Shown piece by piece: positions 1-64,000 of a DNA stretch of 64,000 nucleotides. Location of the stretch: positions 3,914 through 67,913 of the IMG/VR virus record IMGVR_UViG_3300046648_000141; one strand, given 5' to 3'. The notes beneath the pieces are model-generated. The model worked only from the letters and a program-made list of their open reading frames with translations. It ran no database searches and was not told where the DNA came from. The DNA comes from a virus. The position numbers and the translations under genes were made by a program. Every line of letters starts with the position of its first letter. The stretch's first letter is position 1.

Positions 1-93
1 CGCAGGACTGGCACGGGAATGTCGGGCGATCCTTTTTGGGCGCCGGCTGATCCGGGCCGGAGCCGGGCAGGTGGTCGAGGTCGGAAAAGTCAA

Positions 94-333
94 TCATGCC
101 CGTGCCCCTCCCTTTGCCCGGCGTCCGATCTCTGCCTTGATGGCCTCACGAAGCTGCCGCGTTGCCTCATCGGCGCGTTCGCGGATGTTATCCCCGCCGG
201 TCTTGCGCTTTAGGTGCGTTTGCGCCTTGGCCGCGTATTCCGGGTTCTTGAGGTAAAGCTCGATGTTTTCCAGCATCGCCGCGAGCTTCGATGTGGGAAG
301 CGTTTTGAGCTGGTCTAGGATTGAAGCGGTCAT
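94..333 (-). CDS. hypothetical protein
   Basis: 79-aa ORF with GGAGG RBS, directly downstream of 345-518. Confidence 0.6.
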   Translation of the reverse strand: MTASILDQLKTLPTSKLAAMLENIELYLKNPEYAAKAQTHLKRKTGGDNIRERADEATRQLREAIKAEIGRRAKGGARA

Positions 334-344
334 ATCCGGTCCTC

Positions 345-518
345 CTACTCGCCCGAGAAGCGACGATCGAAGGCCCGGCGCATATCCTGCTCGGCCTGCT
401 CAACCTCGTCCTCATTGTCGGCTTGCTGCATCTGCGCCGCGAACCAGACGTCCCACCAATCGCAAAAGGCGGCGTCATGCATCGCGTCGAACTCTTCCTG
501 TGAAGGCATCTGGAACAT
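345..518 (-). CDS. small acidic Trp-rich protein, paralogue of 37935-38156
   Basis: SQEEFDAMHDAAFCDWWDVWFA vs SQEEFATLDDTAFCNWWQAWYA. Confidence 0.7.
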   Translation of the reverse strand: MFQMPSQEEFDAMHDAAFCDWWDVWFAAQMQQADNEDEVEQAEQDMRRAFDRRFSGE

Positions 519-568
519 GTATCGGGTCCTTTCCCGGCTTGCGCGGCGGGCCAACCCCTTCCGCTACA

Positions 569-605
569 TGTCCTAATCTTAGGACAACGCCGCACCGCTG
601 GCAAG
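569..605 (-). promoter_or_regulatory. RpoD-like promoter overlapped by palindromic operator
   Basis: Minus strand CTTGCC-N17-CTAAGA; perfect inverted repeat TGTCCTAA-TC-TTAGGACA at 569-586. Confidence 0.55.
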
Positions 606-705
606 CTGAAAAGCAAAGCAAAATCAGCCCGGCCCACCGGCAGGGATTTGGCGATTTGGTATAATGGGCTGGCAAGGTGTTTCGCGGGAAAGGAAGGTCG
701 CCCAG

Positions 706-1248
706 ATGGCGAAGAGAAAGCAGACCGACCCCCATCGCTCATTGCGGGTTATCGCCGTTGACAATCCCTATTACAGCCGGGCACATGCCGGCGCCGCCAC
801 CAATCCGAGATATATCGATGCGGTCGTGAACGTCCGAGAAAGTGCTATCACGACCCTCGCCTCTCGCGGCCGGATCGACCCGGCGCAAGAGGCCGCCGCC
901 AACAAGTTTCGAGCGCTATGGGAAGCGGTCGGCGGAAAAGGCGCCTCGGCGATCGACTACGGCCGGGACCATGTAGACGGCGGCACGCGATCGGACCCGG
1001 TCACGGAACGGCAGATCAACGCCGCTGACGAACTCCGCCGGGCGCACTTGGCGTTGGGCGACAAAGGCTATTGGTTGGTGTCCCGCATCTGCGGCGAAGG
1101 TTATGCACTGCATGAAGTGACCCAGCCGCCGGGCAGCAAGCGGGCCAAACTGGCCGCCGCCAAGGACCTCCGAACCTACCTGGACCGGCTTGCGGCAATG
1201 TGGGGCCTCACGACCTCTCGAACGTCTCGAAAACCACTAAACACCTGA
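706..1248 (+). CDS. putative late transcriptional regulator (DUF6456-like)
   Basis: LASRGRIDPAQEAAANKFRALWE...VSRICGEG...LDRLAAMWG resembles alphaproteobacterial phage proteins that precede packaging genes. Confidence 0.55.
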   Translation: MAKRKQTDPHRSLRVIAVDNPYYSRAHAGAATNPRYIDAVVNVRESAITTLASRGRIDPAQEAAANKFRALWEAVGGKGASAIDYGRDHVDGGTRSDPVTERQINAADELRRAHLALGDKGYWLVSRICGEGYALHEVTQPPGSKRAKLAAAKDLRTYLDRLAAMWGLTTSRTSRKPLNT

Positions 1249-1437
1249 TATGTCACGCTTTTTCCGCCTTTTCAGAGGTCAGAAAAATACGCATGCCGCG
1301 TATTGCCCCATAGAAGCCCCAGGACGCGCGCTAGCTGTTTCCGCTATACCCATATCCCCCGACCCCGTCACGCAATTTGTTCACGGTCCGTTGCTGTGAA
1401 CGCAATTCCGGTGTCGTTCACCTACGAGAAACAATCA

Positions 1438-1872
1438 TCAGTGACCCTTGAGCCTGTCGAAGATCGCTATCAGGGACCCCACCCCATGACCGGCGATCAC
1501 CGGCAGGCCGGCGGCCTTCGCCCGCGTGACCATGTCGGCCGTTCCGGTCCCTCCCCGGAAGGCGATCACACCAACCGGCTTGCCCTCGTCTATCATCTGC
1601 TGATTTCGAAGCGGACCCGCGCCCTTGCCGAATGCAGTCCAGTTCGCCGGGAAGGTAAGGCAGGGCCGGCCGCGATCGACCGCCCACCGCCACGCCCAAT
1701 AGTCAGCGCCGCCGATGATAATGCCGGCCTGATCCTTCTGCCGCTGACCACCTTCGATGATGAAGAGCGGGTGCGGCGCCTTGTCCTCGGCTGCATCCAG
1801 GACCCGGAACACCAGTTCCCCGTCGCTGAGATCGCGTCCGCCGCAAATGATAATGCGCAAAAATGCATCCAT
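1438..1872 (-). CDS. DUF2493/YspA-like SLOG-family nucleotide-binding protein
   Basis: IIICGGRD, GGAD, PANW..GKGAGPLRNQQM, AF.GG.GTADM motifs. Confidence 0.8.
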   Translation of the reverse strand: MDAFLRIIICGGRDLSDGELVFRVLDAAEDKAPHPLFIIEGGQRQKDQAGIIIGGADYWAWRWAVDRGRPCLTFPANWTAFGKGAGPLRNQQMIDEGKPVGVIAFRGGTGTADMVTRAKAAGLPVIAGHGVGSLIAIFDRLKGH

Positions 1873-1994
1873 CGTTTCGATGTAACGTATCCTTGCCGAA
1901 TTGACAGTCCGTGACCGAAAGCCATATATAGCTGCTATCTCCCGTCATTGTTGCTACATCCGGCCACCGGCGCCCGCCGAGAGGCAATGAACAC

Positions 1995-2384
1995 ATGTCA
2001 AAGCTGCGCAGATTGAAAGCTAACGTTGCTCCCCTGGGGCCGCGTCTGGGCTTCCTTGCGCCCGGTGATGAGAAGGACCGGGACAGGGTCCGCCGAGCCA
2101 CCCAGCCGTGGCGCGCTTGGTATAACACCCGGCGCTGGAAGGACCTTGCGCAAGCCGTCTTCGTCCGTGACCGCTACACCTGCCAGCGCTCCGGCATCCT
2201 CTGCATCAGCAAGAGCCCGGCACCTGATAGCCCGGTTGCCCATCACAAGGTCCCGCATCAAGGCGACCCGCATCTGTTTTGGGATATCGACAACATCCAA
2301 ACCGTATCGAAGGCCGAGCACGACGGCCCTATCCAACAGGAAGAACGTGCAAGCGGCGCCCGGTCTGGCGGCCCGCGCTGGTGA
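1995..2384 (+). CDS. HNH endonuclease (packaging-associated)
   Basis: WYNTRRWK..RDRYTC..VAHHKVPH.GD..LFWD..N.Q...K..H. Confidence 0.85.
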   Translation: MSKLRRLKANVAPLGPRLGFLAPGDEKDRDRVRRATQPWRAWYNTRRWKDLAQAVFVRDRYTCQRSGILCISKSPAPDSPVAHHKVPHQGDPHLFWDIDNIQTVSKAEHDGPIQQEERASGARSGGPRW

Positions 2385-2424
2385 TGAGATCGCTGACAAG
2401 GGCAGCATCCGTGCAGGAGGCCAC

Positions 2425-2679
2425 ATGCAAATAGCAATGATCGAGGGCGCCACCCGCATCATCGGCAAAGAGCAAGGCTTCAAGGGACTGCCGCTTCGGG
2501 ATGAGTTGATCAACACCAGCGTGACCGGAGACGGCACGCCCTCGATGGTCAGCGCCTGGACCCCGTCCCCTGCCGAGCTTGCCCGCCTCGTTGCCGGCGC
2601 GTCCGTCCACCTTCGGATCATCGGCACCGTCCACCCCCCGGTCAGCATCGATGTGGGCATGCCACCGACCGAGAAGTGA
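2425..2679 (+). CDS. hypothetical phage protein
   Basis: AGGAGG RBS; LPLRD..SMVSAWTPSPAEL..HPPV. Confidence 0.65.
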   Translation: MQIAMIEGATRIIGKEQGFKGLPLRDELINTSVTGDGTPSMVSAWTPSPAELARLVAGASVHLRIIGTVHPPVSIDVGMPPTEK

Positions 2680-2765
2680 CCGCCGACCCGTGATCGACCG
2701 TCGAACCTGATCCGAAGCTGGTGCTTTGGTGTCAGATCAAGGTGAAACCGACGCATGAACCACGA

Positions 2766-2860
2766 TCGTCATTGAGAATCGTGAAAAACGTGAACGAACT
2801 GGCAACAAGGTGAGCCCGAATTCGCCTTCGTCAGTGAGAATCGCGAAAAACGTGAACGAA
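2766..2860 (+). repeat. 33-bp direct repeat, 2 copies
   Basis: TCGTCA(T/G)TGAGAATCG(T/C)GAAAAACGTGAACGAA at 2766-2798 and 2828-2860. Confidence 0.9.
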
Positions 2861-2869
2861 GTGAGAACA

Positions 2870-2945
2870 TGGGGGGGCCATTGGGACCAAAAGACCCATC
2901 CGGCCAAAAGACCCGCGTGCAACCTCATCCGCAGATTTTTTTCTC
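2870..2945 (+). other. putative cos (packaging) site
   Basis: G-run, CCAAAAGACCC x2, then CTCATCCGCAGATTTTTTT downstream of the HNH gene; resembles cos regions of HNH-terminase phages (inference). Confidence 0.45.
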
Positions 2946-2990
2946 GCCGGCAAAACAACGGCTTTCAACGAGACAGGATTTTTGACCTCT

Positions 2991-3596
2991 ATGGATGCAA
3001 AAGCTGCAAAGACGGGCAAGGACAAATGGCCGGCCTTCAACATCGAGCGCCGTGCCGTTGCAGACCTGAAGCCCTACGCAAACAATCCCCGCACGCATAC
3101 CGAAGAGCAGATTGCGCAGATTGCCGCAAGCATCCGGGAGTGGGGCTGGACCTCACCTATCCTGATTGACCCGGCCGGCGGCGTCATTGCCGGGCACGGG
3201 CGTTTGCAGGCGGCGAACCTGCTCGGCATCGTAGAGGTGCCGGTCATCATCGCGGACGCCTGGACGGACGCTCAGAAGCGCGCCTACGTGATGGCCGACA
3301 ATCAGCTCGCTATCAACGCCGGCTGGGACGAAAACCTGCTGGCAATCGAGATCGGCGAGCTTGGCGTAGGCGGCTTCGACATCGACCTTTTGGGGTTTCC
3401 GGAGCTGGATTTAGATAGTATCTATACCCCTAACCTGGAGCCCGGAACCGCCGTTGGGCTAGTAACAGCGGGGGATGTAGACAAGAAGAAAGGTGACCTT
3501 GAAAGCAACTTCACCGACATCAGCAAGCAGACAATCATTCCCATTGCTTGCCCGCACTGCGGTGAAATGTTTTCGGTCAACAAGGACACGCTTTGA
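2991..3596 (+). CDS. ParB/Srx N-terminal domain protein with C-terminal CPHCG Zn knuckle
   Basis: LKPYANNPRTH..IAASIREWGWTSPILID..IAGHGRLQAA..ADN. Confidence 0.88.
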   Translation: MDAKAAKTGKDKWPAFNIERRAVADLKPYANNPRTHTEEQIAQIAASIREWGWTSPILIDPAGGVIAGHGRLQAANLLGIVEVPVIIADAWTDAQKRAYVMADNQLAINAGWDENLLAIEIGELGVGGFDIDLLGFPELDLDSIYTPNLEPGTAVGLVTAGDVDKKKGDLESNFTDISKQTIIPIACPHCGEMFSVNKDTL

Positions 3597-4390
3597 CATT
3601 TGAAGACGTGGCAGCAGCGCTCGAACAGAGCGAATGGATATACGCAAAGACCATGCCGCAGTGCCCACATTGGTACACGCTGCGGAAAAAGTGGTCAGCC
3701 CCTGCCCCGTTCGAACCGCTCGTTCAATACATCCGCGATCACGGCTACCGGGAAAAATTCGGGAAGACGTGGTTCACACGGCTGGACGTGAACAATTTCA
3801 AATATTGGACAATGGGGGCACCTTTGCCGGCGACCATCCTGATTAACCGGGCGGAGATCGACCGGCCGGAACCGTATGACGCCATCGCCCCGATCTACGA
3901 TCGCCTGTGGAACACGCCCGAAGCAGAGGCGGAGAACCGGGCGGTCATCGAGTCGCTCGCCTACACCGAGGGCTCCATTCTCGATATCGGCTGCGGCAGC
4001 GGCCTCCTGCTCGATCTGATCCAGCCGCGCCGCTACCTGGGCATCGATCCAAGCACCGCCATGCTGGACCTCCTCAAATGGAAACATCCGCTGGCGGAGA
4101 CCGTGCATTCCACGTTCGAAGCCTTCTATCCCGGCGAGCGGCGTTTTGATCTCATCGTCGGACTGTTCGCGGCGCCGAGCTATATAGAGCCGGCCGCGCT
4201 GGCCCGCATCCCGTCGCTGTTGAAAACGGGCGGCCGATATTTCCTGATGTTCTATCGGGACGGCTATGAACCGGAGACGCACAAGGCCGCCGGGGTGGAA
4301 ATCCCGTTCCACGACTGGCGCCGCGCCGCCAAGGTTCTGCCGGACAGCCAGGTAACGGAGTTCGGCAATTTCATGGTTCTCCGCTCTTGA
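3593..4390 (+). CDS. class I SAM-dependent methyltransferase with extra N-terminal domain
   Basis: ILDIGCGSG, GIDPS..ML, LKTGG; N-terminal AKTMP..PHWY..KYWTMG domain. Confidence 0.8.
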   Translation: MTFEDVAAALEQSEWIYAKTMPQCPHWYTLRKKWSAPAPFEPLVQYIRDHGYREKFGKTWFTRLDVNNFKYWTMGAPLPATILINRAEIDRPEPYDAIAPIYDRLWNTPEAEAENRAVIESLAYTEGSILDIGCGSGLLLDLIQPRRYLGIDPSTAMLDLLKWKHPLAETVHSTFEAFYPGERRFDLIVGLFAAPSYIEPAALARIPSLLKTGGRYFLMFYRDGYEPETHKAAGVEIPFHDWRRAAKVLPDSQVTEFGNFMVLRS

Positions 4391-5022
4391 TTCGCACCTT
4401 CGGGCCTCACCGCGTCAAGCACGGGGACGTGACACGCGGGATAGATGACCTGATGGCCGGCGACCGCGCCGATATCATGTATAGCGACCCGCCGTGGGGC
4501 GAAGGCAACATCCGCTATTGGGCGACCATGAACCGGAAGATGACCGGCGCCGAGGTGCAACCGGCGCCGCTCCAGAGCTTCCTGGACGCGGTCTTCGGGA
4601 TTGCCGGCCGCTATGTCTCCGGCTTCCTGCTAATCGAGTATGGAGAACGCTGGGCGGCAATGATCCAGCAGCGGGGCAAGCAGGCCGGTTTCCAGGAGCA
4701 CGGAATCGTCAAGCTTCGGTATCGTAGCGGCCGGGACCTCCTGCCGCTGGACCTTCATCTCTTCGCCCGGCCCGGCCTCAACTATCCGCACGGCTACGCC
4801 GAAGCCGTCGAAGGCTCTTATGGCTATGACACTCTTCGCCGCGCCGTGCCGCCGCTGGTGTCCGCCGTCAAGAAGCAGATGCGGCCGATCATTCTCGACC
4901 CATGCTGTGGCATGGGCTACACGGCGCAAGCGGCGATCGACAACGGCCTCGCCTTCCGGGGCAACGAGTTGAACGCCAAGCGCCTGGAAAAGACCGTCGC
5001 GAGGCTGTCCAAGTGTCAATGA
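4387..5022 (+). CDS. amino-(N6A/N4C) methyltransferase-like protein, beta-class motif order
   Basis: YSDPPW (motif IV) precedes ILDPCCGMGYT (motif I) and GNELN. Confidence 0.7.
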   Translation: MIRTFGPHRVKHGDVTRGIDDLMAGDRADIMYSDPPWGEGNIRYWATMNRKMTGAEVQPAPLQSFLDAVFGIAGRYVSGFLLIEYGERWAAMIQQRGKQAGFQEHGIVKLRYRSGRDLLPLDLHLFARPGLNYPHGYAEAVEGSYGYDTLRRAVPPLVSAVKKQMRPIILDPCCGMGYTAQAAIDNGLAFRGNELNAKRLEKTVARLSKCQ

Positions 5023-6143
5023 AATTTTATCTGGATGAGAACGTCTTCGACGCCGGCATGGCGCGCATGCGCTGGCTGTTCGATGAGTTCGAAAACATCG
5101 TCGTCAATTTCTCCGGCGGCAAGGATTCGACCGTCTGCCTCAACCTCGCCTTGGCGGTCGCGGAAGAGCGCGGCCGGCTCCCGCTCCCGGTCCTGTTTAT
5201 CGACCAGGAGGCGGAGTGGCAGAACGTCATCGATTATGTCCGCGTCGTCATGTCCGATCCGCGCGTCAAGCCGCTCTGGCTTCAAGTGCCGATCAAGATT
5301 TTCAATGCCACGTCCACGACCGAGCCCTGGCTCAAATGCTGGGAGCCCGGCCGGGAGTGGGTCCGCGACAAGGAACCGGACAGCCTCCACGATAACGTCT
5401 TCGGGACCGATCGCTTTTCGGAGATGTTCGGCGCCGTCTTCCATCACTTCTTTCCGGATGCTCCGGCGATTCACATTGCCGGTGTCCGGGCGGAAGAGAG
5501 CCCGGCGCGGATGAAGGGCCTGACGTCTTATGAGACCTACAAGGGCGAGACCTGGGGCAAGGTCGAGGACAAGCGGCGCCAGCAGTTTACGATGTATCCG
5601 ATTTATGACTGGTCCTACACCGACGTGTGGAAGGCCATCCACGATCACGGCTGGCCCTATTGCAAGCTCTATGACTACATGTATCAGCACGGCGTCCCCG
5701 TGACGAACATGCGCGTTTCGAACGTCCACCATGAGACCGCCGTCCGCCAGCTCTTTTTCCTACAGGAGATCGAAGGCAAGACCTGGGACCGCATCGCCTC
5801 GCGGCTTTCCGGCATCAACACGGCGGGGCAGCTCCAGGAGCAGTTTTTCACGCCGAAAGAGCTGCCGCCGATGTTCAAGGACTGGTACGAATATCGGGAC
5901 CATCTGCTGGAAAATCTGGTGCCCGACGAAAAAACGCGCGCCTACTTCCGGCGCACCTTCGCCTCATATGACGCGCGCTACACCGACGAGGTGCAGAAGA
6001 CGCTCGTCAAGACCGAGATCGGCTGCATCCTGTCGAATGATTATCACGGCACGAAGCTCTCGGTGTTCGCTGCCGGTCACGGGATGTATAGCAAGAACGC
6101 CGGCAAGAAGGGTGGGAGGTTCATTGATGGGCTCCGCACATAA
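5019..6143 (+). CDS. PAPS-reductase-family PP-loop protein (IbrA/YbdN-like)
   Basis: FSGGKDS, FIDQEAE, GVRAEES..R, YPIYDWSYTDVW, MRVS. Confidence 0.88.
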   Translation: MKFYLDENVFDAGMARMRWLFDEFENIVVNFSGGKDSTVCLNLALAVAEERGRLPLPVLFIDQEAEWQNVIDYVRVVMSDPRVKPLWLQVPIKIFNATSTTEPWLKCWEPGREWVRDKEPDSLHDNVFGTDRFSEMFGAVFHHFFPDAPAIHIAGVRAEESPARMKGLTSYETYKGETWGKVEDKRRQQFTMYPIYDWSYTDVWKAIHDHGWPYCKLYDYMYQHGVPVTNMRVSNVHHETAVRQLFFLQEIEGKTWDRIASRLSGINTAGQLQEQFFTPKELPPMFKDWYEYRDHLLENLVPDEKTRAYFRRTFASYDARYTDEVQKTLVKTEIGCILSNDYHGTKLSVFAAGHGMYSKNAGKKGGRFIDGLRT

Positions 6144-6783
6144 GGACGCAATCCGGGCCGCATTTGAGGCGGCCGACGATCCTCTGGCCTTCATCACGGA
6201 TTTGCGGGAGTTCATTCATGACCTGTCCCCGCTCAAGAGCCAGCCGGTCGATTATGTGCGCTGGGTGCCGATCGAAAAGGTCACCCCGAATGACTACAAT
6301 CCCAATTCGGTCGCCAAGGTCGAAATGAAACTGCTCTACACGTCGATCGCCCACGATGGTTACACGCAACCGGTCGTGACGATCTATGACGCGGAGCGCG
6401 ACAAGTATGTGATCGTGGACGGCTTCCACCGCTACTTCGTTTGCAAGAATAACCCCGACATCTCGGCCCGGAACCAGGGCCGCCTCCCGGTCGTGGTTAT
6501 CGACAAGCCGGTAAACGATCGCATGGCCTCAACCGTCCGGCATAACCGGGCGCGCGGCAAGCACTCGGTTGACGGCATGGCGAGCATGGTTTTCCAGATG
6601 CTGGACAATGGGTGGGACGAAGCGGCGATCTGCAACGAATTGGGCATGGAGCCCGAGGAAGTGCTCCGCCTCAAGCATATCACCGGCTTTTCGAAGCTGT
6701 TTAGCGACGTGGAATATAAGCGGGCTTGGACGACGCGCCGGCAGATGCAGATTCGCCGGGCATTCAAGGAAAAGGCCGCATAG
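6127..6783 (+). CDS. ParB-like nuclease domain protein (IbrB/YbdM-like)
   Basis: PVD.VRWV..NDYNPNSVA..DGYTQPVV..VDGFHRY..STVRHNRARGKH. Confidence 0.9.
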   Translation: MGSAHKDAIRAAFEAADDPLAFITDLREFIHDLSPLKSQPVDYVRWVPIEKVTPNDYNPNSVAKVEMKLLYTSIAHDGYTQPVVTIYDAERDKYVIVDGFHRYFVCKNNPDISARNQGRLPVVVIDKPVNDRMASTVRHNRARGKHSVDGMASMVFQMLDNGWDEAAICNELGMEPEEVLRLKHITGFSKLFSDVEYKRAWTTRRQMQIRRAFKEKAA

Positions 6784-6786
6784 GGT

Positions 6787-7032
6787 TTACCACCCGGCCT
6801 CCAGCCGGCGGAGCCGCTCACGTTCCGACGCTGTGCCGAGCCGTAGGACCGCATCCTCAAAATCAATGCCGAGATCGGCCGCCAGCAGGCGGAGTTCGGC
6901 AACATGGATATGGCCGTTATCTCTAGCCTCATCCTCGCCCAAGGCGCCGAAAGGATCGTCCAGAAAATTGTCGAGGTAGGTCTCAAACGCCTCACGGGCG
7001 AAGGCGAGCACTCGGTCAGTTGTCTCAGGCAT
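6787..7032 (-). CDS. hypothetical protein
   Basis: GGAGG RBS, last gene of antisense operon. Confidence 0.55.
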   Translation of the reverse strand: MPETTDRVLAFAREAFETYLDNFLDDPFGALGEDEARDNGHIHVAELRLLAADLGIDFEDAVLRLGTASERERLRRLEAGW

Positions 7033-7210
7033 TGGCTTCCTCCCGGTTGTCCGGTGATCCATACTTTTCGCAAATGTCCTTCACACCCGCCATGCTCAGG
7101 CATTCGTAGACATTGCGCTCTTTGTGCAGCTCCACCCAATTGCCCCTGAGCGTGACGACGAAGCCATAGGCGCGGGCGTAGTGATCGGCCCATTTCTGAA
7201 AACTGTTCAT
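7025..7210 (-). CDS. hypothetical protein
   Basis: overlapping start/stop with neighbours. Confidence 0.55.
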   Translation of the reverse strand: MNSFQKWADHYARAYGFVVTLRGNWVELHKERNVYECLSMAGVKDICEKYGSPDNREEANA

Positions 7211-7554
7211 GCCGTTTCCTCCGGCTCGTTACCAGCATGCGCCCGGCGGGCATCTGCCAGCGTTTGGTAACATTCGCTGCGGTCGATCTGATCCGGATCA
7301 AACCCGCCGAGACGCATACCGACCTGCATGATCTGGTTGGGCTCATCGGCATTCAGAAGCAGGCCCATCAGGCCGGCGCATTGCTGCGGCTTGTCTCCCG
7401 GCGCCGGCTCATCGTCCGAATAATCGACGGTCTTGTGACACTGAAAAGCCGGGGCGGCGAAGATTTCGGTCAGCCGCTCCGGATGCAGTCGAAATCGAGA
7501 GCCGACGCCCTTCTTGAAGGGACAGGTCACGCAAGGCGTCTTGAGCTTGAACAT
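7207..7554 (-). CDS. Cys-rich hypothetical protein (DUF6283-like)
   Basis: PCVTCPF..FQCHKT..QQCAG. Confidence 0.6.
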   Translation of the reverse strand: MFKLKTPCVTCPFKKGVGSRFRLHPERLTEIFAAPAFQCHKTVDYSDDEPAPGDKPQQCAGLMGLLLNADEPNQIMQVGMRLGGFDPDQIDRSECYQTLADARRAHAGNEPEETA

Positions 7555-7763
7555 CAGGCGGCGTTCCTGGGCCAGTCTTCCGGGCGGTAGCCGGCATCGT
7601 AGGCCCGCATCAGGCGGGCGACATGAACCGGGACCTCGCGGGGATTGGATGAGCGCTCGAATTCGGAGACCCGCATGGGCGAGCCGTAATCGAGCACGCG
7701 GGCCAGTTCGCCTTGGGTGAGCCCAAGGCGCTGGCGGATGGCTTTGAATTCGGTGCCGGTCAT
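7554..7763 (-). CDS. XRE-family HTH protein
   Basis: EFKAIRQRLGLTQGELARVL..VSEFE. Confidence 0.85.
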   Translation of the reverse strand: MTGTEFKAIRQRLGLTQGELARVLDYGSPMRVSEFERSSNPREVPVHVARLMRAYDAGYRPEDWPRNAA

Positions 7764-7936
7764 GGTTGTTTCAAAAGCCCCATTTGTTGAAGGTCGCGGT
7801 TGACCCTTTCCACCCGCCTCTCGACTTCGCTCATGGTGTAGGCCCTTCTGTCAGATTGATCCTGCCAGAAAAAATAGACCGCGATGGCCGTGACGATCAC
7901 GGCGCAAAAGCAGATTGTGGCGTGAAAGGGGTTCAT
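7760..7936 (-). CDS. small single-pass membrane protein (58 aa, not in ORF track)
   Basis: Hand translation MNPFHATICFCAVIVTAIAVYFFWQDQ...; 4-bp overlaps with both neighbours. Confidence 0.5.
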   Translation of the reverse strand: MNPFHATICFCAVIVTAIAVYFFWQDQSDRRAYTMSEVERRVERVNRDLQQMGLLKQP

Positions 7937-8187
7937 AGGACCAGCGCCTTTGCGAGATGTTTGAAATAGCCGTTGCAGTCAGCGTTGATGAAGTCGAGCT
8001 TGACCAGCATAGCCTTGATTGCCTCCTGTTCACTTGCCGGCGCCGCCTTCATTGCGGCAGCGACGACACCAAGCGGGATGAAGTTGGGGCCAGACGGGCC
8101 TTCTACTTCGAAGATGCGTTCAGGATCGAGACCCTTCTCTTCCACGAAGGTGTCAAGCCAGACGGCGAATCGGAAGTCATTCCTCAT
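7933..8187 (-). CDS. hypothetical protein
   Basis: coupled ORF in antisense operon. Confidence 0.6.
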   Translation of the reverse strand: MRNDFRFAVWLDTFVEEKGLDPERIFEVEGPSGPNFIPLGVVAAAMKAAPASEQEAIKAMLVKLDFINADCNGYFKHLAKALVL

Positions 8188-8392
8188 GGGAGAACACCAC
8201 GGTTTCGCCGTCGATGGTATATGGCGCGGTCCCGGAAAGCAGCGCCTTGGCGGCGGCCTCCGGCACGCCCCAGCTCATGACGGCGTCAAGAACAGTCCGG
8301 CGGTCTTCTTCGAAGTGGTAACCGCTGATAGCCCACCGGACGACGTTGGGCGCATAGACAAAATTGTTGGAGCCGAGACGGTACGTTTTCAT
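8177..8392 (-). CDS. hypothetical protein
   Basis: MKTYRLGSNNF..., overlaps upstream stop. Confidence 0.55.
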   Translation of the reverse strand: MKTYRLGSNNFVYAPNVVRWAISGYHFEEDRRTVLDAVMSWGVPEAAAKALLSGTAPYTIDGETVVFSHEE

Positions 8393-8571
8393 CGGTCGCC
8401 TGCCTCCATCTTGCGCTGCCGGACCATGTCGGCGGCTTTGAATACCTGAGCCTTGCGCTCGCCGCGCTGGTCCTTCCGCATCGCCACTTGCGGGTCCGCC
8501 ATCCACCATTCGGCGGAAAGGACGGCGGCTTCCAGCGCTTCAAGATAGCGCGTCATAACGGTTGTCATCAT
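8389..8571 (-). CDS. hypothetical protein
   Basis: coupled ORF. Confidence 0.5.
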   Translation of the reverse strand: MMTTVMTRYLEALEAAVLSAEWWMADPQVAMRKDQRGERKAQVFKAADMVRQRKMEAGDR

Positions 8572-8972
8572 TGAACTGTCTCCTTGACGGTCAAGCGCTG
8601 CCAGCCACCTTCACCGACGGTGGCGGCCATGACGGACTGTTGCAGGGCTGAAAGTGGGATGGTGCAGGAAAGCGTATTGCCATTGCGATCTGAAGGACCG
8701 AGGAACAGCACGTTCCCGGCCAGCGGGTCCGGATGACCGCCATTGATAAAAACGAAGTGCTGCGGGTCATTGATCAGGCCCTCATCATCGACCCACGCGG
8801 TATTGTTGCCGGGCAGGCGGACGCAGTCGAAGCAGGTGCAACCGATAAGCTCATACATCTTCTGCATATGGTCGTTGGTCCGGAACGGCAGCGTGACGGG
8901 CTCAATGGTCTTGTTGGCGGCGTTCACCAGAAAGCCGGTGATCGTCCGTTTCGGTTTTTCGGTCTTTGTCAT
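8568..8972 (-). CDS. DUF3846-like protein
   Basis: LIGC..WVDDEGL..LAGNVLF. Confidence 0.6.
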   Translation of the reverse strand: MTKTEKPKRTITGFLVNAANKTIEPVTLPFRTNDHMQKMYELIGCTCFDCVRLPGNNTAWVDDEGLINDPQHFVFINGGHPDPLAGNVLFLGPSDRNGNTLSCTIPLSALQQSVMAATVGEGGWQRLTVKETVQ

Positions 8973-9075
8973 GTCCGGGCTCCTCAGAGGTAAATGTCTT
9001 TAAGAAGGAAGCCCAAAGCCAGGGCTACGATGATGAGGACGAAGGGGATAAGCATTTCCATTTTTCGACTCCTTG

Positions 9076-9285
9076 TCAGGCGTAATTGTTAACAATCAGG
9101 AACTGGATCAGCTCGGCGCGGGTGCCCTCCCGGTACTCCCCGCCGAAAGGCCAGATGTAGAAAACGGGGCGGCCTTCGCGGGCAATCTCCCCGATCATCG
9201 TGGCGGCCACGGCCTCCCGATCGGCCATGTATTTCTCTTGGAGTTGTGCGCGGAGACGGGCGGCGGCTTTTGCGGCGTTGCTCAT
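9076..9285 (-). CDS. hypothetical protein
   Basis: ORF in antisense operon. Confidence 0.5.
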   Translation of the reverse strand: MSNAAKAAARLRAQLQEKYMADREAVAATMIGEIAREGRPVFYIWPFGGEYREGTRAELIQFLIVNNYA

Positions 9286-9293
9286 GGCGGCGC

Positions 9294-9533
9294 TCACTTC
9301 TGGCGCCGCATAGCCGCAACTTCGCGGCGCTGATCGGCCTCCGCCTTGCGGCGCTGCTCTTCCAGCTCCACGTCGATGATGGAGACGGAAGACACATGCA
9401 CGCCCATTCCGCACGGGTCGGAATAGTGGCGCATGTAGCTGTCAGCCTCGCGGCTGGCGGCGGACTGGGACGGGAACCGTCCGTCCAGGTTGACGGAGAA
9501 CCCGTCTGAAAGAGTAGCTTGCAATCTGAACAT
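9294..9533 (-). CDS. hypothetical protein
   Basis: GGAGG RBS; first gene of antisense operon. Confidence 0.55.
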   Translation of the reverse strand: MFRLQATLSDGFSVNLDGRFPSQSAASREADSYMRHYSDPCGMGVHVSSVSIIDVELEEQRRKAEADQRREVAAMRRQK

Positions 9534-9596
9534 GGCGCGGCCTCCCCGGTTAAGCCATTGGCAGGACAGGTGAAATTACCTCCGCCTAACCCATAA

Positions 9597-9626
9597 CACT
9601 AGCGCGCTTGCGTTACTCTCGCAAGC
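9597..9626 (-). promoter_or_regulatory. RpoD-like promoter of antisense operon
   Basis: CTTGCG-N17-CTAGTG; contains inverted repeat GCTTGCG-N7-CGCAAGC. Confidence 0.45.
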
Positions 9627-9657
9627 TGAAAACATAGGATCAGCAAGGAAATCTGAC

Positions 9658-10059
9658 ATGAAAAGTCCCGGACGCCCGGCGCACAAGCCGACGGATCAGA
9701 GCCGGCGCACGGTCGAAGTCTTGGCCGGCATGGCAATCCCCAGTGACAGGATTGCCGACGCTCTGGATATCGCCAAGGGAACACTGCGGAAGCACTACCG
9801 GCGAGAGCTGGATGTTGGCGCCGCGAAGGTGGAGGCAAAGCTCGTTGGCGGTCTGCTGGCGATTGCCGGCGGCAAGGACGCCACGGCCCTGAAAGCGATC
9901 ATGTTTACGCTGCAATCCCGCTTCGGCTGGTCCGCCTACGTGCCGCGACCTGTTTCGCCGAGCGATGAGCACCCGCGCCAGCTCGGCAAAAAAGAGATGC
10001 AGCAAATCGAGGCCGAGACCGGTCATCATAAATCGGAATGGGGCACCTTGCTCCAGTGA
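9658..10059 (+). CDS. terS: terminase small subunit
   Basis: HTH-like IADALDIAKGTLRKHYRREL; C-terminal LGKKE..W..LL; abuts terL. Confidence 0.75.
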   Translation: MKSPGRPAHKPTDQSRRTVEVLAGMAIPSDRIADALDIAKGTLRKHYRRELDVGAAKVEAKLVGGLLAIAGGKDATALKAIMFTLQSRFGWSAYVPRPVSPSDEHPRQLGKKEMQQIEAETGHHKSEWGTLLQ

Positions 10060-11726
10060 CAGCCTGGGCCTTTGCCTGCCCGGACTGGGAGGAGCGACTC
10101 CTCACCGGGAAATCACTGATCCCGGACCTTCCGCTGGATGAGAGCGAGGCCCGGCGCGCGGTCTCTATTTTCGACAAGCTGCGTTTGCCTGACGTTCCCG
10201 GCCAGCCGCTATTGCGCGACGCCGCCGGCAACTGGCAGCGGGATATCGTCCGCGCGATCTTCGGCTCATTGATCGACGGCGTCCGCATGGTGGGCGAAGT
10301 CTTTTGCATGGTGCCGAAGAAGAATTCGAAAACGACCGGCGGCGCCGCGATCACACTCACCGCTTTCCTGATGAATGCCCGGCCGCGCGCCGAACTGATC
10401 TATGTCGGGCCGACGCAGGAAGTGGCTGACCTCGCCTTTCAGCAGACCGTGGGCATGATTGAGGCCGACGAATACCTCGCGGCGCGCTTTCATGTGGCGC
10501 ACCACACGAAGACCATCCTGGACCGCCGCAACAAGGCCCGGCTGAAGATCAAGACGTTCGACATGAAGGTGATCACCGGCTCGAAGCCGGTCTTCGTCCT
10601 CCTGGACGAGCTGCATCTGATGGCGACGATCAACGGCGCCGCGCGGATTATCGGTCAGATTAGGGGCGGTCTCCTGCCTAACCCGGAGGCGGTCCTGATC
10701 ATGATCACGACGCAATCGGATGAACCGCCGGCCGGCGCCTTCAAAGCCGAACTGCAATATGCCAGGGCAATCCGCGATGGCCGCGTCAAGGGCTCGGTGC
10801 TGCCGATCCTCTATGAGTTCCCCGAAGCCATGCAGAAGCGGGCGGATTGGCGCGAGCCCGGAAACTGGCCGATGGTCCTACCCAATCTCGGGCGCTCAAT
10901 CACCATCGACCGCCTTGTCAGCGACTACAGCGCGGCGCGGGAAAAGGGCGAAGAGGAAGAGCGCCGCTGGGCAAGCCAGCATCTGAACGTCGAGATCGGT
11001 GTCGCCTTGCATAGCGACCGCTGGATTGGCGCCGACTATTGGATGAGTGCAGCGGACCCGGTCATCACCATCGACTCGCTGATTGAAGATTCCGACTGCG
11101 TTGTCTTCGGCATCGACGGTGGCGGCCTGGATGATCTTTACGGCCTCGCGGCGATCGGCCGGCACAAGGTCACCCGTGATTGGCGCCTATGGACGCACGC
11201 CTGGGCTCACACCGACGTCCTCAAGCTCCGGAAGGAAATTGCCGAACGCCTTCGGGATTTCGAGCGGGACGGCGATCTGACTATTTGCGAGCACCCGACG
11301 CAGGACGTTCGGGACATCGCTGACGTCATCCAACGCGCCCGCGATGCCGGCGTCCTGCCTGAGAAGGCCGGCGTGGGTCTCGATCCGGTCGGCGTCTCCG
11401 CAATGGTCGATGAGCTTGCCGTGCGCGGCATCACCGGCGAACAGGTCGTTGCCATTGCTCAGGGCTACCGGCTTTCCGGCGCCGTGTGGGGCATGGAGCG
11501 AAAGCTGAAGGACGGCACGCTCTGGCATGACGGTTCACCGATGATGGCGTGGTGCGTCGGCAACGCCAAGGTCGAGCAGCGCGGCAATGCCGTGGTCATC
11601 ACCAAACAGGCATCAGGCAAAGCAAAAATTGATCCGCTCGTCGCCGCCTTCGACGCGGCCATGCTGATGAGCCGGAACCCCGAGCCCCAACGGCAACCGA
11701 CCTACCAAATGGTTTTCGTCGGATAA
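10056..11726 (+). CDS. terL: terminase large subunit
   Basis: Walker A variant PKKNSKTT, Walker B LLDELH, ITTQS, nuclease GIDGGGLDD and KIDPLVA. Confidence 0.95.
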   Translation: MTAWAFACPDWEERLLTGKSLIPDLPLDESEARRAVSIFDKLRLPDVPGQPLLRDAAGNWQRDIVRAIFGSLIDGVRMVGEVFCMVPKKNSKTTGGAAITLTAFLMNARPRAELIYVGPTQEVADLAFQQTVGMIEADEYLAARFHVAHHTKTILDRRNKARLKIKTFDMKVITGSKPVFVLLDELHLMATINGAARIIGQIRGGLLPNPEAVLIMITTQSDEPPAGAFKAELQYARAIRDGRVKGSVLPILYEFPEAMQKRADWREPGNWPMVLPNLGRSITIDRLVSDYSAAREKGEEEERRWASQHLNVEIGVALHSDRWIGADYWMSAADPVITIDSLIEDSDCVVFGIDGGGLDDLYGLAAIGRHKVTRDWRLWTHAWAHTDVLKLRKEIAERLRDFERDGDLTICEHPTQDVRDIADVIQRARDAGVLPEKAGVGLDPVGVSAMVDELAVRGITGEQVVAIAQGYRLSGAVWGMERKLKDGTLWHDGSPMMAWCVGNAKVEQRGNAVVITKQASGKAKIDPLVAAFDAAMLMSRNPEPQRQPTYQMVFVG

Positions 11727-11744
11727 CACCAGGACCAACCAGCC

Positions 11745-13715
11745 ATGAACAGAGCCTATTCAATCCTGACCGTGAAGGCGGTCGAGGACGAGCAGCGCGT
11801 GATCCGGGGCACGGCGACCACGCCGACGCCCGACAGAATGGGCGACATCGTGGAGCCGCTGGGCGTCAAGTTCACAAACCCGATGCCGCTCCTGTGGCAG
11901 CACAAGAGCGACAAGCCGGTGGGCACCGTCACCTTCGACAAGCCGACGAAGAACGGCATCTCGTTCGAGGCCAAGCTGCCGAAGATCGAAGAGCCGGGCG
12001 CGCTGAAGGACCGCATCGACGAGGCATGGCAGTCGCTCAAGGCCGGACTTGTCACCGCCGTGTCGATCGGCTTCCGCACCATCGAATACGCCTTCATCGA
12101 AGCCACCGGCGGCATTCACTTCACCGAGACCGAAGTCCTGGAGCTGTCGCTGGTCACCATCCCGGCCCAGGCCGACGCAACCATTTCCCAAATCAAGTCG
12201 ATTGATGCGCCCTTGCTAGCCGCGACTGGCAAACAGCCAAAGGCGTCAGATCGACCCGTCCCTCCCGGCGTCACGGGAAAATCCAAACCCGTAAACCTGA
12301 AAGAGACATCAGCCATGAAAACGCTGGCAGAACAGATCGCCGCGCTTGAAGCCAAGCGCGCCGCGAACACCTCCCGCATGGAAGAGGTGATGCAGAAGAG
12401 CATCGAAGAAGGCCGCTCGACCGATGAGGCCGAGCAGGAGGAGTTCGACACGCTTGGGCAGGAAGTCGATGCAATCGACAAGGACCTCAAGCGCCTCAAG
12501 CTCCTGGAAAAGGCGAAGGCCAATTCCGCCACGCCGGTCACGCCGAAGGCTGAAACCGGCAAGGAAGCCTCCACCCTCCGCGCTGGCGTGTCCGTCAAGA
12601 ACACCCAGAAGGCCGAGCCCGGCATCCAGTTCGCCCGCATCGCCAAGTGCATCGGCATGGCGAAGGGCAACATGATGCAGGCGGAGCAGATTGCCATCCA
12701 GCGCTATGGCGATCAGGACGTGGTCGTGAATGCGATCAAGGCCGCCGTCGCGGCCGGCGCGAACGTCAGCGGCAACTGGGCCGAAGACCTCGTTGGCGAC
12801 ACCACCTCGGCGTTTGCCGACTTTGTCGAGTTCCTTCGTCCCCAGACGATCATCGGCAAGTTCGGCACCAACGGGATTCCCTCCCTCCGCCGGGTGCCGT
12901 TCCGCGTTCCTCTGATCGGCCAGACCGCCGGGGGTGACGGCTACTGGGTGGGTGAAGGGAAGCCGAAGCCGCTGACCGCGTTCGACTTCTCGCGCAACAC
13001 GCTGGAGCCGCTGAAGGTGGCGAACATCGCCGTCGTCACTATGGAAGTCCTTCGCGACTCCAGCCCTTCGGCTGAGATGATCGTGCGCGACTCCCTGGCG
13101 GCAGCGCTCCGCGAACGTCTCGATACCGACTTCATCAATCCGGCCAAGGCCGCCTCTGCTGGCGTGTCCCCGGCCTCGATTACCAATGGAGTCGCCGCGC
13201 CGAACTCGGCCGGCAATGATGCGGACTCCATCCGTGAGGACATCCGCACCATCTTCGGGACTTTCATCGCGGCCAACAACGCTCCGACCTCGGGCGTGTG
13301 GATCATGGCAGCAACGACGGCCCTCTCGCTGTCGCTGATGCAGAATCCGCTCGGCCAGTCGGAGTTCCCCGGCATCAGCATGAACGGCGGCACGCTGTTC
13401 GGCCTGCCGGTGATCGTGTCCGAGTATGTCCCGACCGTCTCGGCCGGCGGCTATGTCTTCCTCGTCAACGCCCAGGACATCTATCTGGCAGACGAAGGCG
13501 GCATCACCCTCGACATGAGCCGCGAAGCCTCGCTGCAAATGAACGATGCTCCGACCACTCAGGATGCCACGACCGGCACCGGCACTTCGCTGGTCTCGCT
13601 GTGGCAGACCAACGCGGTCGGCTTCCTCGCCGAACGGACCATCAACTGGGCCAAGCGGCGTGCGAGCGCGGTCGCAGCGATCGACACCGTGAATTGGGGC
13701 CAGCCCGGCTCCTGA
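11745..13715 (+). CDS. HK97-type prohead protease - major capsid protein fusion
   Basis: Protease motifs LLWQH, SIGF, ELSLVTIPA; coiled-coil delta domain; capsid WVGEG.PKP. Confidence 0.93.
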   Translation: MNRAYSILTVKAVEDEQRVIRGTATTPTPDRMGDIVEPLGVKFTNPMPLLWQHKSDKPVGTVTFDKPTKNGISFEAKLPKIEEPGALKDRIDEAWQSLKAGLVTAVSIGFRTIEYAFIEATGGIHFTETEVLELSLVTIPAQADATISQIKSIDAPLLAATGKQPKASDRPVPPGVTGKSKPVNLKETSAMKTLAEQIAALEAKRAANTSRMEEVMQKSIEEGRSTDEAEQEEFDTLGQEVDAIDKDLKRLKLLEKAKANSATPVTPKAETGKEASTLRAGVSVKNTQKAEPGIQFARIAKCIGMAKGNMMQAEQIAIQRYGDQDVVVNAIKAAVAAGANVSGNWAEDLVGDTTSAFADFVEFLRPQTIIGKFGTNGIPSLRRVPFRVPLIGQTAGGDGYWVGEGKPKPLTAFDFSRNTLEPLKVANIAVVTMEVLRDSSPSAEMIVRDSLAAALRERLDTDFINPAKAASAGVSPASITNGVAAPNSAGNDADSIREDIRTIFGTFIAANNAPTSGVWIMAATTALSLSLMQNPLGQSEFPGISMNGGTLFGLPVIVSEYVPTVSAGGYVFLVNAQDIYLADEGGITLDMSREASLQMNDAPTTQDATTGTGTSLVSLWQTNAVGFLAERTINWAKRRASAVAAIDTVNWGQPGS

Positions 13716-13722
13716 TCCTGAT

Positions 13723-13755
13723 CTGGCCGCGCTCTTCCGGGCGCGGCCAGTTTTT
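13723..13755 (+). terminator. Rho-independent terminator after capsid gene
   Basis: CTGGCCGCGC-N8-GCGCGGCCAG then TTTTT. Confidence 0.8.
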
Positions 13756-13801
13756 CCGTTTGTGGCGCCTCCGGCCTGAAACTCGCAAAGGACCCCCCGC
13801 T

Positions 13802-14131
13802 ATGAAATCTCAAGGCTACCTGACCCGCGCCATGCAGTCGTCCGATCCGCGTTATCTTCAGGTGTTGCTTCGGCTCGGTTATGTCATTCCCTCCGCGCCA
13901 ATGCCCGGCGGCCAAGCCGCTCCCGCTCCCGTACCGGCCGCACCAGTCGCAACCGCACCAGCCCCGGAGCCTGAAGAGACCGAAGAGGAAAAGGAGCTGA
14001 AGAAGGTCCGCGACGATTATGAGCGCGTGACCGGCAAACGCCCGTATTACGCCTGGGACGCGGCCGAGCTGCGGCGCCGCATTGCGGACTTCCGGAAAGC
14101 GGAAGCCCATTCGCAGGGCAACCAGGGATAA
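13802..14131 (+). CDS. hypothetical head-associated protein
   Basis: YLTRAM..LGY, Pro/Ala linker, C-terminal GKRPYYAWDA.ELR module. Confidence 0.7.
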   Translation: MKSQGYLTRAMQSSDPRYLQVLLRLGYVIPSAPMPGGQAAPAPVPAAPVATAPAPEPEETEEEKELKKVRDDYERVTGKRPYYAWDAAELRRRIADFRKAEAHSQGNQG

Positions 14132-14137
14132 ATCAAG

Positions 14138-15499
14138 GTGCGGCTATTCGGAATCCCCCTCCCGTTCACCGGCGAGCGCAAGGCGCTTTCGTCCGTCACT
14201 GAAAACCGCGCCGGCTGGTTTCGTGTCTTCGAAAGCTTCTCCGGCGCGTGGCAGCAGAACATCACGGTCGATCGCGACCTCGTGCTGTCCTATCACGCTA
14301 TTTACGCCTGCATGACGCTGATCGCGGCGGACATCTCCAAGCTGCGCATCAAGCTCGTCCAGCAGGACCCCGATACCGGCATCTGGAGCGAAATCAGGAA
14401 TAACGCCTACACGCCCGTGCTCCGCAAACCGAACCCCTATCAGAACCGCATCCAGTTCCTTGAAAACTGGATTTTGTCGAAGCTCATTCGCGGCAACACT
14501 TACGTCCTGAAGGTGCGCGACAATCGCGGCGTGGTCACCGGCATGTATGTGCTGGACCCTAACCGGGTCACGCCGTTGGTCTCGGATAGCGGCGAGGTGT
14601 TCTATCAGCTCATGACCGACAATCTGGCGGCGATCGAAAGCGATATCGTCGTGCCGGCGCGGGAGATCATCCATGACCGGATGAACTGCCTGTTTCACCC
14701 GCTTGTCGGCGTGTCGCCAATCTTCGCGGCCGGCGTCGCCGCCACACAGGGCCTCCGCATCCAGAATAACTCGGCCAACTTCTTCGGCAACAATAGCCAG
14801 CCGGGCGGCATCCTGACGGCGGCGGGCGCGATTTCCGATGACACGGCGGCACGGCTAAAGGCGGCCTGGGAATCCGGCTACACGGGCAAGAATGCCGGCA
14901 AGATCGCCGTTGTCGGCGACGGGCTGGAGTTCAAGCAGCTCACGCTGACGGCGGAAGACAGCCAGTTGATCGAGCAATTGCGCTGGACCTCCGAAGTGGT
15001 TTGCTCGGTCTTTCACGTTCCGCCCTACAAGATCGGCGTCGGCCCAATGCCGACCTACAACAATATTCAGTCACTGAACGTAGAATATTATTCTCAGTGC
15101 CTGCAAAAGCTGATCGAGGACGCCGAGCTGTGCCTTGATGAAGGGCTACAGACGAAAGAGGGGGTCGGCACCGAGTTTGACCTCAAGGGCCTTCTGCGGA
15201 TGGACAGCGTCACGCAGATGGAAATGCTGGACAAGGGCATCAAGGCCGGTTTGCTTTCACCCGACGAAGGCCGCCGCGATCTTGATTTGCCCCCGGTTCC
15301 CGGCGGTAACACGCCATACCTTCAGCAGCAAAACTACTCGCTTGCCGCCCTGGCGAAGCGTGATGCCCAGGAGAACCCATTCGGCGCATCCAAGCCGGCA
15401 CCAGCACCGGCAGAAGAACCGGCACCACCGGCGAATGACAATGCAATTGAGGCCGAGGCCCGCGCCGCTCTCATCGAACTCTACAAGGGACTCCGCTGA
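14138..15499 (+). CDS. HK97-family portal protein
   Basis: PNPYQ..F..RGNTY, IIH.R..GVSP, FHVPP, LSPDEGR..DLPPVPGG. Confidence 0.93.
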   Translation: MRLFGIPLPFTGERKALSSVTENRAGWFRVFESFSGAWQQNITVDRDLVLSYHAIYACMTLIAADISKLRIKLVQQDPDTGIWSEIRNNAYTPVLRKPNPYQNRIQFLENWILSKLIRGNTYVLKVRDNRGVVTGMYVLDPNRVTPLVSDSGEVFYQLMTDNLAAIESDIVVPAREIIHDRMNCLFHPLVGVSPIFAAGVAATQGLRIQNNSANFFGNNSQPGGILTAAGAISDDTAARLKAAWESGYTGKNAGKIAVVGDGLEFKQLTLTAEDSQLIEQLRWTSEVVCSVFHVPPYKIGVGPMPTYNNIQSLNVEYYSQCLQKLIEDAELCLDEGLQTKEGVGTEFDLKGLLRMDSVTQMEMLDKGIKAGLLSPDEGRRDLDLPPVPGGNTPYLQQQNYSLAALAKRDAQENPFGASKPAPAPAEEPAPPANDNAIEAEARAALIELYKGLR

Positions 15500-16794
15500 T
15501 GGCCGGTTTCGATTTCGACGGAAAGGCGTTTGGCGTGGAAATCGTCAGCGTCGTGAAGGATTATCTTGAGCGAAACCTTTCCCCGGTGATCGTTCGGCTT
15601 GATGCGCTGGAAAAGCGCCTGGCAGAGCAACCGGCTCCAAAGAACGGAGTCGACGGCAAGGATGGACAGGCAGGCAAGGACGGCGCCGACGCTGACCCGG
15701 AAATCGTCGCGGAGCTGGCACGGCAGAAGATCGCCGGCGAGCTGGCGGAGCTACGGGCGACGGTCGAAGCCATCCCGCCGGCACCGGAACTGCCGGACGT
15801 GGCCGCAATGATCGAGCGCGCCGTGAATGCGCTTCCCACTGAGGAAACCGTCGCGGCGATGATCGAAAAGCGCGTTTCAGAGCTGCCGGAGCCGCCGGCA
15901 CTGCCAGAGCCGCCGGATGTCGGCGCAATGATCGAAAACGCCATGCTTCCCTATGAGAAAGCCGTCGAGGCGCTGATCGAGAAGCATATCGCGGAGCTGC
16001 CGCCGTTGCCGGAGCTGCCGGAGCTACCGGACGTAGAAGGCATGATCAAAGCAGCGATCGAGACGGTTCCCACGGTCGATGAGGCCGCTATCCGGACCAT
16101 GATCGAAGCTCAGATCGCGGAGCTGCCGAAGCCGCAGGACGGCAAAAGCGTGACCGTCGAGGACGTGACGCCGCTCATTGATGAGAAGGTCGCCAAGGCT
16201 GTTGCTGCGATCCCGGTGCCGAAGGACGGCGCACCGGGCAAGGATGGAATCGACGGTAAAGAGGGCGCCCCCGGCAAGGATGGCGTCGGCTTCGCCGGTG
16301 CGATCATCGACCGCTCCGGCCACCTGAACATGACCCTCACCGACGGTCAGACACGCGACCTCGGCCCGGTCGTCGGCAAGGATGGCAAGGACGGCGAGCC
16401 CGGCAAGGATGGAGCTCCAGGCGAAGACGGCCTGGGCTTCGAAGAGATGGACGAAATCCTGGACGAAGACGGCCGGACCATCATCCGCCGCTATTCGCGC
16501 GACGGCCGGATCAAGGAATATCGTCACACCTTCGGCGTCGTGCTGGATAAAGGCGTCTTCAAGGACGGCACTGAATATCAGCGCGGCGACGGCGTGTCCT
16601 ATGGCGGTTCCTTCTGGATCGCTCAGGGCACGACCACGGACAAGCCGGACGACAAAACCGAAACCGGGCGGAAGAGCTGGCGGCTTGCCGTCAAACGCGG
16701 CCGGGATGGCAAGGACGGCATCGTGAAGGCCGAAAAGAAGGTGGAGCCGATCAAGGTCGGCGTTCCTTCGAAGGATGGTGGCGATGACGATTAA
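15499..16794 (+). CDS. collagen-like, Pro-rich repeat head-associated protein
   Basis: G-X-D triplet runs (GKDG), PELPDVxxMI repeats, C-terminal Y.RGD.VSYGGSFWIA..WRLAVKRGRDG. Confidence 0.75.
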   Translation: MAGFDFDGKAFGVEIVSVVKDYLERNLSPVIVRLDALEKRLAEQPAPKNGVDGKDGQAGKDGADADPEIVAELARQKIAGELAELRATVEAIPPAPELPDVAAMIERAVNALPTEETVAAMIEKRVSELPEPPALPEPPDVGAMIENAMLPYEKAVEALIEKHIAELPPLPELPELPDVEGMIKAAIETVPTVDEAAIRTMIEAQIAELPKPQDGKSVTVEDVTPLIDEKVAKAVAAIPVPKDGAPGKDGIDGKEGAPGKDGVGFAGAIIDRSGHLNMTLTDGQTRDLGPVVGKDGKDGEPGKDGAPGEDGLGFEEMDEILDEDGRTIIRRYSRDGRIKEYRHTFGVVLDKGVFKDGTEYQRGDGVSYGGSFWIAQGTTTDKPDDKTETGRKSWRLAVKRGRDGKDGIVKAEKKVEPIKVGVPSKDGGDDD

Positions 16795-17122
16795 GCTGGT
16801 CTCACTGGCAAGGGTCAAAAGCGCCCTCCGCATTGACACCAACATCGATGATGAGCTGCTTGACGCCTACATCGCGGCGGCGTCGGCGGCCGTGGTCAAT
16901 TATCTCAAGGCGCAAGCCGAGGTATTGCTCGATCTGGATAGCGGCGGTGAAATGCCGTCCGGCACCGAAGTGCCAGCGGAGATCGAAATCGCCACGATCA
17001 TCCTTGTCGGGCATTTCTACAAGGAACCGGACGGGGACGCCGAAGGGGCGTTCGAGCGGGGCTATTTGCCGAAGAAGGTGACGGCCCTCCTCTATCCCTT
17101 GCGTGATCCTGCCTTTGTATGA
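16784..17122 (+). CDS. head-tail connector (gp6-like)
   Basis: VSL..VK..LRID..DD.LL..YI.AA..LVGHFY..LLYPLR. Confidence 0.85.
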   Translation: MTIKLVSLARVKSALRIDTNIDDELLDAYIAAASAAVVNYLKAQAEVLLDLDSGGEMPSGTEVPAEIEIATIILVGHFYKEPDGDAEGAFERGYLPKKVTALLYPLRDPAFV

Positions 17123-17751
17123 GCGACCGTGGGCGGCGGCCGGACTGGTTCCCTGATTGGTCAGGGCAGACATGCGTCATCGTCGCTTCCGGACCGTCCG
17201 CGAAGGACGCGCCGATTGAAGCCGCGATCGACCGGGCGCGCTTCATGGTGATCAACACCTCCTGGAGGTTGGCGCCGTGGGCCGACATCCTCTTCGCCTG
17301 TGACGCGGCGTGGTGGAACCATTCCCAAGGTTGCAAGGCGTTCAAGGGCATGAAGGTCACCACCGACAAGGTGGCGGCCCGCACCTTCCCGGATATCCAT
17401 CTGGTCGAATGCCTCAAGCCCGACGATCGCCTGATCCTCAAGCCGGTCGGGACGATCGGATGGGGCGGCAATAGCGGTTTTCACTGCCTCAATCTCGCGG
17501 TGCAGGCCCAATGCGCCAAGATCATCCTTGTCGGCTACGACATGACGCTCACCGGCGGTCTGCATTGGCACGGGGCGCACCCGGACGGCATGAGCAACCC
17601 GAGGTCCGGCAACGTCGAGCGCTGGCGCCGGGCGGTCGATGCAGCGGCAAAGGTCATCAAGCCGCTGGGTATCAAGGTCATCAACTGCTCGCCGGTTTCG
17701 ATGCTCCAGAACTATCCGAAAATGACATTCGAGGAAGCGCTGGAAGCATGA
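17119..17751 (+). CDS. Maf/GT29-like (DUF115/MptE-like fold) putative sugar transferase
   Basis: VIVASGPS, VIN..W..ADIL.ACD, GGNSG..LNLA..IILVGYDM, VINCS. Confidence 0.6.
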   Translation: MSDRGRRPDWFPDWSGQTCVIVASGPSAKDAPIEAAIDRARFMVINTSWRLAPWADILFACDAAWWNHSQGCKAFKGMKVTTDKVAARTFPDIHLVECLKPDDRLILKPVGTIGWGGNSGFHCLNLAVQAQCAKIILVGYDMTLTGGLHWHGAHPDGMSNPRSGNVERWRRAVDAAAKVIKPLGIKVINCSPVSMLQNYPKMTFEEALEA

Positions 17752-18350
17752 CGAAAGTGAAGACGGTTGCTTGTGTCCTCCGCTCCGGGGGCGAATACGC
17801 GCCGCACCACGTCACGCGATTGCGCGATCAGGTGGCGGAGCATTTGCCCGGCGCCGATTTTCGCTGCCTGTCCGACACAAGCGTTTCCGGAATCGAATGC
17901 ATCCCGCTTCGCTACACGTGGCCGGGATGGTGGGCGAAGATGGAGCTTTTCCGTCCGGACCTTCCTGACGACTGGCTCTTCTTCGACCTGGACACAAGCA
18001 TCGTCGGCAGTCTCGCGGACATGGCGGCGGTCGAGGGGCCGGTGATCATGCGTGACGTTTACCGGCCGGGCGGCTGGCAAAGCAGCGTCATGGCAATTCC
18101 GCATGAGATCAAGGCCACGATCTGGGAGGCTTTCACCGTCGCGCCGGAGAGCCGGATGCGGTTCGCGGTCGGCGGAGATCAGGTTTTTCTTGAGCGCTGC
18201 AAAGGCGTCGATTGGCGGCTGTGGCAGGACGTTTTGCCCGGTCAATTGTGCTCGTACAAGGCGGACGTGCGCCGGCTCGGTCGCAAGCCGCGCGGCGTCC
18301 GGGCGGTGATCTTCCACGGCAAACCGCGACCCTGGGAGGTAGGATGGTGA
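17748..18350 (+). CDS. GT-A fold glycosyltransferase (GT8-like)
   Basis: WWAKMELF, DxD motif FFDLDT, GDQ, VIFHGKPRPW. Confidence 0.8.
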   Translation: MTKVKTVACVLRSGGEYAPHHVTRLRDQVAEHLPGADFRCLSDTSVSGIECIPLRYTWPGWWAKMELFRPDLPDDWLFFDLDTSIVGSLADMAAVEGPVIMRDVYRPGGWQSSVMAIPHEIKATIWEAFTVAPESRMRFAVGGDQVFLERCKGVDWRLWQDVLPGQLCSYKADVRRLGRKPRGVRAVIFHGKPRPWEVGW

Positions 18351-18907
18351 AGCCCTTCGAACAGCGCGGCGGCGCAATCATCCGCCGCCTGCCGCAGAAC
18401 GCGCGTGTGGCCGAGGTCGGCGTGCTGATCGGCATCTTGTCCGAGTATCTGCTCCGCAACCGGACGGATATCACTCTTTACATGGTCGATAGCTGGCTTG
18501 AGGCCGGCGAACAGCCCGATCAATACCGCGCCACCGGCGACGTGCACGCCAACCATAATCGCAAGATCGTCCGCGATCATCGCGCCCAGGCGGAGAACCG
18601 CGCCCGGCATTTTCACGGTCGCGCGCAAGTCATGGCGGTGCCCTCGCTTGCGGCTGCGACCCGGTTTAATGACGCCGAACTCGATCTGGTCTTCCTGGAT
18701 GCTGATCACAGCTATGCCGGCGTCAGGGCTGACATCGCGGCGTGGCTACCGAAGGTTAAGCCGGGCGGCTGGATCGGCGGCCATGATTACAAGAACCCCG
18801 ATCCGGCGTTCCGCTTCGGCGTCACGGAAGCGGTCGATGAATGGGCCGAGGCGACCGGGCGCAAGATCGAAACCGACGCCAATTTCACTTGGTTTGCGAG
18901 GGTGTGA
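18344..18907 (+). CDS. class I SAM methyltransferase (Methyltransf_24-like)
   Basis: AEVGV..G, VDSW, LVFLDADHSY..D..W.PKVKPGG.I.GHDY. Confidence 0.85.
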   Translation: MVKPFEQRGGAIIRRLPQNARVAEVGVLIGILSEYLLRNRTDITLYMVDSWLEAGEQPDQYRATGDVHANHNRKIVRDHRAQAENRARHFHGRAQVMAVPSLAAATRFNDAELDLVFLDADHSYAGVRADIAAWLPKVKPGGWIGGHDYKNPDPAFRFGVTEAVDEWAEATGRKIETDANFTWFARV

Positions 18908-19122
18908 TGGCTCCAGTTTCTCCGAAGACGGCCCGGCTGGAAATCAGGGTGGATCAGCGTGGCAAGTTCCGCGCCTACTATGACGGCGAGCCTATGAGGG
19001 GCGTCGTCGCCGTCGATCTCAATCACCAATACGGCCAGCTCGCGACCACGACCGTGACCTTCGCCGGCGTGGCTACCCGGCTGGCGACCGAAGTTACAGA
19101 TGAGGTTGAAGATGGCGACTAA
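18907..19122 (+). CDS. hypothetical protein
   Basis: TGATG-coupled small ORF. Confidence 0.5.
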   Translation: MAPVSPKTARLEIRVDQRGKFRAYYDGEPMRGVVAVDLNHQYGQLATTTVTFAGVATRLATEVTDEVEDGD

Positions 19123-19492
19123 GGGTGCCGGCCACCTCTATGAGAAAGTCGCCTTTGATGAGCGGCAACTCGCCAGCGACGGATACGGCAACACTGAAGC
19201 CGGCTTCGCTGAAATCCTCTCCTGCCGCGCCGGCTTCACCTATCTGCGTGGCTCTGAGGCGGTGATCGCGGCGCGCTTGGAAGGCCGGCAACCGATCGTC
19301 GTCCGGGTCCGCGCGACCCCGGACACGTGGCAAATTCAGCCGGATTGGCGGATGCGTGATTTGCAGAACGGGACCTGGGAGGACAGCGCCGAAACCGTCT
19401 GGTCCGGCCCGGTCTACGCGGTGCGCTCGATCGCAGAGACCGAGGACCGGCAATGGATCGATGTGATGGTGGAAAGCGGCGTGGCCGCATGA
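19112..19492 (+). CDS. head closure / head-tail adaptor
   Basis: DGYGN, RGSEAV.AARLEGRQP; position. Confidence 0.8.
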   Translation: MATKGAGHLYEKVAFDERQLASDGYGNTEAGFAEILSCRAGFTYLRGSEAVIAARLEGRQPIVVRVRATPDTWQIQPDWRMRDLQNGTWEDSAETVWSGPVYAVRSIAETEDRQWIDVMVESGVAA

Positions 19493-19502
19493 GGAAGAGC
19501 TA

Positions 19503-19706
19503 ATGGCCTGGGTACGTTTCAAGCGCAATTACGACTGGAAGCCGACGTCGCAAACCACGATCGCCTACAAGGCCGGCATGGAGGCTAACGTCAAGGCCGC
19601 ATGTGCGGAGATGGCGGTCAATGCCGGCGCCGCCGTGCGTTTGCAGAAGGGCAACCGGGACGCGGAGCCGGTCGAAGAGACCGCGCCGGACGCAAGTGGC
19701 GAGTAA
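19503..19706 (+). CDS. small conserved phage protein
   Basis: WVRF..YDW....IAYKAG. Confidence 0.6.
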   Translation: MAWVRFKRNYDWKPTSQTTIAYKAGMEANVKAACAEMAVNAGAAVRLQKGNRDAEPVEETAPDASGE

Positions 19707-20130
19707 AATCCTCGGCCTTGCCCGCCTAGACGCGAAGCTGGCGCGGATGCCGGCAGCGGCGAAGGCGGAGATCAAGAAGGCGATGGAGGCGGCGGCCACG
19801 GACATGGTGGCAACCATGAAAAGTCTCGTGCCGGTCTCCTCCGGTCCCCACGGCGGCACGCTTCGGGACAGCATCGGCTGGACCTGGGGCAAGGCGCCGA
19901 AGGGCGCCGGCATTGTCGCGCTGGGCAGGTCCATGCTCGGCGCCGACCTTACGCTGACTGTCTATGCCGGCAATGAGGAAGCCTTTTACGGCCGCTGGCA
20001 GGAGTTCGGCACCGTCAAGCAGGCGGCCCAGCCGTTCTTTTTCGTGTCCTACCGGGCGCACCGGCGTGAGGCCAAGCGGCGAATTCGCGCCGCCACCAAC
20101 CGGGCCGCCAAGAGGGTAGCCGCACCATGA
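19696..20130 (+). CDS. HK97 gp10-like tail completion protein
   Basis: GTLRDSI, FY.RWQEFGT...AQPFF. Confidence 0.85.
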   Translation: MASKILGLARLDAKLARMPAAAKAEIKKAMEAAATDMVATMKSLVPVSSGPHGGTLRDSIGWTWGKAPKGAGIVALGRSMLGADLTLTVYAGNEEAFYGRWQEFGTVKQAAQPFFFVSYRAHRREAKRRIRAATNRAAKRVAAP

Positions 20131-20531
20131 CATCGCCGTCACTTGAAATTCAGGGCGCGATTCTCTCGGTCCTCAGAAGCGATAGCGCCGTAGTCGCGAT
20201 CATCGGGCAGCGGTCCTATGACAGCGTGCCGCCGACCCCGGTCTTCCCCTACACGTCATTCGGTCCCAGCGATGAGACCAGCGACGACGCGGACTGCATC
20301 ACCGGCTTTGAAATCTCATTCCAGATCGATTGCTGGTCCCGCAAGCCCGGCTATCCTGAGGTCCGCGCGCTGGCCGACGCGGTGCGGAAGGCAATCCACG
20401 GTCAGGAGTTTGACCTGTCCGTCAACAAGCTTGTGCTGTTTGAGCATCGTCAGACCCGGTTCCTCCGCGATTCCGATGGCCTCACGTCGCATGCCGCCAT
20501 GACGTTCACGGCCTTCGTCGAGGCCGCCTAA
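20127..20531 (+). CDS. tail terminator (DUF3168)
   Basis: YDSVP..FPY.SFG, IDCWSR, D.DGLT.H. Confidence 0.85.
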   Translation: MTSPSLEIQGAILSVLRSDSAVVAIIGQRSYDSVPPTPVFPYTSFGPSDETSDDADCITGFEISFQIDCWSRKPGYPEVRALADAVRKAIHGQEFDLSVNKLVLFEHRQTRFLRDSDGLTSHAAMTFTAFVEAA

Positions 20532-20619
20532 CCCAAAACCAAGACCCGAAATCCACCCATCCTCGTCCGCGCCTGGACGGGGTTTTCTGCGCTGCCTGTG
20601 CTTTGAAAGGAAAACCACA

Positions 20620-21063
20620 ATGGCACCTCCTACCACTGCCAAATTTGGCAAGTTCCGCGTGCTTCTCGGCAACGGGGCTTCGCCGGAAGTGTTCGCCGCG
20701 CCTTGCGGTTTCACTTCAAAATCGCTCGCCCTGAGCAAGAACCTCACCGACGTGAGCCTTCCGGATTGTGATGACCCGGACGCGCCCGCGTGGGTGGGCC
20801 GCGACGTCGAAAGCCTGACGGCTTCGATTACCGGTGAAGGGGTCATGGCGGCGGAATCCGCTGCTGATTGGATGGACGCTTTCGAGAGCACTTCATCGAT
20901 CAGCGTCAAGGTGGAAATCGAGTTCCCGGCCGTCACCTGGACCTACACCGGCAAGATGCATATCTCGTCCATGACGCTCAGCGCTGAACAGGGCGGGCGC
21001 GTCACGAACAACGTCGAGATGCAGAGCGACGGCGAACTGGTCAGGAGCATGGCGACCACGTGA
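20620..21063 (+). CDS. tail tube protein
   Basis: LGNGASPEVF.APCG..PDCDDP..SITGEG..SDG. Confidence 0.88.
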   Translation: MAPPTTAKFGKFRVLLGNGASPEVFAAPCGFTSKSLALSKNLTDVSLPDCDDPDAPAWVGRDVESLTASITGEGVMAAESAADWMDAFESTSSISVKVEIEFPAVTWTYTGKMHISSMTLSAEQGGRVTNNVEMQSDGELVRSMATT

Positions 21064-21476
21064 GCCGGAGCGCTTCAATCACGCTGGCATGGGCAGACGG
21101 AGATTATCATTTCCGTCTGGCATGGGGCGAAATCATACAGGTGCAGGAGGCGACGGATGCTGGGCCATTCGTCGTCCTCGGCCGCCTACAAGATGGCACG
21201 TGGCGCGTGGAGGATATTTCCTCGGTCATTCGCCTCGGCCTGATCGGCGGCGGCCTTGAACCTCCCAAGGCGCTAAAGCTGACGCGGACCTATGTCGAAA
21301 GCCGTCCGCCGGTCGAAAACTTGCTCATCGCGATTGCAATTCTTCAGGCCGGCCTCATGGGGGCGCCGGACGAAGAAGAGATAAAAAAAAACGAAAGCCA
21401 GATGATGGCGACCGCCTCGACAATCTCCCCAACGGAAAATTTCGCTTCGGACCCATTTACGGAGCGGGCGCAGTAA
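21060..21476 (+). CDS. tail assembly chaperone (GTA gp10-like, gpG)
   Basis: WADG..FRL.WGE..QE, IRLGLIGGG; between tube and tape measure. Confidence 0.85.
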   Translation: MSRSASITLAWADGDYHFRLAWGEIIQVQEATDAGPFVVLGRLQDGTWRVEDISSVIRLGLIGGGLEPPKALKLTRTYVESRPPVENLLIAIAILQAGLMGAPDEEEIKKNESQMMATASTISPTENFASDPFTERAQ

Positions 21477-21631
21477 TGGGCTTCTCGCCTGCCGAGGTGG
21501 ACCGCATGAGCATGTGGCAATTCTCGGAAGCCCTGGCCGGATACGTCAAGGCAAACGATCCTGACGCGGCCAAGGAACTGTCATCAGCGGAAGCCGACGA
21601 CATTTGGAAATGGATGCAGACAAAGCATTGA
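21383..21631 (+). other. -1 programmed frameshift site and gpGT extension
   Basis: A9C run at 21383-21392; -1 frame open to TGA at 21629-21631 (RKPDDG..IYGAGAVMGFSPAEVDRMSMWQF..). Confidence 0.8.
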
Positions 21632-21687
21632 CGGCCCTCCCCCCAGTCTTTCCTCCCTCATAACCCACGCCTTCCGGAGTTCTGATT

Positions 21688-24600
21688 TTGGCAACCGATC
21701 TTGAGCGTCTTGTTGTTCAGCTAAGCGCAGACGTGAAGGGCTACGAGCGCGGGCTAGCCCGTGCGCGTGGCGTGACCAACCGCGAATTCAACGGCATCGA
21801 AAAGCGCGCCACGACGCTGAACCGCAAGCTGAACGATATCGGCAAAGGCGCGGGACGCTCGTTTGCCGCGCCGGTGGCCGGCATTGGTTCCGCCCTCGCC
21901 ATTGCAGAGGTGATCAAATACGCCGACGCCTGGACGACAGCGGAGAACAAGATCGCGGCGGCCGGAGCGGTTGCCGGCCGGGCAGGACGGGACCTTTCGG
22001 GGATCACCGACATAGCGAACGCGACGCGCGCCGGCATCACCGAGACGGCCGACCTTTACGCCAAGCTGCTTCGTTCCACCAAGGACGTTGCGAAGAATGA
22101 GGAGGAAGTCGCCAGGGCGACGGAGATCGTCAATAAGGCGTTCAAGGCCGGCGGCGCGGCTGCTCAGGAGCAAGCGGCGGGCGTCCTGCAATTGGGACAG
22201 GCCCTTGGCTCCGGCGTGCTTCAGGGTGACGAACTGCGGTCTATTCGTGAGAACGCGCCGCTGATCGCGCAAGCCATTGCCGACGAATTCGGCGTCACCA
22301 TCGGCAAGTTGAAAGACCTTGGGGCGGAAGGCGCGCTTACGTCCGATCGCGTTTTCAAGGCTATCCTGAAAGCCCAGCCGCAAATCGAAAAGGCGTTCTC
22401 GGTCACCAACGCGACCATTGCGGACAGCTTCACCAAGATCGAAAACCAGTTCATCCGCTACATCGGCCAGACCAACGAAGGTCTCGGCGCCTCAAAGCGG
22501 CTGACAGCCGGGCTCAACTTGCTGGCCGACAATTTCGATGCGACGGCCGACACCGCCATCGCCTTCGCCAGCATCCTCGGCGCTGCGCTCCTCGGCCGTT
22601 CGATCGGCAACATGATTGCTTCCATCGGGCTGGGAATCGGAGCGCTCAAGAAGCTCTATAGCGCATTCAAGGCGCTGCGCACGGTTGGCGCTGCCGGCCT
22701 CCTCGGGGCTACTTCGGGTGCGGCCGGACCAATTGGCGCTGCGATCGCCGTGGGTGCCTTGGCTGCGGGTGCCGCGATCACGCATTTCCAGCTCAAGGCG
22801 GCAGAAGCCGAAGAGCGGTCCAAGCGCGTAGCGGCCGAAATGGAAAAGATGGGCATCACCTCCCATCAGGCCGCCGCAGGTGTGGATGAAACCGCCTTAT
22901 CCCTGGAAAAGATTTCGAAAGGCGATGCGGCGCGGTCACTTCGGGACATCAATGATGAGCTGGACCGCATGCGTGGCGGCGGCCTTCCGGGGAGCCTGGG
23001 CAACGAGCTGGGCTCCATTGCAGAGAAGGCGCGCGCCCAGACACGCGGACTTGTCGGCTTTTTCTCTACCTCCGCGATCGACAACACGGCGCTGGATCAG
23101 ATCGCCAAACTCGCCGACGATGTGCGTGACGGCAAGATCGCGGCCGATGAAGCGTTGAAGACGCTTCAAGCAATGGCGGATACCGAGATCAGCCGCCCGG
23201 TCTATGACCTGAACAAGGCGCTCCAGGTGTCGATCGCACTTTTTCGAGACCTCCAGACCGCTCAGAAGATGAAGGCTGAGACGCCCGGCGTCCGGGTGCT
23301 TACGCTCAGCAAGCAACTTGAGAAAGACACGAAAGATTATGCCGCTGCCGCCGATCAGGTGCGCAAGGCCGCCCAGGATGCGCTGGACCGTCTCAACCAA
23401 GTCCGCGATGTCTTTGGCAATGATCCAGCCTTCCAGGCCCAGGTAACGGCGCTGGAGACCGTCCGCGACTCGCTTGACGGAACCGCCGAAGGATCAAACA
23501 AGGCGAAAGCAGCGCTACAGGCGCTCGCTGATAGTGACCCAGGCTTTGCCGGTCTTGCCGCCAAACTCAATCCCCTCCTCGATAGGCTTGGCGAAATCGG
23601 TGCTGCCATAAAGACGGCGGCCGAAGGCTTGTTCCAGCTAAACCGCGTTGACGGTCCCACCAAATTCATGCCGCGCGAAGGCGTCCAGGCGGAGCAAGAA
23701 GCGCGCAAGCAGGCCCAGACCACGAATTTTCTCCGTGAAAGGACGGCAAAATCGGCCGGCAAATATGAGGCGTGGACCGTCATCGGCAGGACGTCGGAAG
23801 GCCGGTTGATCGTCGTCAATCCCGACGAAGGCTTGTCAACCGAACTCACGCAGACCGTCGAAGACCCGCGCGGCGGCTTCATGAACGTGCCGACGCTGTT
23901 CTCCGGCAAGCCGGTGCCGATCGAGGAGGCAGTCGATAAGATTATCAAGAACGGCTTCAAAGACCCTGAAACCGGGAGGGCGATCGAGAATTTCAAAACG
24001 GTCGATGCGGCTGTCAAGGCGGCTCAGGCGCGGAGCGCGTCTCTGTCAAGCGACCCCAAATTCATCGAGGCCGATCGCAAATATACCGAGGTAACCGACC
24101 CTGATCTTGCGGAGCGGACCCAGAAAATCCTGAAGGCCGCCGAAGAGGTCGGCGTGGCGATCAGCGAAGCGGCTGCAAAAATCCAAGCCGAGTCAGAGCT
24201 TGCCGCTGAAAAAGCAGCGAAGGATATTCAGAAATCGGCGGAAGCATCGACCGAGGCCGCCTTCAAGCTGATCGCCGACCGCGAGTCGTTCCGTTCGACC
24301 CCCTACAAGGACAATGACGGCAAGCTGCGCGTCGGCTTCGGCTCGGACACCGTGACGCTGTCGGACAATTCAATCCAAAAAGTCGTTTCAGGCATGACGA
24401 TCACGATGGCCGACGCCACCCGTGACCTTGATCGCCGGATTGAAGAATTCCAAAGGGGCATCAAAAGCGATATCGGCGCCCCGCGCTTCTCGGAGTTCAA
24501 CGACGATCAGCAAGCCGTCCTCACCAGCATCGCCTACAATTACGGCTCGCTGCCGGATCGCATCATCAAGGCGATCAAGGAGGGAACCACCGAGGACATC

Positions 24601-25593
24601 TATAACGCCATCAAGGGCCTTGGCGGCGACAATCAGGGCATCAATCGAAACCGCCGGAACGCCGAGGCCGAGCAATTCCTGTCCGGGGCACCGGCCGGCA
24701 TCCGCGAAGAGATCACCCAGCGCCAAGAGCAACTGAAATACATCCAGGAATCGTCGGCGGCGCGCGCCGAGGAAACCGCCGGCATCAACGCCGAAACCTC
24801 GATGATGAGCGCTTCCAATGCGGAGCGGGAGCGGGAGCGGTTTGTTCGCGAAGCGCTGAACGATCTTCAGAAGCAAGGCATCGTCGTCACCGACGAAATG
24901 CGCGCTTCCATCGAGGCTGAAGCCGATGCCCGCTTCAATGCGGTTTCCGCCTATGATGCGGCAACGGAAGCGGCCGACCGCCTGAAGGAGAAGCAGGAGG
25001 AGCTGAAAGCGGTTCAGGAGGAGGTGTCTTATGCCTTCCAGGGCGCGCTCAAGGGATTCATTTCCGATCTCGTTCACGGCAAGTCAGCGACCGAGGCGCT
25101 TTATAACGCCGTCTCGCAATTGGCCGATCGCCTGCTTGACATCGCCCTCGACCAAATCTTCAAGTCGCTGTTCAGCGGCGGCACCGGGGCGGCCGGCGGA
25201 CTCCTCGGTGGCTTGTTCGGCGGCTTCGCGGCCGGCGGCTACACCGGCGACGGCGGCAAGAACCAGCCGAAGGGTGTGGTTCATGGCGGCGAGTATGTCT
25301 TCTCGAAAAAGGCGACAAACCGGATCGGCGTTGCCAATCTGGAAGCGATGCACAAGGCCGCCCGGCGCGGCTACGCCCAAGGCGGATACGTCCTGCCCCG
25401 GATTGGCGGGGCCGGCGGCATGGCGCAAGCCGGAGCCGCCGCGCCGAACGTCGATGCCCGGACGACGGTCATCAATCGTTTTGACGCTCCATCGTTCCTT
25501 TCGGAAGCGCTGGCGCACCCGGACGGGGCGAAGACCATCCTCAATGTTATCCGGGCGCAACCTGCCGTATTCCGGCAGGCGTTGCAGGGCTAA
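21688..25593 (+). CDS. tape measure protein with embedded lysozyme-like domain
   Basis: QLGQALGSGVLQGDELRSI tape-measure motif; C-terminal FAAGGYTG..GVVHGGEYV. Confidence 0.92.
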   Translation: MATDLERLVVQLSADVKGYERGLARARGVTNREFNGIEKRATTLNRKLNDIGKGAGRSFAAPVAGIGSALAIAEVIKYADAWTTAENKIAAAGAVAGRAGRDLSGITDIANATRAGITETADLYAKLLRSTKDVAKNEEEVARATEIVNKAFKAGGAAAQEQAAGVLQLGQALGSGVLQGDELRSIRENAPLIAQAIADEFGVTIGKLKDLGAEGALTSDRVFKAILKAQPQIEKAFSVTNATIADSFTKIENQFIRYIGQTNEGLGASKRLTAGLNLLADNFDATADTAIAFASILGAALLGRSIGNMIASIGLGIGALKKLYSAFKALRTVGAAGLLGATSGAAGPIGAAIAVGALAAGAAITHFQLKAAEAEERSKRVAAEMEKMGITSHQAAAGVDETALSLEKISKGDAARSLRDINDELDRMRGGGLPGSLGNELGSIAEKARAQTRGLVGFFSTSAIDNTALDQIAKLADDVRDGKIAADEALKTLQAMADTEISRPVYDLNKALQVSIALFRDLQTAQKMKAETPGVRVLTLSKQLEKDTKDYAAAADQVRKAAQDALDRLNQVRDVFGNDPAFQAQVTALETVRDSLDGTAEGSNKAKAALQALADSDPGFAGLAAKLNPLLDRLGEIGAAIKTAAEGLFQLNRVDGPTKFMPREGVQAEQEARKQAQTTNFLRERTAKSAGKYEAWTVIGRTSEGRLIVVNPDEGLSTELTQTVEDPRGGFMNVPTLFSGKPVPIEEAVDKIIKNGFKDPETGRAIENFKTVDAAVKAAQARSASLSSDPKFIEADRKYTEVTDPDLAERTQKILKAAEEVGVAISEAAAKIQAESELAAEKAAKDIQKSAEASTEAAFKLIADRESFRSTPYKDNDGKLRVGFGSDTVTLSDNSIQKVVSGMTITMADATRDLDRRIEEFQRGIKSDIGAPRFSEFNDDQQAVLTSIAYNYGSLPDRIIKAIKEGTTEDIYNAIKGLGGDNQGINRNRRNAEAEQFLSGAPAGIREEITQRQEQLKYIQESSAARAEETAGINAETSMMSASNAERERERFVREALNDLQKQGIVVTDEMRASIEAEADARFNAVSAYDAATEAADRLKEKQEELKAVQEEVSYAFQGALKGFISDLVHGKSATEALYNAVSQLADRLLDIALDQIFKSLFSGGTGAAGGLLGGLFGGFAAGGYTGDGGKNQPKGVVHGGEYVFSKKATNRIGVANLEAMHKAARRGYAQGGYVLPRIGGAGGMAQAGAAAPNVDARTTVINRFDAPSFLSEALAHPDGAKTILNVIRAQPAVFRQALQG

Positions 25594-25599
25594 TCGATC

Positions 25600-26796
25600 A
25601 TGGCGACGATCTGGCCCTACCTGCCGAACATCCGGCGTCAGGCTTATCTCGTGACGCGGGAGTATCGCACCGACATCATCACCTCCCGCAATGGCAAGGA
25701 ACAGCGGCGCGCGCTTCGGCAAACGCCACGCAAGCGGGTGGAATACCTGACCGGCGTTGCCGGGGACTGCCTCCGGGAGTTCGACCGCTCGATGGTCTCC
25801 GCCCAGCGGGAGTTGCTGGCTATTCCGGATCGCGTCCGCTTCGTAGTCCTGCCCGATGGGCTTGAGGGCGATGCCACGACCGTGGAGCTCTCCCCCGTTC
25901 CGACCTGGATTGCTGACGGGGTGGAATTGCTGCTGGTGTCCGGTTCCCGCGTGGCGGCCCGCACGGTCGAAAGCGTGGACTCCGGCGGAACGGTCACCTT
26001 CACCGACTCCGAGGCGGCGTCCTGGCCGGCCGGGACGCGGCTTTATCCATCGCTCCACGGCTACCTCAATTCGGACATCAAAGCGCCCATCATCTCACCA
26101 CGCGGCGTGGTGGATATCGCAGTGTCTTTCGAGGTGGATGTCGGCACTGAGCTGGCCGAGGAAGTAGGCGCGGCACCCGTGACCTTTGCCGATCGCGAGG
26201 TTTTCCTGAAACGTCCTAACCGCTGGCGTCCGATCAGCCTTGGACGGTTGCAGGAGGGCGCCGCCGATGTCGATTATGGCTTCGGCCGGGTCCGCCGGTT
26301 CTTCCCCATCTCGTTCGCGACCCGCGTCTGGGGCGGAGATTATACCGGCTGCGACTTCACCCATGCGGAAGTCATCCGGCAATTCTTCGATCGCATGAAA
26401 GGCCGGCAGGGCGAGTTTTACATGCCGACGTGGCAGGCGGATTTCAAACCGGTTGCCGGGGTCACAGCGGCCGGCACGACATTGACCGTCGAGGGCGCGC
26501 TTTCATCCTTTACCGGTGACACAGTCTTCAAGGCGATCGCCCTCCGCAAGAAGAGCGACGGCGCTTGGTTGCTGCGCACGGTCAACTCGATCGCGCCCTC
26601 CGGCGGGTCGAATAGCGTGCTCACGGTTAACGCCGCCTGGGGCGAAACGATCGCGCTCGCCGGCATCGACATGGTGTCGTGGTTGCCGGTCTGGCGGTTC
26701 GCGACCGACATCCTGGCAATGAGCTGGCCGCGCGAGGACGTAGCCGAGATCAATCTGTCTTTTCAGATGCTCGAAAACCTGCCGGCCGAAATCTAG
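25600..26796 (+). CDS. distal tail-type protein
   Basis: EYRTDII.S..G.EQR.ALR..PR, FF.RMKGRQ..FYMPTW; follows tape measure. Confidence 0.7.
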   Translation: MATIWPYLPNIRRQAYLVTREYRTDIITSRNGKEQRRALRQTPRKRVEYLTGVAGDCLREFDRSMVSAQRELLAIPDRVRFVVLPDGLEGDATTVELSPVPTWIADGVELLLVSGSRVAARTVESVDSGGTVTFTDSEAASWPAGTRLYPSLHGYLNSDIKAPIISPRGVVDIAVSFEVDVGTELAEEVGAAPVTFADREVFLKRPNRWRPISLGRLQEGAADVDYGFGRVRRFFPISFATRVWGGDYTGCDFTHAEVIRQFFDRMKGRQGEFYMPTWQADFKPVAGVTAAGTTLTVEGALSSFTGDTVFKAIALRKKSDGAWLLRTVNSIAPSGGSNSVLTVNAAWGETIALAGIDMVSWLPVWRFATDILAMSWPREDVAEINLSFQMLENLPAEI

Positions 26797-27002
26797 TCCT
26801 TCTCGAACTCGATCACATAGCTGTCGATGCCGCCACTCCCCGGCCCGTGCGATGCGCCGTGTTTGAGTTCGGATTCGATCGCGGCCTTCACAAACGCATC
26901 GGTGCAGTCATTGCAGTCCTGGGGCCGACCGGCCGGCACGCACGTGCATCCTTTCAGAAACTCGCGGGCGATCCGCAGAAGCTCGGAATCTCGTTCATTC
27001 AT
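26793..27002 (-). CDS. small Cys-rich antisense protein inside tail operon
   Basis: GGAGG RBS; GCTC..DCNDC; fills the gap between two tail genes. Confidence 0.55.
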   Translation of the reverse strand: MNERDSELLRIAREFLKGCTCVPAGRPQDCNDCTDAFVKAAIESELKHGASHGPGSGGIDSYVIEFEKD

Positions 27003-27042
27003 TGGGCGGGCCTCCTGGATTCGATAATGGGTTAGAGGTCAT

Positions 27043-27900
27043 ATGCCATTCGCATCGATCGAAACAAGCCGGCACCGGGGACAACCGGTCACGCTCTATC
27101 TCTTCATCTACAGCGAAACCGCCTACTTCGCCTACACCGACGCTGAAAACCCGATCACCCGGACTGGCGAAATCGCCTCGGGCGAAGACGTGATTTATGA
27201 GCCTATCCCCATCATGCGGGATGCCATCGTGTCCTCCGGCACTATGGACAAGTCGGCGCTGGCGATCCGCATGCCGCGTGACGTCGAGCTGGGCGATCTC
27301 TTCCGCGTCTATCCGCCGGCCCAGGTGGTGACCCTGATTATTCGACAAGGGCACCTTTCCGACACCGATGACCCGCCGGAGTTCCTGGTCATCTGGTCCG
27401 GCCGCGTCCTGTCCGTTGCCCGTGAAGGTGACGAATGCGTGGTCTCCTGTGAGCCCGTCTCGTCCTCTCTGCGGCGGCCGGGCTTGCGCCGGCATTATCA
27501 ATTCGGATGCCCGCATGTTCTCTACGGGCCGCAGTGCAGCGCGAACAAGGCCACTCATTCGGTTTCGACCACGGTCAGCGCCCTCTCCGGCACTTCTATC
27601 ACCCTGCCCGGCGGCTGGAACGGCTCTTTCGATTCATCGAAATTCGTTGAGGGCGTCGTGGAGTGGATCAACGACGCTGGCGGAACGGAGCGCCGGAAAA
27701 TCCTCAAGGTGACCGGCAACGTCCTCCTGCTCGGCGGCTTGCTCCGCGACCTTGATGTGGGCGCGACGATCACGGCGGCGCTCGGCTGCAATCATCAAAT
27801 GTCCGACTGCCAGAACCTGTTTGCCAACATCCAGAACTTCGGCGGTTGCCCGTGGATTCCAACGGAAAACCCGATCGGTCCCCGCAACAATTATTACTGA
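27043..27900 (+). CDS. tail hub protein, BR0599/DUF2163 family
   Basis: CPH.LY..C, GC.H..C..F.N..NFGG.PWIP Cys pattern. Confidence 0.88.
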   Translation: MPFASIETSRHRGQPVTLYLFIYSETAYFAYTDAENPITRTGEIASGEDVIYEPIPIMRDAIVSSGTMDKSALAIRMPRDVELGDLFRVYPPAQVVTLIIRQGHLSDTDDPPEFLVIWSGRVLSVAREGDECVVSCEPVSSSLRRPGLRRHYQFGCPHVLYGPQCSANKATHSVSTTVSALSGTSITLPGGWNGSFDSSKFVEGVVEWINDAGGTERRKILKVTGNVLLLGGLLRDLDVGATITAALGCNHQMSDCQNLFANIQNFGGCPWIPTENPIGPRNNYY

Positions 27901-27909
27901 GGCCCACAC

Positions 27910-28137
27910 ATGGCGTGGTTCATCCCGCTCCTGCTGGCGATCATTTTCAATGTCATCGCCTATCTGCTCGCGCCCAAGCCCAAGAAGGCGAAGCCGCCGG
28001 AAGTCAAGGACATGGACAATCCCACGGCCGACGCCGGTCGGCCTGTCCCGGTTGTCTTCGGCACGGTCACGGTCAAGGGCCTGAACGTCCTCTGGTACGG
28101 CGACAAGTCCAAGCAGACGAAGAAGGTGAAGGCATGA
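27910..28137 (+). CDS. tail assembly protein
   Basis: PTADAGRPVPVVFGT..NVLWYGD. Confidence 0.8.
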   Translation: MAWFIPLLLAIIFNVIAYLLAPKPKKAKPPEVKDMDNPTADAGRPVPVVFGTVTVKGLNVLWYGDKSKQTKKVKA

Positions 28138-28334
28138 GCCGGATCACCATCACCGATGTTCGAGACGCCGGCCATTGCGTGCGCGGCACGCGGGAGTGGT
28201 TCGAGCGGCACGGCTTGGATTTCCGGGCCTTCCTCAAAGATGGCATCTCCGAGGAGGACTTCCTCGCCACCGGCGACGCCATTGCCGGCGAGGTCGTGAA
28301 GAGCAAGAATCGAAGGGAGCGCCCGCGTGGGTAA
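28134..28334 (+). CDS. small tail assembly protein
   Basis: C..G.R.WF..HGLD...F..GI. Confidence 0.75.
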   Translation: MSRITITDVRDAGHCVRGTREWFERHGLDFRAFLKDGISEEDFLATGDAIAGEVVKSKNRRERPRG

Positions 28335-31300
28335 AAAATCAAAGCCCAAGATTGAGGTGACGCTCTACTACATGTCGGAGCACTTCGGCATCTGCCACGG
28401 GCCGCTTGATTTCATCTCCGAGATCAAGGTTTCTGAAAAGGTTGCCTGGACCGGCACGAAGTCCACACAGGGCGACATCACTATCAATGAACCGGAGCTG
28501 TTCGGCGGCGCCAAGAAAGAGGGCGGCGTCCAGGGCTCGGTGCATTTCCTGCCGGGCAACTATACGCAGACCATCCCGGAAACGATCGCGGCAAAGCATG
28601 GGCGCACGACGGCGACGATGCCGGCCTATCGCGGCATCGCCTCGGCGTTCTTCTATAACGGGCCGGGCGGGAGTGGGTTTTACTGGTCCGCCAACTCGCC
28701 CTACCTCCCGCCCGTCTGGATCAAGGCCGCGCGGGCGTCCGTGGCGCTGAGCGAGGAATACGCTCGCATCTGGCGCGGCGCGGAGCGCTCCACCCGGACG
28801 ATCTCCAACATCAATGTCGGCTTCACGGACACCGGCCGGAAGCTGTGGGACGTCGCCGGCTCCTATCTGGTGCACGCATCAACCGACCACACGCAGGTGA
28901 TAATCGAAGACCTCCGCACGGGCTCGGTGCGCGCCACGATCAATCTCGGCTACACGCCGGTCTGGGTTTACATCAGCGAATCCGCAAGTCAGGTCCTGGT
29001 CCTCGCGATCGACGGCACGATGCACGCCTACAACATGTTCGGCAGTGAAGTCACCTCGGTCGATACCCCGGACCCCACGCTCAGCGGGGCTGATGCAACC
29101 GCCAGCCTAACAATGGCGCCAACCGAGATTGTCGTTGACGGCGCCACCTATCTGTTCTGGATGCGCTTCAATGACGTCGTCTGTTGCACATACTCGGGCG
29201 GCGGCTGGGGCCTTAACTGGTATGGGCATCCGTGGGGTACGTTCGGAGTCGTCGGCGGCGTCATCGCCGCATCACCTGACCACCTGGTTATTCGCATGCC
29301 GTTCGGCGGCTGCTACTACGTGTTGTGGTCGCCTATCGCGCTCGACACCGTCTTTACCAATATCGATTTCCTGGGGCTCCTCGGTTGGCACGTCACGTCG
29401 TCTGACCCGATTCAGAGCGTTTCATATGTGCCGGACACCGGTACGTGGTTTTTCACAATCGGCGGCGGATTTGACGCCACTCTCAATTCCGATTGTACTG
29501 CCGTCGTTGCACAAGGCGTTACCGGCGTATCGTTTGGTACCGACACATCGCTTGCTCAGCCGGTTAAATCCCGTCGCATCCTGGACGGCTCAACCGCTGC
29601 CGCGTTTATCTCCTCGGCCGACGCCTATTTCGTTGACGTCACATCAGGCGACGTGATCGACAGCATCGCCTTTTCCGAGTTCGGTATAGCTAACGCGATT
29701 ACGCTGGACGCAGGCTGGTCCGAGGAAGAGCGCGCCTTTGTCCTCAAAACCCCCACCGCCGCCTATGTGCTCTTTCTGCCGACCAACGCCTTTGACAGTA
29801 ACCCGGCGCACATCATCTTTGATAGCCTTACGAACACCGACTGGGGCATGGGTTCGCCCACGACCGCCATTGACGTCGATAGCTTTCACAGCGCGGCAGC
29901 GGTGCTTTACGGCGAGCAGTTCGGTCTATCGATGATCTGGACGAAGCAATCCACCATCGAAAGCTTCATCGGCGAGGTTCTGGATCACATCGAGGCGGTA
30001 CTGTTCGTCAACCCGGCAACCGGTCTGCTGACCCTCAAGCTGATCCGCAATGATTACGACCCGGACGATCTGCCGATCTTCACGCCTGACAATTGCGTCG
30101 TGACCAGCTTCGGCCGGAAGCTGTGGGGTGAAACGATCAATGAGATCGTCGTCACCTTCACCAACCCGGCGAATGAGGAGGACCAGACGGTTATCGCCCA
30201 GGACCTCGCCAACATCGAGGCCCAGGGCGGCATCGTTTCCGATGGCCGCAATTACTACGGGGTGCGGGTCCGGTCGCTTGCCGCCGCCCTCGCCCAGCGT
30301 GACCTCCGGGCCGCCGCGACGCCGCTCGCCTCCTGTGACATCGACGCCAACCGTGAAGCGTGGGATTTGCTTCCCGGCGGGGTGCTGAAAATCCATTCCC
30401 CGGACGACGGCGTGGACAGCATCATCATGCGGGTTGGGCGAGTCGACTACGGCAAACCGGGTGAAGCCAGGGTCCGCGCCTCCCTCGTTGAAGACATCTT
30501 TTCGCTGCCGCTGGCCGACTACACCATCCCGCCGGACAGCGAATGGGAACCGGTGTCGGAAGAGCCGGCGCCGGCCGCTTCCACGCTCGTCTTCACCCTC
30601 CCCTATTATGTAATGATCAATGAGGTTGACGCCATCGTCCTGCTGACCGGGATTGAATATCCGGAGACCTTCGCCGGAGTGCTTGCCGCCCAGACCGGTC
30701 AAGACACGGCGGAGTTCGAGCTTTATGAAGCGGACGGCGATGACATCGGGACCAAGACCATCGTCAGCCGTGACGTGCTTGCGGCGGACATTCCGGCAGA
30801 GGTGGAAACGACGCTGCCGACCTTCCCTGACCGGACGCAAGGCGACGCGCCGACGGTCGGCGGCATGATCCTGATCGAAGGCGCGGATGATACCGAAACC
30901 GAGCTTTGCCTGATTACCGCCGGGAGCACGACCACGGGCTGGACGATCACACGCGGCGTGCTTGATACCGTCCCGCGCGCATGGCCGGCCGGCACGCCGG
31001 TCTGGTTCATCGATGAGAACCTTGAGAACACCGACGACACCATCCGATCGGAAGCGGAGACGGTCGATTACAAGGTGCTGACGCGGACTTCGCTCGGCCT
31101 GCTGGATTTCGGCGCCGCGCCGACCGTCTCCGCCACGCTTTCGGCCCGCCCGCATCTGCCGTCGCGGCCGGCTGACGTCAAGGTCGATGGCGATGACGGC
31201 TTCTCCGGCGCCGCAGTAGATGAGCGCGGCGTCGATCCCATCCCGGTCACATGGGCAAATCGAAACCGGCTGACCGAAGACACGGTTTTGCTCGCCTGGG

Positions 31301-31563
31301 ATGCCGGCGACGTGACCGCCGAGGACGGCCAGACCACTCGCATTGACATCCTCGATGCGTCTGGAACAGTGCTGACAACGCATGATGATTTGCCCGGCAC
31401 CAGCTTCGACGTTCCCGCTGCATCGTTCTCCGGAGTAGCGACCGGCAGGATCAAGGTCAGTGCCAAGCGCGATGATCTGATCTCCCTACAAGGGTACGAA
31501 ATCGCGGTGATGATCGACTCCGGCTACGGCGATGGCTACGGCTACAATTATGGAGGGGCCTGA
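28327..31563 (+). CDS. central tail fibre / baseplate hub protein with inserted domain
   Basis: LFGG.KKEGG, PAYRG, NPAHII..LT..WGMG, LKLIRNDY, RGVLDTVP. Confidence 0.85.
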   Translation: MGKKSKPKIEVTLYYMSEHFGICHGPLDFISEIKVSEKVAWTGTKSTQGDITINEPELFGGAKKEGGVQGSVHFLPGNYTQTIPETIAAKHGRTTATMPAYRGIASAFFYNGPGGSGFYWSANSPYLPPVWIKAARASVALSEEYARIWRGAERSTRTISNINVGFTDTGRKLWDVAGSYLVHASTDHTQVIIEDLRTGSVRATINLGYTPVWVYISESASQVLVLAIDGTMHAYNMFGSEVTSVDTPDPTLSGADATASLTMAPTEIVVDGATYLFWMRFNDVVCCTYSGGGWGLNWYGHPWGTFGVVGGVIAASPDHLVIRMPFGGCYYVLWSPIALDTVFTNIDFLGLLGWHVTSSDPIQSVSYVPDTGTWFFTIGGGFDATLNSDCTAVVAQGVTGVSFGTDTSLAQPVKSRRILDGSTAAAFISSADAYFVDVTSGDVIDSIAFSEFGIANAITLDAGWSEEERAFVLKTPTAAYVLFLPTNAFDSNPAHIIFDSLTNTDWGMGSPTTAIDVDSFHSAAAVLYGEQFGLSMIWTKQSTIESFIGEVLDHIEAVLFVNPATGLLTLKLIRNDYDPDDLPIFTPDNCVVTSFGRKLWGETINEIVVTFTNPANEEDQTVIAQDLANIEAQGGIVSDGRNYYGVRVRSLAAALAQRDLRAAATPLASCDIDANREAWDLLPGGVLKIHSPDDGVDSIIMRVGRVDYGKPGEARVRASLVEDIFSLPLADYTIPPDSEWEPVSEEPAPAASTLVFTLPYYVMINEVDAIVLLTGIEYPETFAGVLAAQTGQDTAEFELYEADGDDIGTKTIVSRDVLAADIPAEVETTLPTFPDRTQGDAPTVGGMILIEGADDTETELCLITAGSTTTGWTITRGVLDTVPRAWPAGTPVWFIDENLENTDDTIRSEAETVDYKVLTRTSLGLLDFGAAPTVSATLSARPHLPSRPADVKVDGDDGFSGAAVDERGVDPIPVTWANRNRLTEDTVLLAWDAGDVTAEDGQTTRIDILDASGTVLTTHDDLPGTSFDVPAASFSGVATGRIKVSAKRDDLISLQGYEIAVMIDSGYGDGYGYNYGGA

Positions 31564-32381
31564 TGGCTCAGAGAACACTTCCCGGCATTGGCCTCACCGG
31601 CTTCTGGCCGCTAGGATACGACGGCTGGAATACCGAGAATGACGTCAATCTCCGGCTCCTCTCCGCGCTTGTCCAGGCGCGGGCGATCAGCCGCACCACG
31701 GCGCTCCCCGGCTCCCCAACTGACGGTGACATTTACATCGTCCCGGACGGCGCCGGCAGTCACCCGAATGAGATTGCTATCCGTGATAACGGCGCCTGGG
31801 TCTACGTGGTGCCCGAGGAAGGCTTCAGGTTCTACGTCGATGACGACAATGAAAACATCCAGTTCGACGGCACGAATTGGATAGGATTTGCCGCCGGCCT
31901 TTCTGACGCGCCGAGTGACGGCACGATTTACGGGCGAAAGGACGCGGCCTGGGAAGCGGTGCCGAGCGGTCTCTCCGATGCTCCCAGCGATGGCACGATC
32001 TATGGGCGGAAAGACGCCGCTTGGGAGGCTGTGCCGGGCATCACCAGAATAGCCCTTTCGTTTTTCGCGGGCGGGACGCTCCTCGCCAACGAGGTGCTTT
32101 ATCGCTATCAGGCGACGGAAGGTTTCACCATTCCCGCCGGAATGACCGGCTCGCTTGGATCGTCCGGCACGGCGGCGACCGCCACACCGGCGCTATCGAT
32201 CAAGAAAAACGGCGCTTCGGTTGGCACGGCCACGTGGTCAGCAGCGGGCACCACGGCCACGCTGGCGATGGCATCGCCTACGGCTATGGTTGCGGGCGAT
32301 ATCCTGACCGTCGTCGCGCCCGCTTCGCCCGACGCCACCCTCGCCGATGTGTCCCTTACCATGCTCGGAGATTTGACATGA
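31563..32381 (+). CDS. DUF2793-like tail fibre protein with tandem foldon-like motifs
   Basis: P.SP.DGD.YIV..W....P.EG; 2x DAPSDG.IYGRKDAAW. Confidence 0.75.
   Translation: MAQRTLPGIGLTGFWPLGYDGWNTENDVNLRLLSALVQARAISRTTALPGSPTDGDIYIVPDGAGSHPNEIAIRDNGAWVYVVPEEGFRFYVDDDNENIQFDGTNWIGFAAGLSDAPSDGTIYGRKDAAWEAVPSGLSDAPSDGTIYGRKDAAWEAVPGITRIALSFFAGGTLLANEVLYRYQATEGFTIPAGMTGSLGSSGTAATATPALSIKKNGASVGTATWSAAGTTATLAMASPTAMVAGDILTVVAPASPDATLADVSLTMLGDLT
31896..32039 (+). repeat. 2 x 72-bp coding tandem repeat
   Basis: GLSDAPSDGTIYGRKDAAWEAVP identical in protein, many synonymous differences in DNA. Confidence 0.9.
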
Positions 32382-33367
32382 GTATCCTTGCCGCCGCCAC
32401 GTCCCGCGCCGACTTCTACACGGTGGGAACGGCTGCCGCCATCACGACGGCGGCCAAGATCGCGCCTTATGCCAAAGAGGGCGTTACCGTTTCGGATTTG
32501 TCAAGTTACGCGCGCCTTCTGTTTCCAGCCTTGGCCGAGGGCTGGATTCGGTTTCATGTAAACGTCAATGTCGCCATGTCAGCCAGCGTTACCGGGCAAA
32601 TGTTCCGCCTCAAGAGCGGCGAAGCCGGTCAAGCATTGTTCCAGTTGGACTTCGACGGGACCGCAGGGAATGCCCTCGAATACTGGAACGGCAGCGCGTT
32701 TGTCGAACTCGCCGGAGAGACGGTCACTTTCAGCGTCGCTCGCTTTAAGATCGATATCCAGTTCAAGATGGACGATTCGGCGGGGTACGTGCGTGTTTAT
32801 GTGAACGACACCCTTATTCACGAGATGACGGGTGACACGATATTTACGGCAGCAACGACGCTGGACACTATCGAGCTTTCATCCCCTTGCGTCGTCGGTC
32901 TTGGCAGCGGGCAATATGATTTTTCGGGGCTCATCATCGCCGACGAAGACACCCGATCAATGGTGTTCCATCAGGGGCAGGCGACGGCCAACGGAGCGGA
33001 CACGGCTTGGACAGGCGTATATACCGACGTCACGAAGCTTGATCGAAACGACAACACGTTCATCGAGTCCGGCACGGCGGCTCAACTTGAAACATACGTC
33101 ATGGATGACGTGCATACCGATCTCGCGGCTTACGTCCCGCGCGCAGTGGTTCTCTCCACCCGCACCCGGCGCGGCGCAACCGGCCCGCAGAATATGCAGG
33201 GCGTCGTCCGCCAGAGCGGCAGCGATTTCACCACCTCGAACATCTCCGGGATCAACACGGCTTACGGAACACGACAGGCGGTGATGGGCACCAACCCGGC
33301 GACCAGCGCGGCGTGGACGATAGCCGAAATCAACGCGGCTGAGTTCGGGGTTAAATCGATCGCATGA
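32378..33367 (+). CDS. beta-rich tail/receptor-binding protein (lectin-like)
   Basis: beta-sandwich-like sequence, C-terminal NPAT..AWT..EIN..EFG. Confidence 0.65.
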   Translation: MSILAAATSRADFYTVGTAAAITTAAKIAPYAKEGVTVSDLSSYARLLFPALAEGWIRFHVNVNVAMSASVTGQMFRLKSGEAGQALFQLDFDGTAGNALEYWNGSAFVELAGETVTFSVARFKIDIQFKMDDSAGYVRVYVNDTLIHEMTGDTIFTAATTLDTIELSSPCVVGLGSGQYDFSGLIIADEDTRSMVFHQGQATANGADTAWTGVYTDVTKLDRNDNTFIESGTAAQLETYVMDDVHTDLAAYVPRAVVLSTRTRRGATGPQNMQGVVRQSGSDFTTSNISGINTAYGTRQAVMGTNPATSAAWTIAEINAAEFGVKSIA

Positions 33368-34293
33368 CCTCTCCATCGCCTTTCACGTTTGTAGGCCTCA
33401 GCAGCGCGGCAGAGGTCGCAAGCGGCAACCTGACACTGGTCACGACCGGCGTCACGATCCAGACCGGCGATCTGGTCGTTGCCTGCATCGCCGCTCGCGG
33501 CAACGCGGCATTCTCGGCTCCAGATGCCAACTGGACGCTTGTTGAGCAGCAAAGCAGCGGCAACACCGATCTGACCGCCGCTACGGCCATCGCTTCCGGC
33601 GCGATGTTCGTCTGCCAATCATGGCCTGCCAGCGCCCCAAGCCTAGTCTTTACCCGAACCGCTGGCGATGTCGGGCGCGGCGTGCTGATGGTCTATCGCG
33701 GGCAGAAGGCTTCCGGCTCGCTGAACGTGCATAGTTCGAATACGCCCGGAGCGGCTACCACCACGCCGACGACCACGTCGATCTCCACGACGACCGAGGA
33801 AGAACTGATCGTCGCTATGGTCGCGGGCGCAGACAATGTGTCTATAGGACCATTCGTCGCGACGGACCCGTCCGTAGCAACCGGGGCGGTCACGACGGAT
33901 GATCTCGGGTGGGAACAGCAGTGGCTTTTGCGACATGCCAGCAATACCACTACCGGGGCCGACACTTCCCTCGGTGTAGCCGACGCCACAAAAACAGCCA
34001 CGGGTGCTACCGGTGCGGTCCAGTGCACTATGTCGGTTGCGTCCCGGCACGTGATGATCGCGGCGTCGTTCAAGAGTTCAGCCCAAGACCGCAGCACCGA
34101 GCAAGTCTCGAAGGCGTCCCGGTATGACGTGATGAAGCCGAATGACGGCGCGGTCAGCGTGACCAAGCTGTCGCGCTATGACGTCCTCATGGCTGTCGGC
34201 GTGGTGTCCACTACCAAATTCTCCCGCTACGACATCCTCGTTCCGGGCGAGAGCACGGTCAAACGGCGCGTCCAGAACGTCAACTATCTCTAA
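33364..34293 (+). CDS. Thr/Ala-rich virion protein
   Basis: GDLVVA.IA; C-terminal 3x K.SRYD(V/I) repeats. Confidence 0.65.
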   Translation: MTSPSPFTFVGLSSAAEVASGNLTLVTTGVTIQTGDLVVACIAARGNAAFSAPDANWTLVEQQSSGNTDLTAATAIASGAMFVCQSWPASAPSLVFTRTAGDVGRGVLMVYRGQKASGSLNVHSSNTPGAATTTPTTTSISTTTEEELIVAMVAGADNVSIGPFVATDPSVATGAVTTDDLGWEQQWLLRHASNTTTGADTSLGVADATKTATGATGAVQCTMSVASRHVMIAASFKSSAQDRSTEQVSKASRYDVMKPNDGAVSVTKLSRYDVLMAVGVVSTTKFSRYDILVPGESTVKRRVQNVNYL

Positions 34294-34319
34294 TCCCCGA
34301 ACATCAGGAGCGCCGGACG

Positions 34320-35180
34320 ATGGCGGCCAAGAATTTTGATGACTGCCTCGCGAGGGTGCTTGTCCACGAGGGCGGCTATGTCGATGACCCCAGGGACCCC
34401 GGCGGGGCGACAAATCAGGGCATCACCCAGCGGACTTATGACGCCTACCGGCGGAGCAAGAGGCAGTCCACCCGCGCCGTGCGGTTGATGACGCCGCCGG
34501 AGCGCAATGAGATTTACCGGCGGCAATACTGGGACGCGGTGCAGGGCGACACGTTGCCGGACGGACTCGATTCCGTTCTGTTTGACGGCGCCGTGCATAG
34601 CGGCCCGAAGCAGTCGATCAAATGGCTACAGCGAGCGCTCGGCAACTCCTACCACGGGACGATTGATGGAGTGATCGGCCTCGCCACCTTCGCGGCGCTG
34701 GAGTCGACCACGAACTATTCCCAGCTTATCGATCGGATTTGCGATCGGCGGCTGGCCTTTCTCCGGACACTCGACGGCTGGGCGCACTTCGGCAAAGGCT
34801 GGAAGCGGCGCGTTGACAATGTCCGGGCGGTCGCCAAGGCCGACGTTCTGGATATCAAGAATCCGTCCACGGTCCTTGCCGTCCCGTTGCCCGGCGGCGA
34901 GGCAAAGGCGAGGATCGAGGACGCGCGCCGGGCACCATCGAAAGCGCCCGGAGATGCGGCAACCGGCGGCGGGCTCGGCGGCCTCGGGATTGCCGGCGTC
35001 CTACAAGGGCTTCAAGAGCAACTGACACCATACAGCATCGCCGGCGGCTGGATTGGAAAGCTCGTGATTATCCTGGCCGTCAGCGGCGCGCTATTCACCA
35101 TCGGCGGCATCGCCTACCGCTGGTATGCGAAGCGGCAGCAAGCCAAGATCGCCGACGCGCTCGACGCGGTGCCGGCATGA
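34320..35180 (+). CDS. endolysin, GH108 + PG-binding domain, hydrophobic C-terminus
   Basis: HEGGYVDDPRDPGGATNQGIT, FD.AV.SG, WLQRALG..DG.IG..T, FGKGW..R. Confidence 0.93.
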   Translation: MAAKNFDDCLARVLVHEGGYVDDPRDPGGATNQGITQRTYDAYRRSKRQSTRAVRLMTPPERNEIYRRQYWDAVQGDTLPDGLDSVLFDGAVHSGPKQSIKWLQRALGNSYHGTIDGVIGLATFAALESTTNYSQLIDRICDRRLAFLRTLDGWAHFGKGWKRRVDNVRAVAKADVLDIKNPSTVLAVPLPGGEAKARIEDARRAPSKAPGDAATGGGLGGLGIAGVLQGLQEQLTPYSIAGGWIGKLVIILAVSGALFTIGGIAYRWYAKRQQAKIADALDAVPA

Positions 35181-35443
35181 TCGCCTACCTTGCAAGTCCG
35201 ATCGGCAAGATTGCCGCCGCCATCATCGTCGCCGCCGTGCTTGTCGGCGCCGGCTACATCAAGGGCCGGGAAGACGGCAAGCTCCGGCAAATGAAGGACA
35301 CAGTCGAGGCGGTTCAAAATCGCGGGGTGATCAACAATGAAGTTAGCAAACTTCCTGATTATAGCTTGTGCATCCGTCTTGGCGGCCTGCCAGACGACTG
35401 CGCTCAATTGCGCGGGATGGACGCCACCCCCCAAGGCAAATAA
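35177..35443 (+). CDS. i-spanin (Rz-like)
   Basis: N-terminal TM, follows endolysin, overlaps lipoprotein ORF. Confidence 0.65.
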   Translation: MIAYLASPIGKIAAAIIVAAVLVGAGYIKGREDGKLRQMKDTVEAVQNRGVINNEVSKLPDYSLCIRLGGLPDDCAQLRGMDATPQGK

Positions 35444-35534
35444 CCCGGTGCGGCTGGTGCAGGAGGAACAAGGTCTTTCCCGCTGGATCATCGCAACCGA
35501 TCAGTTCGGAAAGAAACAAGGTTGCTGGAAATAG
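35337..35534 (+). CDS. o-spanin (Rz1-like lipoprotein)
   Basis: lipobox LAA-C, Pro-rich, overlapping reading frame. Confidence 0.7.
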   Translation: MKLANFLIIACASVLAACQTTALNCAGWTPPPKANNPVRLVQEEQGLSRWIIATDQFGKKQGCWK

Positions 35535-35545
35535 GAGAAATTCCG

Positions 35546-35749
35546 ATGCCGCTTTTGCAGATGCTTTTGGTGATCTTGGTCATCTCGCTTGTCGCCGCCC
35601 TTGTTGCCGGCGTGCTTGTCTTCCTGATCCGGAGCGCGCCCTTCCTGCCTGAACCTTATAAGGCGTGGGCAGTATGGGCGGTCATCGCGATCGTCGCGCT
35701 GGTCGCGCTGATCAAGATTTTGCCGGCAGTGGGAGTGCCCACCTATTGA
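35546..35749 (+). CDS. two-TM membrane protein (holin candidate)
   Basis: two hydrophobic helices separated by PFLPEPYK. Confidence 0.55.
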   Translation: MPLLQMLLVILVISLVAALVAGVLVFLIRSAPFLPEPYKAWAVWAVIAIVALVALIKILPAVGVPTY

Positions 35750-36213
35750 ACGTGCGCGCCGCTCTTGCCATTGGGTGGCGCTGGTTTGCCCACGCATCCG
35801 GCGTCATCCTCATCGCCGGGGCAATCTCCTTCGGCGTCCTGCATCTCTTCTCGATCAATGGCCCCGTCGTTACCGTGACCGAGGGGCCGGGCTACATTTC
35901 CAGCGTCGTGCCCTACCGAGGGGTCCTGACCTACAAGATTTCGACCGAGCGCCACGCCTCCTGTCCCGGCCGGGTGATCGTCAGTTTTACCTTCCAGGGC
36001 GGGGGTCCGCCGGTTACCGTGCTCTTGAGCCGGCCGATCCTTTCCACCGAGATCAAGCAGACTGACGACGCCACTATTTATTTTCAACTGCCGGAGAACG
36101 TTTACCCCGGCCGCTGGTTATTCCGGTCAGTTGTGGACAGCACATGTCCGACCTATTCGCGCCAGGATGTAACCGCACAATTCCCGTTCGAGGTGACCCA
36201 CAATGTGGACTGA
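35746..36213 (+). CDS. membrane-anchored protein with beta-rich exported domain
   Basis: N-terminal TM; two Cys (SCPG, TCP). Confidence 0.6.
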   Translation: MNVRAALAIGWRWFAHASGVILIAGAISFGVLHLFSINGPVVTVTEGPGYISSVVPYRGVLTYKISTERHASCPGRVIVSFTFQGGGPPVTVLLSRPILSTEIKQTDDATIYFQLPENVYPGRWLFRSVVDSTCPTYSRQDVTAQFPFEVTHNVD

Positions 36214-36577
36214 CATCCTCAATTTCTTCGGCGCCGAACGCTATTCCCAGCACTCCATCTGCCTGACCAATGATCCGGTCATGATCTTCCTCTATGTGCT
36301 GTCTGATCTTTCCACCTTCGCGTCTTATTTCGCGATCGGCCTTTCACTGATTATCATAGCGCGCGTTCCGCCCATCCGCGTGAGGCCAACGATGCGGCTC
36401 TTGTTCGGGTCTTTCATCTTCCTATGCGGTCTTTCCCATCTCACAAGCGTAATTACCCTCTTCACCGGCGTCTATCGTCTCGACATCCTTGTCAGAGCCG
36501 CGATGGCCGCCGTCTCGGTCATGACCGCAATCGCCGTTGTAAACGACTATTTCCGTCAACAGCCGAAGAGCACGTGA
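36203..36577 (+). CDS. stand-alone ethylene-receptor-like (ETR1-type) transmembrane domain
   Basis: SD35..Y42FAI..F68GSFI72FLC75GLSH79..VS105..T108A, same spacing as ETR1 D25/Y32/I62/C65/H69. Confidence 0.78.
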   Translation: MWTDILNFFGAERYSQHSICLTNDPVMIFLYVLSDLSTFASYFAIGLSLIIIARVPPIRVRPTMRLLFGSFIFLCGLSHLTSVITLFTGVYRLDILVRAAMAAVSVMTAIAVVNDYFRQQPKST

Positions 36578-36578
36578 G

Positions 36579-36782
36579 ATGGATGCGGAGGCGTTCTTGA
36601 CCGTCACGGCAACATTCCTCATCGCCATCAGTTGCGGCGTCATCACGTATCGGGTTTCCATCCGGCAAGCGAAACAGGAGATCGACGCGGCCTTCCAGCA
36701 GCACATTGAGCGGATGCACCACGAGCATCGCCAGTTCGTTGAAGAGGTTGCGGAGACGGTCGAGCAAGAACCGAAGGACTGA
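36579..36782 (+). CDS. single-TM protein
   Basis: N-terminal TM, His/Glu-rich tail. Confidence 0.55.
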   Translation: MDAEAFLTVTATFLIAISCGVITYRVSIRQAKQEIDAAFQQHIERMHHEHRQFVEEVAETVEQEPKD

Positions 36783-36785
36783 GAT

Positions 36786-37112
36786 GTGGACCTCGCACCT
36801 TTTCTCACGTTCGGCGGAGCCGTCCTGACGGCTGTGTTCACGGTCATCGGTACTATCTATGTCGCCCGCTCCCGGACGAAGACCGATCTTGGCGCTTCCA
36901 TCACCAGCGGCTTCCGGGAATTGACCGATCAGCTCCAGGAGGAGCGCAGCCAGTTGAGCGAGATCATCAAGCGGCAGCGGGAGGAGTTGGCGGACGTCGA
37001 AAAGGTGACGGACAGGCAAGAGCACACAATTCGGCGAATGCGCCGCCGTGTGGCCCTCCTGGAAAACAAACTGGCAAAGGCCGGGCTAGATATACCGCCC
37101 GGCGATCAATAG
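36786..37112 (+). CDS. single-TM coiled-coil protein (holin/antiholin candidate)
   Basis: N-terminal TM plus long heptad region; end of lysis operon. Confidence 0.55.
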   Translation: MDLAPFLTFGGAVLTAVFTVIGTIYVARSRTKTDLGASITSGFRELTDQLQEERSQLSEIIKRQREELADVEKVTDRQEHTIRRMRRRVALLENKLAKAGLDIPPGDQ

Positions 37113-37118
37113 CGTTCC

Positions 37119-37457
37119 TTAACGAAATTCGGGCGGCTTGCGGACATTGTCCGGAGCGTCCGCGAACATCGGCGCGATCTGAGCCGGGGTGTAGCCGGCG
37201 AGGCCGCACCCGATCGCCGTGAGATTGAATGTCAGCTCCGGGTGATTGCGCGCGAACTCCAGGAAGCGCTCGACATGCATCCGAATGTTATCCAGGTGCA
37301 GCGTCCGAATATAATGGTCCTTCGTCGGAATGCCGTAAGACCTCCCTTGAAGGCCCTCACCCCGCCCGTAAATCGCCCCGTGATTTTTGAGGGCAAACAA
37401 CGCCGCGCCCTTCCCGTGCCGGCCGGCGAGATTGCTCCCGAAGACGAAGATATTCAT
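37119..37457 (-). CDS. macrodomain-like phage protein (A1S_2505-like)
   Basis: IFVFGSNLAGRHGKGAA..A, SYGIPTK, T.IGCGLAG. Confidence 0.75.
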   Translation of the reverse strand: MNIFVFGSNLAGRHGKGAALFALKNHGAIYGRGEGLQGRSYGIPTKDHYIRTLHLDNIRMHVERFLEFARNHPELTFNLTAIGCGLAGYTPAQIAPMFADAPDNVRKPPEFR

Positions 37458-37720
37458 AGCGGGTCTATCCCTTCTCTGACGGCGGCCCAAATCCACGCTG
37501 AGATCGCCGCCCGGCTCGTCAGACCGTCGATCGATCTGCGCAGCTCCTCAACCTTTTCACCTTCCCAGAGCGGCCCGGCAATCCACTGCCGGAGATAGGC
37601 GCGCATCGCCGCGACGTGCTCCGGCGACATCTCCCCGCCGCTCAGATACGCCTCGACGGCCGGCCGCAATACGCCGCTCGTTTCATTCATCCAATAGGCG
37701 GGCTGGTGAATGATCTTCAA
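37454..37720 (-). CDS. hypothetical protein
   Basis: YWMNETSGVLRPAVEAYL..RAYLRQWI; AGGAG RBS before TTG. Confidence 0.6.
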   Translation of the reverse strand: MKIIHQPAYWMNETSGVLRPAVEAYLSGGEMSPEHVAAMRAYLRQWIAGPLWEGEKVEELRRSIDGLTSRAAISAWIWAAVREGIDPL

Positions 37721-37789
37721 TCTCGATACTCCTGATGTTCCCTCCCGGCGCGGGCTGGAACTCCTGACCAACGGCGCCCGCGCCCACCT

Positions 37790-37818
37790 GCCCCGCCCTC
37801 ACCGGCGGGGCTTTTTTT
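37790..37818 (+). terminator. Rho-independent terminator
   Basis: GCCCCGCC-CTCACC-GGCGGGGC-TTTTTTT. Confidence 0.8.
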
Positions 37819-37851
37819 ATGCCTTGGCGCGGCCTCGCTAGCCAGTATGCG

Positions 37852-37888
37852 CTTGCAATAAATCGCTTTTTGGCCTAAATTTAGGACA
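37852..37888 (+). promoter_or_regulatory. RpoD-like promoter with near-palindromic operator
   Basis: CTTGCA-N17-CTAAAT; TGGCCTAA-AT-TTAGGACA. Confidence 0.6.
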
Positions 37889-37934
37889 TAGACGGAAGGG
37901 GATGGCCCCGCCGCAAAACAGGGAGAAGACCCTA

Positions 37935-38156
37935 ATGACCGACATGCTTTCTCAGGAAGAATTTGCCACTCTGGACGATACCGCCTTCTGCAACTGGTGG
38001 CAGGCTTGGTACGCCCAGAAGCTGGACGGACCTAACCCTTGCTCTACGGAAGAACTCGCCGCCCATACCGCAACTGTCCGGGAAGTGTTCCGGCAACGGT
38101 GGGGGGCCAAGGGGGGCGACTACATGCTCTTCCGGCTCGTCACCATGTTTAGCTGA
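37935..38156 (+). CDS. small Trp-rich protein (moron), paralogue of 345-518
   Basis: own promoter and terminator; SQEEF..D.AFC.WW..W.A. Confidence 0.7.
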   Translation: MTDMLSQEEFATLDDTAFCNWWQAWYAQKLDGPNPCSTEELAAHTATVREVFRQRWGAKGGDYMLFRLVTMFS

Positions 38157-38171
38157 GAACGGCAGGAAGCC

Positions 38172-38203
38172 GCCCCCGCCCCTCACCGGGTGGGGGCTTT
38201 TTT
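38172..38203 (+). terminator. Rho-independent terminator
   Basis: GCCCCCGCCC-CTCACC-GGGTGGGGGC-TTTTTT. Confidence 0.8.
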
Positions 38204-38207
38204 GTTT

Positions 38208-38380
38208 TTGGAAACTAAAACCTTTGGAAACCCTTGGAAACAAAGCATGAAGGTTTTCCAAAAATAATCGTTATTTTACGGTTACTTGCACCGGCCCTCC
38301 GGGCCTACCAATCTTCTTGTTTTTATTGAGGTTTTTACCGGGTTTTCCAAATTGATTTGGAAAACCTTTTTGGAAAACCT
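38208..38380. other. attP: tRNA-3'-end-like core flanked by arm repeats
   Basis: core CCCTCCGGGCCTACCA at 38295-38310; seven TTGGAAA(A)C copies in both orientations; AT-rich; next to int. Confidence 0.8.
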
Positions 38381-38387
38381 TCCGGGC

Positions 38388-38418
38388 AAAAAAAGGGGCG
38401 GCCTAGCCGCCCCGTTTT
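38388..38418 (-). terminator. terminator of int
   Basis: GGGGCGG/CCGCCCC hairpin with A7 on the plus strand. Confidence 0.7.
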
Positions 38419-39629
38419 CACTCTCCGATGATTCGCAATCGCGGCGGTTTGCGTTGTGCTCCGAATCGTTCCTCCAAGAGCTTTGCGGCGGCGGTGGTGG
38501 TTTTCATTTTATCCAGACCCTTCGCATAGAGAACCACTTGCTGCATGGTCGTGTGACCAAGCATATCCTTCTGCATCTGGAACGAAGCGCCGCTGACGGC
38601 AACCATCTGGGCGTAGGATTTCCGCAAACCATGCAGGGTATAGCCGGCCGGGATGTCGGCTTGCTTGCACCAATGCGCCATCATGCCGGTCAGGCTCTTT
38701 TCCGAGAACGGCTTACCATAGGCCGTCTTGAGAACCGTGCCCTCATCCCGCGTGAGCGGCTCCAGCGCATCGGCTAGCATCGTCGTCAGCGGCCGGAACT
38801 GTTCCATGTCCTCGTCATTCTGGACGCGCTTCCGCTGCTCAAAATAAAAGCCGGTCACCAGCTCCCCGTCGATCTCGACGGTAATGAGCTGGGGCCAGCT
38901 CAGGTGCGCGATGTCTCCGCGCCGGTTGCCCAACCATTTTGCGAGGGCGTAGCAGGTGCGCGCCGCCGTCCCGATCGCATGTCTTGCTTCAAATTTTAGT
39001 TGGATTGGTTCCGGCCATGATTTCCAGCCGACATAACCGCCGTTCTTGCCGGCCCCACGCTTCCATTTGACAAGCTCGGTCGGATCGTCGTCGCGCATCT
39101 TCTTTCGCCGGGCGATGTAGAAAATTTTCCGCAGCATTACTTTCATGTGCCACGGCTTCGATGGTGCGAGTGCCGCCCAGCGGTCCCGGAGCTTTTCAAG
39201 ATGTTCAAAGGTCATTTGGCTGACCGGAACGTCTCCCCATTTCAGCGGCTTATTGGGATTGATGGGCATGCCCAAAAATTCCTTCGCCATTCGCTCATTC
39301 TTGCTCTGGCTTTGCGCGTCCAGGTCCTTCCACTCCGCCGTCGCAAGAACCAGCTTCCACGCGTGCCGGAAGGTCTGCGGCAACGACGCGGTGGGTATCT
39401 CAATCACATCAGCTTTCGCCACCGCCGGCCGGGCCTGAACGATCGCCTCATAGGCGTCATCAAATGCGCCAGTGTACGGTTCGAGGCCCATCGCGATCAG
39501 TTGCGGCTTGAGACCGGTTTTGCGCACCCGGTAACGGGTTTTCCCGTGCCGATCCTCCCAAACGCCAATTCCCGGATACTTCGCCTTGAGCGCGGCGGGC
39601 GTTTTCCCTTTGGCCTTTTGCTTAGACAT
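38418..39629 (-). CDS. int: tyrosine integrase
   Basis: GNRRGD, LHGLRK, LGH, Y catalytic signature; N-terminal DRHGK.RYR arm-binding domain. Confidence 0.93.
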   Translation of the reverse strand: MSKQKAKGKTPAALKAKYPGIGVWEDRHGKTRYRVRKTGLKPQLIAMGLEPYTGAFDDAYEAIVQARPAVAKADVIEIPTASLPQTFRHAWKLVLATAEWKDLDAQSQSKNERMAKEFLGMPINPNKPLKWGDVPVSQMTFEHLEKLRDRWAALAPSKPWHMKVMLRKIFYIARRKKMRDDDPTELVKWKRGAGKNGGYVGWKSWPEPIQLKFEARHAIGTAARTCYALAKWLGNRRGDIAHLSWPQLITVEIDGELVTGFYFEQRKRVQNDEDMEQFRPLTTMLADALEPLTRDEGTVLKTAYGKPFSEKSLTGMMAHWCKQADIPAGYTLHGLRKSYAQMVAVSGASFQMQKDMLGHTTMQQVVLYAKGLDKMKTTTAAAKLLEERFGAQRKPPRLRIIGE

Positions 39630-39819
39630 TGGCGGAGCCCTTCTTTGCGTCCATAACGATCTTCAGCATGAGGGGATAGGAGAAGCCGCGCCCAGCCTCT
39701 ATTCCTTCATAGGTGCGCCACGGGATGCCGATGAGCGCCGCCGCTTCCTTCATGGTCAGGTCCCCGCGCCATGTTCGCAGGGCCTTTGCAAGTTCTTCCT
39801 TCTCTGATGGTGTTTGCAT
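39622..39819 (-). CDS. XRE-family HTH protein
   Basis: LRTWRG.LT.KEAA.LIGIP.RTYEGIE.GR. Confidence 0.85.
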   Translation of the reverse strand: MQTPSEKEELAKALRTWRGDLTMKEAAALIGIPWRTYEGIEAGRGFSYPLMLKIVMDAKKGSANV

Positions 39820-39890
39820 TGCATTGCCTCCCCTTTCGGTAAAGAGACAATACCGCACGGTGCGGAATTACGCAATATGCGGGGTGGCGT

Positions 39891-40154
39891 TCAGTCATCC
39901 CTAAGTGACTCCTCCAGCGCCTTTTGAATGTCCGTTTTCACTTCCTGATGCGGCAGTGTCGAAAAGGCCATGTCGATCTCGACGCGATCCCAAACCGTCC
40001 GCATATCCACTTGCCGAGGCTTCGGCATCCGCCGATCGCGGACCATTTCATCAAATTTGCCGGTGCTCACTCCGACATACCGTGCCGCTTCCTCGCGGCT
40101 GAGACCGCGCGGTGGGTAGCTTAATGGATCGGGTTTCAAAGTCATTGCCGTCAT
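39891..40154 (-). CDS. excisionase / AlpA-like DNA-binding protein
   Basis: PRGLSREEAARYVGVS..FD.MV....MP.P....WD. Confidence 0.8.
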   Translation of the reverse strand: MTAMTLKPDPLSYPPRGLSREEAARYVGVSTGKFDEMVRDRRMPKPRQVDMRTVWDRVEIDMAFSTLPHQEVKTDIQKALEESLRDD

Positions 40155-40179
40155 CCCGGTTACACCTGAACTGCATTTC

Positions 40180-40441
40180 ACCTTGCTTCGCCGTGCCCTG
40201 CTTTGCCCCGCCCCGCCCAGCCGTGCCTAACCGTGCCACGTCATCGCCGTTCGAAAATTCACAAACCTCAATCCTTGCTTTGCCTAGCCCTGCCCCGCCT
40301 TGCCCGGCGCTGCCAGGCCCCGCGTCGCCCAGCCGAGCCTAGCCTTGCCTCGCCTTGCCCGGCCGTTAGAAATTCTCAAACTTCAATCCTTGCTTCGCCG
40401 TGCCGGGCCTTTCCCGGCCTGACCTTGCCGTGCCGTGCCAG
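40180..40441 (-). repeat. GGY-NN pentamer array A (3 segments, 2 conserved separators); candidate ncRNA
   Basis: plus strand (RCC-NN)n with near-strict 5-nt period; separators AAATTC(A/T)CAAAC(C/T)TCAATCCTTGC 115 nt apart. Confidence 0.85.
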
Positions 40442-40448
40442 GGGAATC

Positions 40449-40712
40449 TCACTCGCGGCTTTGGAGCACATCAGCCACGAAGGCGGCGCACTCGTCGTGC
40501 AGCATGTCCAAGGCGATCTGAATAGGGTGGCCCAGCTCTTCCGTCATCGTCAGCAAACGCTGAGCGGCGACGCATCCGGAATAAAAACTGCGACGGATTT
40601 CCTGGTACTGGACGGAGTCGGCCGCCAGCCCGTCGTCGTAACACGCCTTGATGTAGCTCTGGTAAAGCTGCTCAATGAAGTGCGTCCGCTCCGGATTTTC
40701 ATTGTCGTTCAT
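40449..40712 (-). CDS. hypothetical protein
   Basis: VQ..E.RR.FY.G motif; coupled ORF. Confidence 0.6.
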   Translation of the reverse strand: MNDNENPERTHFIEQLYQSYIKACYDDGLAADSVQYQEIRRSFYSGCVAAQRLLTMTEELGHPIQIALDMLHDECAAFVADVLQSRE

Positions 40713-41287
40713 GCCGGTGTCCTCCCGATCCGGTCTGCCAGGACCGCGCGTTCGATCTCAGTCAAATCCCAGGCGCCGCAGACCAGCCACGTGTCGCCAC
40801 GGCCTATCCTCCGGAGCAACATCGGGTCCGGGGGAATGTCTTTCCAGTTGGCCTCAAACAGGATGTGATAGTTCGCCAGACCGCGCGCCGGGCGGATATC
40901 CGGCGGGATATGTGGAACCATCGCTTCGGCGGCTCGATGGCGGGCCGGGAAAGTGCCATCCGGGAATTCGATGTAGCGGCTCTTGGCGGTATTGCCGGTG
41001 ATCCATTTCAGGTCGGACGCCATGCGGGCGGAGCCGTCGTAGCGGATGGTCAGATGGCAGCGGGCGGCGTCGGCGCGGGCGATGCCGAGGAGCGGCAGAC
41101 CGAACTCATTGACGCCGGCCGCCTTGATTGAAGCGAGCGCCCGAACGACCTTCCGGCCTTTCGAGATGAGATAGTAAATCCGTTCAATCTCCTGATCGAT
41201 CGGCGTGGAATGGGCGCGATGCTCCCGGTACTTCCGGTACAGTCGGGCCGCCTCGCCAACATCGAGGTCAAGCGTCTGGGTCTCCAT
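40709..41287 (-). CDS. hypothetical phage protein
   Basis: VP.IPP..RP, YHILFEA.W..PPDP.LL, AWDLT..ER. Confidence 0.7.
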   Translation of the reverse strand: METQTLDLDVGEAARLYRKYREHRAHSTPIDQEIERIYYLISKGRKVVRALASIKAAGVNEFGLPLLGIARADAARCHLTIRYDGSARMASDLKWITGNTAKSRYIEFPDGTFPARHRAAEAMVPHIPPDIRPARGLANYHILFEANWKDIPPDPMLLRRIGRGDTWLVCGAWDLTEIERAVLADRIGRTPA

Positions 41288-42056
41288 TGCCTTTCTCCCT
41301 TTTGCCAGAGGCGAGCGCGTCGAGATAACGCCGGGCCTCTGCTAACTTCATTGTTCCATCGGCAACCTTGCCGGCGATCTCGCCGCACTTCCGGACGAAG
41401 GGCTCATCGTCCGGCAGCGTCTTCGTCCACGCGCTTGCCAGCCATTTCAGTCCGTCATGCCGGGCTTCGACGGTCAGGCTTTCATCGGTCGCATAATGCA
41501 GGAATTTGGTGACCGCCTCCGGCTTGAGCGAAGGCGGTTCAGGTGATCGCGGCAGCGACGCCGGTCTATGGGCCGTTGCACCGGCGCCGCTGCCTTCATC
41601 GACGCCGCTGGAGGCCGGCGCCGACGGTTCCTGATCTTTTCCCGGATCAGCCGATTCCTTGGAAAGCGTCTCGGGATCAACGCCGGTCATGCGATGGAGG
41701 AGCAACATCGCCCCTTCATAAAATTCCTCAAACTCCGGCTCTTCCAGATCGGTCAGGCTGCGAGGATAGACAACCTGAGCGCCGCCGACCGTCCGGCCGT
41801 CCTCGATGACGCCGAGGAGGCGCTTGAGTTCATTGTTCAAACCATCGACCGTGCGAAACTTGGTGGGGCAATCCTTCACCACGCGGGCGAGGATCGCGAA
41901 ATACTTCCGGCGCTTCCAGGTCTGATCGGCCGCCGGCTTGAGCGTCATGATCGTACCATTGCGGAAGCTGTCCAGGCGCTCCTCGGTAAACGGGTCGGCC
42001 GGCGTCAATTTGCCGGGACCGACGACCATGCGCAGCGGGGGAAATTCGCTCTTCAT
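41268..42056 (-). CDS. hypothetical protein (DUF1367/NinB-like N-terminus)
   Basis: RKYFAIL..PRSL..EF..FY; recombination-module position. Confidence 0.5.
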   Translation of the reverse strand: MKSEFPPLRMVVGPGKLTPADPFTEERLDSFRNGTIMTLKPAADQTWKRRKYFAILARVVKDCPTKFRTVDGLNNELKRLLGVIEDGRTVGGAQVVYPRSLTDLEEPEFEEFYEGAMLLLHRMTGVDPETLSKESADPGKDQEPSAPASSGVDEGSGAGATAHRPASLPRSPEPPSLKPEAVTKFLHYATDESLTVEARHDGLKWLASAWTKTLPDDEPFVRKCGEIAGKVADGTMKLAEARRYLDALASGKREKGNGDPDA

Positions 42057-42697
42057 GCCGGCACCTTCACAGCGAGTAGTTTCTCGAAATCATGAAACAT
42101 CTTCATCAGCTCCCTGATCCCGGCGAGGCCATCACTCCGGGCCGCCTCCGCAAGCAGAGGGAAACCGGAGTTGATCGAAGCATCAACCTCGGCGCGGGTC
42201 GCCCGGCGTGCCTTGGCGTAAAACTCAATCTCTGTCGGATCACCGATGCGGAAGAGCACGCCGTTATGAACGTCCATCCGATCATAGGAGTCCGTGACCC
42301 AGATTGCGCAGACGCCCGGATTGCGATCGATCATCTGACCGGCGACATGCCTGTCCTTCGGCAGATCGCGCTCATTGCGCTTCGCCATCGGCTGCGTGAG
42401 GAACGGGCAATTCTTCGCCGCGAACCGGGCGCACGTGTAGTGGCTCGGCGGTTCAGACGACACCCGGTTGATGCAACACATGGGGCCGATCACGAAAGCC
42501 TTGTGTCGGCCCATCGTGTCACCGCATAGCCAGCAGAGCTTGCGGCGGTAACAGTCCGATACCCAGCCGGGCTTGACCAGACGGAAGTCCGGGATGCCGT
42601 CACGGGTGTGAACGAACCTCGGGACAGGGAACCCGCGCGCATCGCGGGGTAGTCGTTCGATGCGCGCGGGCATGTCCGTGAACAGACGGTCAATCAT
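42053..42697 (-). CDS. Cys/His-rich hypothetical protein
   Basis: RGFPVP, CWLCG, EPP.H..CA......CPFL. Confidence 0.65.
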   Translation of the reverse strand: MIDRLFTDMPARIERLPRDARGFPVPRFVHTRDGIPDFRLVKPGWVSDCYRRKLCWLCGDTMGRHKAFVIGPMCCINRVSSEPPSHYTCARFAAKNCPFLTQPMAKRNERDLPKDRHVAGQMIDRNPGVCAIWVTDSYDRMDVHNGVLFRIGDPTEIEFYAKARRATRAEVDASINSGFPLLAEAARSDGLAGIRELMKMFHDFEKLLAVKVPA

Positions 42698-42966
42698 GCC
42701 AGGACCTCTTTTGCTCGCTGGAGGGCGGCGCCGAATGTCCACGGGCCTTTCCTGGCGATTTCATTCCAGCCGTCCGGCAGGACCGACACGGACGAGCGGC
42801 CCGGCAAGACGGCCACCTTGCTGTCAACCGCCGCGTCTTTGACGCCGCGAAATTGCAGATACTGCGCAATCAGGCAGCATGAACCGTCCATGTAGTCGTA
42901 GCGCTTGGCGGGGTCCTTCCTGCCGAGAAATTCAATCAGGCTTCTATTGTCGAAGATCGGTCTCAT
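42694..42966 (-). CDS. hypothetical protein
   Basis: Y.Y.D..C.IAQY..PWTFGAAL.RA. Confidence 0.6.
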   Translation of the reverse strand: MRPIFDNRSLIEFLGRKDPAKRYDYMDGSCCLIAQYLQFRGVKDAAVDSKVAVLPGRSSVSVLPDGWNEIARKGPWTFGAALQRAKEVLA

Positions 42967-42992
42967 TGCACGTCCTCCTTCTGGGGTTGGGG

Positions 42993-43931
42993 TCATTCCT
43001 GGACTGCGACACCGAGCGCCCGAAGGCGCCGGTTCTTGATATTCAGGCAAAGCTTCTGATCATCCTCGGACGCCTGGAAGCGGGCCATAGGGTCCATTTC
43101 GGTCCAGATTTCTTCGACCGTCTCCGCGTCCGGCGCCTCAGTGAGACGGTCACGCAGCTGATCGAAGAAGGACCAGTCAACATCCGGATCGGTCTCAGCA
43201 CCGGATGTTTCCTCGGCGCCGGCCACGGACGTTTCCTCAACCACACCGTCGATCATCGGGCCTTCGTCTTGTTCCGCCTCCTCGGCGGGCGTTTCCGTTC
43301 CGGCGGGCAATGCATCCGGCCGTGGCGGGCGCGGCGCCTGACGGACATCTGGGAGCGGCGTGAGCCGGTTCTCCGCGACTCGCTGCCCTTCCTCTTCATC
43401 GAAGATGCCGGCAAAGCCGAAAGCATAGCGTGCGCACTGGATCAGCGACTTGTGCCGGAGCATCCGGTGGGCCATCTTCCACGGGTCAGTATCGCGCCAA
43501 CACTCGGACAGATATTCGGTGACCGCCGTGGGGTGGGTCCGGTCCTTGCGATAGATCGTGCACTCGCACGAATACAGCTTGCCGTTATCCTCATGCACCT
43601 CATCGAATTTGAAGCCGTCGCACGCCGGGTGCGAGTTGACGAGGTTTACCCATCCGTCGATCGAGACGATCGGGACAACGCCGCCGCCGCGTTTCGGATA
43701 GGCGAAGATTTCGCGGGTGATCGGATTGAGTTTGTACTCCCGCGCGACCAGCAGGAAGGCGGCAAACTCTTCGCGGGTCAGCGGCCGGAACTGCTCCCCC
43801 TTCTTCGGTGCCGGCGAACATGTCGCCCGGACGGTTAGCTCAAACGCTTGTGGTTCCATGCCGAAGCGGGCGGCCATGTCGTGAAGGACCGAGCGCGGTT
43901 GGTCCTGTCTGGTTGCGATTGCGGTATTCAT
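42993..43931 (-). CDS. RecT/Bet-like single-strand annealing protein
   Basis: LNPITREIFAYP..GG.VPIVSIDGW, EYLSEC..PW....RMLRHK..IQCARYAFGF.GI.D. Confidence 0.9.
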   Translation of the reverse strand: MNTAIATRQDQPRSVLHDMAARFGMEPQAFELTVRATCSPAPKKGEQFRPLTREEFAAFLLVAREYKLNPITREIFAYPKRGGGVVPIVSIDGWVNLVNSHPACDGFKFDEVHEDNGKLYSCECTIYRKDRTHPTAVTEYLSECWRDTDPWKMAHRMLRHKSLIQCARYAFGFAGIFDEEEGQRVAENRLTPLPDVRQAPRPPRPDALPAGTETPAEEAEQDEGPMIDGVVEETSVAGAEETSGAETDPDVDWSFFDQLRDRLTEAPDAETVEEIWTEMDPMARFQASEDDQKLCLNIKNRRLRALGVAVQE

Positions 43932-43942
43932 TGCATTGCCTT

Positions 43943-44280
43943 TCTTTGCCTCACCGAGCCTAGCCTAGCGCCACCTAGCAACGCCTAGCCTCACTGTTCC
44001 ACGCCTAGCCTTGCCGTTCGAAGCCCCGCCCCGCCATGCCGTTGCCGGCCTTGCCCTGGGCAAAATTTTCAAACATCAATCCTTGCCTCGCTCGGCCGTG
44101 CTACGCCTTGCCCGGCTCAGCCTATCCTCGCAATGCCACGCCGTTCCGTGCCAAGCCTCGCCCATCACTGCCCTGCTGAGTTTCGAAATTCATAAAACTC
44201 AATCCTTGCCTTGCCTCGCTTCGCCGCACCGCGCCAAGCCGCGCCTTGCCTCACCATGCCCAGCCACGCCTTGCCCCGTT
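43943..44280 (-). repeat. GGY-NN pentamer array B (3 segments, 2 separators) directly downstream of RAMP-like gene; candidate ncRNA
   Basis: 5-nt period; separators ending TCAATCCTTGC at 44076 and 44199. Confidence 0.85.
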
Positions 44281-44288
44281 CGGGGTGT

Positions 44289-44897
44289 TTAAGCTGCCTG
44301 GGGCAGGCGAACCGGCTCCTCCCGCTCCTCTTCCCATTTCACGACGACGAAGCGGCCGAAGGGTCCTTTCGTCGCCGGCCGGAAGTCTCCCAGGCCGATG
44401 CGCTTGCCGGCGTCATCAATGATCTGACGCATCAGCTTTTGGCTCATGATTGAAATGTCGAGATCGAGCACGAAATCTAGCCGCCAATCATCGAACAACG
44501 GTCTATGGGACAGGATGCGTCCGCCGGTCGAAGGGATGCGGACGGGCCGCGTATCAACCCGCCAGGGCTGCTCATGGATGATCGGAATTGTCGCACCTTC
44601 GACATCGACGCAGGAGAAGAGCATGGATGATTTTTGCGTCGTCACTTGGCTCTTGCCAACCTTGTGGAAGCGTCCGCCTTCGACAAGGCAGCGCAGCAAG
44701 TTCGGCTGGGGAATGACCAGTTCACCCTCAAGCCCGTGATAGAGTTTTGAGGACGCGATCTCCAAAGGTGTCCCGCGATCCGTCGTTGCTATTGAGGAGC
44801 GAGTCCCGCTCGTCGCTGCCTCGGCCGCCTCATCCGTGAAGCGATTGCAGAGGAGTGGTGTGATGCCTTCAATGTTGACTTGGATTTTCACGTTCAT
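44289..44897 (-). CDS. Cas7/RAMP-like protein (no other cas genes)
   Basis: N-terminal I.G.TPLL strand, IP..NL..CL..GG, RP.F..W...F, C-terminal Gly-rich loop AG.RIGLGDFRP..GPFGRF.V. Confidence 0.7.
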   Translation of the reverse strand: MNVKIQVNIEGITPLLCNRFTDEAAEAATSGTRSSIATTDRGTPLEIASSKLYHGLEGELVIPQPNLLRCLVEGGRFHKVGKSQVTTQKSSMLFSCVDVEGATIPIIHEQPWRVDTRPVRIPSTGGRILSHRPLFDDWRLDFVLDLDISIMSQKLMRQIIDDAGKRIGLGDFRPATKGPFGRFVVVKWEEEREEPVRLPQAA

Positions 44898-44927
44898 TCT
44901 CCGTTTTGGTTGCCGTGCTTTCAGTTT

Positions 44928-45003
44928 TCCTTGCTTTGCCTCGCCTTGCCGAGCCCTACCTCGCCAGTCCCAGCGTCGCCGAACCCCGCCCTGCCACGCC
45001 TCG
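44928..45003 (-). repeat. GGY-NN pentamer tract C upstream of RAMP-like gene
   Basis: about 15 pentamers (plus strand tcc-tt gct-tt gcc-tc gcc-tt gcc-ga ...). Confidence 0.8.
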
Positions 45004-45004
45004 T

Positions 45005-45226
45005 TTATCGTCTCGGCGGCGGCGGCCTCTCTTCAGAGTGCCGCGTCGAAATCACCGGCCCGCGTTCTTTCCGGCCGGGATATGCTAGTGAGAAAGCCCA
45101 CATCATCGGGACCAGTAAGACCATCGCAGTGACGCACAAGGCTGCGGGCAGGGTGCCGGTTAGGTAGGCGGCGGTGATCAAGAGGCCGGCCGCCGTGGTG
45201 TATATCGTCCAGGCCAGCACCTTCAC
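45005..45226 (-). CDS. small membrane protein
   Basis: two hydrophobic segments. Confidence 0.45.
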   Translation of the reverse strand: MKVLAWTIYTTAAGLLITAAYLTGTLPAALCVTAMVLLVPMMWAFSLAYPGRKERGPVISTRHSEERPPPPRR

Positions 45227-46173
45227 GACCCGCGCTCCTTGGGCATTTGCCGGCCGGCGCGAAACTTCCTGGCCTTATCTATCCACCACGAAAAGCGGTT
45301 CTCACCGACCATTTTGATGGCGCCGCCGCCGACGACATACAAGCGATCCTCGCGGAAAGCCTCATAAGCCGAGATCGCAATCCGCAAGATGGCTGCGTGG
45401 TTATCGTGACCGACTGTCTTCCCGTCGCGGCCTAGTCGATATATCCGCTCCTGAAACGCCTGAACCGCATCCATCTCGCCTTCTATCTTGGTGCCTTTGC
45501 CGGTCGCGTAGGTTGACCAGAACGCTTTCGCATCGGTGCCGTGGCGGCGAAACGTCAGCAGGGCCGCCGCCATTACGGGAGAGATGAATTTGTGACGTGT
45601 GGGACCGCACTCATCGAGCAGTGTCAACTCGGGTAGCCAGTCGAACAGCATTTCATAAAAGCCCCGTCCGCGAATCTTGCCCTTGACGTTGCCGTAAAGC
45701 GTTTCCTGGGCGATCCGCATAGCGGCGCTGAACCGCCCGCTTTGCATCAGCTCGGATTGGAACCTGACGTTCTTCTCCTTCAGGCCGCCGAAAACCCGGT
45801 CGGCTGCATTCTCAACCGCGTCCTGGCTGTCGAACGTCATGTAGAGGTCTTTGGCGTCCTCCTCGGTCCGGCAATCCCACACGTCGGCATAGATCACGTC
45901 CGGTGCCGGAACCTCGCCGGCCGTCCACAGGAACGAGCGTGAGTGACCGTCAAGCTTCATCAGCGTCCCGTCCGGAAACCGGGCGATATTGACCTTCTGA
46001 TGGGAGGGGTGAAGCGTGCGCAGATGATAAGCCCGCCGCGCCCGGCTTTCGGTGTCGCGCTGCCGGGTGTTATCCGGGATAGCCGCGAACGATGCCTTAT
46101 CGAGAGTGACCACACCACCGTAGCGGACCCGCTCGTCCGGCGTGAAGCCCGTGTTGAACGTTTCGATTTTCAT
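45223..46173 (-). CDS. divergent ParB/Srx-like domain protein
   Basis: AGGAGG RBS; N.RQR..LDGHSR..FD. Confidence 0.55.
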   Translation of the reverse strand: MKIETFNTGFTPDERVRYGGVVTLDKASFAAIPDNTRQRDTESRARRAYHLRTLHPSHQKVNIARFPDGTLMKLDGHSRSFLWTAGEVPAPDVIYADVWDCRTEEDAKDLYMTFDSQDAVENAADRVFGGLKEKNVRFQSELMQSGRFSAAMRIAQETLYGNVKGKIRGRGFYEMLFDWLPELTLLDECGPTRHKFISPVMAAALLTFRRHGTDAKAFWSTYATGKGTKIEGEMDAVQAFQERIYRLGRDGKTVGHDNHAAILRIAISAYEAFREDRLYVVGGGAIKMVGENRFSWWIDKARKFRAGRQMPKERGS

Positions 46174-46198
46174 GCCGTCCTCCTGTTTCCCACGCATC

Positions 46199-46516
46199 TC
46201 AATATCCCCTCGGCGGAACGTAGAGGCAGAGGGTCCTGGACGTGTCCAAGCCGCCGAGGCTACACCAGTGGAATTCACCGTCCGGCGATTCCCTGATGCG
46301 GGAGTCGCGGTAGCTGAGCACTTCGCCGGTGCTGGAAATCTGGTAGCCCATCGGCGTCTCTTTGACCCGGACGCCGGGATCATGATTGACCTCGCGGCAA
46401 TCGATGCCGGAGCAGCATCGGAGGTCATACCGCCAGCCGGCGGGAGCGTCGTGAGCCTGAACCGTGCCGGCGATGAGACCGGCGGCGATGATGAAACTGC
46501 AATTCATTCCAAGCAT
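46199..46516 (-). CDS. secreted Cys-rich protein
   Basis: signal peptide ending VQA-H; GWRY..CCS..DC..SPDG.FHWC..CLYVP. Confidence 0.7.
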   Translation of the reverse strand: MLGMNCSFIIAAGLIAGTVQAHDAPAGWRYDLRCCSGIDCREVNHDPGVRVKETPMGYQISSTGEVLSYRDSRIRESPDGEFHWCSLGGLDTSRTLCLYVPPRGY

Positions 46517-46532
46517 TCCAGCACCTCCTGAA

Positions 46533-46593
46533 ACCACGCTTTGCTTCCGCTTTGCCCTGCCCCGCCACGCCCAGCTCCGCCGAGCCAAGCCAA
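46533..46593 (-). repeat. GGY-NN pentamer tract D
   Basis: plus strand gct-tt gcc-ct gcc-cc gcc-ac gcc-ca gct-cc gcc-ga gcc-aa gcc-aa. Confidence 0.7.
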
Positions 46594-46595
46594 GG

Positions 46596-47606
46596 TCAGA
46601 CGGCTCGTTTTTCCTCGATGATCTCCATGCCGGCGACGGTCTTCTCCAGCCGCGCGTACCGATTGGCAATCCGCTGGGCCGTCTCCTTTAATTCTTCTTC
46701 ATCCATGATCGCGGCCAGGAACGCTTCGAAGTCCGTTATCATTCCCGTGCGATAGGTCCGGAGCGACGTCTTCTCGCCGGTCGGCCCGGCCTGGGGACGC
46801 TGAAACTCCGCTTCCCGCTCCGCTTCCTTGGCGGCGGCTACCTTGGCGCCGGCTTCGCGCTGAGCGTCCGGGCTGTTGGCTTTCCGCGCTTCCTCTTCAG
46901 CCTCCAGCCGCAACCGCTCGGCCTCCATAGCTTTCTTGGCAGCGCGTTCGCGTTCAAGCCGCTCTTGTTCCTTGAGCCAGACCGTCGCGCGTTTCTTGAG
47001 CAGTTGCGCGTAGCCGGCCGGTTGCTCACGCAGCTCCCGCCAGCGCGCATCGACCTTTTTGCCGGCGACGATCAGAGGGGCCTTCTCGACGGCGTGAAGG
47101 TTGTCCGCACGGTTGCCGATGCCCCGGAGACGCTTCAACAAGACGGCCTCGCTGTCGGCCTGATCCTTGGTCGTGAGTGGCGCTTTCAACGCGGTTTCGA
47201 CCAGCGCCTTTTCACCGATGAACTCAGCCATCAGCTCATCGTGCGGGTCGGCCTCCCCGGCGGCGGCGGAGTTGTGCCCGATGCCGGTAGGCGTGACTTT
47301 CTCCGGCTGATCGGCCCAGCCGTTGCCGGCTACCGCCCGGTCAAAGGCTTCCTCGGTGATCGGGTTTTTGCAGGCCCACAGCCAGAGGTCCGGAATGGCT
47401 TCCGGGGTTACAGCATGCCCGGAGCGGGCGGCGCACCAGACGCCGGTTTCGTCCTGCCAGAACTGGACGGGCTCCCAGGCTTCACCCTTCCGGCGGACCC
47501 GGAAAAATCCAGTCCACGGAAGTCCGTCATGAATGGCGAGCGGGCCTTTCCCGATCTTGGAAGGATCGGCGAGCGCAAGCCGCCACTTTTCCCAGGGGTC
47601 TGACAT
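46596..47606 (-). CDS. hypothetical early protein (coiled coil)
   Basis: 336 aa; GIGHNS motif, EKAP...GK.VD.RW. Confidence 0.7.
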   Translation of the reverse strand: MSDPWEKWRLALADPSKIGKGPLAIHDGLPWTGFFRVRRKGEAWEPVQFWQDETGVWCAARSGHAVTPEAIPDLWLWACKNPITEEAFDRAVAGNGWADQPEKVTPTGIGHNSAAAGEADPHDELMAEFIGEKALVETALKAPLTTKDQADSEAVLLKRLRGIGNRADNLHAVEKAPLIVAGKKVDARWRELREQPAGYAQLLKKRATVWLKEQERLERERAAKKAMEAERLRLEAEEEARKANSPDAQREAGAKVAAAKEAEREAEFQRPQAGPTGEKTSLRTYRTGMITDFEAFLAAIMDEEELKETAQRIANRYARLEKTVAGMEIIEEKRAV

Positions 47607-47794
47607 CTGGAAGCTTCTCCCGTTTTCATCTCAATTACTGTTGATGGCTTCATGAAAGCAAATCTTGCTCGCCCCGACAAGTGGGTCGGCAAGAAAAAAT
47701 TGCACAAACGGGTTAAGTCGTTTGTTAGCTGCATAAATTTTATTGGAAGGGCGGCCGAGGGGCTATTGCCACGCCTCGGCCGGGAGATGGGTGA

Positions 47795-48229
47795 TTATAA
47801 TACTGTTAGGCTAGTAACGCGGGCCGCTTCCTGCTTGGCGCGGATGACATCAATGTCCTCTTCCGTGAGCAGGACGGGGACGGGAGCGCGGTTGGGGAAT
47901 TGAAGCAAATACCGATACGACTTGGTGGCCGGATCATATTGGACGAGGCTGTTTTCCACGTCCGGCCGGGAGCCGCGCCGGAGCATCATAGCCACCTGCC
48001 GCGCATGCAAGGATGATAGCCGGGATTGGAGCACCATCTTCGCGGCGCCCTGGCTTGCCTCATGGAAAACCCAGGCGGCTACATCGACAAGCCGAATTAG
48101 CGCGGACATCTGTTGTCCGTCTTCAGTCTCAACACGCATGAGCGCTTCGCCGCTCCGCAAGCTCGTGATACGAAAAGCCGCCAACGGTGACACGACGTCA
48201 GGCGACTGCAAACTACACCTCTGTCCCAT
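47795..48229 (-). CDS. hypothetical protein downstream of repressor
   Basis: follows cI-like gene; start uncertain. Confidence 0.45.
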   Translation of the reverse strand: MGQRCSLQSPDVVSPLAAFRITSLRSGEALMRVETEDGQQMSALIRLVDVAAWVFHEASQGAAKMVLQSRLSSLHARQVAMMLRRGSRPDVENSLVQYDPATKSYRYLLQFPNRAPVPVLLTEEDIDVIRAKQEAARVTSLTVL

Positions 48230-48232
48230 AGC

Positions 48233-48703
48233 TCATTGATCCTCTTGCCGTTTGGGGTTTTTGCCCTTCAGTTTCGACTGCGCTTTCCGTGCCTCCAGTG
48301 ACCGTAGGCGGTTATCGATCATCGCTTGGAAATGCTCATAGAGGGGGTCGTATTCTTCTGGGGGCAGCAATTCCAATCTTGCATCAATGCTTGGCTTAGC
48401 CACGGGGCTACCTGCCCCGGTCGTGAGCCATGCTATTGAAATAGTGAAGGTCTCTGCTATCCGTTCGAGATTGGCGCGCTTGACGCCTTTCCCTACCTCC
48501 CAATTCCCCACGGCTCCGCGCGTAACGCCGAGCCGGGCTGCGAAATCGGCCTGTCGGTCGATCCCCAATATCTCGGTGCGGAGATAACAAACGCGCTTGC
48601 CGAGTTCGATGTCGGCTTGCGGATTAGTCTCCCGCGTTCTTCCTGTTTTTTTAGCCGCTGGTGCGTCGGCGCGGCCACTGCCGAGAGGTTTCCCGCTCGC
48701 CAT
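48233..48703 (-). CDS. CI-like XRE repressor (no S24 peptidase domain)
   Basis: QADFAARLGVTRGAVGNWEVG..IA.....WL.TG.G; divergent from cro-like gene. Confidence 0.85.
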   Translation of the reverse strand: MASGKPLGSGRADAPAAKKTGRTRETNPQADIELGKRVCYLRTEILGIDRQADFAARLGVTRGAVGNWEVGKGVKRANLERIAETFTISIAWLTTGAGSPVAKPSIDARLELLPPEEYDPLYEHFQAMIDNRLRSLEARKAQSKLKGKNPKRQEDQ

Positions 48704-48807
48704 ACAGTTTTATTTCCCTCTAATTAATCAACTTGCCACAAGCAAGGTTACCTTGCCAATCAGATTTTTACAAAAAAAGATTGAACTCTTGAGAAACGTT
48801 TGCTTTC

Positions 48808-49164
48808 ATGGCGCGCATGGAACAGCGCCACGAAACATTACCCGATGACCCCCGAGAACTTGCCTGGGCAGAAGCGCGGGCACGGCTGGGCGGCCTCAAG
48901 CCACTTGCCGCCAAGCTGGGGATATCCCGGCAGGCGATCAGCGTCTGGAAGATCGTCCCCAGCAAGCATGCCGTCAAAGTATCGGAAGAGACCGGCGTTT
49001 CACTCCATGAATTGCGCCCGGATATCTATCCGGACCTCTATGGGCCGAAGGCCGAAGAGCGGGCATCCAGACCGGAAAAGGCTGAGCCCGTCGAAGAATC
49101 CACGAAAGCAGTTAGCGAGACGACGGGCTTGCTCCGCCGTCTCATCACGTTCCCGCGCCGGTGA
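48808..49164 (+). CDS. Cro/YdaS-like regulator
   Basis: GG..LA..LGISRQAIS.W..VP....TGV...ELRPDIY. Confidence 0.85.
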   Translation: MARMEQRHETLPDDPRELAWAEARARLGGLKPLAAKLGISRQAISVWKIVPSKHAVKVSEETGVSLHELRPDIYPDLYGPKAEERASRPEKAEPVEESTKAVSETTGLLRRLITFPRR

Positions 49165-49262
49165 TGGTGGCACCTAAGCCGGCCGGGAATTAGCCACCGC
49201 ACCCTTACCCTTCTCGGGCTCACGCGGGTGCGGTGGCTACCAAATCCGAACAAGGAGCACCC

Positions 49263-49829
49263 ATGCACGCAAAAATCGGAGACAATTCGCACGAGCTGAC
49301 GCCGGCCGAGACCAAGGCGCTGTTCATGCACCACTTCGACAAGGTCCTGAAACAGACCGAAATTTGCAAAGCCGAAAACGCTATCCGGCAGAAGCTTCGC
49401 AAAGAGGCCAAGGCGGACGGCATCATCCTATCCGACATCGATTTCGGGCTCCGCTGCGCTCAGATCGAAGACCCCCAGATCATCATCGATGAGCAGAAGC
49501 GGCGCGCTGAAATCGGCAGGTTCTTCGCCCTCCCGATCGGAGCGCAAACCGACATGGACTTCGACCGCATGCCGGCGATCGATCGCGCCCGAGAATTGGG
49601 CGAGGCTGCCGGATATGCCAGCAAGAACACGGACACGGTTCCCTATGACGAAAACTCCGATCAAGGCCGGGCATGGCTCGAAGGGTGGAAGACCGGGAAC
49701 ATGCGGCTCGCGGAAGATTTCGAGACTGCCCACCAAAAAAAGAGCGCTAGCCGTAACGATGCCGACACCGCCGCAGATGACGGTGAAAACGACCCTGACA
49801 ATGATGATGAGCCCGATGAGGCGGCATAG
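49263..49829 (+). CDS. hypothetical protein
   Basis: AGGAG RBS; IGDNS, AWLEGW..G. Confidence 0.7.
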   Translation: MHAKIGDNSHELTPAETKALFMHHFDKVLKQTEICKAENAIRQKLRKEAKADGIILSDIDFGLRCAQIEDPQIIIDEQKRRAEIGRFFALPIGAQTDMDFDRMPAIDRARELGEAAGYASKNTDTVPYDENSDQGRAWLEGWKTGNMRLAEDFETAHQKKSASRNDADTAADDGENDPDNDDEPDEAA

Positions 49830-49837
49830 GCGTCGCC

Positions 49838-50269
49838 ATGACCCATCCTGACCATGATGAAGGGAGCAAGTGGAATGATGCCGATCGGGGCCGCGTGGCG
49901 GCGATGCTCAAGCAAGGTATGTCGCGCCGTCAGATCGCCCTCAAGATGGGCATCACCCGCAACACTTGCGCAGGCCGGATTCATCGCGACGATGATTTGC
50001 GCGCCGTCGCGCCGGGCCGCCTCCCGCCCAGTCCGAAGAGGGTCGCGCCAGTGATGCCTCCCCGAGACATCCCCCCGCCGGTCATGCGCCGGGTGCCGTT
50101 GAAAGACGTCGGCCAGGACGAGTGCACTTGGCCGGTCACTACGGTCCCAGATCGCAAGGTGATCGGCGCCTTTCTCTTCTGCGGAGCCGAGACGGAACCG
50201 TTGGCGATGTGGTGCCCCTATCACGGGCAGCTTGGATATGCGCCACCTCGGGAGCGTCGTCATGGGTGA
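49838..50269 (+). CDS. GcrA-like cell-cycle regulator
   Basis: W.D....G.S..QIA..G.TRN...G.IHR and L.D....C.WP...FCG....C.YH. Confidence 0.85.
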   Translation: MTHPDHDEGSKWNDADRGRVAAMLKQGMSRRQIALKMGITRNTCAGRIHRDDDLRAVAPGRLPPSPKRVAPVMPPRDIPPPVMRRVPLKDVGQDECTWPVTTVPDRKVIGAFLFCGAETEPLAMWCPYHGQLGYAPPRERRHG

Positions 50270-51521
50270 TAGGCGAACATTCCTTGACGGTCGCGTGACG
50301 CTGCATTGCGGCGACTGCCTACAAGTGCTCGCCGGCATGCCCGACGCTTGCGTCGACTCGGTGGTGACCGATCCGCCCTATGCCCTGGTATCGATCGTCA
50401 AACGGTTCGGCAAGGCGAACGCCGCGCCGGCAAAGGGCAACGAAGCGTATATGCGCGCCTCGGCTGGCTTCATGGGCAAGCAATGGGATAACGGCGAAAC
50501 CGCTTTCGCGGTCGCGTTTTGGTCCGAGGTCTTGCGCGTTCTCAAGCCGGGCGGCCATGTCGTCGCCTTCTCCGGCACGCGCACTTATCACCGCCTAGCG
50601 ATCGCGATCGAGGATGCAGGATTCGAAATCCGCGATCAGCTCGCATGGGTTTACGGTTCGGGCTTTCCGAAATCGCACGACGTTAGCAAGGCGATCGACA
50701 AGGCGGCCGGAGCGGTAAGGGACGTCTTAGGCGAAAAACGCGCCGGGCTTGCACGAAAAGCGCGCGCAGGCGGCGAGATGGCTGGCGGCGAGCCAAGCTT
50801 TGAACATCTTCGCCGCGCTGACATCACAGCCCCAGCCACAGAAGACGCCGCCACCTGGGAAGGATGGGGAACGGCGCTAAAGCCGGCATGGGAACCGATC
50901 GTGTTAGCGCGCAAGCCGCTTATCGGCACGGTCGCGACCAACGTCTTACGCTTCGGAACCGGTGCCCTCAATATCGACGCGTGCCGCGTTGAATCGGACA
51001 TGCCAAGGCCGGATCGAGTCAAGATCGGCGCCAATTCCAACGGCATTTACGGCAACGGTCTTAATAATTCACGCGCCGTTGATGACACTACGCGCGGTCG
51101 ATGGCCCGCGAACCTTGTGCATGATGGTAGCGGCGAGGTCGTGTCATTCTTTCCCCTCGAAATCGCCGGCTCGGCCGCGCGCTTCTTCTATACCGCCAAG
51201 GCCGACGCCGACGACCGGATCGGCTCGAAACATCCCACGGTCAAGCCGGTCGATCTGATGCAATGGCTTGTCCGCATGGTGACGCCACCGGGCGGCATTG
51301 TGCTTGATCCCTTCGCCGGCACCGGCACGACGGCCGAGGCCGCTTGGCGCGAAGGCATGCGATGCATCCTTGTCGAGCGCGAAACCGATTATCAGGCCGA
51401 TATTGCCCGGCGGATGGAATTGGCCGTTTACCCCACGAAGCGCGCCGCCGTCACCAAGAGCAAAGGTAAGCTGCGCGGCGCCGAGGGCACACCGCTTTTT
51501 CCGGAGGCCGGCGAATGCTGA
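50262..51521 (+). CDS. DNA methyltransferase (N6A/N4C, beta class)
   Basis: VTDPPY, LKPGG, HPTVKP, VLDPFAGTGTT. Confidence 0.92.
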   Translation: MGDRRTFLDGRVTLHCGDCLQVLAGMPDACVDSVVTDPPYALVSIVKRFGKANAAPAKGNEAYMRASAGFMGKQWDNGETAFAVAFWSEVLRVLKPGGHVVAFSGTRTYHRLAIAIEDAGFEIRDQLAWVYGSGFPKSHDVSKAIDKAAGAVRDVLGEKRAGLARKARAGGEMAGGEPSFEHLRRADITAPATEDAATWEGWGTALKPAWEPIVLARKPLIGTVATNVLRFGTGALNIDACRVESDMPRPDRVKIGANSNGIYGNGLNNSRAVDDTTRGRWPANLVHDGSGEVVSFFPLEIAGSAARFFYTAKADADDRIGSKHPTVKPVDLMQWLVRMVTPPGGIVLDPFAGTGTTAEAAWREGMRCILVERETDYQADIARRMELAVYPTKRAAVTKSKGKLRGAEGTPLFPEAGEC

Positions 51522-51573
51522 TCTTCGGCTGGTCCTCAAATCAAATCGAAAAAAGTTACGCGGAGGTAGCGGC

Positions 51574-52461
51574 ATGAACGTTCACCCATTAGCAGCGATG
51601 TTTCCCATGCTGCCAGATGATGAACTTGACGCGCTTGCGACAAGCATCAAGGAGCACGGGCAACGTCACCCTATCCTGATCGCCGATATGCAAGTGGACG
51701 GTGGCGAGTTGATCGAAGTCATCGTGGACGGGCGTAATCGTTTTGAAGCGTGCCGGCGTGCGAAGGTCGAGCCGAAATTCGAGCGGCTGAATGGCGTTGA
51801 CATCGCCGCGCTGATCCTCGCCGAAAACGTTGAAAGGCGGAACCTATCGGCCGGGCAGCGGGCAATGGCGAGGGCGATGCTGACGAGAGATGTCAAGCAG
51901 GGTAGCCGAACGGACTTGGCCGAAGAAGACCTCGGCCAATTGGCCGATGTTGCTGAACGATCAGTTCGCCGCGCCCGATTCGTCCTCCGTCAGGATGAAG
52001 CTCTTGCGCAATCCGTGATGAACGGCGTGGAGTCATTAAACGCCGCCTATGAAACCGCTAAGGCCAGCGCCACCGCTAAGGACCGCGCGGCCGAGGCGGA
52101 AAAAGCGCGGCGTGAACAGCTAGACACGTTGCGGCAACGATATCCGGACCTCGCGCGCAAGGTAGAGGATGGCGAGATTGGCGTTGCTGCCGCGCTTGTG
52201 GAAGCGCGGGAGAAAGACACCCAAGCGAGAAGCCAGCGGGACACGATCTTTCGAGCGTTTAAAAGCGCGGTCGAAGGTCTCGCTATCCTGGCATTCGAAA
52301 CGGAATCCGTCGCCGCGCTCGCGAAGGAACACCGTAGCGAGTTCGAACAGATTTTCCCGCTTGGTTCCGGCCGCCTCAAGGAGTGCGCCAGCCATGCCCA
52401 GAAGGGCACTGCCAAGCTGCTTGAAATCATCGACACCATGAGAAAGGACCGCCTGCTATGA
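51574..52461 (+). CDS. ParB N-terminal domain protein
   Basis: HPLA..FP....L..SI..HGQ..PI..DGRNR..AC..N..RRNLS.GQRA. Confidence 0.82.
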   Translation: MNVHPLAAMFPMLPDDELDALATSIKEHGQRHPILIADMQVDGGELIEVIVDGRNRFEACRRAKVEPKFERLNGVDIAALILAENVERRNLSAGQRAMARAMLTRDVKQGSRTDLAEEDLGQLADVAERSVRRARFVLRQDEALAQSVMNGVESLNAAYETAKASATAKDRAAEAEKARREQLDTLRQRYPDLARKVEDGEIGVAAALVEAREKDTQARSQRDTIFRAFKSAVEGLAILAFETESVAALAKEHRSEFEQIFPLGSGRLKECASHAQKGTAKLLEIIDTMRKDRLL

Positions 52462-52988
52462 GTGGCGACAAGAGAAGACGTGGACCGAAAATCACTGATC
52501 CGACGAGGCCATTCCTGCGTCGGCTCAAGGATCGATATCTGGACGCGGTCAAATCCGATGGCGGTTTCTTGGAGGAATGGAAGCGCCAAGTCCATGATCA
52601 AGCGCGCGAGGACCCAAATTTCTTCAAGCCGCTGCATTCGGGGCTGCTCGATATAGCAATGGAAGACGTCTGGCGGGATCACGCAAAAAAGACCACGGAT
52701 GACGACGACGATGACGAGGATGACGATGATCAGCGCGACCTGTTTCAAATCGCCGGCATCAACATCAAGCCGGAGCTACGGTTTCGTGATGATGACGTGC
52801 CGGGTGGGCACCGAACCGCGCTCAGGAAATACGCCACCGTCGCACACCTATTCAGCCAAGCCGAGATAACCGCTGAAAAAGCCCGTCAAAATTCCGAGGC
52901 CGCTGAGCGACAATTAAAGGCGGCCAATGAGGCGTTGCGAAGGGCTAAAGGCCGCTCCGCCGAGCTGTTGGTCAACGTGCGGGATTAA
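52458..52988 (+). CDS. hypothetical protein with poly-Asp tract
   Basis: ATGA-coupled ORF. Confidence 0.6.
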   Translation: MSGDKRRRGPKITDPTRPFLRRLKDRYLDAVKSDGGFLEEWKRQVHDQAREDPNFFKPLHSGLLDIAMEDVWRDHAKKTTDDDDDDEDDDDQRDLFQIAGINIKPELRFRDDDVPGGHRTALRKYATVAHLFSQAEITAEKARQNSEAAERQLKAANEALRRAKGRSAELLVNVRD

Positions 52989-52996
52989 ATCTGATC

Positions 52997-53179
52997 ATGA
53001 TCGATGCCGCAAAGGACCGGGCCGTAGAGGAGTTTATTAGGTCGCATAGCCGCGATTTCCTCATCGGCTATTTCACGGCGCAAAGGATCGCTAGGGGCGA
53101 GGACCCGGTTGATGCCGAGGCTAACGCTACGTTGCTTGTAGATATCGGCAAGCGCATCGCCTCGGAGATTGCGCAATGA
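52997..53179 (+). CDS. hypothetical protein
   Basis: coupled to RuvC-like gene. Confidence 0.45.
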   Translation: MIDAAKDRAVEEFIRSHSRDFLIGYFTAQRIARGEDPVDAEANATLLVDIGKRIASEIAQ

Positions 53180-53754
53180 TTATCCTTGGCCTCGATCAGT
53201 CGATAACCCGGACAGGCTGGGCGCTTTATCGCTTCCCCGGCGATGAGCGGCACATGAGGTGCGGCTCGTTCTCCTGTTCGGATGAGGCCGACGCCGACGC
53301 CAAGTGTGAGCGCTTCGCCCGTGAGATTAAGCGGCTGGTCGGACCCCAGGAAACGCGGCCGGACTTCATTTGCTGGGAGAAGGCCAAGCGGCAAATCTCC
53401 GCCTACCCCAAGAAGCCGAACGCCGATCTGCTCGGCCTGGGCGGCCAGGACGTTTGGACGGTCAACGCCGATCAGCTCCTCCTCCCCGAAATTCAGGGCA
53501 TCATCCGGGCGGCGACCGTCTTCTATCGCGTGCCGCACGAGTCGGTATCGCCGGCGACATGGCGGGCTGCGATTTACGGCAAGGGCGGCGGCAAACTATC
53601 GCGCGTCGATGCCAAGGCGCGGGCCAAGGAATACTGCCAGGCCCTCGGTATCAAGTTCAGCGGCGACGATCAGGCGGAAGCCGCGTGCATCGCCCGGTGG
53701 GCCGCGACGTGCTCTATCGCCTTCCGGATGCTTATGGCGAGGGCGGCGGCATGA
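53176..53754 (+). CDS. RuvC-like Holliday junction resolvase
   Basis: ILGLDQSITRTGW, E, V.P.TWR, DDQAEA. Confidence 0.8.
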   Translation: MIILGLDQSITRTGWALYRFPGDERHMRCGSFSCSDEADADAKCERFAREIKRLVGPQETRPDFICWEKAKRQISAYPKKPNADLLGLGGQDVWTVNADQLLLPEIQGIIRAATVFYRVPHESVSPATWRAAIYGKGGGKLSRVDAKARAKEYCQALGIKFSGDDQAEAACIARWAATCSIAFRMLMARAAA

Positions 53755-54572
53755 TCCAGTTGCGCGTCCTGTCCCTCGGTGCCGGCGTCCAATCGACCAC
53801 GATGGCGCTTATGGCCGCTCATGGCGAAATAGGCCCGATGCCAGACGCCGCGATATTCGCGGACACCGGGGCAGAACCGAAGCCGGTCTATGATCATCTC
53901 ACATGGCTGATGTCGGCCAACGTGCTCCCCTTCCCCGTCTATGTCGTCAGCGCCGGGAACCTCCGGGACATCCTTACGGGCAACGCCCACTGGAAGGGCG
54001 GCAATGACGGCCGGCCGCCGTTCTACGTTGTCAACGACAAGGGCGAGGCCGGCACGCTCAACCGCCAATGCACCCGTCATTTCAAGATTGATCCGATCCG
54101 CCGGAAGGTGCGCGAGCTGCTCGGCCTGAAGCACGGGCAGCGCGGACCCAAGACCGCAGCGGCGGAGCAATGGATTGGCATTAGCCTTGACGAAGCCACC
54201 CGCATGAAGCCGTCGCGTGACCGCTACATCGAAAGCCGGTGGCCGTTGATCGAAAAGCGGATGACGCGCCGGGACTGCCTGAAATGGCTTCAGGCTCATG
54301 ACTATCCGCTGCCGGCAAAGTCGGCCTGTACTTTCTGCCCGTTCCGCAATGAAATCGGCTGGCGCGACCTACGCGACAATGACCCGGCTTCATTCGCCGA
54401 CGCCGTTGCCATCGACAAGATCATCCGGGACGGGATGCCCGGCGTGAACCGCTCCCAGGTGTTCATCCATCGGTCGCTCAAGCCGCTCGATGAGGTCGAT
54501 CTATCGACCGCCGAGGAGCGCGGCCAGCTCAATCTCTTCATCAATGAGTGCGAAGGGATGTGTGGCGTATGA
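53751..54572 (+). CDS. PP-loop (PAPS-reductase-like) protein with Cys motifs
   Basis: LSLGAGVQST, FADTG.E, RQCT..FKI, IGIS.DE, KSAC.FCP, ECEGMCGV. Confidence 0.8.
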   Translation: MIQLRVLSLGAGVQSTTMALMAAHGEIGPMPDAAIFADTGAEPKPVYDHLTWLMSANVLPFPVYVVSAGNLRDILTGNAHWKGGNDGRPPFYVVNDKGEAGTLNRQCTRHFKIDPIRRKVRELLGLKHGQRGPKTAAAEQWIGISLDEATRMKPSRDRYIESRWPLIEKRMTRRDCLKWLQAHDYPLPAKSACTFCPFRNEIGWRDLRDNDPASFADAVAIDKIIRDGMPGVNRSQVFIHRSLKPLDEVDLSTAEERGQLNLFINECEGMCGV

Positions 54573-55162
54573 CGGCCGAGCGATGGATGAAATTCTTTCC
54601 CTCCGACTGGATGAGCGACCCGGCCTTGCGGACATGCAGCGAGGGCGCACGCGGCATTTGGATCGACATGCTTTGCCTGATGGACGGCGCCAGCCCACGC
54701 GGCCACCTCAAACTCGGGCGCAAAAATATCGACCTTCCGACGCTCGCCGGCCTGCTGAGAATCCCGCTGAAGCGGCTCGAAAAGTACCTCGACGAATTGC
54801 GCGCGGCCGGCGTTTTCAGCGTCACAAATCGAGGCATGATTTACAGTCGAAAAATGGTTCGGGAGGAAAAGTGGAGGAAAATGGGAGCGAAAGCGGCGGC
54901 GCGACGGTGGTCGCAAGACCCTGAAAAAAAAGGCGAAATTGAAAAGCGCATTACCCCCCCTACGACTCCAGAATCCAGAATCCAGAATCGAAAATCTTTT
55001 CCCTCTGGACTCGTGGCTATGCGTGATCCTCCGCCGAAGTCCCGGCCGCCCGTCAAACACCACGACCCCCCCGACTACAGCAACGACCCCGTCGAACCAA
55101 CGCAGGCGTTGCTGCGAACGCGCATCGTCCAACACAGCATCGGAAAAGGAGAAAAGTCATGA
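54569..55162 (+). CDS. replication initiator-like protein
   Basis: WMKFFPSDW..D..LR.CS..ARG.WI.MLCLM..L.EL...GV..YSR.MVR. Confidence 0.7.
   Translation: MTAERWMKFFPSDWMSDPALRTCSEGARGIWIDMLCLMDGASPRGHLKLGRKNIDLPTLAGLLRIPLKRLEKYLDELRAAGVFSVTNRGMIYSRKMVREEKWRKMGAKAAARRWSQDPEKKGEIEKRITPPTTPESRIQNRKSFPSGLVAMRDPPPKSRPPVKHHDPPDYSNDPVEPTQALLRTRIVQHSIGKGEKS
54964..54989 (+). repeat. 7-bp tandem repeat GA(C/A)TCCA, about 4 copies; putative origin iterons
   Basis: GACTCCA GAATCCA GAATCCA GAATC inside the replication gene. Confidence 0.65.
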
Positions 55163-56765
55163 ACGAAGTTGGTTTTGCTACACCCATCAGGATGATCACC
55201 GAACGCGGCCCGTCGCATGCTCGCCTCACTCAAACGCTCCGGGACGTCCGGACGGTGGAACGGCAGCTTGGCGAACTGGCCCTGGCTCTGACCGGCTCCC
55301 GGCCGGAAGGCGTCGCGGCAGTAACCACGGAAACGCCCCAGGGCTTGTTCCCCCGCCTGGAAGGAACCATCCGTGAGATCGAGTCCGAGATCGCCGCCAT
55401 GCGTGCCGTTCTCGAACACATCAAGCGGCAAATCTGATGATCGGAAAAGACCCGCGCCCGTTCGATCGATGGCAAGCCATCATCCAGCGTGGCGCGGTCA
55501 TTCTGGCCTTCGCGTTCGTTCTCGCGATCATGATTGGGCTGTGATGAAATTCGAAAACCAGGAAAGGGATTACCATGCACACGAAAGACATCCTGGCCGC
55601 CGAGCTGGAAGCGGTCGGCCTGACCGAGATGGCGGAGAACGCCCGGAAGGGCCTCTATCACGACTTCCTGTCGCCGCTTGAATTTCCGGAGCTACGGCTC
55701 GACGCGGAGCTGGCGGCAGCGATCAAGGAAGGCAACGTCGGCGCCATCGGCATCCGCCGCCGGCACCACAACGGCGACTATGACGCCTCTGTGGAGGAAA
55801 GCGAGGAATGGGCAAAGAGCCCCGAAGGCCGGGCCGCCTTTGCCATGATTGCCAGGAGGCCAAACTCATGACCCACGCCTGGAAAGAACACCATCCGGAA
55901 AGCGAAGTCTTCAGCGTTTCATGGATCATCGACGCACCCTGGGCGCACCCATTGTGGTCGCAATATCTGGTCCTCCTCTATGACCTGACCACACCACATG
56001 AGGGCGAGCCGCCGAAGTTATACCTCAAGGATGTGACCCACGAATTTCTGGTCTACGCGCTGGACCCGGCGCACAAGGTCCCGAGGAACACGCCGCCATC
56101 AAAGGCCAAGCTCGCCATGCTGCAACCGCCGAACTATGGGTATCAGTTCGCGGCGGCCTCGAATGAGGAGGCAGAGGAGCGCATCCAGGAGCTGGTCAAC
56201 GGCATCGTCGGCGAAAAGATCAGCCCGGACACCGACTTTCGGTCACTGTGGAACAAGCTCCTGCCGGACATGTATCCGCTCGTTCACTCCGGGCTGATCC
56301 TATGAGCGGCGAGCTTCCTATCCTCTGGCGACGGCCGCCAGATCACACGGTCGCGGTGTTTTACGAGTCCGGACCGCCCGGCCGCTTCCGCGTTGCCGTC
56401 TGGCACAAGTCGGGACTGACGGCGACCGTCTGGTTCCGTGCCAACCACGAGCCGACATGGGGCGTGGACAGTGAAGACATGGATATCATCGAGGACCATG
56501 TGACGACGATCCTTCATGACCTCGATCTCGCCGCCGGAGACCTGCAACAATGACGACGACGCTGAAAGTGAGCCTGTTCACATGCGCCCTCTGCGGAGAG
56601 ACTTTCCGCGAGACCTCGACCCCGGAGCAAACGCGCGCTGAATATGAAAACACCTGGGGGCGGCCCTGGAAGTCCGAGGAGACCGACTCGCTTTGCGATG
56701 ACTGCTATGGGTTCGCCCTCACCCGGCTTGTGCAGCTCGGGCAGAACCCCGGCGGCCGGGCATGA
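55159..56765 (+). other. five small hypothetical genes (55159-55437, 55575-55871, 55868-56305, 56302-56553, 56550-56765)
   Basis: mostly ATGA-coupled ORFs; last has two CxxC. Confidence 0.6.
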
Positions 56766-56769
56766 CGCC

Positions 56770-57171
56770 ATGCCGCGCGCTGTTCCGGAATGGATAGGCA
56801 AACATCCTGACCAGAAGGTCCCTCCTCGGGTCAGGCTTCGCGTCCTGGAGCGGTTTGACCGTACCTGCTACCTATCTAGCCGGCCGATCAGAGACGGCGA
56901 TCCTTGGGAGCTTGAGCACATCAAGCCACTGATCCTCGGCGGGGAGCATCGCGAAAGCAACATGGCGCCGGCATTGGTGGAGCCGCACAAGGCCAAGACG
57001 GCGATTGAAAAGAAGATCAAATCGAAGATCGCCAGGACGGCGAAGCGCGCCGCCGGCATCAAGAAAAAATCCAGCCTATCGCACCCGTATCTGAAGCGCC
57101 GCATGGACGGCACGGTCATCGACAAGCGGACAGGCAAGATCGTGGGCGGGAAAGATGGTGGCCGAGCCTGA
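56770..57171 (+). CDS. HNH endonuclease
   Basis: C....I....W..EH..PL.LGG...ESN..P....H..KT. Confidence 0.8.
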   Translation: MPRAVPEWIGKHPDQKVPPRVRLRVLERFDRTCYLSSRPIRDGDPWELEHIKPLILGGEHRESNMAPALVEPHKAKTAIEKKIKSKIARTAKRAAGIKKKSSLSHPYLKRRMDGTVIDKRTGKIVGGKDGGRA

Positions 57172-57362
57172 CAGGCACCGGGGGACGGGATGTCAGGCTC
57201 GGCCTTTCCAGGCGCACCATAGTCGGCCCTCACCGGAGGTGCCAAGGGTGGCGGGCTACGTGGGATTTCCCCCGCCGTTTAACCGACTGACGTGACGTTC
57301 TTTCGCAGGTTTTCATCACGCTCGGCTGCGATCCGCCGCCCGGAAACTCATTTGAAAAGGAC

Positions 57363-57404
57363 GGGCAGCGCCATAGGACCGGGGGGCTTTTGATGGCGCT
57401 GCCC
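57363..57404. terminator. hairpin between convergent operons
   Basis: GGGCAGCGCCAT...ATGGCGCTGCCC 12-bp stem. Confidence 0.5.
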
Positions 57405-57443
57405 TATTCCGTTGCTGCTTGAGGGTTCGCAACGGAAATTTCA

Positions 57444-58545
57444 TCAAAGTATCTTCATCGCTTCCGCGACCTCAAGCATGGTAGGCATCTCTATCGCCTT
57501 CACCTTGCACCATTGTTCACGTTCGAGGATGTCATCCCAGATGCGCGGACCCATGCGCTCCGGCAATTCGTTGTGGATAAGCACGATATCAAAGCCCGTG
57601 CTTCCGATAGTCTTCACAAAGGTTGCGACCCGGAGCCCGGCCCACGGCTCATCGGCCGGGGAATAGATAAACCACAGCTCCCGCTCACTTTCACCGATCG
57701 TCGTCATTCATCCCCCCAACGCTATCAGCCGTTCAACGATCAACATGTTGACGATCGCCATTACCAGAAGCAGGAACACCAGAAGCGAAGTCAGCCGTTC
57801 CAGCGCCCGCACCCGGAGCCGCAACATGCCGACGCAATCGACCATGTGCCCAACGCTCGTAATGATGCGGGTCATGTGTTGCGGGTCCGCCTCGGACTGA
57901 TCGGCCCTCTGCAATTGGCTCATGTCAGAAAGCCCTCCTTGACGGTCCTGGCGGCGTCAGCCTCGGTTTTCAGGATGCGGCTAACCGTCGCCCGGTGCCC
58001 GGCCTCGGCGTCATCCCATGAGGAGTAGCGGAAACAGTCGAACGACTCATGAACCTCCATCGTCCAGCCGAACACAGTGCTTGGATGGGAATCCCGCGCG
58101 AAAACCATTGTCTCAAACAGGATCGGCGGACCCTTGCGGGAGAAGCTGTGATCGAGGCCCATGAAGATGGTGCTGATAATGTGCAACTCGGTCTCGGTTT
58201 TCGCCACGTCCCGGTCAGCGGTTTCAAACCATGTGGCCCATTCCATCAGATCGGGCACCTCGGCGATCATTCGATTCGGCAGGAGGATGTAGTGTTTCAT
58301 TTGGGTTGGGCCGCTTCTCGGGCCTCATCTATAGCGTGCAGATATTTCTGCGCCGCCGGCAGGGCTTGAACGAATGGCAGTGATTCGAGAACTCGCGCGA
58401 CGGTATCGATTGAGTTGCGCCGGTCGCGCAGATCGGCGTTCCGGGAATAGCACTCCATCACCAATCCACAGGTAACGCCGGCCAACAGCGCAAGCTGCGA
58501 TTCGAGCGCATTGATCCGCTCGGCGGCTTCCTCGTTCTCTGCCAT
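57444..58545 (-). other. four small hypothetical genes (57444-57707, 57708-57923, 57920-58300, 58297-58545)
   Basis: coupled ORFs; 57920-58300 has ISTIF.GLDH..P.LFETMVF..RY.SW.DA..GH. Confidence 0.6.
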
Positions 58546-58724
58546 TATGCTGCCTCCTTTTGCTTGCCGGCCAGGGCTTCCAGGGCAAGCGCGATGTGCA
58601 GCGGCGCCCCTTGCGTGGCGTAGCGCTGTGACGTGCGGTAGCCAATTCCAAGCGCCTTCGCCGCCTGCCGGTGGGTCAGGTTGAGGGCGCTGAGTGCGAT
58701 TTTGTATTGTGCTGCGGTCATCAT
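58545..58724 (-). CDS. small XRE-like HTH protein (59 aa, not in ORF track)
   Basis: Hand translation MMTAAQYKIALSALNLTHRQAAKALGIGYRTSQRYATQGAPLHIALALEALAGKQKEAA; TAATG-coupled to next gene. Confidence 0.75.
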   Translation of the reverse strand: MMTAAQYKIALSALNLTHRQAAKALGIGYRTSQRYATQGAPLHIALALEALAGKQKEAA

Positions 58725-58881
58725 GGGTTAACAACTTAAACGCCATATTGGCGATATACAATATTGACACGTGAGAAAAAAACGCAACTATTGATGGACG
58801 CCAACATGGCGGTAAATGCAACTGGCTCTGCAACCGTGGGGCCGCTTACTCCCAAAAAATAAAGGGTGGAGGAATAGCAAA

Positions 58882-59160
58882 ATGCAGGTGGTTTCGTTTG
58901 AATCAGCACGGCGTTTCAAGGCTGCTCAACAGCGGGCAGGCATACAGGAATACAGTTTTCGCGATGAATACGAGCTATGCGCCTTTGTCGCGGGCGAAAT
59001 CCGATCTTCAAAAATCAAATATACGAAACTGGCCGATAAGTCCGGCGTCTGCGCTTCGACAATCTCAAACCTTGCGCACGACATCACCAAGTCGCCGCGC
59101 GCCGCAACCCTCCTCAAAATCTTGAAAGCCCTCGGCTTCGAAATCTTCGTCAGAGGCTGA
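58882..59160 (+). CDS. XRE-family HTH protein
   Basis: LADKSGVCASTISNL....SPRAATLLKILKALG. Confidence 0.82.
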   Translation: MQVVSFESARRFKAAQQRAGIQEYSFRDEYELCAFVAGEIRSSKIKYTKLADKSGVCASTISNLAHDITKSPRAATLLKILKALGFEIFVRG

Positions 59161-59165
59161 AGCCG

Positions 59166-59675
59166 ATGGATATCACCGAAAAAATACTGGAGCAGATCGC
59201 GCACCATCGCGCGGAAATCCTCCGGCTCGAATCGGCGCTCGACGTCATTGCCCAGGTGAGCGGCAAGCCGATCAAGAAGGATGCGCCGCTGATCACTATC
59301 CGGAGAACGGTGCCGGCCGTGTCCGACGACCAGCCGCCGGTGCAGATGAAACCGAAACGGGCTTCACCGAAGCCGGGGACGATGAAGAAGCGCTCCATGC
59401 AACTTGCTGACAATCGGCGTGCGAGAATAACGCTCCTCACCGCATTGAAAGCCAGCGGCCCGGCCCTGTCGCGTGACTTGGCTGTAACTATCGGATTCAA
59501 GGCGGGCGAGGATATTCAGCCCGTCTATCAGCGGCTCTACGAACTCAAGCGCGACGGCTTGGCGGAGAAGGGCGATGACAGCCGTTACAGCGTAACCACC
59601 GCCGGACTGGCAGCGCTGGCAGATGTGGTGCAGGAGGCGGACGGCGACGCCGGAGCTTCCGAACAAGCGGCTTGA
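59166..59675 (+). CDS. winged-helix-like protein
   Basis: LL.ALK.SGP..SRDLA..RL.ELK..GL......Y.VT.AG. Confidence 0.6.
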   Translation: MDITEKILEQIAHHRAEILRLESALDVIAQVSGKPIKKDAPLITIRRTVPAVSDDQPPVQMKPKRASPKPGTMKKRSMQLADNRRARITLLTALKASGPALSRDLAVTIGFKAGEDIQPVYQRLYELKRDGLAEKGDDSRYSVTTAGLAALADVVQEADGDAGASEQAA

Positions 59676-59935
59676 GCAACCAGAGCCGCGCACCATAGGC
59701 GATGGCGGGGAGCCCCCGCCGCAAGCGCCCGCCATCGCCAATCGACGGTTTTTGAAAATGCGACAATGTCCTGTGGTTTTTGAAGATTGTGATGACCCCG
59801 GCTGTCCAGGTCCGTTCCGCTGCGTGCTAACAGACCCCGAGAAATTGCTGCGCTGGATTCGGCGCAACCCGAAACATCCATTAGCCGGCAAGGTCCTGAT
59901 GGAAGCGTTTGACCCCTGCATCTGAGGTATTCACC

Positions 59936-60463
59936 GTGAAACGAACCTGTGGCGAATGCACACTCTGTTGCAAGCTCCTGCCCGTCCGGGAGCTGGACAA
60001 GCTCGCCGGCATGCGTTGCCCGCATCAGCGCCACGGGAAGGGCTGCGGCATCTATGGCCGGCATCCGCCGAGCTGCCGCGTGTGGTCTTGCGTGTGGCTT
60101 GTCGATGATGACGCCGGAGATTTGCGCCGGCCTGATCGGGCACATTACGTCATCGATATCATGCCGGACTTCGTGACCGCGACCTTTGAAGATGAACCGG
60201 ATCAGCGCCTGCCGGTGCTGCAAATCTGGATTGATCCGCAGCACCCGGACGCGCATCGCGACCCGGCCTTGCGGGACTACATCGCCAAGCGATGCGAGCA
60301 GGAAGGCGGCATGGCGGCGCTGATCCGGTATGATAGCTCAAGAGCCTTCGTGCTCTTTCCGCCGGCTATATCGTCGGACGGCGAGTGGCATGAGGTCCAC
60401 ACCGGCGTTGCCGATCGTGAGCACACCGCCGCTGAGATCAGTGCGGCTTTGACAGGAGCATAA
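59936..60463 (+). CDS. YkgJ-like Cys-cluster protein
   Basis: CGECTLCC..C.H....C.IY..P..C....C.WL. Confidence 0.7.
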   Translation: MKRTCGECTLCCKLLPVRELDKLAGMRCPHQRHGKGCGIYGRHPPSCRVWSCVWLVDDDAGDLRRPDRAHYVIDIMPDFVTATFEDEPDQRLPVLQIWIDPQHPDAHRDPALRDYIAKRCEQEGGMAALIRYDSSRAFVLFPPAISSDGEWHEVHTGVADREHTAAEISAALTGA

Positions 60464-63400
60464 ATGAAAACCCGAATTTTGATCATGCTTCCGGGCGAGC
60501 CGGCGGAGACGCGCGAGGTCGAGCTGCCGGGCGATGGCAAGACCCATCACAAGGATTCCTATGCGGCCCTGAAAGCGATCATCGAGCCGATCACCGGCTA
60601 TCCACTTGAGCACGTGACCGTGCTGGCCGATTTTGCCGGCGGCAAGAATTTCCGGCGCTCCGACATGTTCGTCAATGAATTGGGGCATGTCGTCAAGCCG
60701 CCGCTCCCGCGCAATGAAGAGGCCACGGCGATCTATCGCCGAAACGCCCTCTTGCATCAGGGCTACACCGATCCGGAGGAGCTGCCGTGGATAGCCGGGC
60801 CGGCTGTCCTCTTTGAACATATCGTCTGGCGCTGACAGGAGGTCGCTTTGCAACCGCGTGTTTTCAAACAGGAGTTTTTGCCGGGTCTGACCCGCGCCGA
60901 TCTTCACGAAATGATGGTCGCCTACGGGATGCTGGAATTTGAGCGGCGCGGCGCGGCGCCGTTTATGTGGATCATCAAAAACGGTCCTCACGTTTATTGG
61001 ATCGAGACGCCGTGGGAAAATGACGCTGAGAAACACGTGTCAACGACCCTTATGCGACGTCTCATGCAGAAGATGGAAGCCGAGGCGTATTCCTTCATGA
61101 GCGAGGCATGGGCGGCTGTCGAAACGCGCAAGACCGATAGCGAGCCGGACCCGAGTGACTTCACGCCGCCGAGCCAACGGCCGAAGAATGAGCGCGATGA
61201 CATTCTGATGATTTACAGCTTCGACAAGGACGGCGGTTTCAACGCTACGCGCTTTCTGGTGACGATTCGCGACAATGGGCGGAATTTCCTTGGACCGCGC
61301 GATGACAATTCCTTCACCGGCGCCATTCCAAGCGGCAACATGTGGAACCTGTTGGCGAAGGAGGAGTGATGCGAGTTGAAGCGCCGTTCACCGATGAGCA
61401 GGTCAAGCACCTGAACGACTGGCAGGCGCGCGGAGACGTTCACCCGTTTACCTGTCCCGGCGATCGGCCGGAGTGCGCGGAGGGCCGTGAGCTGTTCGCG
61501 ACGCGCGACGGCTGGGTTTGCCGGTGCGCCGAATACTGCCAGTTCTGGGCGCATGATTTCATGGCGGGAGGTCAGTGATGGAGGCGGGCACCGAACTGTT
61601 CCTGGGCGACGTCGTGCAGCTCAACCCGGAGACATGCCGCAATCAGATGTTCGCGGCCTGCATGATGACGATCACCGAACCGAAGACCTTCGGCGCGCAA
61701 GGCTATGTCCAGTGCACCGGGCGCGACGGCATGCCGGGCGGTCAAGCCTTCTATCGGGCGAACTGGGAGGAAATGGATTTTGTCGGCCGCGCGCCGTTCA
61801 TCGTGAAGCGAAGGGATTAGCGGACATGACGCCGGGGAACGATCAGCCTGATTTTATCTATTTCGAATGCGAGGCATGCGGCTTCGACAGCGTGCAGCGG
61901 GTCGATTTCACCGGCTCTGATGCCTGCCCGTTATGCGACGGGGATAACAACCGATATTCCAAGATGAAGCAGCGGATTGCGCGCGATACCGACCGGCCGG
62001 AAGGGCGAGACGCGCGCACCGAGGGGAGCGGACGATGAGGCCGGGCGAGGGCGTGACAGAGTTCAAATCCGTCTGTCCGTTCTGCGGCGTCGAACATGAA
62101 CTGGCTAGCAGCGTCGTGGGGCCGGACGAAGAGCCGGCTTTGCCCGGAGACGGACACGTGACGTTATGCGTCAGGTGCGGCGAGTGGGCGATGTATGCGT
62201 CCGATGCGCCCGGCGGCCTCCGGAAACCGAACGACGAAGAATATTCACTTTTGGCAGATGATCCGCGTGTCCGCGCAATTCGCGGAGCCTGGGCGGACAC
62301 GATCGGGAAAGCGAAAGAGAAGGAAGTGGAGGGCAAGTAATGGCTGATTTCGACGTCGAATGGATCGACGGCGGCCGGCCGCCGCAAGTCGCGCCAAACC
62401 CGGCTTTCCCGAACGGCAAGATCATCTATGCGCCCGGTTCGGCACAAGAGCCGACGTGCCGCCTCGACCTGCCTTATCCGCCGCCTCATGAGAATATCGG
62501 CCAATGGCACGTCAAATGCCGGGATTGCGGGGTTACGATGGTGATCACCGCCGCATCGCGCCCGGATGATGCCAAAACAGTCTATGTCGGATGCAAGAGG
62601 AAACAGTAATGGCCGCCCCGGAACTGAAAAAGTCGGAAAAACTTGCCTTCCAGAAGGTCGAAGATCGATGACAGTGAAAGCCGCCGGCCTGGATATCTGG
62701 ACGATTTGCGAACGTCCGAGCGACTTCCCCGATTGCTTCACCGCTCGTTGTCATAGCGTGACCTCGAAAGGCTCGGAGCCGACCGGCCACCTGTTGGTGG
62801 CAGAAGACATCGACACCTTGCGCAAAGAGATGATCCGGCGCGGCCTGACCTGCATCAGCCGGGAGCCGGGAGATGATCCGGTCATTGTGGAAAGCTGGCT
62901 GTAAAAAAGGGGGGAACACCCAATGGGAACAGGAATCCTGAGTATCGATCAAGTATGGATGGCGGTCGGGGTTGATGCGGACGGAACGGAAGGCATTTGC
63001 GCCGCCTACATGAACGGCCAATGGTTACCACTGCTCGCCGCCGACGAAGCCCGGCTCCCCTGGATCATCGAAATGGCGCGGCAGATCGCCCGCGATCGGC
63101 AGCAACTTGTCCGGATCATCAAATTGCACGGTCGGGAGGAGTGTGAACGTATCGACGGACGCCAGTGATGAATGACGAGGCCGACGTTCATAAGCGTTAT
63201 TTGCAGGTTGACGGCGAGATCACCTGTCCGCACTGCGAAGAGACCTTTGAGGATTGGGACGTGATCTATGATCCGCTGCATTCACTGACCCTCGATAGCG
63301 AAGGCTACTGCCGCGACGTTGCCGGGCACGTCCACAAGGATTGCCCTGGTTGCGGCAAGATAATGGTTTTTGGCTGCGATCCGCCGGGCTCATACCCCTA

Positions 63401-63783
63401 CATTGCTAGGGGGCGATCTGAGGCCGACGTCCGCTACCTCGAAAGGAAAGAGGCCGATGACTGATCCGATTACCTCGCTTCTGGAAACCGACCGACGCTT
63501 CCGGGAGCGTCTTCACATCGATACCGGCGACACGAACCAAGCGGCATTGAAGCGCGTGATCAAACATCTGCGCATCCGGGCAGAGACCGCCGAGGCGGAG
63601 CTTGCCAGCCTCAAGGCGGCGATGGGGAAGCCGGTGGCATGGATACCGGCCCAGCGCTGGAACCGGAGAGAGGGTGCGGGACCGTGGCTGACTAATATCG
63701 TGTACTCCGAGGATCAATCGACGTTCTTCCGGTGCATCCCGCTCTATGCGATCGAAAAGGGGGGCAATCATGAGCCAAACTGA
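60464..63783 (+). other. run of small hypothetical accessory genes (60464-60835, 60848-61369, 61369-61578, 61578-61820, 61826-62038, 62035-62340, 62340-62609, 62668-62904, 62923-63168, 63168-63464, 63457-63783)
   Basis: head-to-tail coupled ORFs, many with CxxC motifs. Confidence 0.65.
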
Positions 63784-64000
63784 AGATGACAAAGTCCGGC
63801 CGATCGGCGTCCAGTTCAAGCCGCCGCCGTCCGATGACCGAACCTTGACGATCGTCCGCGATTCCGGCTGTGATCACAAGCTGACTTGGGTCGGCGGCAA
63901 GGTTGTCCGGGCGAACTATCTGATCCGTGAAGGCGAGACTGAGGTCGAATGCGGCCTATGCGGCAAGCACCTGGACCCCATGTTTGTGCTCCTGAACCTC
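63770..64000 (+). CDS. hypothetical protein, truncated by window end
   Basis: MSQTEDDK..CDH..ECGLCG..LDP, open to the edge. Confidence 0.5.
   Translation, partial: MSQTEDDKVRPIGVQFKPPPSDDRTLTIVRDSGCDHKLTWVGGKVVRANYLIREGETEVECGLCGKHLDPMFVLLNL

Follow-up and report, generated by a model that had tools for sequence, protein, structure and literature searches.

A tailed, temperate phage encodes, in the operon that carries its endolysin and spanin genes, a 124-residue membrane protein homologous to the ethylene-binding domain (Pfam ETR1_N, PF25487) of plant and bacterial ethylene receptors. We give an even chance to the reading that this protein binds copper and works in the membrane as a part of the lysis module, be it as a holin, an antiholin or a timing regulator. 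To our knowledge, the ethylene-binding domain has been known solely from receptors of several domains, in which it serves as the input part. Here it makes up a diversified clade in which no member is fused and which accompanies phage lysis genes. Should the protein participate in lysis, it would add a new type to the known lysis proteins, one in which a metal site is buried, and it might allow copper, redox state or a plant gas to determine when a host cell in the rhizosphere dies.

The window (the whole stretch of DNA analysed, 64,000 nucleotides) comprises bases 3914–67913 of a 67,913-bp IMG/VR virus record with a CheckV completeness of 100%. The large terminase, a protease-major head fusion, the portal, the tape measure, a tail protein and the integrase were called by PHROG matches (E from 3e-109 to 3e-15). 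Near-identical DNA is present in sequencing runs labelled rhizosphere or root metagenome, which agrees with the plant-associated setting supposed in the preliminary description of this DNA: 13 of the 24 listed runs contain at least half of the sampled words, all of them rhizosphere or root metagenome. One of the listed runs may be the source of the record, and since all date from 2023, they may represent one campaign. There is no RNA run among them. In a set of 50,697 deposited phage records, from which near records may be absent, neither the ETR1_N protein (tblastn) nor the region 30000–40000 (megablast) had a match. A literature search for a phage ethylene-receptor-type domain, including prophage, lysis, holin and ETR1_N/PF25487 as terms, likewise found nothing relevant; the preliminary description, too, had known of no phage example. 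The mentions of viruses in PMC7700396 and PMC6324907 concern kinases of giant algal viruses.

A stand-alone homolog of the ethylene-binding domain

The ETR1_N gene occupies positions 36203–36577 on the plus strand, and no longer open frame is present. A GAGG motif lies 7–12 nt upstream of its ATG, and its GC3 (0.71) is similar to that of the neighbouring genes. For five phage copies, all 10 pairwise comparisons give a dN/dS ratio of 0.05–0.23, as computed over the first 116 codons and with dS close to saturation in most pairs. The gene is real, and these ratios indicate that it is under purifying selection.

The protein matches PF25487 with E = 7.2e-19 and 68.3 bits (cut-off 27) over residues 27–113 and profile positions 2–88 of 97. 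The match was reproduced on the virus record by a genome profile search (68.2 bits). No NCBIfam, PHROG or PADLOC family was matched. The likeness to the ethylene-binding domain is far above chance and, judging by the sequence, the protein is a true homolog, as the preliminary description had proposed. By the profile match it belongs to the same family as ETR1 and ERS1 of Arabidopsis, SynEtr1 of Synechocystis and AzoEtr1 of Azospirillum, and its three helices have the same lengths as theirs. These helices are seen both in the hydropathy profile (Kyte-Doolittle; residues 35–53, 66–84 and 95–113) and in the AlphaFold2 model (25–52, 62–88 and 91–118, with two additional short N-terminal helices; mean pLDDT 88.7, pTM 0.78, 70 aligned sequences), which together with the translation confirm the three-helix protein of 124 residues described earlier. 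Fold searches with the model returned generic helical bundles alone (Z ≤ 8.8). The search of BFVD yielded one 289-residue viral protein (E = 4.7e-4, TMq 0.72) and no holin, and the profile of our alignment A1 had a single chance match among PDB sequences (E = 0.31).

The first loop contains four Arg residues and is therefore expected to be cytoplasmic, which would leave the N-terminal segment, with H17 and C20, on the periplasmic side. The most likely arrangement in the inner membrane is thus N-out/C-in, as in the receptors. The C-terminal tail is weakly basic. The polypeptide ends six residues past helix 3 and, unlike ETR1-type receptors, has no GAF, PAS, kinase, GGDEF or other output or signalling domain on the cytoplasmic side. 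The domain is therefore indeed stand-alone, as had been stated at the outset. Like the cyanobacterial forms, the phage protein has a single N-terminal Cys, which in those forms may make a dimer disulfide, as suggested in PMC6682694.

The residues corresponding to the copper site of ETR1 (D35, C75 and H79) are all present in the phage protein. Wang et al. reportedly established in 2006 that ethylene binding by ETR1 needs D25, Y32, I35, P36, I62, C65 and H69. Six of these seven positions are kept, and the position of Pro36 is occupied by G46; in equating I45 and G46 with I35 and P36 we follow the preliminary description. All residues quoted in that description (H17, C20, D35, Y42, I45, G46, F68, I72, C75, H79, R98, S105 and T108) are numbered correctly. 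The Asp, Tyr, Ile, Ile, Cys and His residues have the spacing of the ETR1-type domain at the claimed constant offset of +10. However, this offset had to be corrected to +7 for R98, the basic residue found alongside D35 at the position of Lys91, since helices 2 and 3 are joined by a loop that has three residues fewer than in ETR1. In the alignment, 72 of the 77 fused sensors have a Lys opposite R98, and we take this Lys to correspond to Lys91. Thus, apart from the shortened loop, the phage protein departs from ETR1 in having Gly for Pro36 and Arg for Lys91.

Relatives, hosts and conservation of the site

Relatives of the phage protein fall into short and fused forms. A word-index search retrieved 97 proteins of 68–163 residues, 89 of them with PF25487; the named short relatives come from Rhizobium ruizarguesonis (89% identity), Mesorhizobium, Bradyrhizobium, Methylobacterium and Methylorubrum. 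The same type of search for longer relatives found two kinase-fused proteins (E ~1e-7) among 2337 candidates. An exhaustive search gave 4017 proteins at E ≤ 0.001, of which the best ~30 are short and are followed by sensors of 300–1270 residues. Ten of the longer matches were scanned for domains. Nine of them (378–1269 residues) combine PF25487 at 110–142 bits with HisKA/HATPase_c, PAS or GGDEF, and the tenth, of 223 residues, has PF25487 alone (54.5 bits). The phage protein is 33–45% identical to the fused sensors over residues 4–113, the H..C motif included. In contrast to the fused bacterial sensor kinases and diguanylate cyclases, it scores 68 bits, stops after helix 3 and falls into a separate clade of short proteins only.

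This clade was defined in a tree of 141 rows, comprising 64 short proteins (the window and 11 further loci among them) and the N-termini of 77 long ones. The rows were drawn from the best 150 matches of the window protein itself, so that the sample is biased towards it. The window protein is placed within a group of 45 rows, all of them short (~120–175 residues) and none fused (SH-aLRT 87, branch not starred). A second small phage group (loci L009 and L011–L013) sits among the fused forms. The Atlas clusters of both the ETR1_N protein and its upstream neighbour, orf155, are commonest in Uroviricota, and a further viral scan with subfamily-2 patterns led to the same six contigs and nothing additional.

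In bacterial chromosomes, stand-alone copies are rare, as 48 of the 51 ETR1_N places found in an order-level sample of 401 genomes (48 genomes with a match) lie in frames of 228–982 residues. In the sample of the genus Rhizobium (the genus of Rhizobium mulingense), PF25487 occurs in 1 of 151 genomes, and this sole copy is a truncated phage remnant beside an integrase fragment. The stand-alone form is a phage trait. These distributions bear on the suggestion, made in the preliminary description, that the phage protein might interfere with a host receptor. Since Rhizobium lacks a resident ETR1_N receptor, such interference is unsupported there, and in Bosea eneae the stand-alone copy is the sole PF25487 copy. 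We therefore rejected interference as a general mechanism, although a fused frame of 552 residues does exist, in addition to the stand-alone copy, in Methylobacterium oryzisoli.

To describe the conservation of individual positions we used three sets: 26 close stand-alone homologs, the 45-row stand-alone clade and the 77 fused sensors. In the close homologs H17, C20, Y42, I72, C75 and H79 are invariant, D35, I45 and G46 (as Gly) are conserved in at least 90%, and R98 is not listed as conserved. Among the ligand positions, Cys65 (C75) is retained in 40/45 clade members and 77/77 fused sensors, and His69 (H79) in 37/45 and 77/77. A general loss of these two residues among phage homologs, which would have spoken against the original proposal, was thus not observed. 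The upstream motif, which had been likened to bacterial versions, is indeed the bacterial form, with the His (H17) present in 35/45 and 76/77 and the Cys (C20) in 41/45 and 77/77. Tyr32 (Y42) is found in 39/45 and 77/77, Ile35 (I45) in 38/45 and 74/77, and Ile62 (I72) in 35/45 and 76/77. The remaining three positions behave differently. Pro36, kept in 74/77 fused sensors, occurs in 0/45 clade members (Gly in 34, Ala in 6, Ser in 5). Asp25 (D35) is kept in 72/77 fused sensors, but in the clade only in 23/45, the alternatives being Asn (9), His (5), Tyr (3) and Glu (2). A basic residue at the Lys91 position (R98) is present in 74/77 fused sensors (K 72, R 2) and in 18/45 clade members. Judged from the alignment, the stand-alone clade thus keeps the metal ligands fairly well, has no Pro left, and lacks the Asp and the Lys in roughly half its members or more.

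The published work on ETR1 helps in reading this pattern. The field counts seven residues as required for ethylene binding by ETR1 (PMC11819568, PMC6682694). Asp25, Cys65 and His69 are described as its copper determinants, and the Asp25/Lys91 pair as coupling copper and ethylene binding to signal output (PMC10266040). The substitutions D25N, D25A, D25E and D25Q abolish most copper binding in vitro, D25A, D25N and D25Q leave no detectable ethylene binding in yeast, and K91R leaves 63% of ethylene binding but causes hyposensitivity (all in PMC10266040). The absence of an output domain, together with the loss across the clade of positions that fused receptors retain for binding ethylene with high affinity and for relaying the signal, argues that the phage protein is no hormone receptor of the usual kind. 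Ethylene sensing, as initially put forward, is thereby weakened: six of the seven positions are kept in the window protein, but the Pro, Asp and basic positions are relaxed in its clade. Nevertheless, a plain holin would not need the Cys and the His that are retained within helix 2, and a ligand- or metal-dependent role is therefore possible.

The lysis operon and its counterparts

The ETR1_N gene belongs to a block of eight plus-strand genes (34320–37112) that either overlap or are 1–3 nt apart. The block opens with the endolysin gene (34320–35180), whose product combines GH108 (PF05838, E = 4.9e-27) and PG_binding_3 (PF09374, E = 1.4e-07) domains with a C-terminal hydrophobic helix (residues 248–266, by hydropathy) and also matches PHROG 315 (E = 1.2e-48). 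Its stop overlaps (ATGA) the start of the gene for the probable i-spanin (35177–35443), an 88-residue protein with an N-terminal helix and matches to PHROG 1026 (Rz-like spanin, E = 3.5e-4) and PHROG 12535 (E = 4.6e-12). The end of the latter gene is overlapped in a different frame by that of the probable o-spanin (35337–35534), a 65-residue lipoprotein with an L-A-A-C lipobox, which was recognised from its translation and has no Pfam or PHROG family match. There follow tm75 (35522–35749; 75 residues, two hydrophobic helices; no Pfam, PHROG or PADLOC match) and orf155 (35752–36213; ~155 residues). The start of orf155 is uncertain, with 35665 as the first position of the longest frame, and its last 11 nt are shared with the beginning of the ETR1_N gene. 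Just 1 nt after the ETR1_N stop begins tm67 (36579–36782), coding for 67 residues with one N-terminal helix by hydropathy and weak family matches alone. The last gene, hol108 (36786–37112), codes for a membrane-tethered coiled coil of 108 residues with a match to PHROG 2658 ('hol-like chemotaxis', E = 1.4e-08).

Promoter-like sites are absent from 31500–40500, and the block contains no strong terminator; strong terminators are located at 37790, 38172 and 38395–38413. The ETR1_N gene is thus probably co-transcribed, and probably also co-translated, with the lysis genes. Its description as lying after the lysis genes therefore holds, with the refinement that it shares one gap-free operon with the endolysin and spanin genes. 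The block occupies the distal end of the late operon, with ~1.3 kb between it and the integrase side; lysogenic-conversion genes of temperate phages are found in this position as well.

To find out how constant this arrangement is, we compared 17 loci, namely the window, 13 viral loci and 3 genomic ones, each of which carries a stand-alone copy. An orf155 homolog lies directly upstream of the ETR1_N gene in eight of them (window, L002–L005, L007, L008 and L015), with identity down to 27–40%, and in L016 the last 50 codons of such a homolog remain. A hol108-type protein was detected downstream by tblastn in nine loci (window, L002–L007, L016 and L017), and alignment A4 adds L008 and L015, where a protein of the same build is encoded. 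Of all the neighbours of the ETR1_N gene, hol108 is thus the one found most consistently. Conservation of tm67 downstream extends to L002–L005 and L017. tm75 occurs in the window, L002 and L004, and is absent between the o-spanin gene and the next gene in L003 and L005, both of which are records with 100% CheckV completeness. The membrane proteins left in the cassettes of L003 and L005 are the endolysin tail, the spanins, orf155, ETR1_N, tm67 and hol108.

An endolysin gene is present within ~2 kb in 9 of the 17 loci, and its type varies: GH108 in the window, L002–L005 and L014, a PF11860 muramidase in L006, and GH19 in L007 and L015. A Phage_lysozyme2 protein is encoded just downstream in L008. 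In the other seven loci no endolysin was seen; L009/L010, L012 and L013 end near a contig edge, L016 and L017 are decayed prophage remnants, and the last is L011. Different lysis enzymes beside the same membrane genes are a mosaic pattern typical of lysis cassettes.

The upstream partner, orf155, is built of an N-terminal helix and a beta-sandwich with two invariant Cys residues (C71 and C132), as deduced from its homologs (154–171 residues), alignment A2 and AlphaFold2 (pLDDT 67.7). None of the homologs has a Pfam domain, and orf155 itself was matched by nothing in Pfam, PHROG or PADLOC. With Foldseek no structure reached E ≤ 0.001, and a wide fold search gave generic Ig-like sandwiches (Z ≤ 8.6). 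T-type holins such as that of T4 consist of one helix and a periplasmic domain with two Cys residues, a build comparable to that of orf155. The idea that orf155 might be a LydB-type holin antagonist came solely from an Atlas feature score of 0.86 and was not borne out: PF16084 (LydB) matched none of 14/14 orf155 family members in a Pfam scan at E up to 10 and 0/5 complete phage records at E up to 1. A complex prediction for ETR1_N and orf155, run without controls, scored 0.01 against a mark of 0.32 and speaks neither for nor against their association.

The Cys pair of orf155 could also be read in terms of copper handling, with the ETR1_N protein as a Cu(I) buffer or chaperone in the membrane, perhaps together with orf155, and with no link to ethylene or lysis. 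The conserved Asp/Cys/His site, its correspondence to the copper determinants Asp25, Cys65 and His69 of ETR1 (PMC10266040) and the conserved periplasmic H..C motif would all suit such a function. We consider it very unlikely, however, as the Cys pair equally fits a plain Ig-type disulfide, the Cys is missing in 5 and the His in 8 of the 45 clade rows, and no copper-resistance or transport gene is nearby.

The downstream partner, hol108, recalls another known lysis protein. The phage Mu releasin gp25 (DUF2730) is reported to be a cytoplasmic protein, tethered to the membrane, that releases an endolysin bound there (PMC9239132). hol108 shares its build, an N-terminal helix followed by a coiled coil, and the window endolysin also has a membrane helix; however, this helix is C-terminal and not an N-terminal signal anchor. 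We rejected the assignment of hol108 as a releasin, since a Pfam scan of eight members at E up to 10 listed generic coiled-coil families alone. DUF2730 is absent from the 14 families listed for the window hol108 and from the 25 of 86 given for the members.

All five genes from tm75 to hol108 are without known function, and small membrane proteins without a known family that prophages encode towards their attachment-site end often serve exclusion or defence. This counts in favour of a superinfection-exclusion or defence module, in which the coupled membrane proteins would block DNA entry or abort the infection by other phages. PADLOC, however, has no match for the ETR1_N protein, orf155 or tm75, and for the other two it reports a sub-threshold hit (tm67, gop, E = 0.023) and a weak one over the coiled coil (hol108, HEC-07, E = 5e-05). 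As the coupling to the spanin genes and the recurrence beside endolysins point to lysis instead, we regard such a module as clearly unlikely.

Possible roles in lysis and in the lysogen

Class I holins of the lambda S105 type are ~100 residues long, with three helices and N-out/C-in topology. The ETR1_N protein, a small membrane protein encoded in one operon with the endolysin, shares with them the size, the number of helices, the predicted topology and the place of the gene. It differs from them in having no sequence or profile likeness, in the conserved polar Asp, Cys and His within its helices and in a C-terminal tail with only a weak basic character. In comparison with Pfam and PHROG at E up to 10 it matched no holin, antiholin or releasin family, yet holins are so diverse that a missing family match leaves this class in play. 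PF11351 and PF16083 were found in 0/5 complete phage records; PF11351 also matched no control, and its blank result therefore says little. tm75, orf155, tm67 and hol108 are further holin candidates in the cassette.

The coupling to lysis genes, the presence of the same two partners beside unrelated lysis enzymes, the absence of output domains throughout the clade and its relaxed positions argue together for a lysis-module subunit with a copper site. Compared with ETR1-type receptors, the phage version is distinguished both by its place in a lysis operon and by the relaxation of the Asp25 and Lys91 positions in its clade. The protein would be made from the phage late transcript together with the lysis proteins and inserted into the inner membrane in the N-out/C-in orientation, where C75 and H79, with D35, would most likely hold Cu(I). 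Pairing would probably involve the same faces as in the receptor domain, and C20 may form a dimer disulfide. As a membrane subunit, the protein could act as the hole-former, as its antagonist or as a timing regulator, its putative partners being the anchored Ig-like orf155 and the tethered coiled-coil hol108. The earlier suggestion that lysis is tuned through neighbouring membrane proteins fits the gene order.

A more specific form of this proposal is that lysis is gated by ethylene (or another copper-seeking gas or olefin), by copper or by redox state, read in the membrane. The copper site would then hold or release a holin complex formed with orf155 and hol108 and, if ethylene were the signal, the timing of the burst would follow a plant hormone. 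We consider such gating quite improbable.

The integrity of the site in this particular phage might instead point to a sensor acting in the lysogen. The prophage would provide its root-associated host with an ethylene- or copper-binding module, relayed via orf155, tm67 and hol108, that changes the behaviour of the host near plants. The window protein keeps six of the seven ethylene-binding positions and the whole Asp/Cys/His site, and an Arg in place of Lys91 is compatible with substantial ethylene binding, as the K91R variant of ETR1 indicates (PMC10266040). The rhizosphere and root habitat would suit such a sensor, as would the position of the block near the integrase end of the late region. 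Moreover, the Rhizobium genomes sampled lack an ETR1_N protein of their own, so that the phage would bring a new capacity, and AzoEtr1 is a bacterial ethylene receptor that changes root colonisation (PMC11819568). Were the protein to bind ethylene in lysogens, rhizobia that have no receptor themselves would be acquiring hormone perception from phages.

Several observations, however, make this sensor unlikely. The ETR1_N gene has neither a promoter-like site nor a terminator of its own, its GC3 is like that of its neighbours, and its product has no output domain. No member of the clade has the Pro, and about half of them or more have lost the Asp25 and Lys91 positions, while the gene order stays the same; in L007 there is a Tyr at the Asp position, yet the neighbours are unchanged. 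Finally, in L007 and L008 the trio of ETR1_N, orf155 and hol108 genes stands beside lysis enzymes with no integrase near. A form of 124 residues without soluble domains would also be a handy minimal system for work on the structure of the ethylene/copper site, which is still unsolved.

Stand-alone and possibly fused viral relatives of the ETR1_N protein

Stand-alone copies of the ethylene-binding-type domain (ETR1_N) form a second phage-borne group, represented by four viral contigs (loci L009, L011, L012 and L013). Members of this group keep the proline at the position of ETR1 Pro36, and the position of Asp25 is occupied by His in three of the five rows. Downstream of the ETR1_N gene, these contigs code for different membrane proteins, both multi-helix and coiled-coil ones. 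A structural relative of viral origin was found by the BFVD search: the unnamed 289-aa protein A0A8E4UZR7 shares the three-helix fold with the ETR1_N protein, with 26% identity in a match of 103 columns (E 4.7e-4). This entry may represent a viral protein in which the domain is fused.

Reduced loci in bacterial genomes

Two bacterial loci are incomplete. In Rhizobium mulingense (L017, remnant at 7310-8141), the ETR1_N gene is reduced to its last 47 codons, which abut an integrase fragment, and is followed by intact homologs of tm67 (a one-helix protein) and hol108 (a tethered coiled-coil protein). This locus is a decayed prophage end. In Methylobacterium oryzisoli (L016, 7843-8736), only the last 50 codons are left of the homolog of orf155, the anchored Ig-like protein, and they lie beside a RecT-like gene. 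The genes for ETR1_N (135 aa) and a hol108-type protein (114 aa) are whole, and the same genome has an additional, fused ETR1_N frame of 552 aa elsewhere.

Lysis operon of the window

In the GH108 endolysin (34320-35180), residues 248-266 form a hydrophobic helix in the C-terminal part, and the enzyme lacks an N-terminal signal. The membrane-tethered coiled-coil protein hol108, encoded in the same operon, recalls the releasin arrangement of phage Mu. The 75-aa, two-helix tm75 is present in three phages (35522-35749 in the window, 7320-7547 in L002 and 3280-3477 in L004) with 97-100% identity, whereas their flanking proteins are just 65-95% identical; it is missing at the equivalent spot in L003 and L005. 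In this, tm75 resembles a small gene that is mobile or has been swapped recently.

Other genes of the window

Convergent with the end of the late operon, and separated from it by a 6-nt gap, is a minus-strand gene (37119-37496) for a 125-aa protein of PHROG 2072 (E 1.3e-44), a family without assigned function. Elsewhere, the window codes for a fusion of the major head protein with a region of head maturation protease (11745-13715) and for a tape measure protein with an endolysin-like segment at residues 810-1095 (21688-25593). The early region includes genes for a DNA methyltransferase (50232-51521) and a PAPS-reductase-like protein (53370-54572).

Follow-up and report, generated by a model that had tools for sequence, protein, structure and literature searches.

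A further VIPR locus, with GGY-NN arrays dispersed through the early-left recombination operon of a lambda-like temperate siphophage

The locus described here lies in a 64,000-nucleotide stretch (hereafter the window; positions 3,914 to 67,913 of the IMG/VR record IMGVR_UViG_3300046648_000141) and is one more example of RNA-guided DNA silencing by VIPR (Viral Interference Programmable Repeat; 10.64898/2026.04.26.720920). The example is real but, because VIPR has been in print since the 2026 preprints, it does not represent a new kind of system. With high confidence we regard it as a VIPR system that is carried by a lambda-like temperate siphophage and would silence competing mobile elements. 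The source viral record (67,913 bp) is rated complete by CheckV and contains, according to family searches, terminase, portal, head, tape measure, integrase and repressor genes; the phage originates from root and rhizosphere samples.

The protein encoded by vipr (44289–44897, minus strand) is a true Vipr (ancestral RAMP/Cas7-like) protein of 202 residues, as judged by homology and predicted fold. A phmmer search of PDB sequences at E ≤ 10 gave a single match, 36pp_D (“SUSP1 Vipr protein”, E 9.2e-8), so that the resemblance to VIPR, which the preliminary description had suggested, is in fact homology. Alignment with a Felixounavirus Vipr homologue by hhalign covers 170 columns (99.3% probability, E 9e-21), phrog_4652 matches the protein over its full length (E 1.4e-19), and tblastn retrieved 106 phage records, 92 of them at a query coverage of at least 80% and most of the Felixounavirus type. 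The RAMP/Cas7 fold proposed from sequence motifs was recovered in the AF2 model (pLDDT 93), which adopts a Csm3/Cas7 fold; among 118 Foldseek matches in the PDB at E ≤ 1e-3 the best ones are all Csm3/Cas7 backbone subunits, headed by 9ash_F (E 3.6e-7) and followed by type VII Cas7, Cas7-11 and Cmr4. Conservation extends to the G-loop (GLGDFRP..GPFGRF), whose residues G168, G178 and G181 are invariant among 45 sequences and whose GLGDFRP part aligns to GVGDWRP of SUSP1. In the SUSP1 protein, the residues reported to hold G1, G2, Y3 and the skipped target base are H17, R138, D177, W178, R179 and K33 (10.64898/2026.04.26.720927). By alignment only, these correspond to N18, R132, D171, F172, R173 and R33 of the window protein, and on this basis all six functional residues appear kept or conservatively replaced; R132 is invariant across the 45 sequences, and a figure legend gives Y176 of another solved Vipr as the equivalent of SUSP1 W178 (10.64898/2026.04.26.720927).

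The genes for vrRNAs, the guide RNAs of VIPR systems, are described as intergenic runs of at least four tandem YNNGG units beside vipr and on its strand, in which GGY is fixed and NN hypervariable and which end in an invariant 3' tail (10.64898/2026.04.26.720920). The four intergenic tracts that had been noticed in the window (40180–40441, 43943–44280, 44928–45003 and 46533–46593) are all present, on the minus strand only, and hold 117 phased 5-nt units, 90 of them with a perfect GGY. Entropy amounts to 0.90, 0.14 and 0.81 bits at unit positions 1–3 and to 1.85 and 1.86 bits at positions 4 and 5, and all 16 dinucleotides are represented in the NN of the 117 units. A sliding test with a threshold of at least six GGY per eight phased units yielded 10 minus-strand segments, all within the four tracts, and none on the plus strand. 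A stricter caller assigned 7 arrays to the minus strand of the window and none to the plus strand. Its mean count was 0.1 (maximum 2) when the window was dinucleotide-shuffled 100 times, and 0.01 (maximum 1) when just the four tracts were shuffled 200 times. These 7 calls are also the only ones in the whole 67,913-bp record, in agreement with the earlier remark that such tracts occur nowhere else in the window.

Whereas the 5-nt phase stands, the reading of each tract as a single array of 10 to 22 units does not: each long tract consists of one to four separate guides of 7–18 units apiece, and in total nine repeat tracts were parsed from the four (window coordinates, minus strand, order 5' to 3'). 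vrRNA A (46542–46591; 10 units, 7 perfect) lies just past the stop codon of an exonuclease gene. Two of the tracts flank the 202-aa gene as described, vrRNA B (44931–45000; 14 GGY-NN units, 11 perfect) ending 33 nt upstream of the vipr start codon and vrRNA C1 (44173–44275) starting 14 nt past its stop codon. The 14 units of C1 (13 perfect, 44206–44275) are followed by a tail that begins with GGATTGAGTTTTATGAATTTCGAAAC; then come vrRNA C2 (44056–44172; 18 units, 11 perfect, at 44083–44172, then a tail), the C3 remnant (44021–44055; 7 units, with a tail-like TTCGAAC at its end) and vrRNA C4 (43941–44015; 15 units, 10 perfect), which stops 10 nt short of the start codon of recT. The last tract comprises vrRNA D1 (40365–40439; 10 units, 8 perfect, at 40390–40439, then a 25-nt tail), vrRNA D2 (40238–40364; 18 units, 15 perfect, at 40275–40364, then a tail) and vrRNA D3 (40183–40237; 11 units, 9 perfect), the last guide before an HTH/excisionase-like gene. 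Within a long tract, neighbouring guides have a tail of about 26 nt (GGATTGANGTTTNNGAATTTYSRAAC) between them. This tail is common to four internal guides, while four terminal guides enter the leader of the next gene and have no common tail; a 3' handle, ...RGCAAGG, is conserved in eight of the nine tracts. The tails fold no better than their shuffles (z from −0.5 to +1.0), and Rfam searches matched no family, including no hammerhead between guides and no CRISPR direct repeat. Several guides are degenerate, so that part of the guide arsenal may be decaying, and the number of usable guides is about eight (A, B, C1, C2, C4 and D1–D3) plus the one remnant.

The four arrays are dispersed within the early-left recombination operon (exo ... 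vipr ... recT ... xis), all on the minus strand. The leftward genes begin with that of a CI-like repressor (48233–48703, minus strand), which matches the transcriptional repressor families phrog_4, phrog_8 and phrog_2328, and the operon encodes, likewise on the minus strand, a recT/bet-like single-strand annealing protein (42993–43931; Pfam RecT E 1.1e-19, phrog_252 E 4e-58) and its partner, a lambda-Exo-like exonuclease (46596–47606; phrog_10477 E 7e-21). The statement that there is no nuclease accordingly applies to the VIPR module but not to the operon around it.

For comparison, we assembled 80 IMG/VR loci whose Vipr proteins are 52–98% identical to that of the window, some of these loci being duplicates of one another. 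Arrays on the strand of vipr are found in 52 of the 80 (152 arrays) and arrays on the opposite strand in three (3 arrays); in 49 loci an array lies at most 600 nt from vipr, and in 28 the strict caller detected none. Homologues thus carry the tracts too. Should the tracts be unrelated to vipr, they might represent plus-strand low-complexity coding sequence, DNA-level protein-binding iterons or G-quadruplex-prone repeats, which would suit their G-richness, their strict periodicity and the plus-strand ORFs overlapping them at 44011–44292 (93 aa) and 40203–40868 (221 aa). We give this reading almost no credence because a coding repeat is incompatible with a 5-nt period, the arrays track vipr and its strand over the whole range of protein identity, NN is hypervariable while GGY is fixed, and the identical architecture is reported as RNA by experiment in SUSP1 (10.64898/2026.04.26.720920).

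Among natural variants of the locus, variation is concentrated in the arrays and occurs in multiples of 5 nt. L004, the relative with a 98% identical Vipr, has D3, C4 and part of C1 in common with the window (D3 is identical, as are units 5–15 of C4, and C1 is represented by its front part, in fusion with the C3 remnant). In L004, positions A, B and D1/D2 are occupied by different guides, and C2 is absent. In the X5 variant D3 is replaced and the guide at A differs, and in a collinear 18.5-kb contig from other metagenome runs exactly the D3, D1–D2 and A segments are replaced; insertions of 30 nt and 5 nt are found within C1. Array turnover is rapid. These variants also bear on the reading of the locus as a relic, decaying or silent, whose gene and arrays are still recognisable but no longer expressed or functional. 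Such a relic would account for the degeneration of C2 (11 of 18 units with perfect GGY), C3 and C4 (10 of 15), for the failure to find a vap gene in the phage genome and the 80 related loci, and for promoter-like sites that are not above chance in the region (4 versus 2.4 ± 1.8 in shuffles). Yet we hold it to be very improbable, given an intact vipr frame with contact residues apparently kept or conservatively replaced, 80–93% perfect GGY in C1, D1, D2 and D3, whole 5-nt units gained and lost in phase, and a gene that is conserved in L004 while the arrays change.

The mode of target reading was assessed by scanning 121 unique guides against 656 kb of masked related DNA, with 10 shuffles per comparison. 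At skips of 0, 1, 2 and 3 nt, 3, 17, 4 and 4 guides beat the best of the 10 shuffles, and 0, 5, 1 and 0 guides did so by at least 2, supporting the published 1-nt-skip rule in the clade of the window. The expectation that NN dinucleotides would match gapped targets better than shuffled controls was supported for the clade (17 of 121 at skip 1 versus 3–4), but for the guides of the window itself no target emerged. In the 656 kb of related loci nothing exceeded the null, and IMG/VR contained no exact match over 10 units in any of four scans. Seeds of 8 units, used in two scans, produced 2 and 4 matches that rescored like chance, and a single scan of JGI metagenomes with a 9-unit seed produced 35 matches, none with a convincing extension.

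A genuine Vipr–vrRNA complex might instead regulate the phage's own programme or host genes, in operon autoregulation or host takeover, rather than silence rivals. That no rival-element target of the window guides was found in the scans made would agree with this, as would the position of the system within the early-left operon, adjoining xis and recT. In L023, a related phage, 18 of 22 positions agree between the guide that immediately precedes vipr and the 5' coding region of the phage's own vipr, which would fit feedback control. We nevertheless consider regulation of this kind unlikely, since no window guide rose above the shuffled null in the phage's own genome under any skip rule and the natural targets reported are satellites and prophages (10.64898/2026.04.26.720920). 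Moreover, the guide sets of near-identical phages differ, with the differences concentrated in the arrays, which is the signature of an arms race and not of fixed regulation.

Under the preferred reading, silencing of competing mobile elements, the 202-aa Vipr would polymerise on each vrRNA with one protomer per pentamer, the GGY bases being flipped out and held by two neighbouring protomers and the NN dinucleotides presented. Together these dinucleotides would recognise a target in double-stranded DNA with the pattern NNxNNx..., with one base skipped per unit, on either strand, and the resulting Vipr–vrRNA filament on DNA would block transcription of the competing element. The guides would most likely be cut from a polycistronic early-left transcript during lytic growth or induction; no RNA run was found to contain the locus. 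One protomer per pentamer, protein-held GGY, NN spelling a gapped target and repression, which had already been suggested for the window, are reported as demonstrated for SUSP1 (10.64898/2026.04.26.720920, 10.64898/2026.04.26.720927). By analogy with the work on SUSP1 and Pseudomonas fulva, we infer that the Vipr of the present locus binds RNA and DNA and that the system acts by repression and has a role between phages.

The closest known systems are VIPR type II of Escherichia phage SUSP1 (Felixounavirus) and of a Pseudomonas fulva prophage (10.64898/2026.04.26.720920, 10.64898/2026.04.26.720927, 10.64898/2026.10.15.759431). Like theirs, the Vipr of the window measures about 200 aa, combines an RRM core with a thumb and a G-loop and has, by alignment, the same GGY-contact residues. 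GGY-NN vrRNAs are again encoded on the strand of the gene, a single guide preceding vipr and an array following it, in a viral genome without cas genes. Also shared are the 1-nt-skip rule, supported in the clade of the window, and the absence of self-targets, as reported for the published systems (10.64898/2026.04.26.720920). The window locus differs in that its protein is just about 24–25% identical, its guides bear a conserved 3' handle (...GGCAAGG) and two extra arrays lie among recombination genes, 1.6 kb away on the upstream side of vipr and 3.8 kb away on its downstream side. In contrast to the SUSP1 clade, for which a pseudoknotted tail and RNAs of about 100 nt are described, the inter-guide tails of the window measure about 26 nt and have no predicted structure. 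Unlike the type II examples, the phage is temperate and probably alphaproteobacterial, Rhizobium being its probable host. The other reported VIPR types (I and III–VII), with staggered, ribozyme-interspersed and single-guide array styles (10.64898/2026.04.26.720920), share the GGY-NN code and the minimal locus with the window. Relatives of the window's clade include some with compact arrays, in which the spacers between guides are very short; in L070, for example, the spacer is GGATTTTAG.

With the backbone subunits of class 1 CRISPR-Cas (Csm3/Cmr4/Cas7, types III and VII) the window protein shares the fold (Foldseek TM ~0.55, E 4e-7 to 4e-5). Cas7 forms a filament on guide RNA with periodic base flipping. 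The same arrangement is reported for Vipr (10.64898/2026.04.26.720927). The two differ in sequence (10–15% identity), in step (5-nt versus 6-nt) and in the Vipr guide being read as dinucleotides against a gapped target; moreover, the window is without a repeat-spacer array, cas1, cas2, cas6, cas10 and cas3. A class 1 CRISPR-Cas system comprises a repeat-spacer array and a cas operon for Cas5, Cas6, Cas7, a large subunit and adaptation proteins. Such an identity was rejected: the Cas models of PADLOC matched none of 60 window ORFs, in line with the absence of cas genes noted at the outset, no CRISPR repeat was found, and the Cas7-like fold alone is in common.

Finally, we surveyed candidate accessory genes, a vap gene beside vipr being reported as typical of VIPR and variable between types (10.64898/2026.04.26.720920). 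Unlike SUSP1 and its Felixounavirus relatives, the window locus is without vap1: a tblastn search with the Felixounavirus gene detected it neither in the phage genome (best E 3.0) nor at any of the 80 related loci. In the window, vipr adjoins no vap gene for a nuclease or helicase, and no accessory gene is conserved next to vipr among the 80 loci. A 316-aa gene (45223–46173, minus strand; phrog_2615 match) has a weak ParB/sulfiredoxin-like N-terminal fold, its AF2 model (pLDDT 76) matching ParB, Noc, KorB and Srx best in Foldseek at just E ~0.02. Searches of Pfam, NCBIfam and PADLOC returned no match for the gene, which may have an accessory role but is not conserved, as it is missing from L004. 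Between this gene and vrRNA B lies an ORF for a hydrophobic protein of 73 aa (45005–45226, minus strand), which matched no family in Pfam and PHROG searches and is 79% identical in L004. Lastly, an SF2 helicase is encoded downstream of vipr in 18 of the 80 relatives.

The preliminary description reported four intergenic tracts of GGY-NN pentamers on the minus strand, and this observation is confirmed. Read directly, phased 5-nt units on the minus strand fill all four intergenic stretches, and a sliding test requiring at least six GGY triplets in eight phased units returned 10 segments in the window, exclusively from the minus strand (the plus strand gave 0) and confined to 40178-40444, 43936-44285, 44926-45000 and 46547-46596. 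Parsing resolved the repeats into nine tracts, named A, B, C1-C4 and D1-D3, with 117 units in all, 90 of them carrying a perfect GGY triplet. Within the unit, positions 1-3 have entropies of 0.90, 0.14 and 0.81 bits, and positions 4 and 5, the NN positions, have 1.85 and 1.86 bits; all 16 dinucleotides are represented at NN. A stricter caller found seven arrays in the window; its mean fell to 0.1 (maximum 2) when the window was dinucleotide-shuffled 100 times and to 0.01 (maximum 1) when the four tracts alone were shuffled 200 times. The same caller returned no arrays beyond the four tracts in the entire 67,913-bp record, bearing out their reported absence elsewhere in the window.

As described, two of the tracts flank the 202-aa gene, vipr (44289-44897, minus strand): its start codon lies 33 nt past the end of tract B, and C1 begins 14 nt beyond its stop codon. 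The long tracts had been taken for single arrays, which they are not; they consist of several separate guides, and a common tail of ~26 nt (GGATTGANGTTTNNGAATTTYSRAAC) follows each of C1, C2, D1 and D2. Guides A, B, C4 and D3, each the last before the next gene, merge into that gene's leader, and the recT ribosome-binding site sits within the final unit of C4. C2 (44083-44172) is degenerate, with a perfect GGY in 11 of its 18 units, and C3 (44021-44055) is a 7-unit stump.

Pfam, NCBIfam and PADLOC hold no model for Vipr, and in PHROGs the protein falls over its full length into phrog_4652, a family of unknown function (E = 1.4e-19). The RAMP/Cas7 fold proposed for it was borne out by structural comparison. 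Searched with Foldseek, the AlphaFold model (pLDDT 93.0, pTM 0.86) gave best PDB matches that are all Cas7-family backbone subunits, namely Csm3 (type III-A), Cas7 (type VII), Cas7-11 and Cmr4 (best E = 3.6e-7, TM ~0.55; 118 matches with E<=1e-3). The suggested resemblance to VIPR systems turned out to be homology: a sequence search of the PDB at E<=10 returned 36pp_D, “SUSP1 Vipr protein”, as its sole match (E = 9.2e-8), and a 45-sequence profile aligned over 170 columns, at 99.3% probability, with the Felixounavirus Vipr homologue from Escherichia phage allfine. The C-terminal GLGDFRP..FGRF of the window Vipr aligned onto GVGDWRP..FGRF of the Vipr of Escherichia phage SUSP1. Searching with tblastn yielded 106 phage records, mostly Felixounavirus-like coliphages and Salmonella phages, and query coverage is 80% or more in 92 of the 106, with identities of ~24-31%.

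In the SUSP1 protein, according to the cryo-EM preprint, G1 is contacted by H17 and D177, G2 by R138 and W178, and Y3 by R179, while K33 holds the backbone beside the skipped base (10.64898/2026.04.26.720927). The alignment places N18, D171, R132, F172, R173 and R33 at the positions of H17, D177, R138, W178, R179 and K33, respectively. R132 is invariant in 45 sequences, and D171 and R173 are invariant in 25 closer sequences. The Vipr family amounts to 1,769 clusters at E<=1e-3 in a word-indexed search and to 2,570 representative clusters in an exhaustive search. Among named relatives, a Rhizobium ruizarguesonis hypothetical protein comes closest, with 89% identity; homologues occur in 14 of 401 genomes sampled from one phylum, and a plasmid search returned one distant match by protein and none by DNA.

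As outlined in three preprints, a VIPR system pairs a Vipr RAMP protein with guide RNAs (vrRNAs) that consist of 9-16 YNNGG units and a 3' tail; a vap (VIPR accessory) gene usually goes with them, and the systems are mostly viral (10.64898/2026.04.26.720920, 10.64898/2026.04.26.720927, 10.64898/2026.10.15.759431). The same preprints state that the NN dinucleotides read double-stranded DNA on either strand with one base skipped per unit, that binding represses transcription, that satellites, prophages and other VIPR loci serve as natural targets, and that seven types have been described. The VIPR reading of the present locus is supported. Because VIPR has already been published, the locus is not a new kind of system; the clade may already appear in supplementary tables of the VIPR preprint, and the general picture of VIPR is unchanged. 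What the locus offers is a clean, complete example in a temperate phage from plant-root habitats, far removed from the previously studied systems of Escherichia and Pseudomonas.

A scan of IMG/VR with a profile built from the closer Vipr sequences recovered 276 relatives, and 80 loci of 52-98% identity were kept. Homologues are indeed accompanied by (GGY-NN)n tracts: same-strand arrays are present in 52 of the 80 loci (152 arrays) versus opposite-strand arrays in three (3 arrays), and an array lies within 600 nt of vipr in 49, these counts being partly non-independent since some loci duplicate one sequence. The 28 loci in which the strict caller reported no array include the most distant, lower-GC ones, and it may have overlooked degenerate units there. 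The clade's guides terminate in ...GGCAAGGCAAGG; the AU-rich tail behind it is short and varies by sub-clade. Array styles differ widely between relatives; one locus (L050:347-2040, plus strand) carries 14 guides that precede vipr and have a ~35-nt tail each (GGTTTTTTTGAGGGG..AATATAC), and another (L070:3143-3945, plus strand) carries 12 guides with only GGATTTTAG between them.

The record represents a complete temperate phage of lambda-like type whose host is probably rhizobial. The structural genes (terminase, portal, head protease, tape measure and tail) lie on the plus strand and are followed by an integrase and then by a leftward operon with a CI-like repressor at its head. In transcribed order, this operon first has an exonuclease, guide A, the 105-aa and 316-aa genes and a 73-aa membrane peptide. 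Guide B, vipr, C1-C4 and recT come next, and then five genes of unknown function, D1-D3 and an HTH/excisionase-like gene. Promoter-like and terminator-like sites in the region were not above chance in a consensus scan against shuffles, and the guide tails fold no better than shuffles; on this basis, processing of the guides from the early-left transcript is inferred. Rfam searches returned no family and tRNA searches no tRNA. No vap1 homologue was found in this genome or in the 80 relatives, and no neighbour gene is conserved across the clade. The 316-aa gene (45223-46173, minus strand) has a weak ParB/Noc/KorB/sulfiredoxin-like fold (model pLDDT 76; best Foldseek E = 0.02, with nearly all top ranks being ParB, Noc, KorB or Srx) and an invariant DGH.R motif. 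Only six homologues were found; one homologue, at 80% identity, lies in a Rhizobium ruizarguesonis chromosome, and the gene is missing in L004, a relative whose Vipr is 98% identical; it is at most a candidate accessory gene.

Elsewhere in the window, two PAPS-reductase-like genes (4902-6143 and 53370-54572, both plus strand) with weak DndC/SspD-like PADLOC matches and at least two DNA methyltransferases (2982-3596 and 50232-51521, both plus strand) suggest a DNA-modification module. The 1,301-aa tape measure protein (21688-25593, plus strand) probably has a built-in cell-wall hydrolase domain, because its residues ~810-1095 also match endolysin families. A 656-aa protein (11745-13715, plus strand) matches both major head protein and head maturation protease families, like a fused prohead protease-capsid gene.

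The proposal that the NN dinucleotides together spell a gapped target was supported at the level of the clade. For the guides of the window itself, NN-derived patterns did not outperform shuffled controls, but this does not count as a fair failure because the searches did not extend to the likely host genomes. For the clade, 121 unique guides of at least nine units were compared with 656 kb of related loci and this genome, with arrays masked. When one target base was skipped between dinucleotides, 17 guides beat the best of 10 shuffles, five of them by at least 2, versus three guides at skip 0 (none by at least 2), four at skip 2 (one by at least 2) and four at skip 3 (none by at least 2). A guide just upstream of vipr in one relative (L023:3836-3890), found also in L024 and L027, matches vipr of six loci (L014, L015, L016, L020, L051 and L053) at 19 of 22 positions. 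Its target is the conserved N-terminal coding motif of vipr (..I.GITPLIC..), the skipped base being the wobble position. The same guide matches its own vipr at 18/22 positions and the window vipr (44840-44875) likewise at 18/22, and it would be an anti-VIPR or autoregulatory candidate. Three further guides (L042:1660, L062:5366 and L066:2810) match, above shuffled controls, RusA and SF2-helicase genes located downstream of vipr in other clade phages (targets in L045/L047/L059 at ~5075-5133, in L052/L059, and in L055/L057 at 6072-6124). The clade analysis independently reproduces two published claims, the 1-nt-skip rule and the existence of guides against rival vipr genes. Apart from the 18/22 match above, the relatives' guides gave nothing in this genome except two marginal cases, each scoring 1 above the best of only 10 shuffles.

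For the window's own guides, the searches covered this genome, the related loci, IMG/VR and JGI metagenomes, and not the genomes of the likely host (Rhizobium). Apart from a trivial self-match at skip 3, no self-target in their own genome rose above the null at skips 0-3 with 100 shuffles each, and this absence agrees with the preprint's own control (10.64898/2026.04.26.720920); against the related loci, none rose above the null either. Scans of public collections covered guides B, C1, D1, D2 and D3. In IMG/VR, exact 10-unit scans of D3, D1, C1 (units 2-11) and D2 (units 1-10) returned 0 matches each. An 8-unit seed of B gave two matches, which reached 21/28 and 20/28 upon full-guide rescoring, and an 8-unit seed of D2 (units 10-17) gave four, rescored at 19-23/36; both results are chance-like. 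With a 9-unit seed of C1, 35 matches were obtained in JGI metagenomes, the best at 24/28. On a soil-metagenome contig (L115:998-1038, plus strand), 12 consecutive C1 units match at 24/24 bases and in frame, inside a 236-aa ORF without a Pfam family, and the skipped base is the wobble position. Phage marks are absent from this contig, whose GC content is 49%. By a rough, uncomputed estimate, ~0.01-0.04 extensions of this kind are expected by chance among the 35 seeded matches; the match is nevertheless probably due to chance.

A more far-reaching reading, to which we give a small chance in its entirety, is that the clade forms a distinct vap-less VIPR sub-type residing in the early recombination operon of temperate phages. 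Its guides would have neither promoters of their own nor structured tails, and would be released from the polycistronic early mRNA by cutting at the short AU-rich tail that follows a conserved ...GGCAAGG handle. Both the supply of guides and the loading of Vipr would be tied to the lytic or induction programme, and perhaps also to translation of the next gene, by way of the recT ribosome-binding site in C4. Some clade guides would target vipr itself at its conserved 5' end, in an anti-VIPR or autoregulatory role.

The guides differ even between close relatives. L004, with identities to the window of 98% for Vipr, 96% for RecT and 89% for the exonuclease, retains D3, C4 and the front of C1, has different guides at the A, B and D1/D2 positions, and is missing C2. 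Its C1 front is directly joined to C3, a junction that looks like recombination between guides. Contigs from four other root and rhizosphere runs, aligned to the region, are largely collinear with it. In an 18.5-kb variant contig, the replaced segments are exactly 40178-40254 (D3), 40364-40461 (D1 with what surrounds it) and 46496-46598 (A), and one more stretch, 80 nt long and within a gene, has diverged; C1 has insertions of 30 nt and 5 nt in the variant contigs. The variation therefore centres on the arrays, in steps of whole pentamers. Natural variants whose arrays change by full 5-nt units next to nearly constant flanking genes are field evidence of fast guide turnover.
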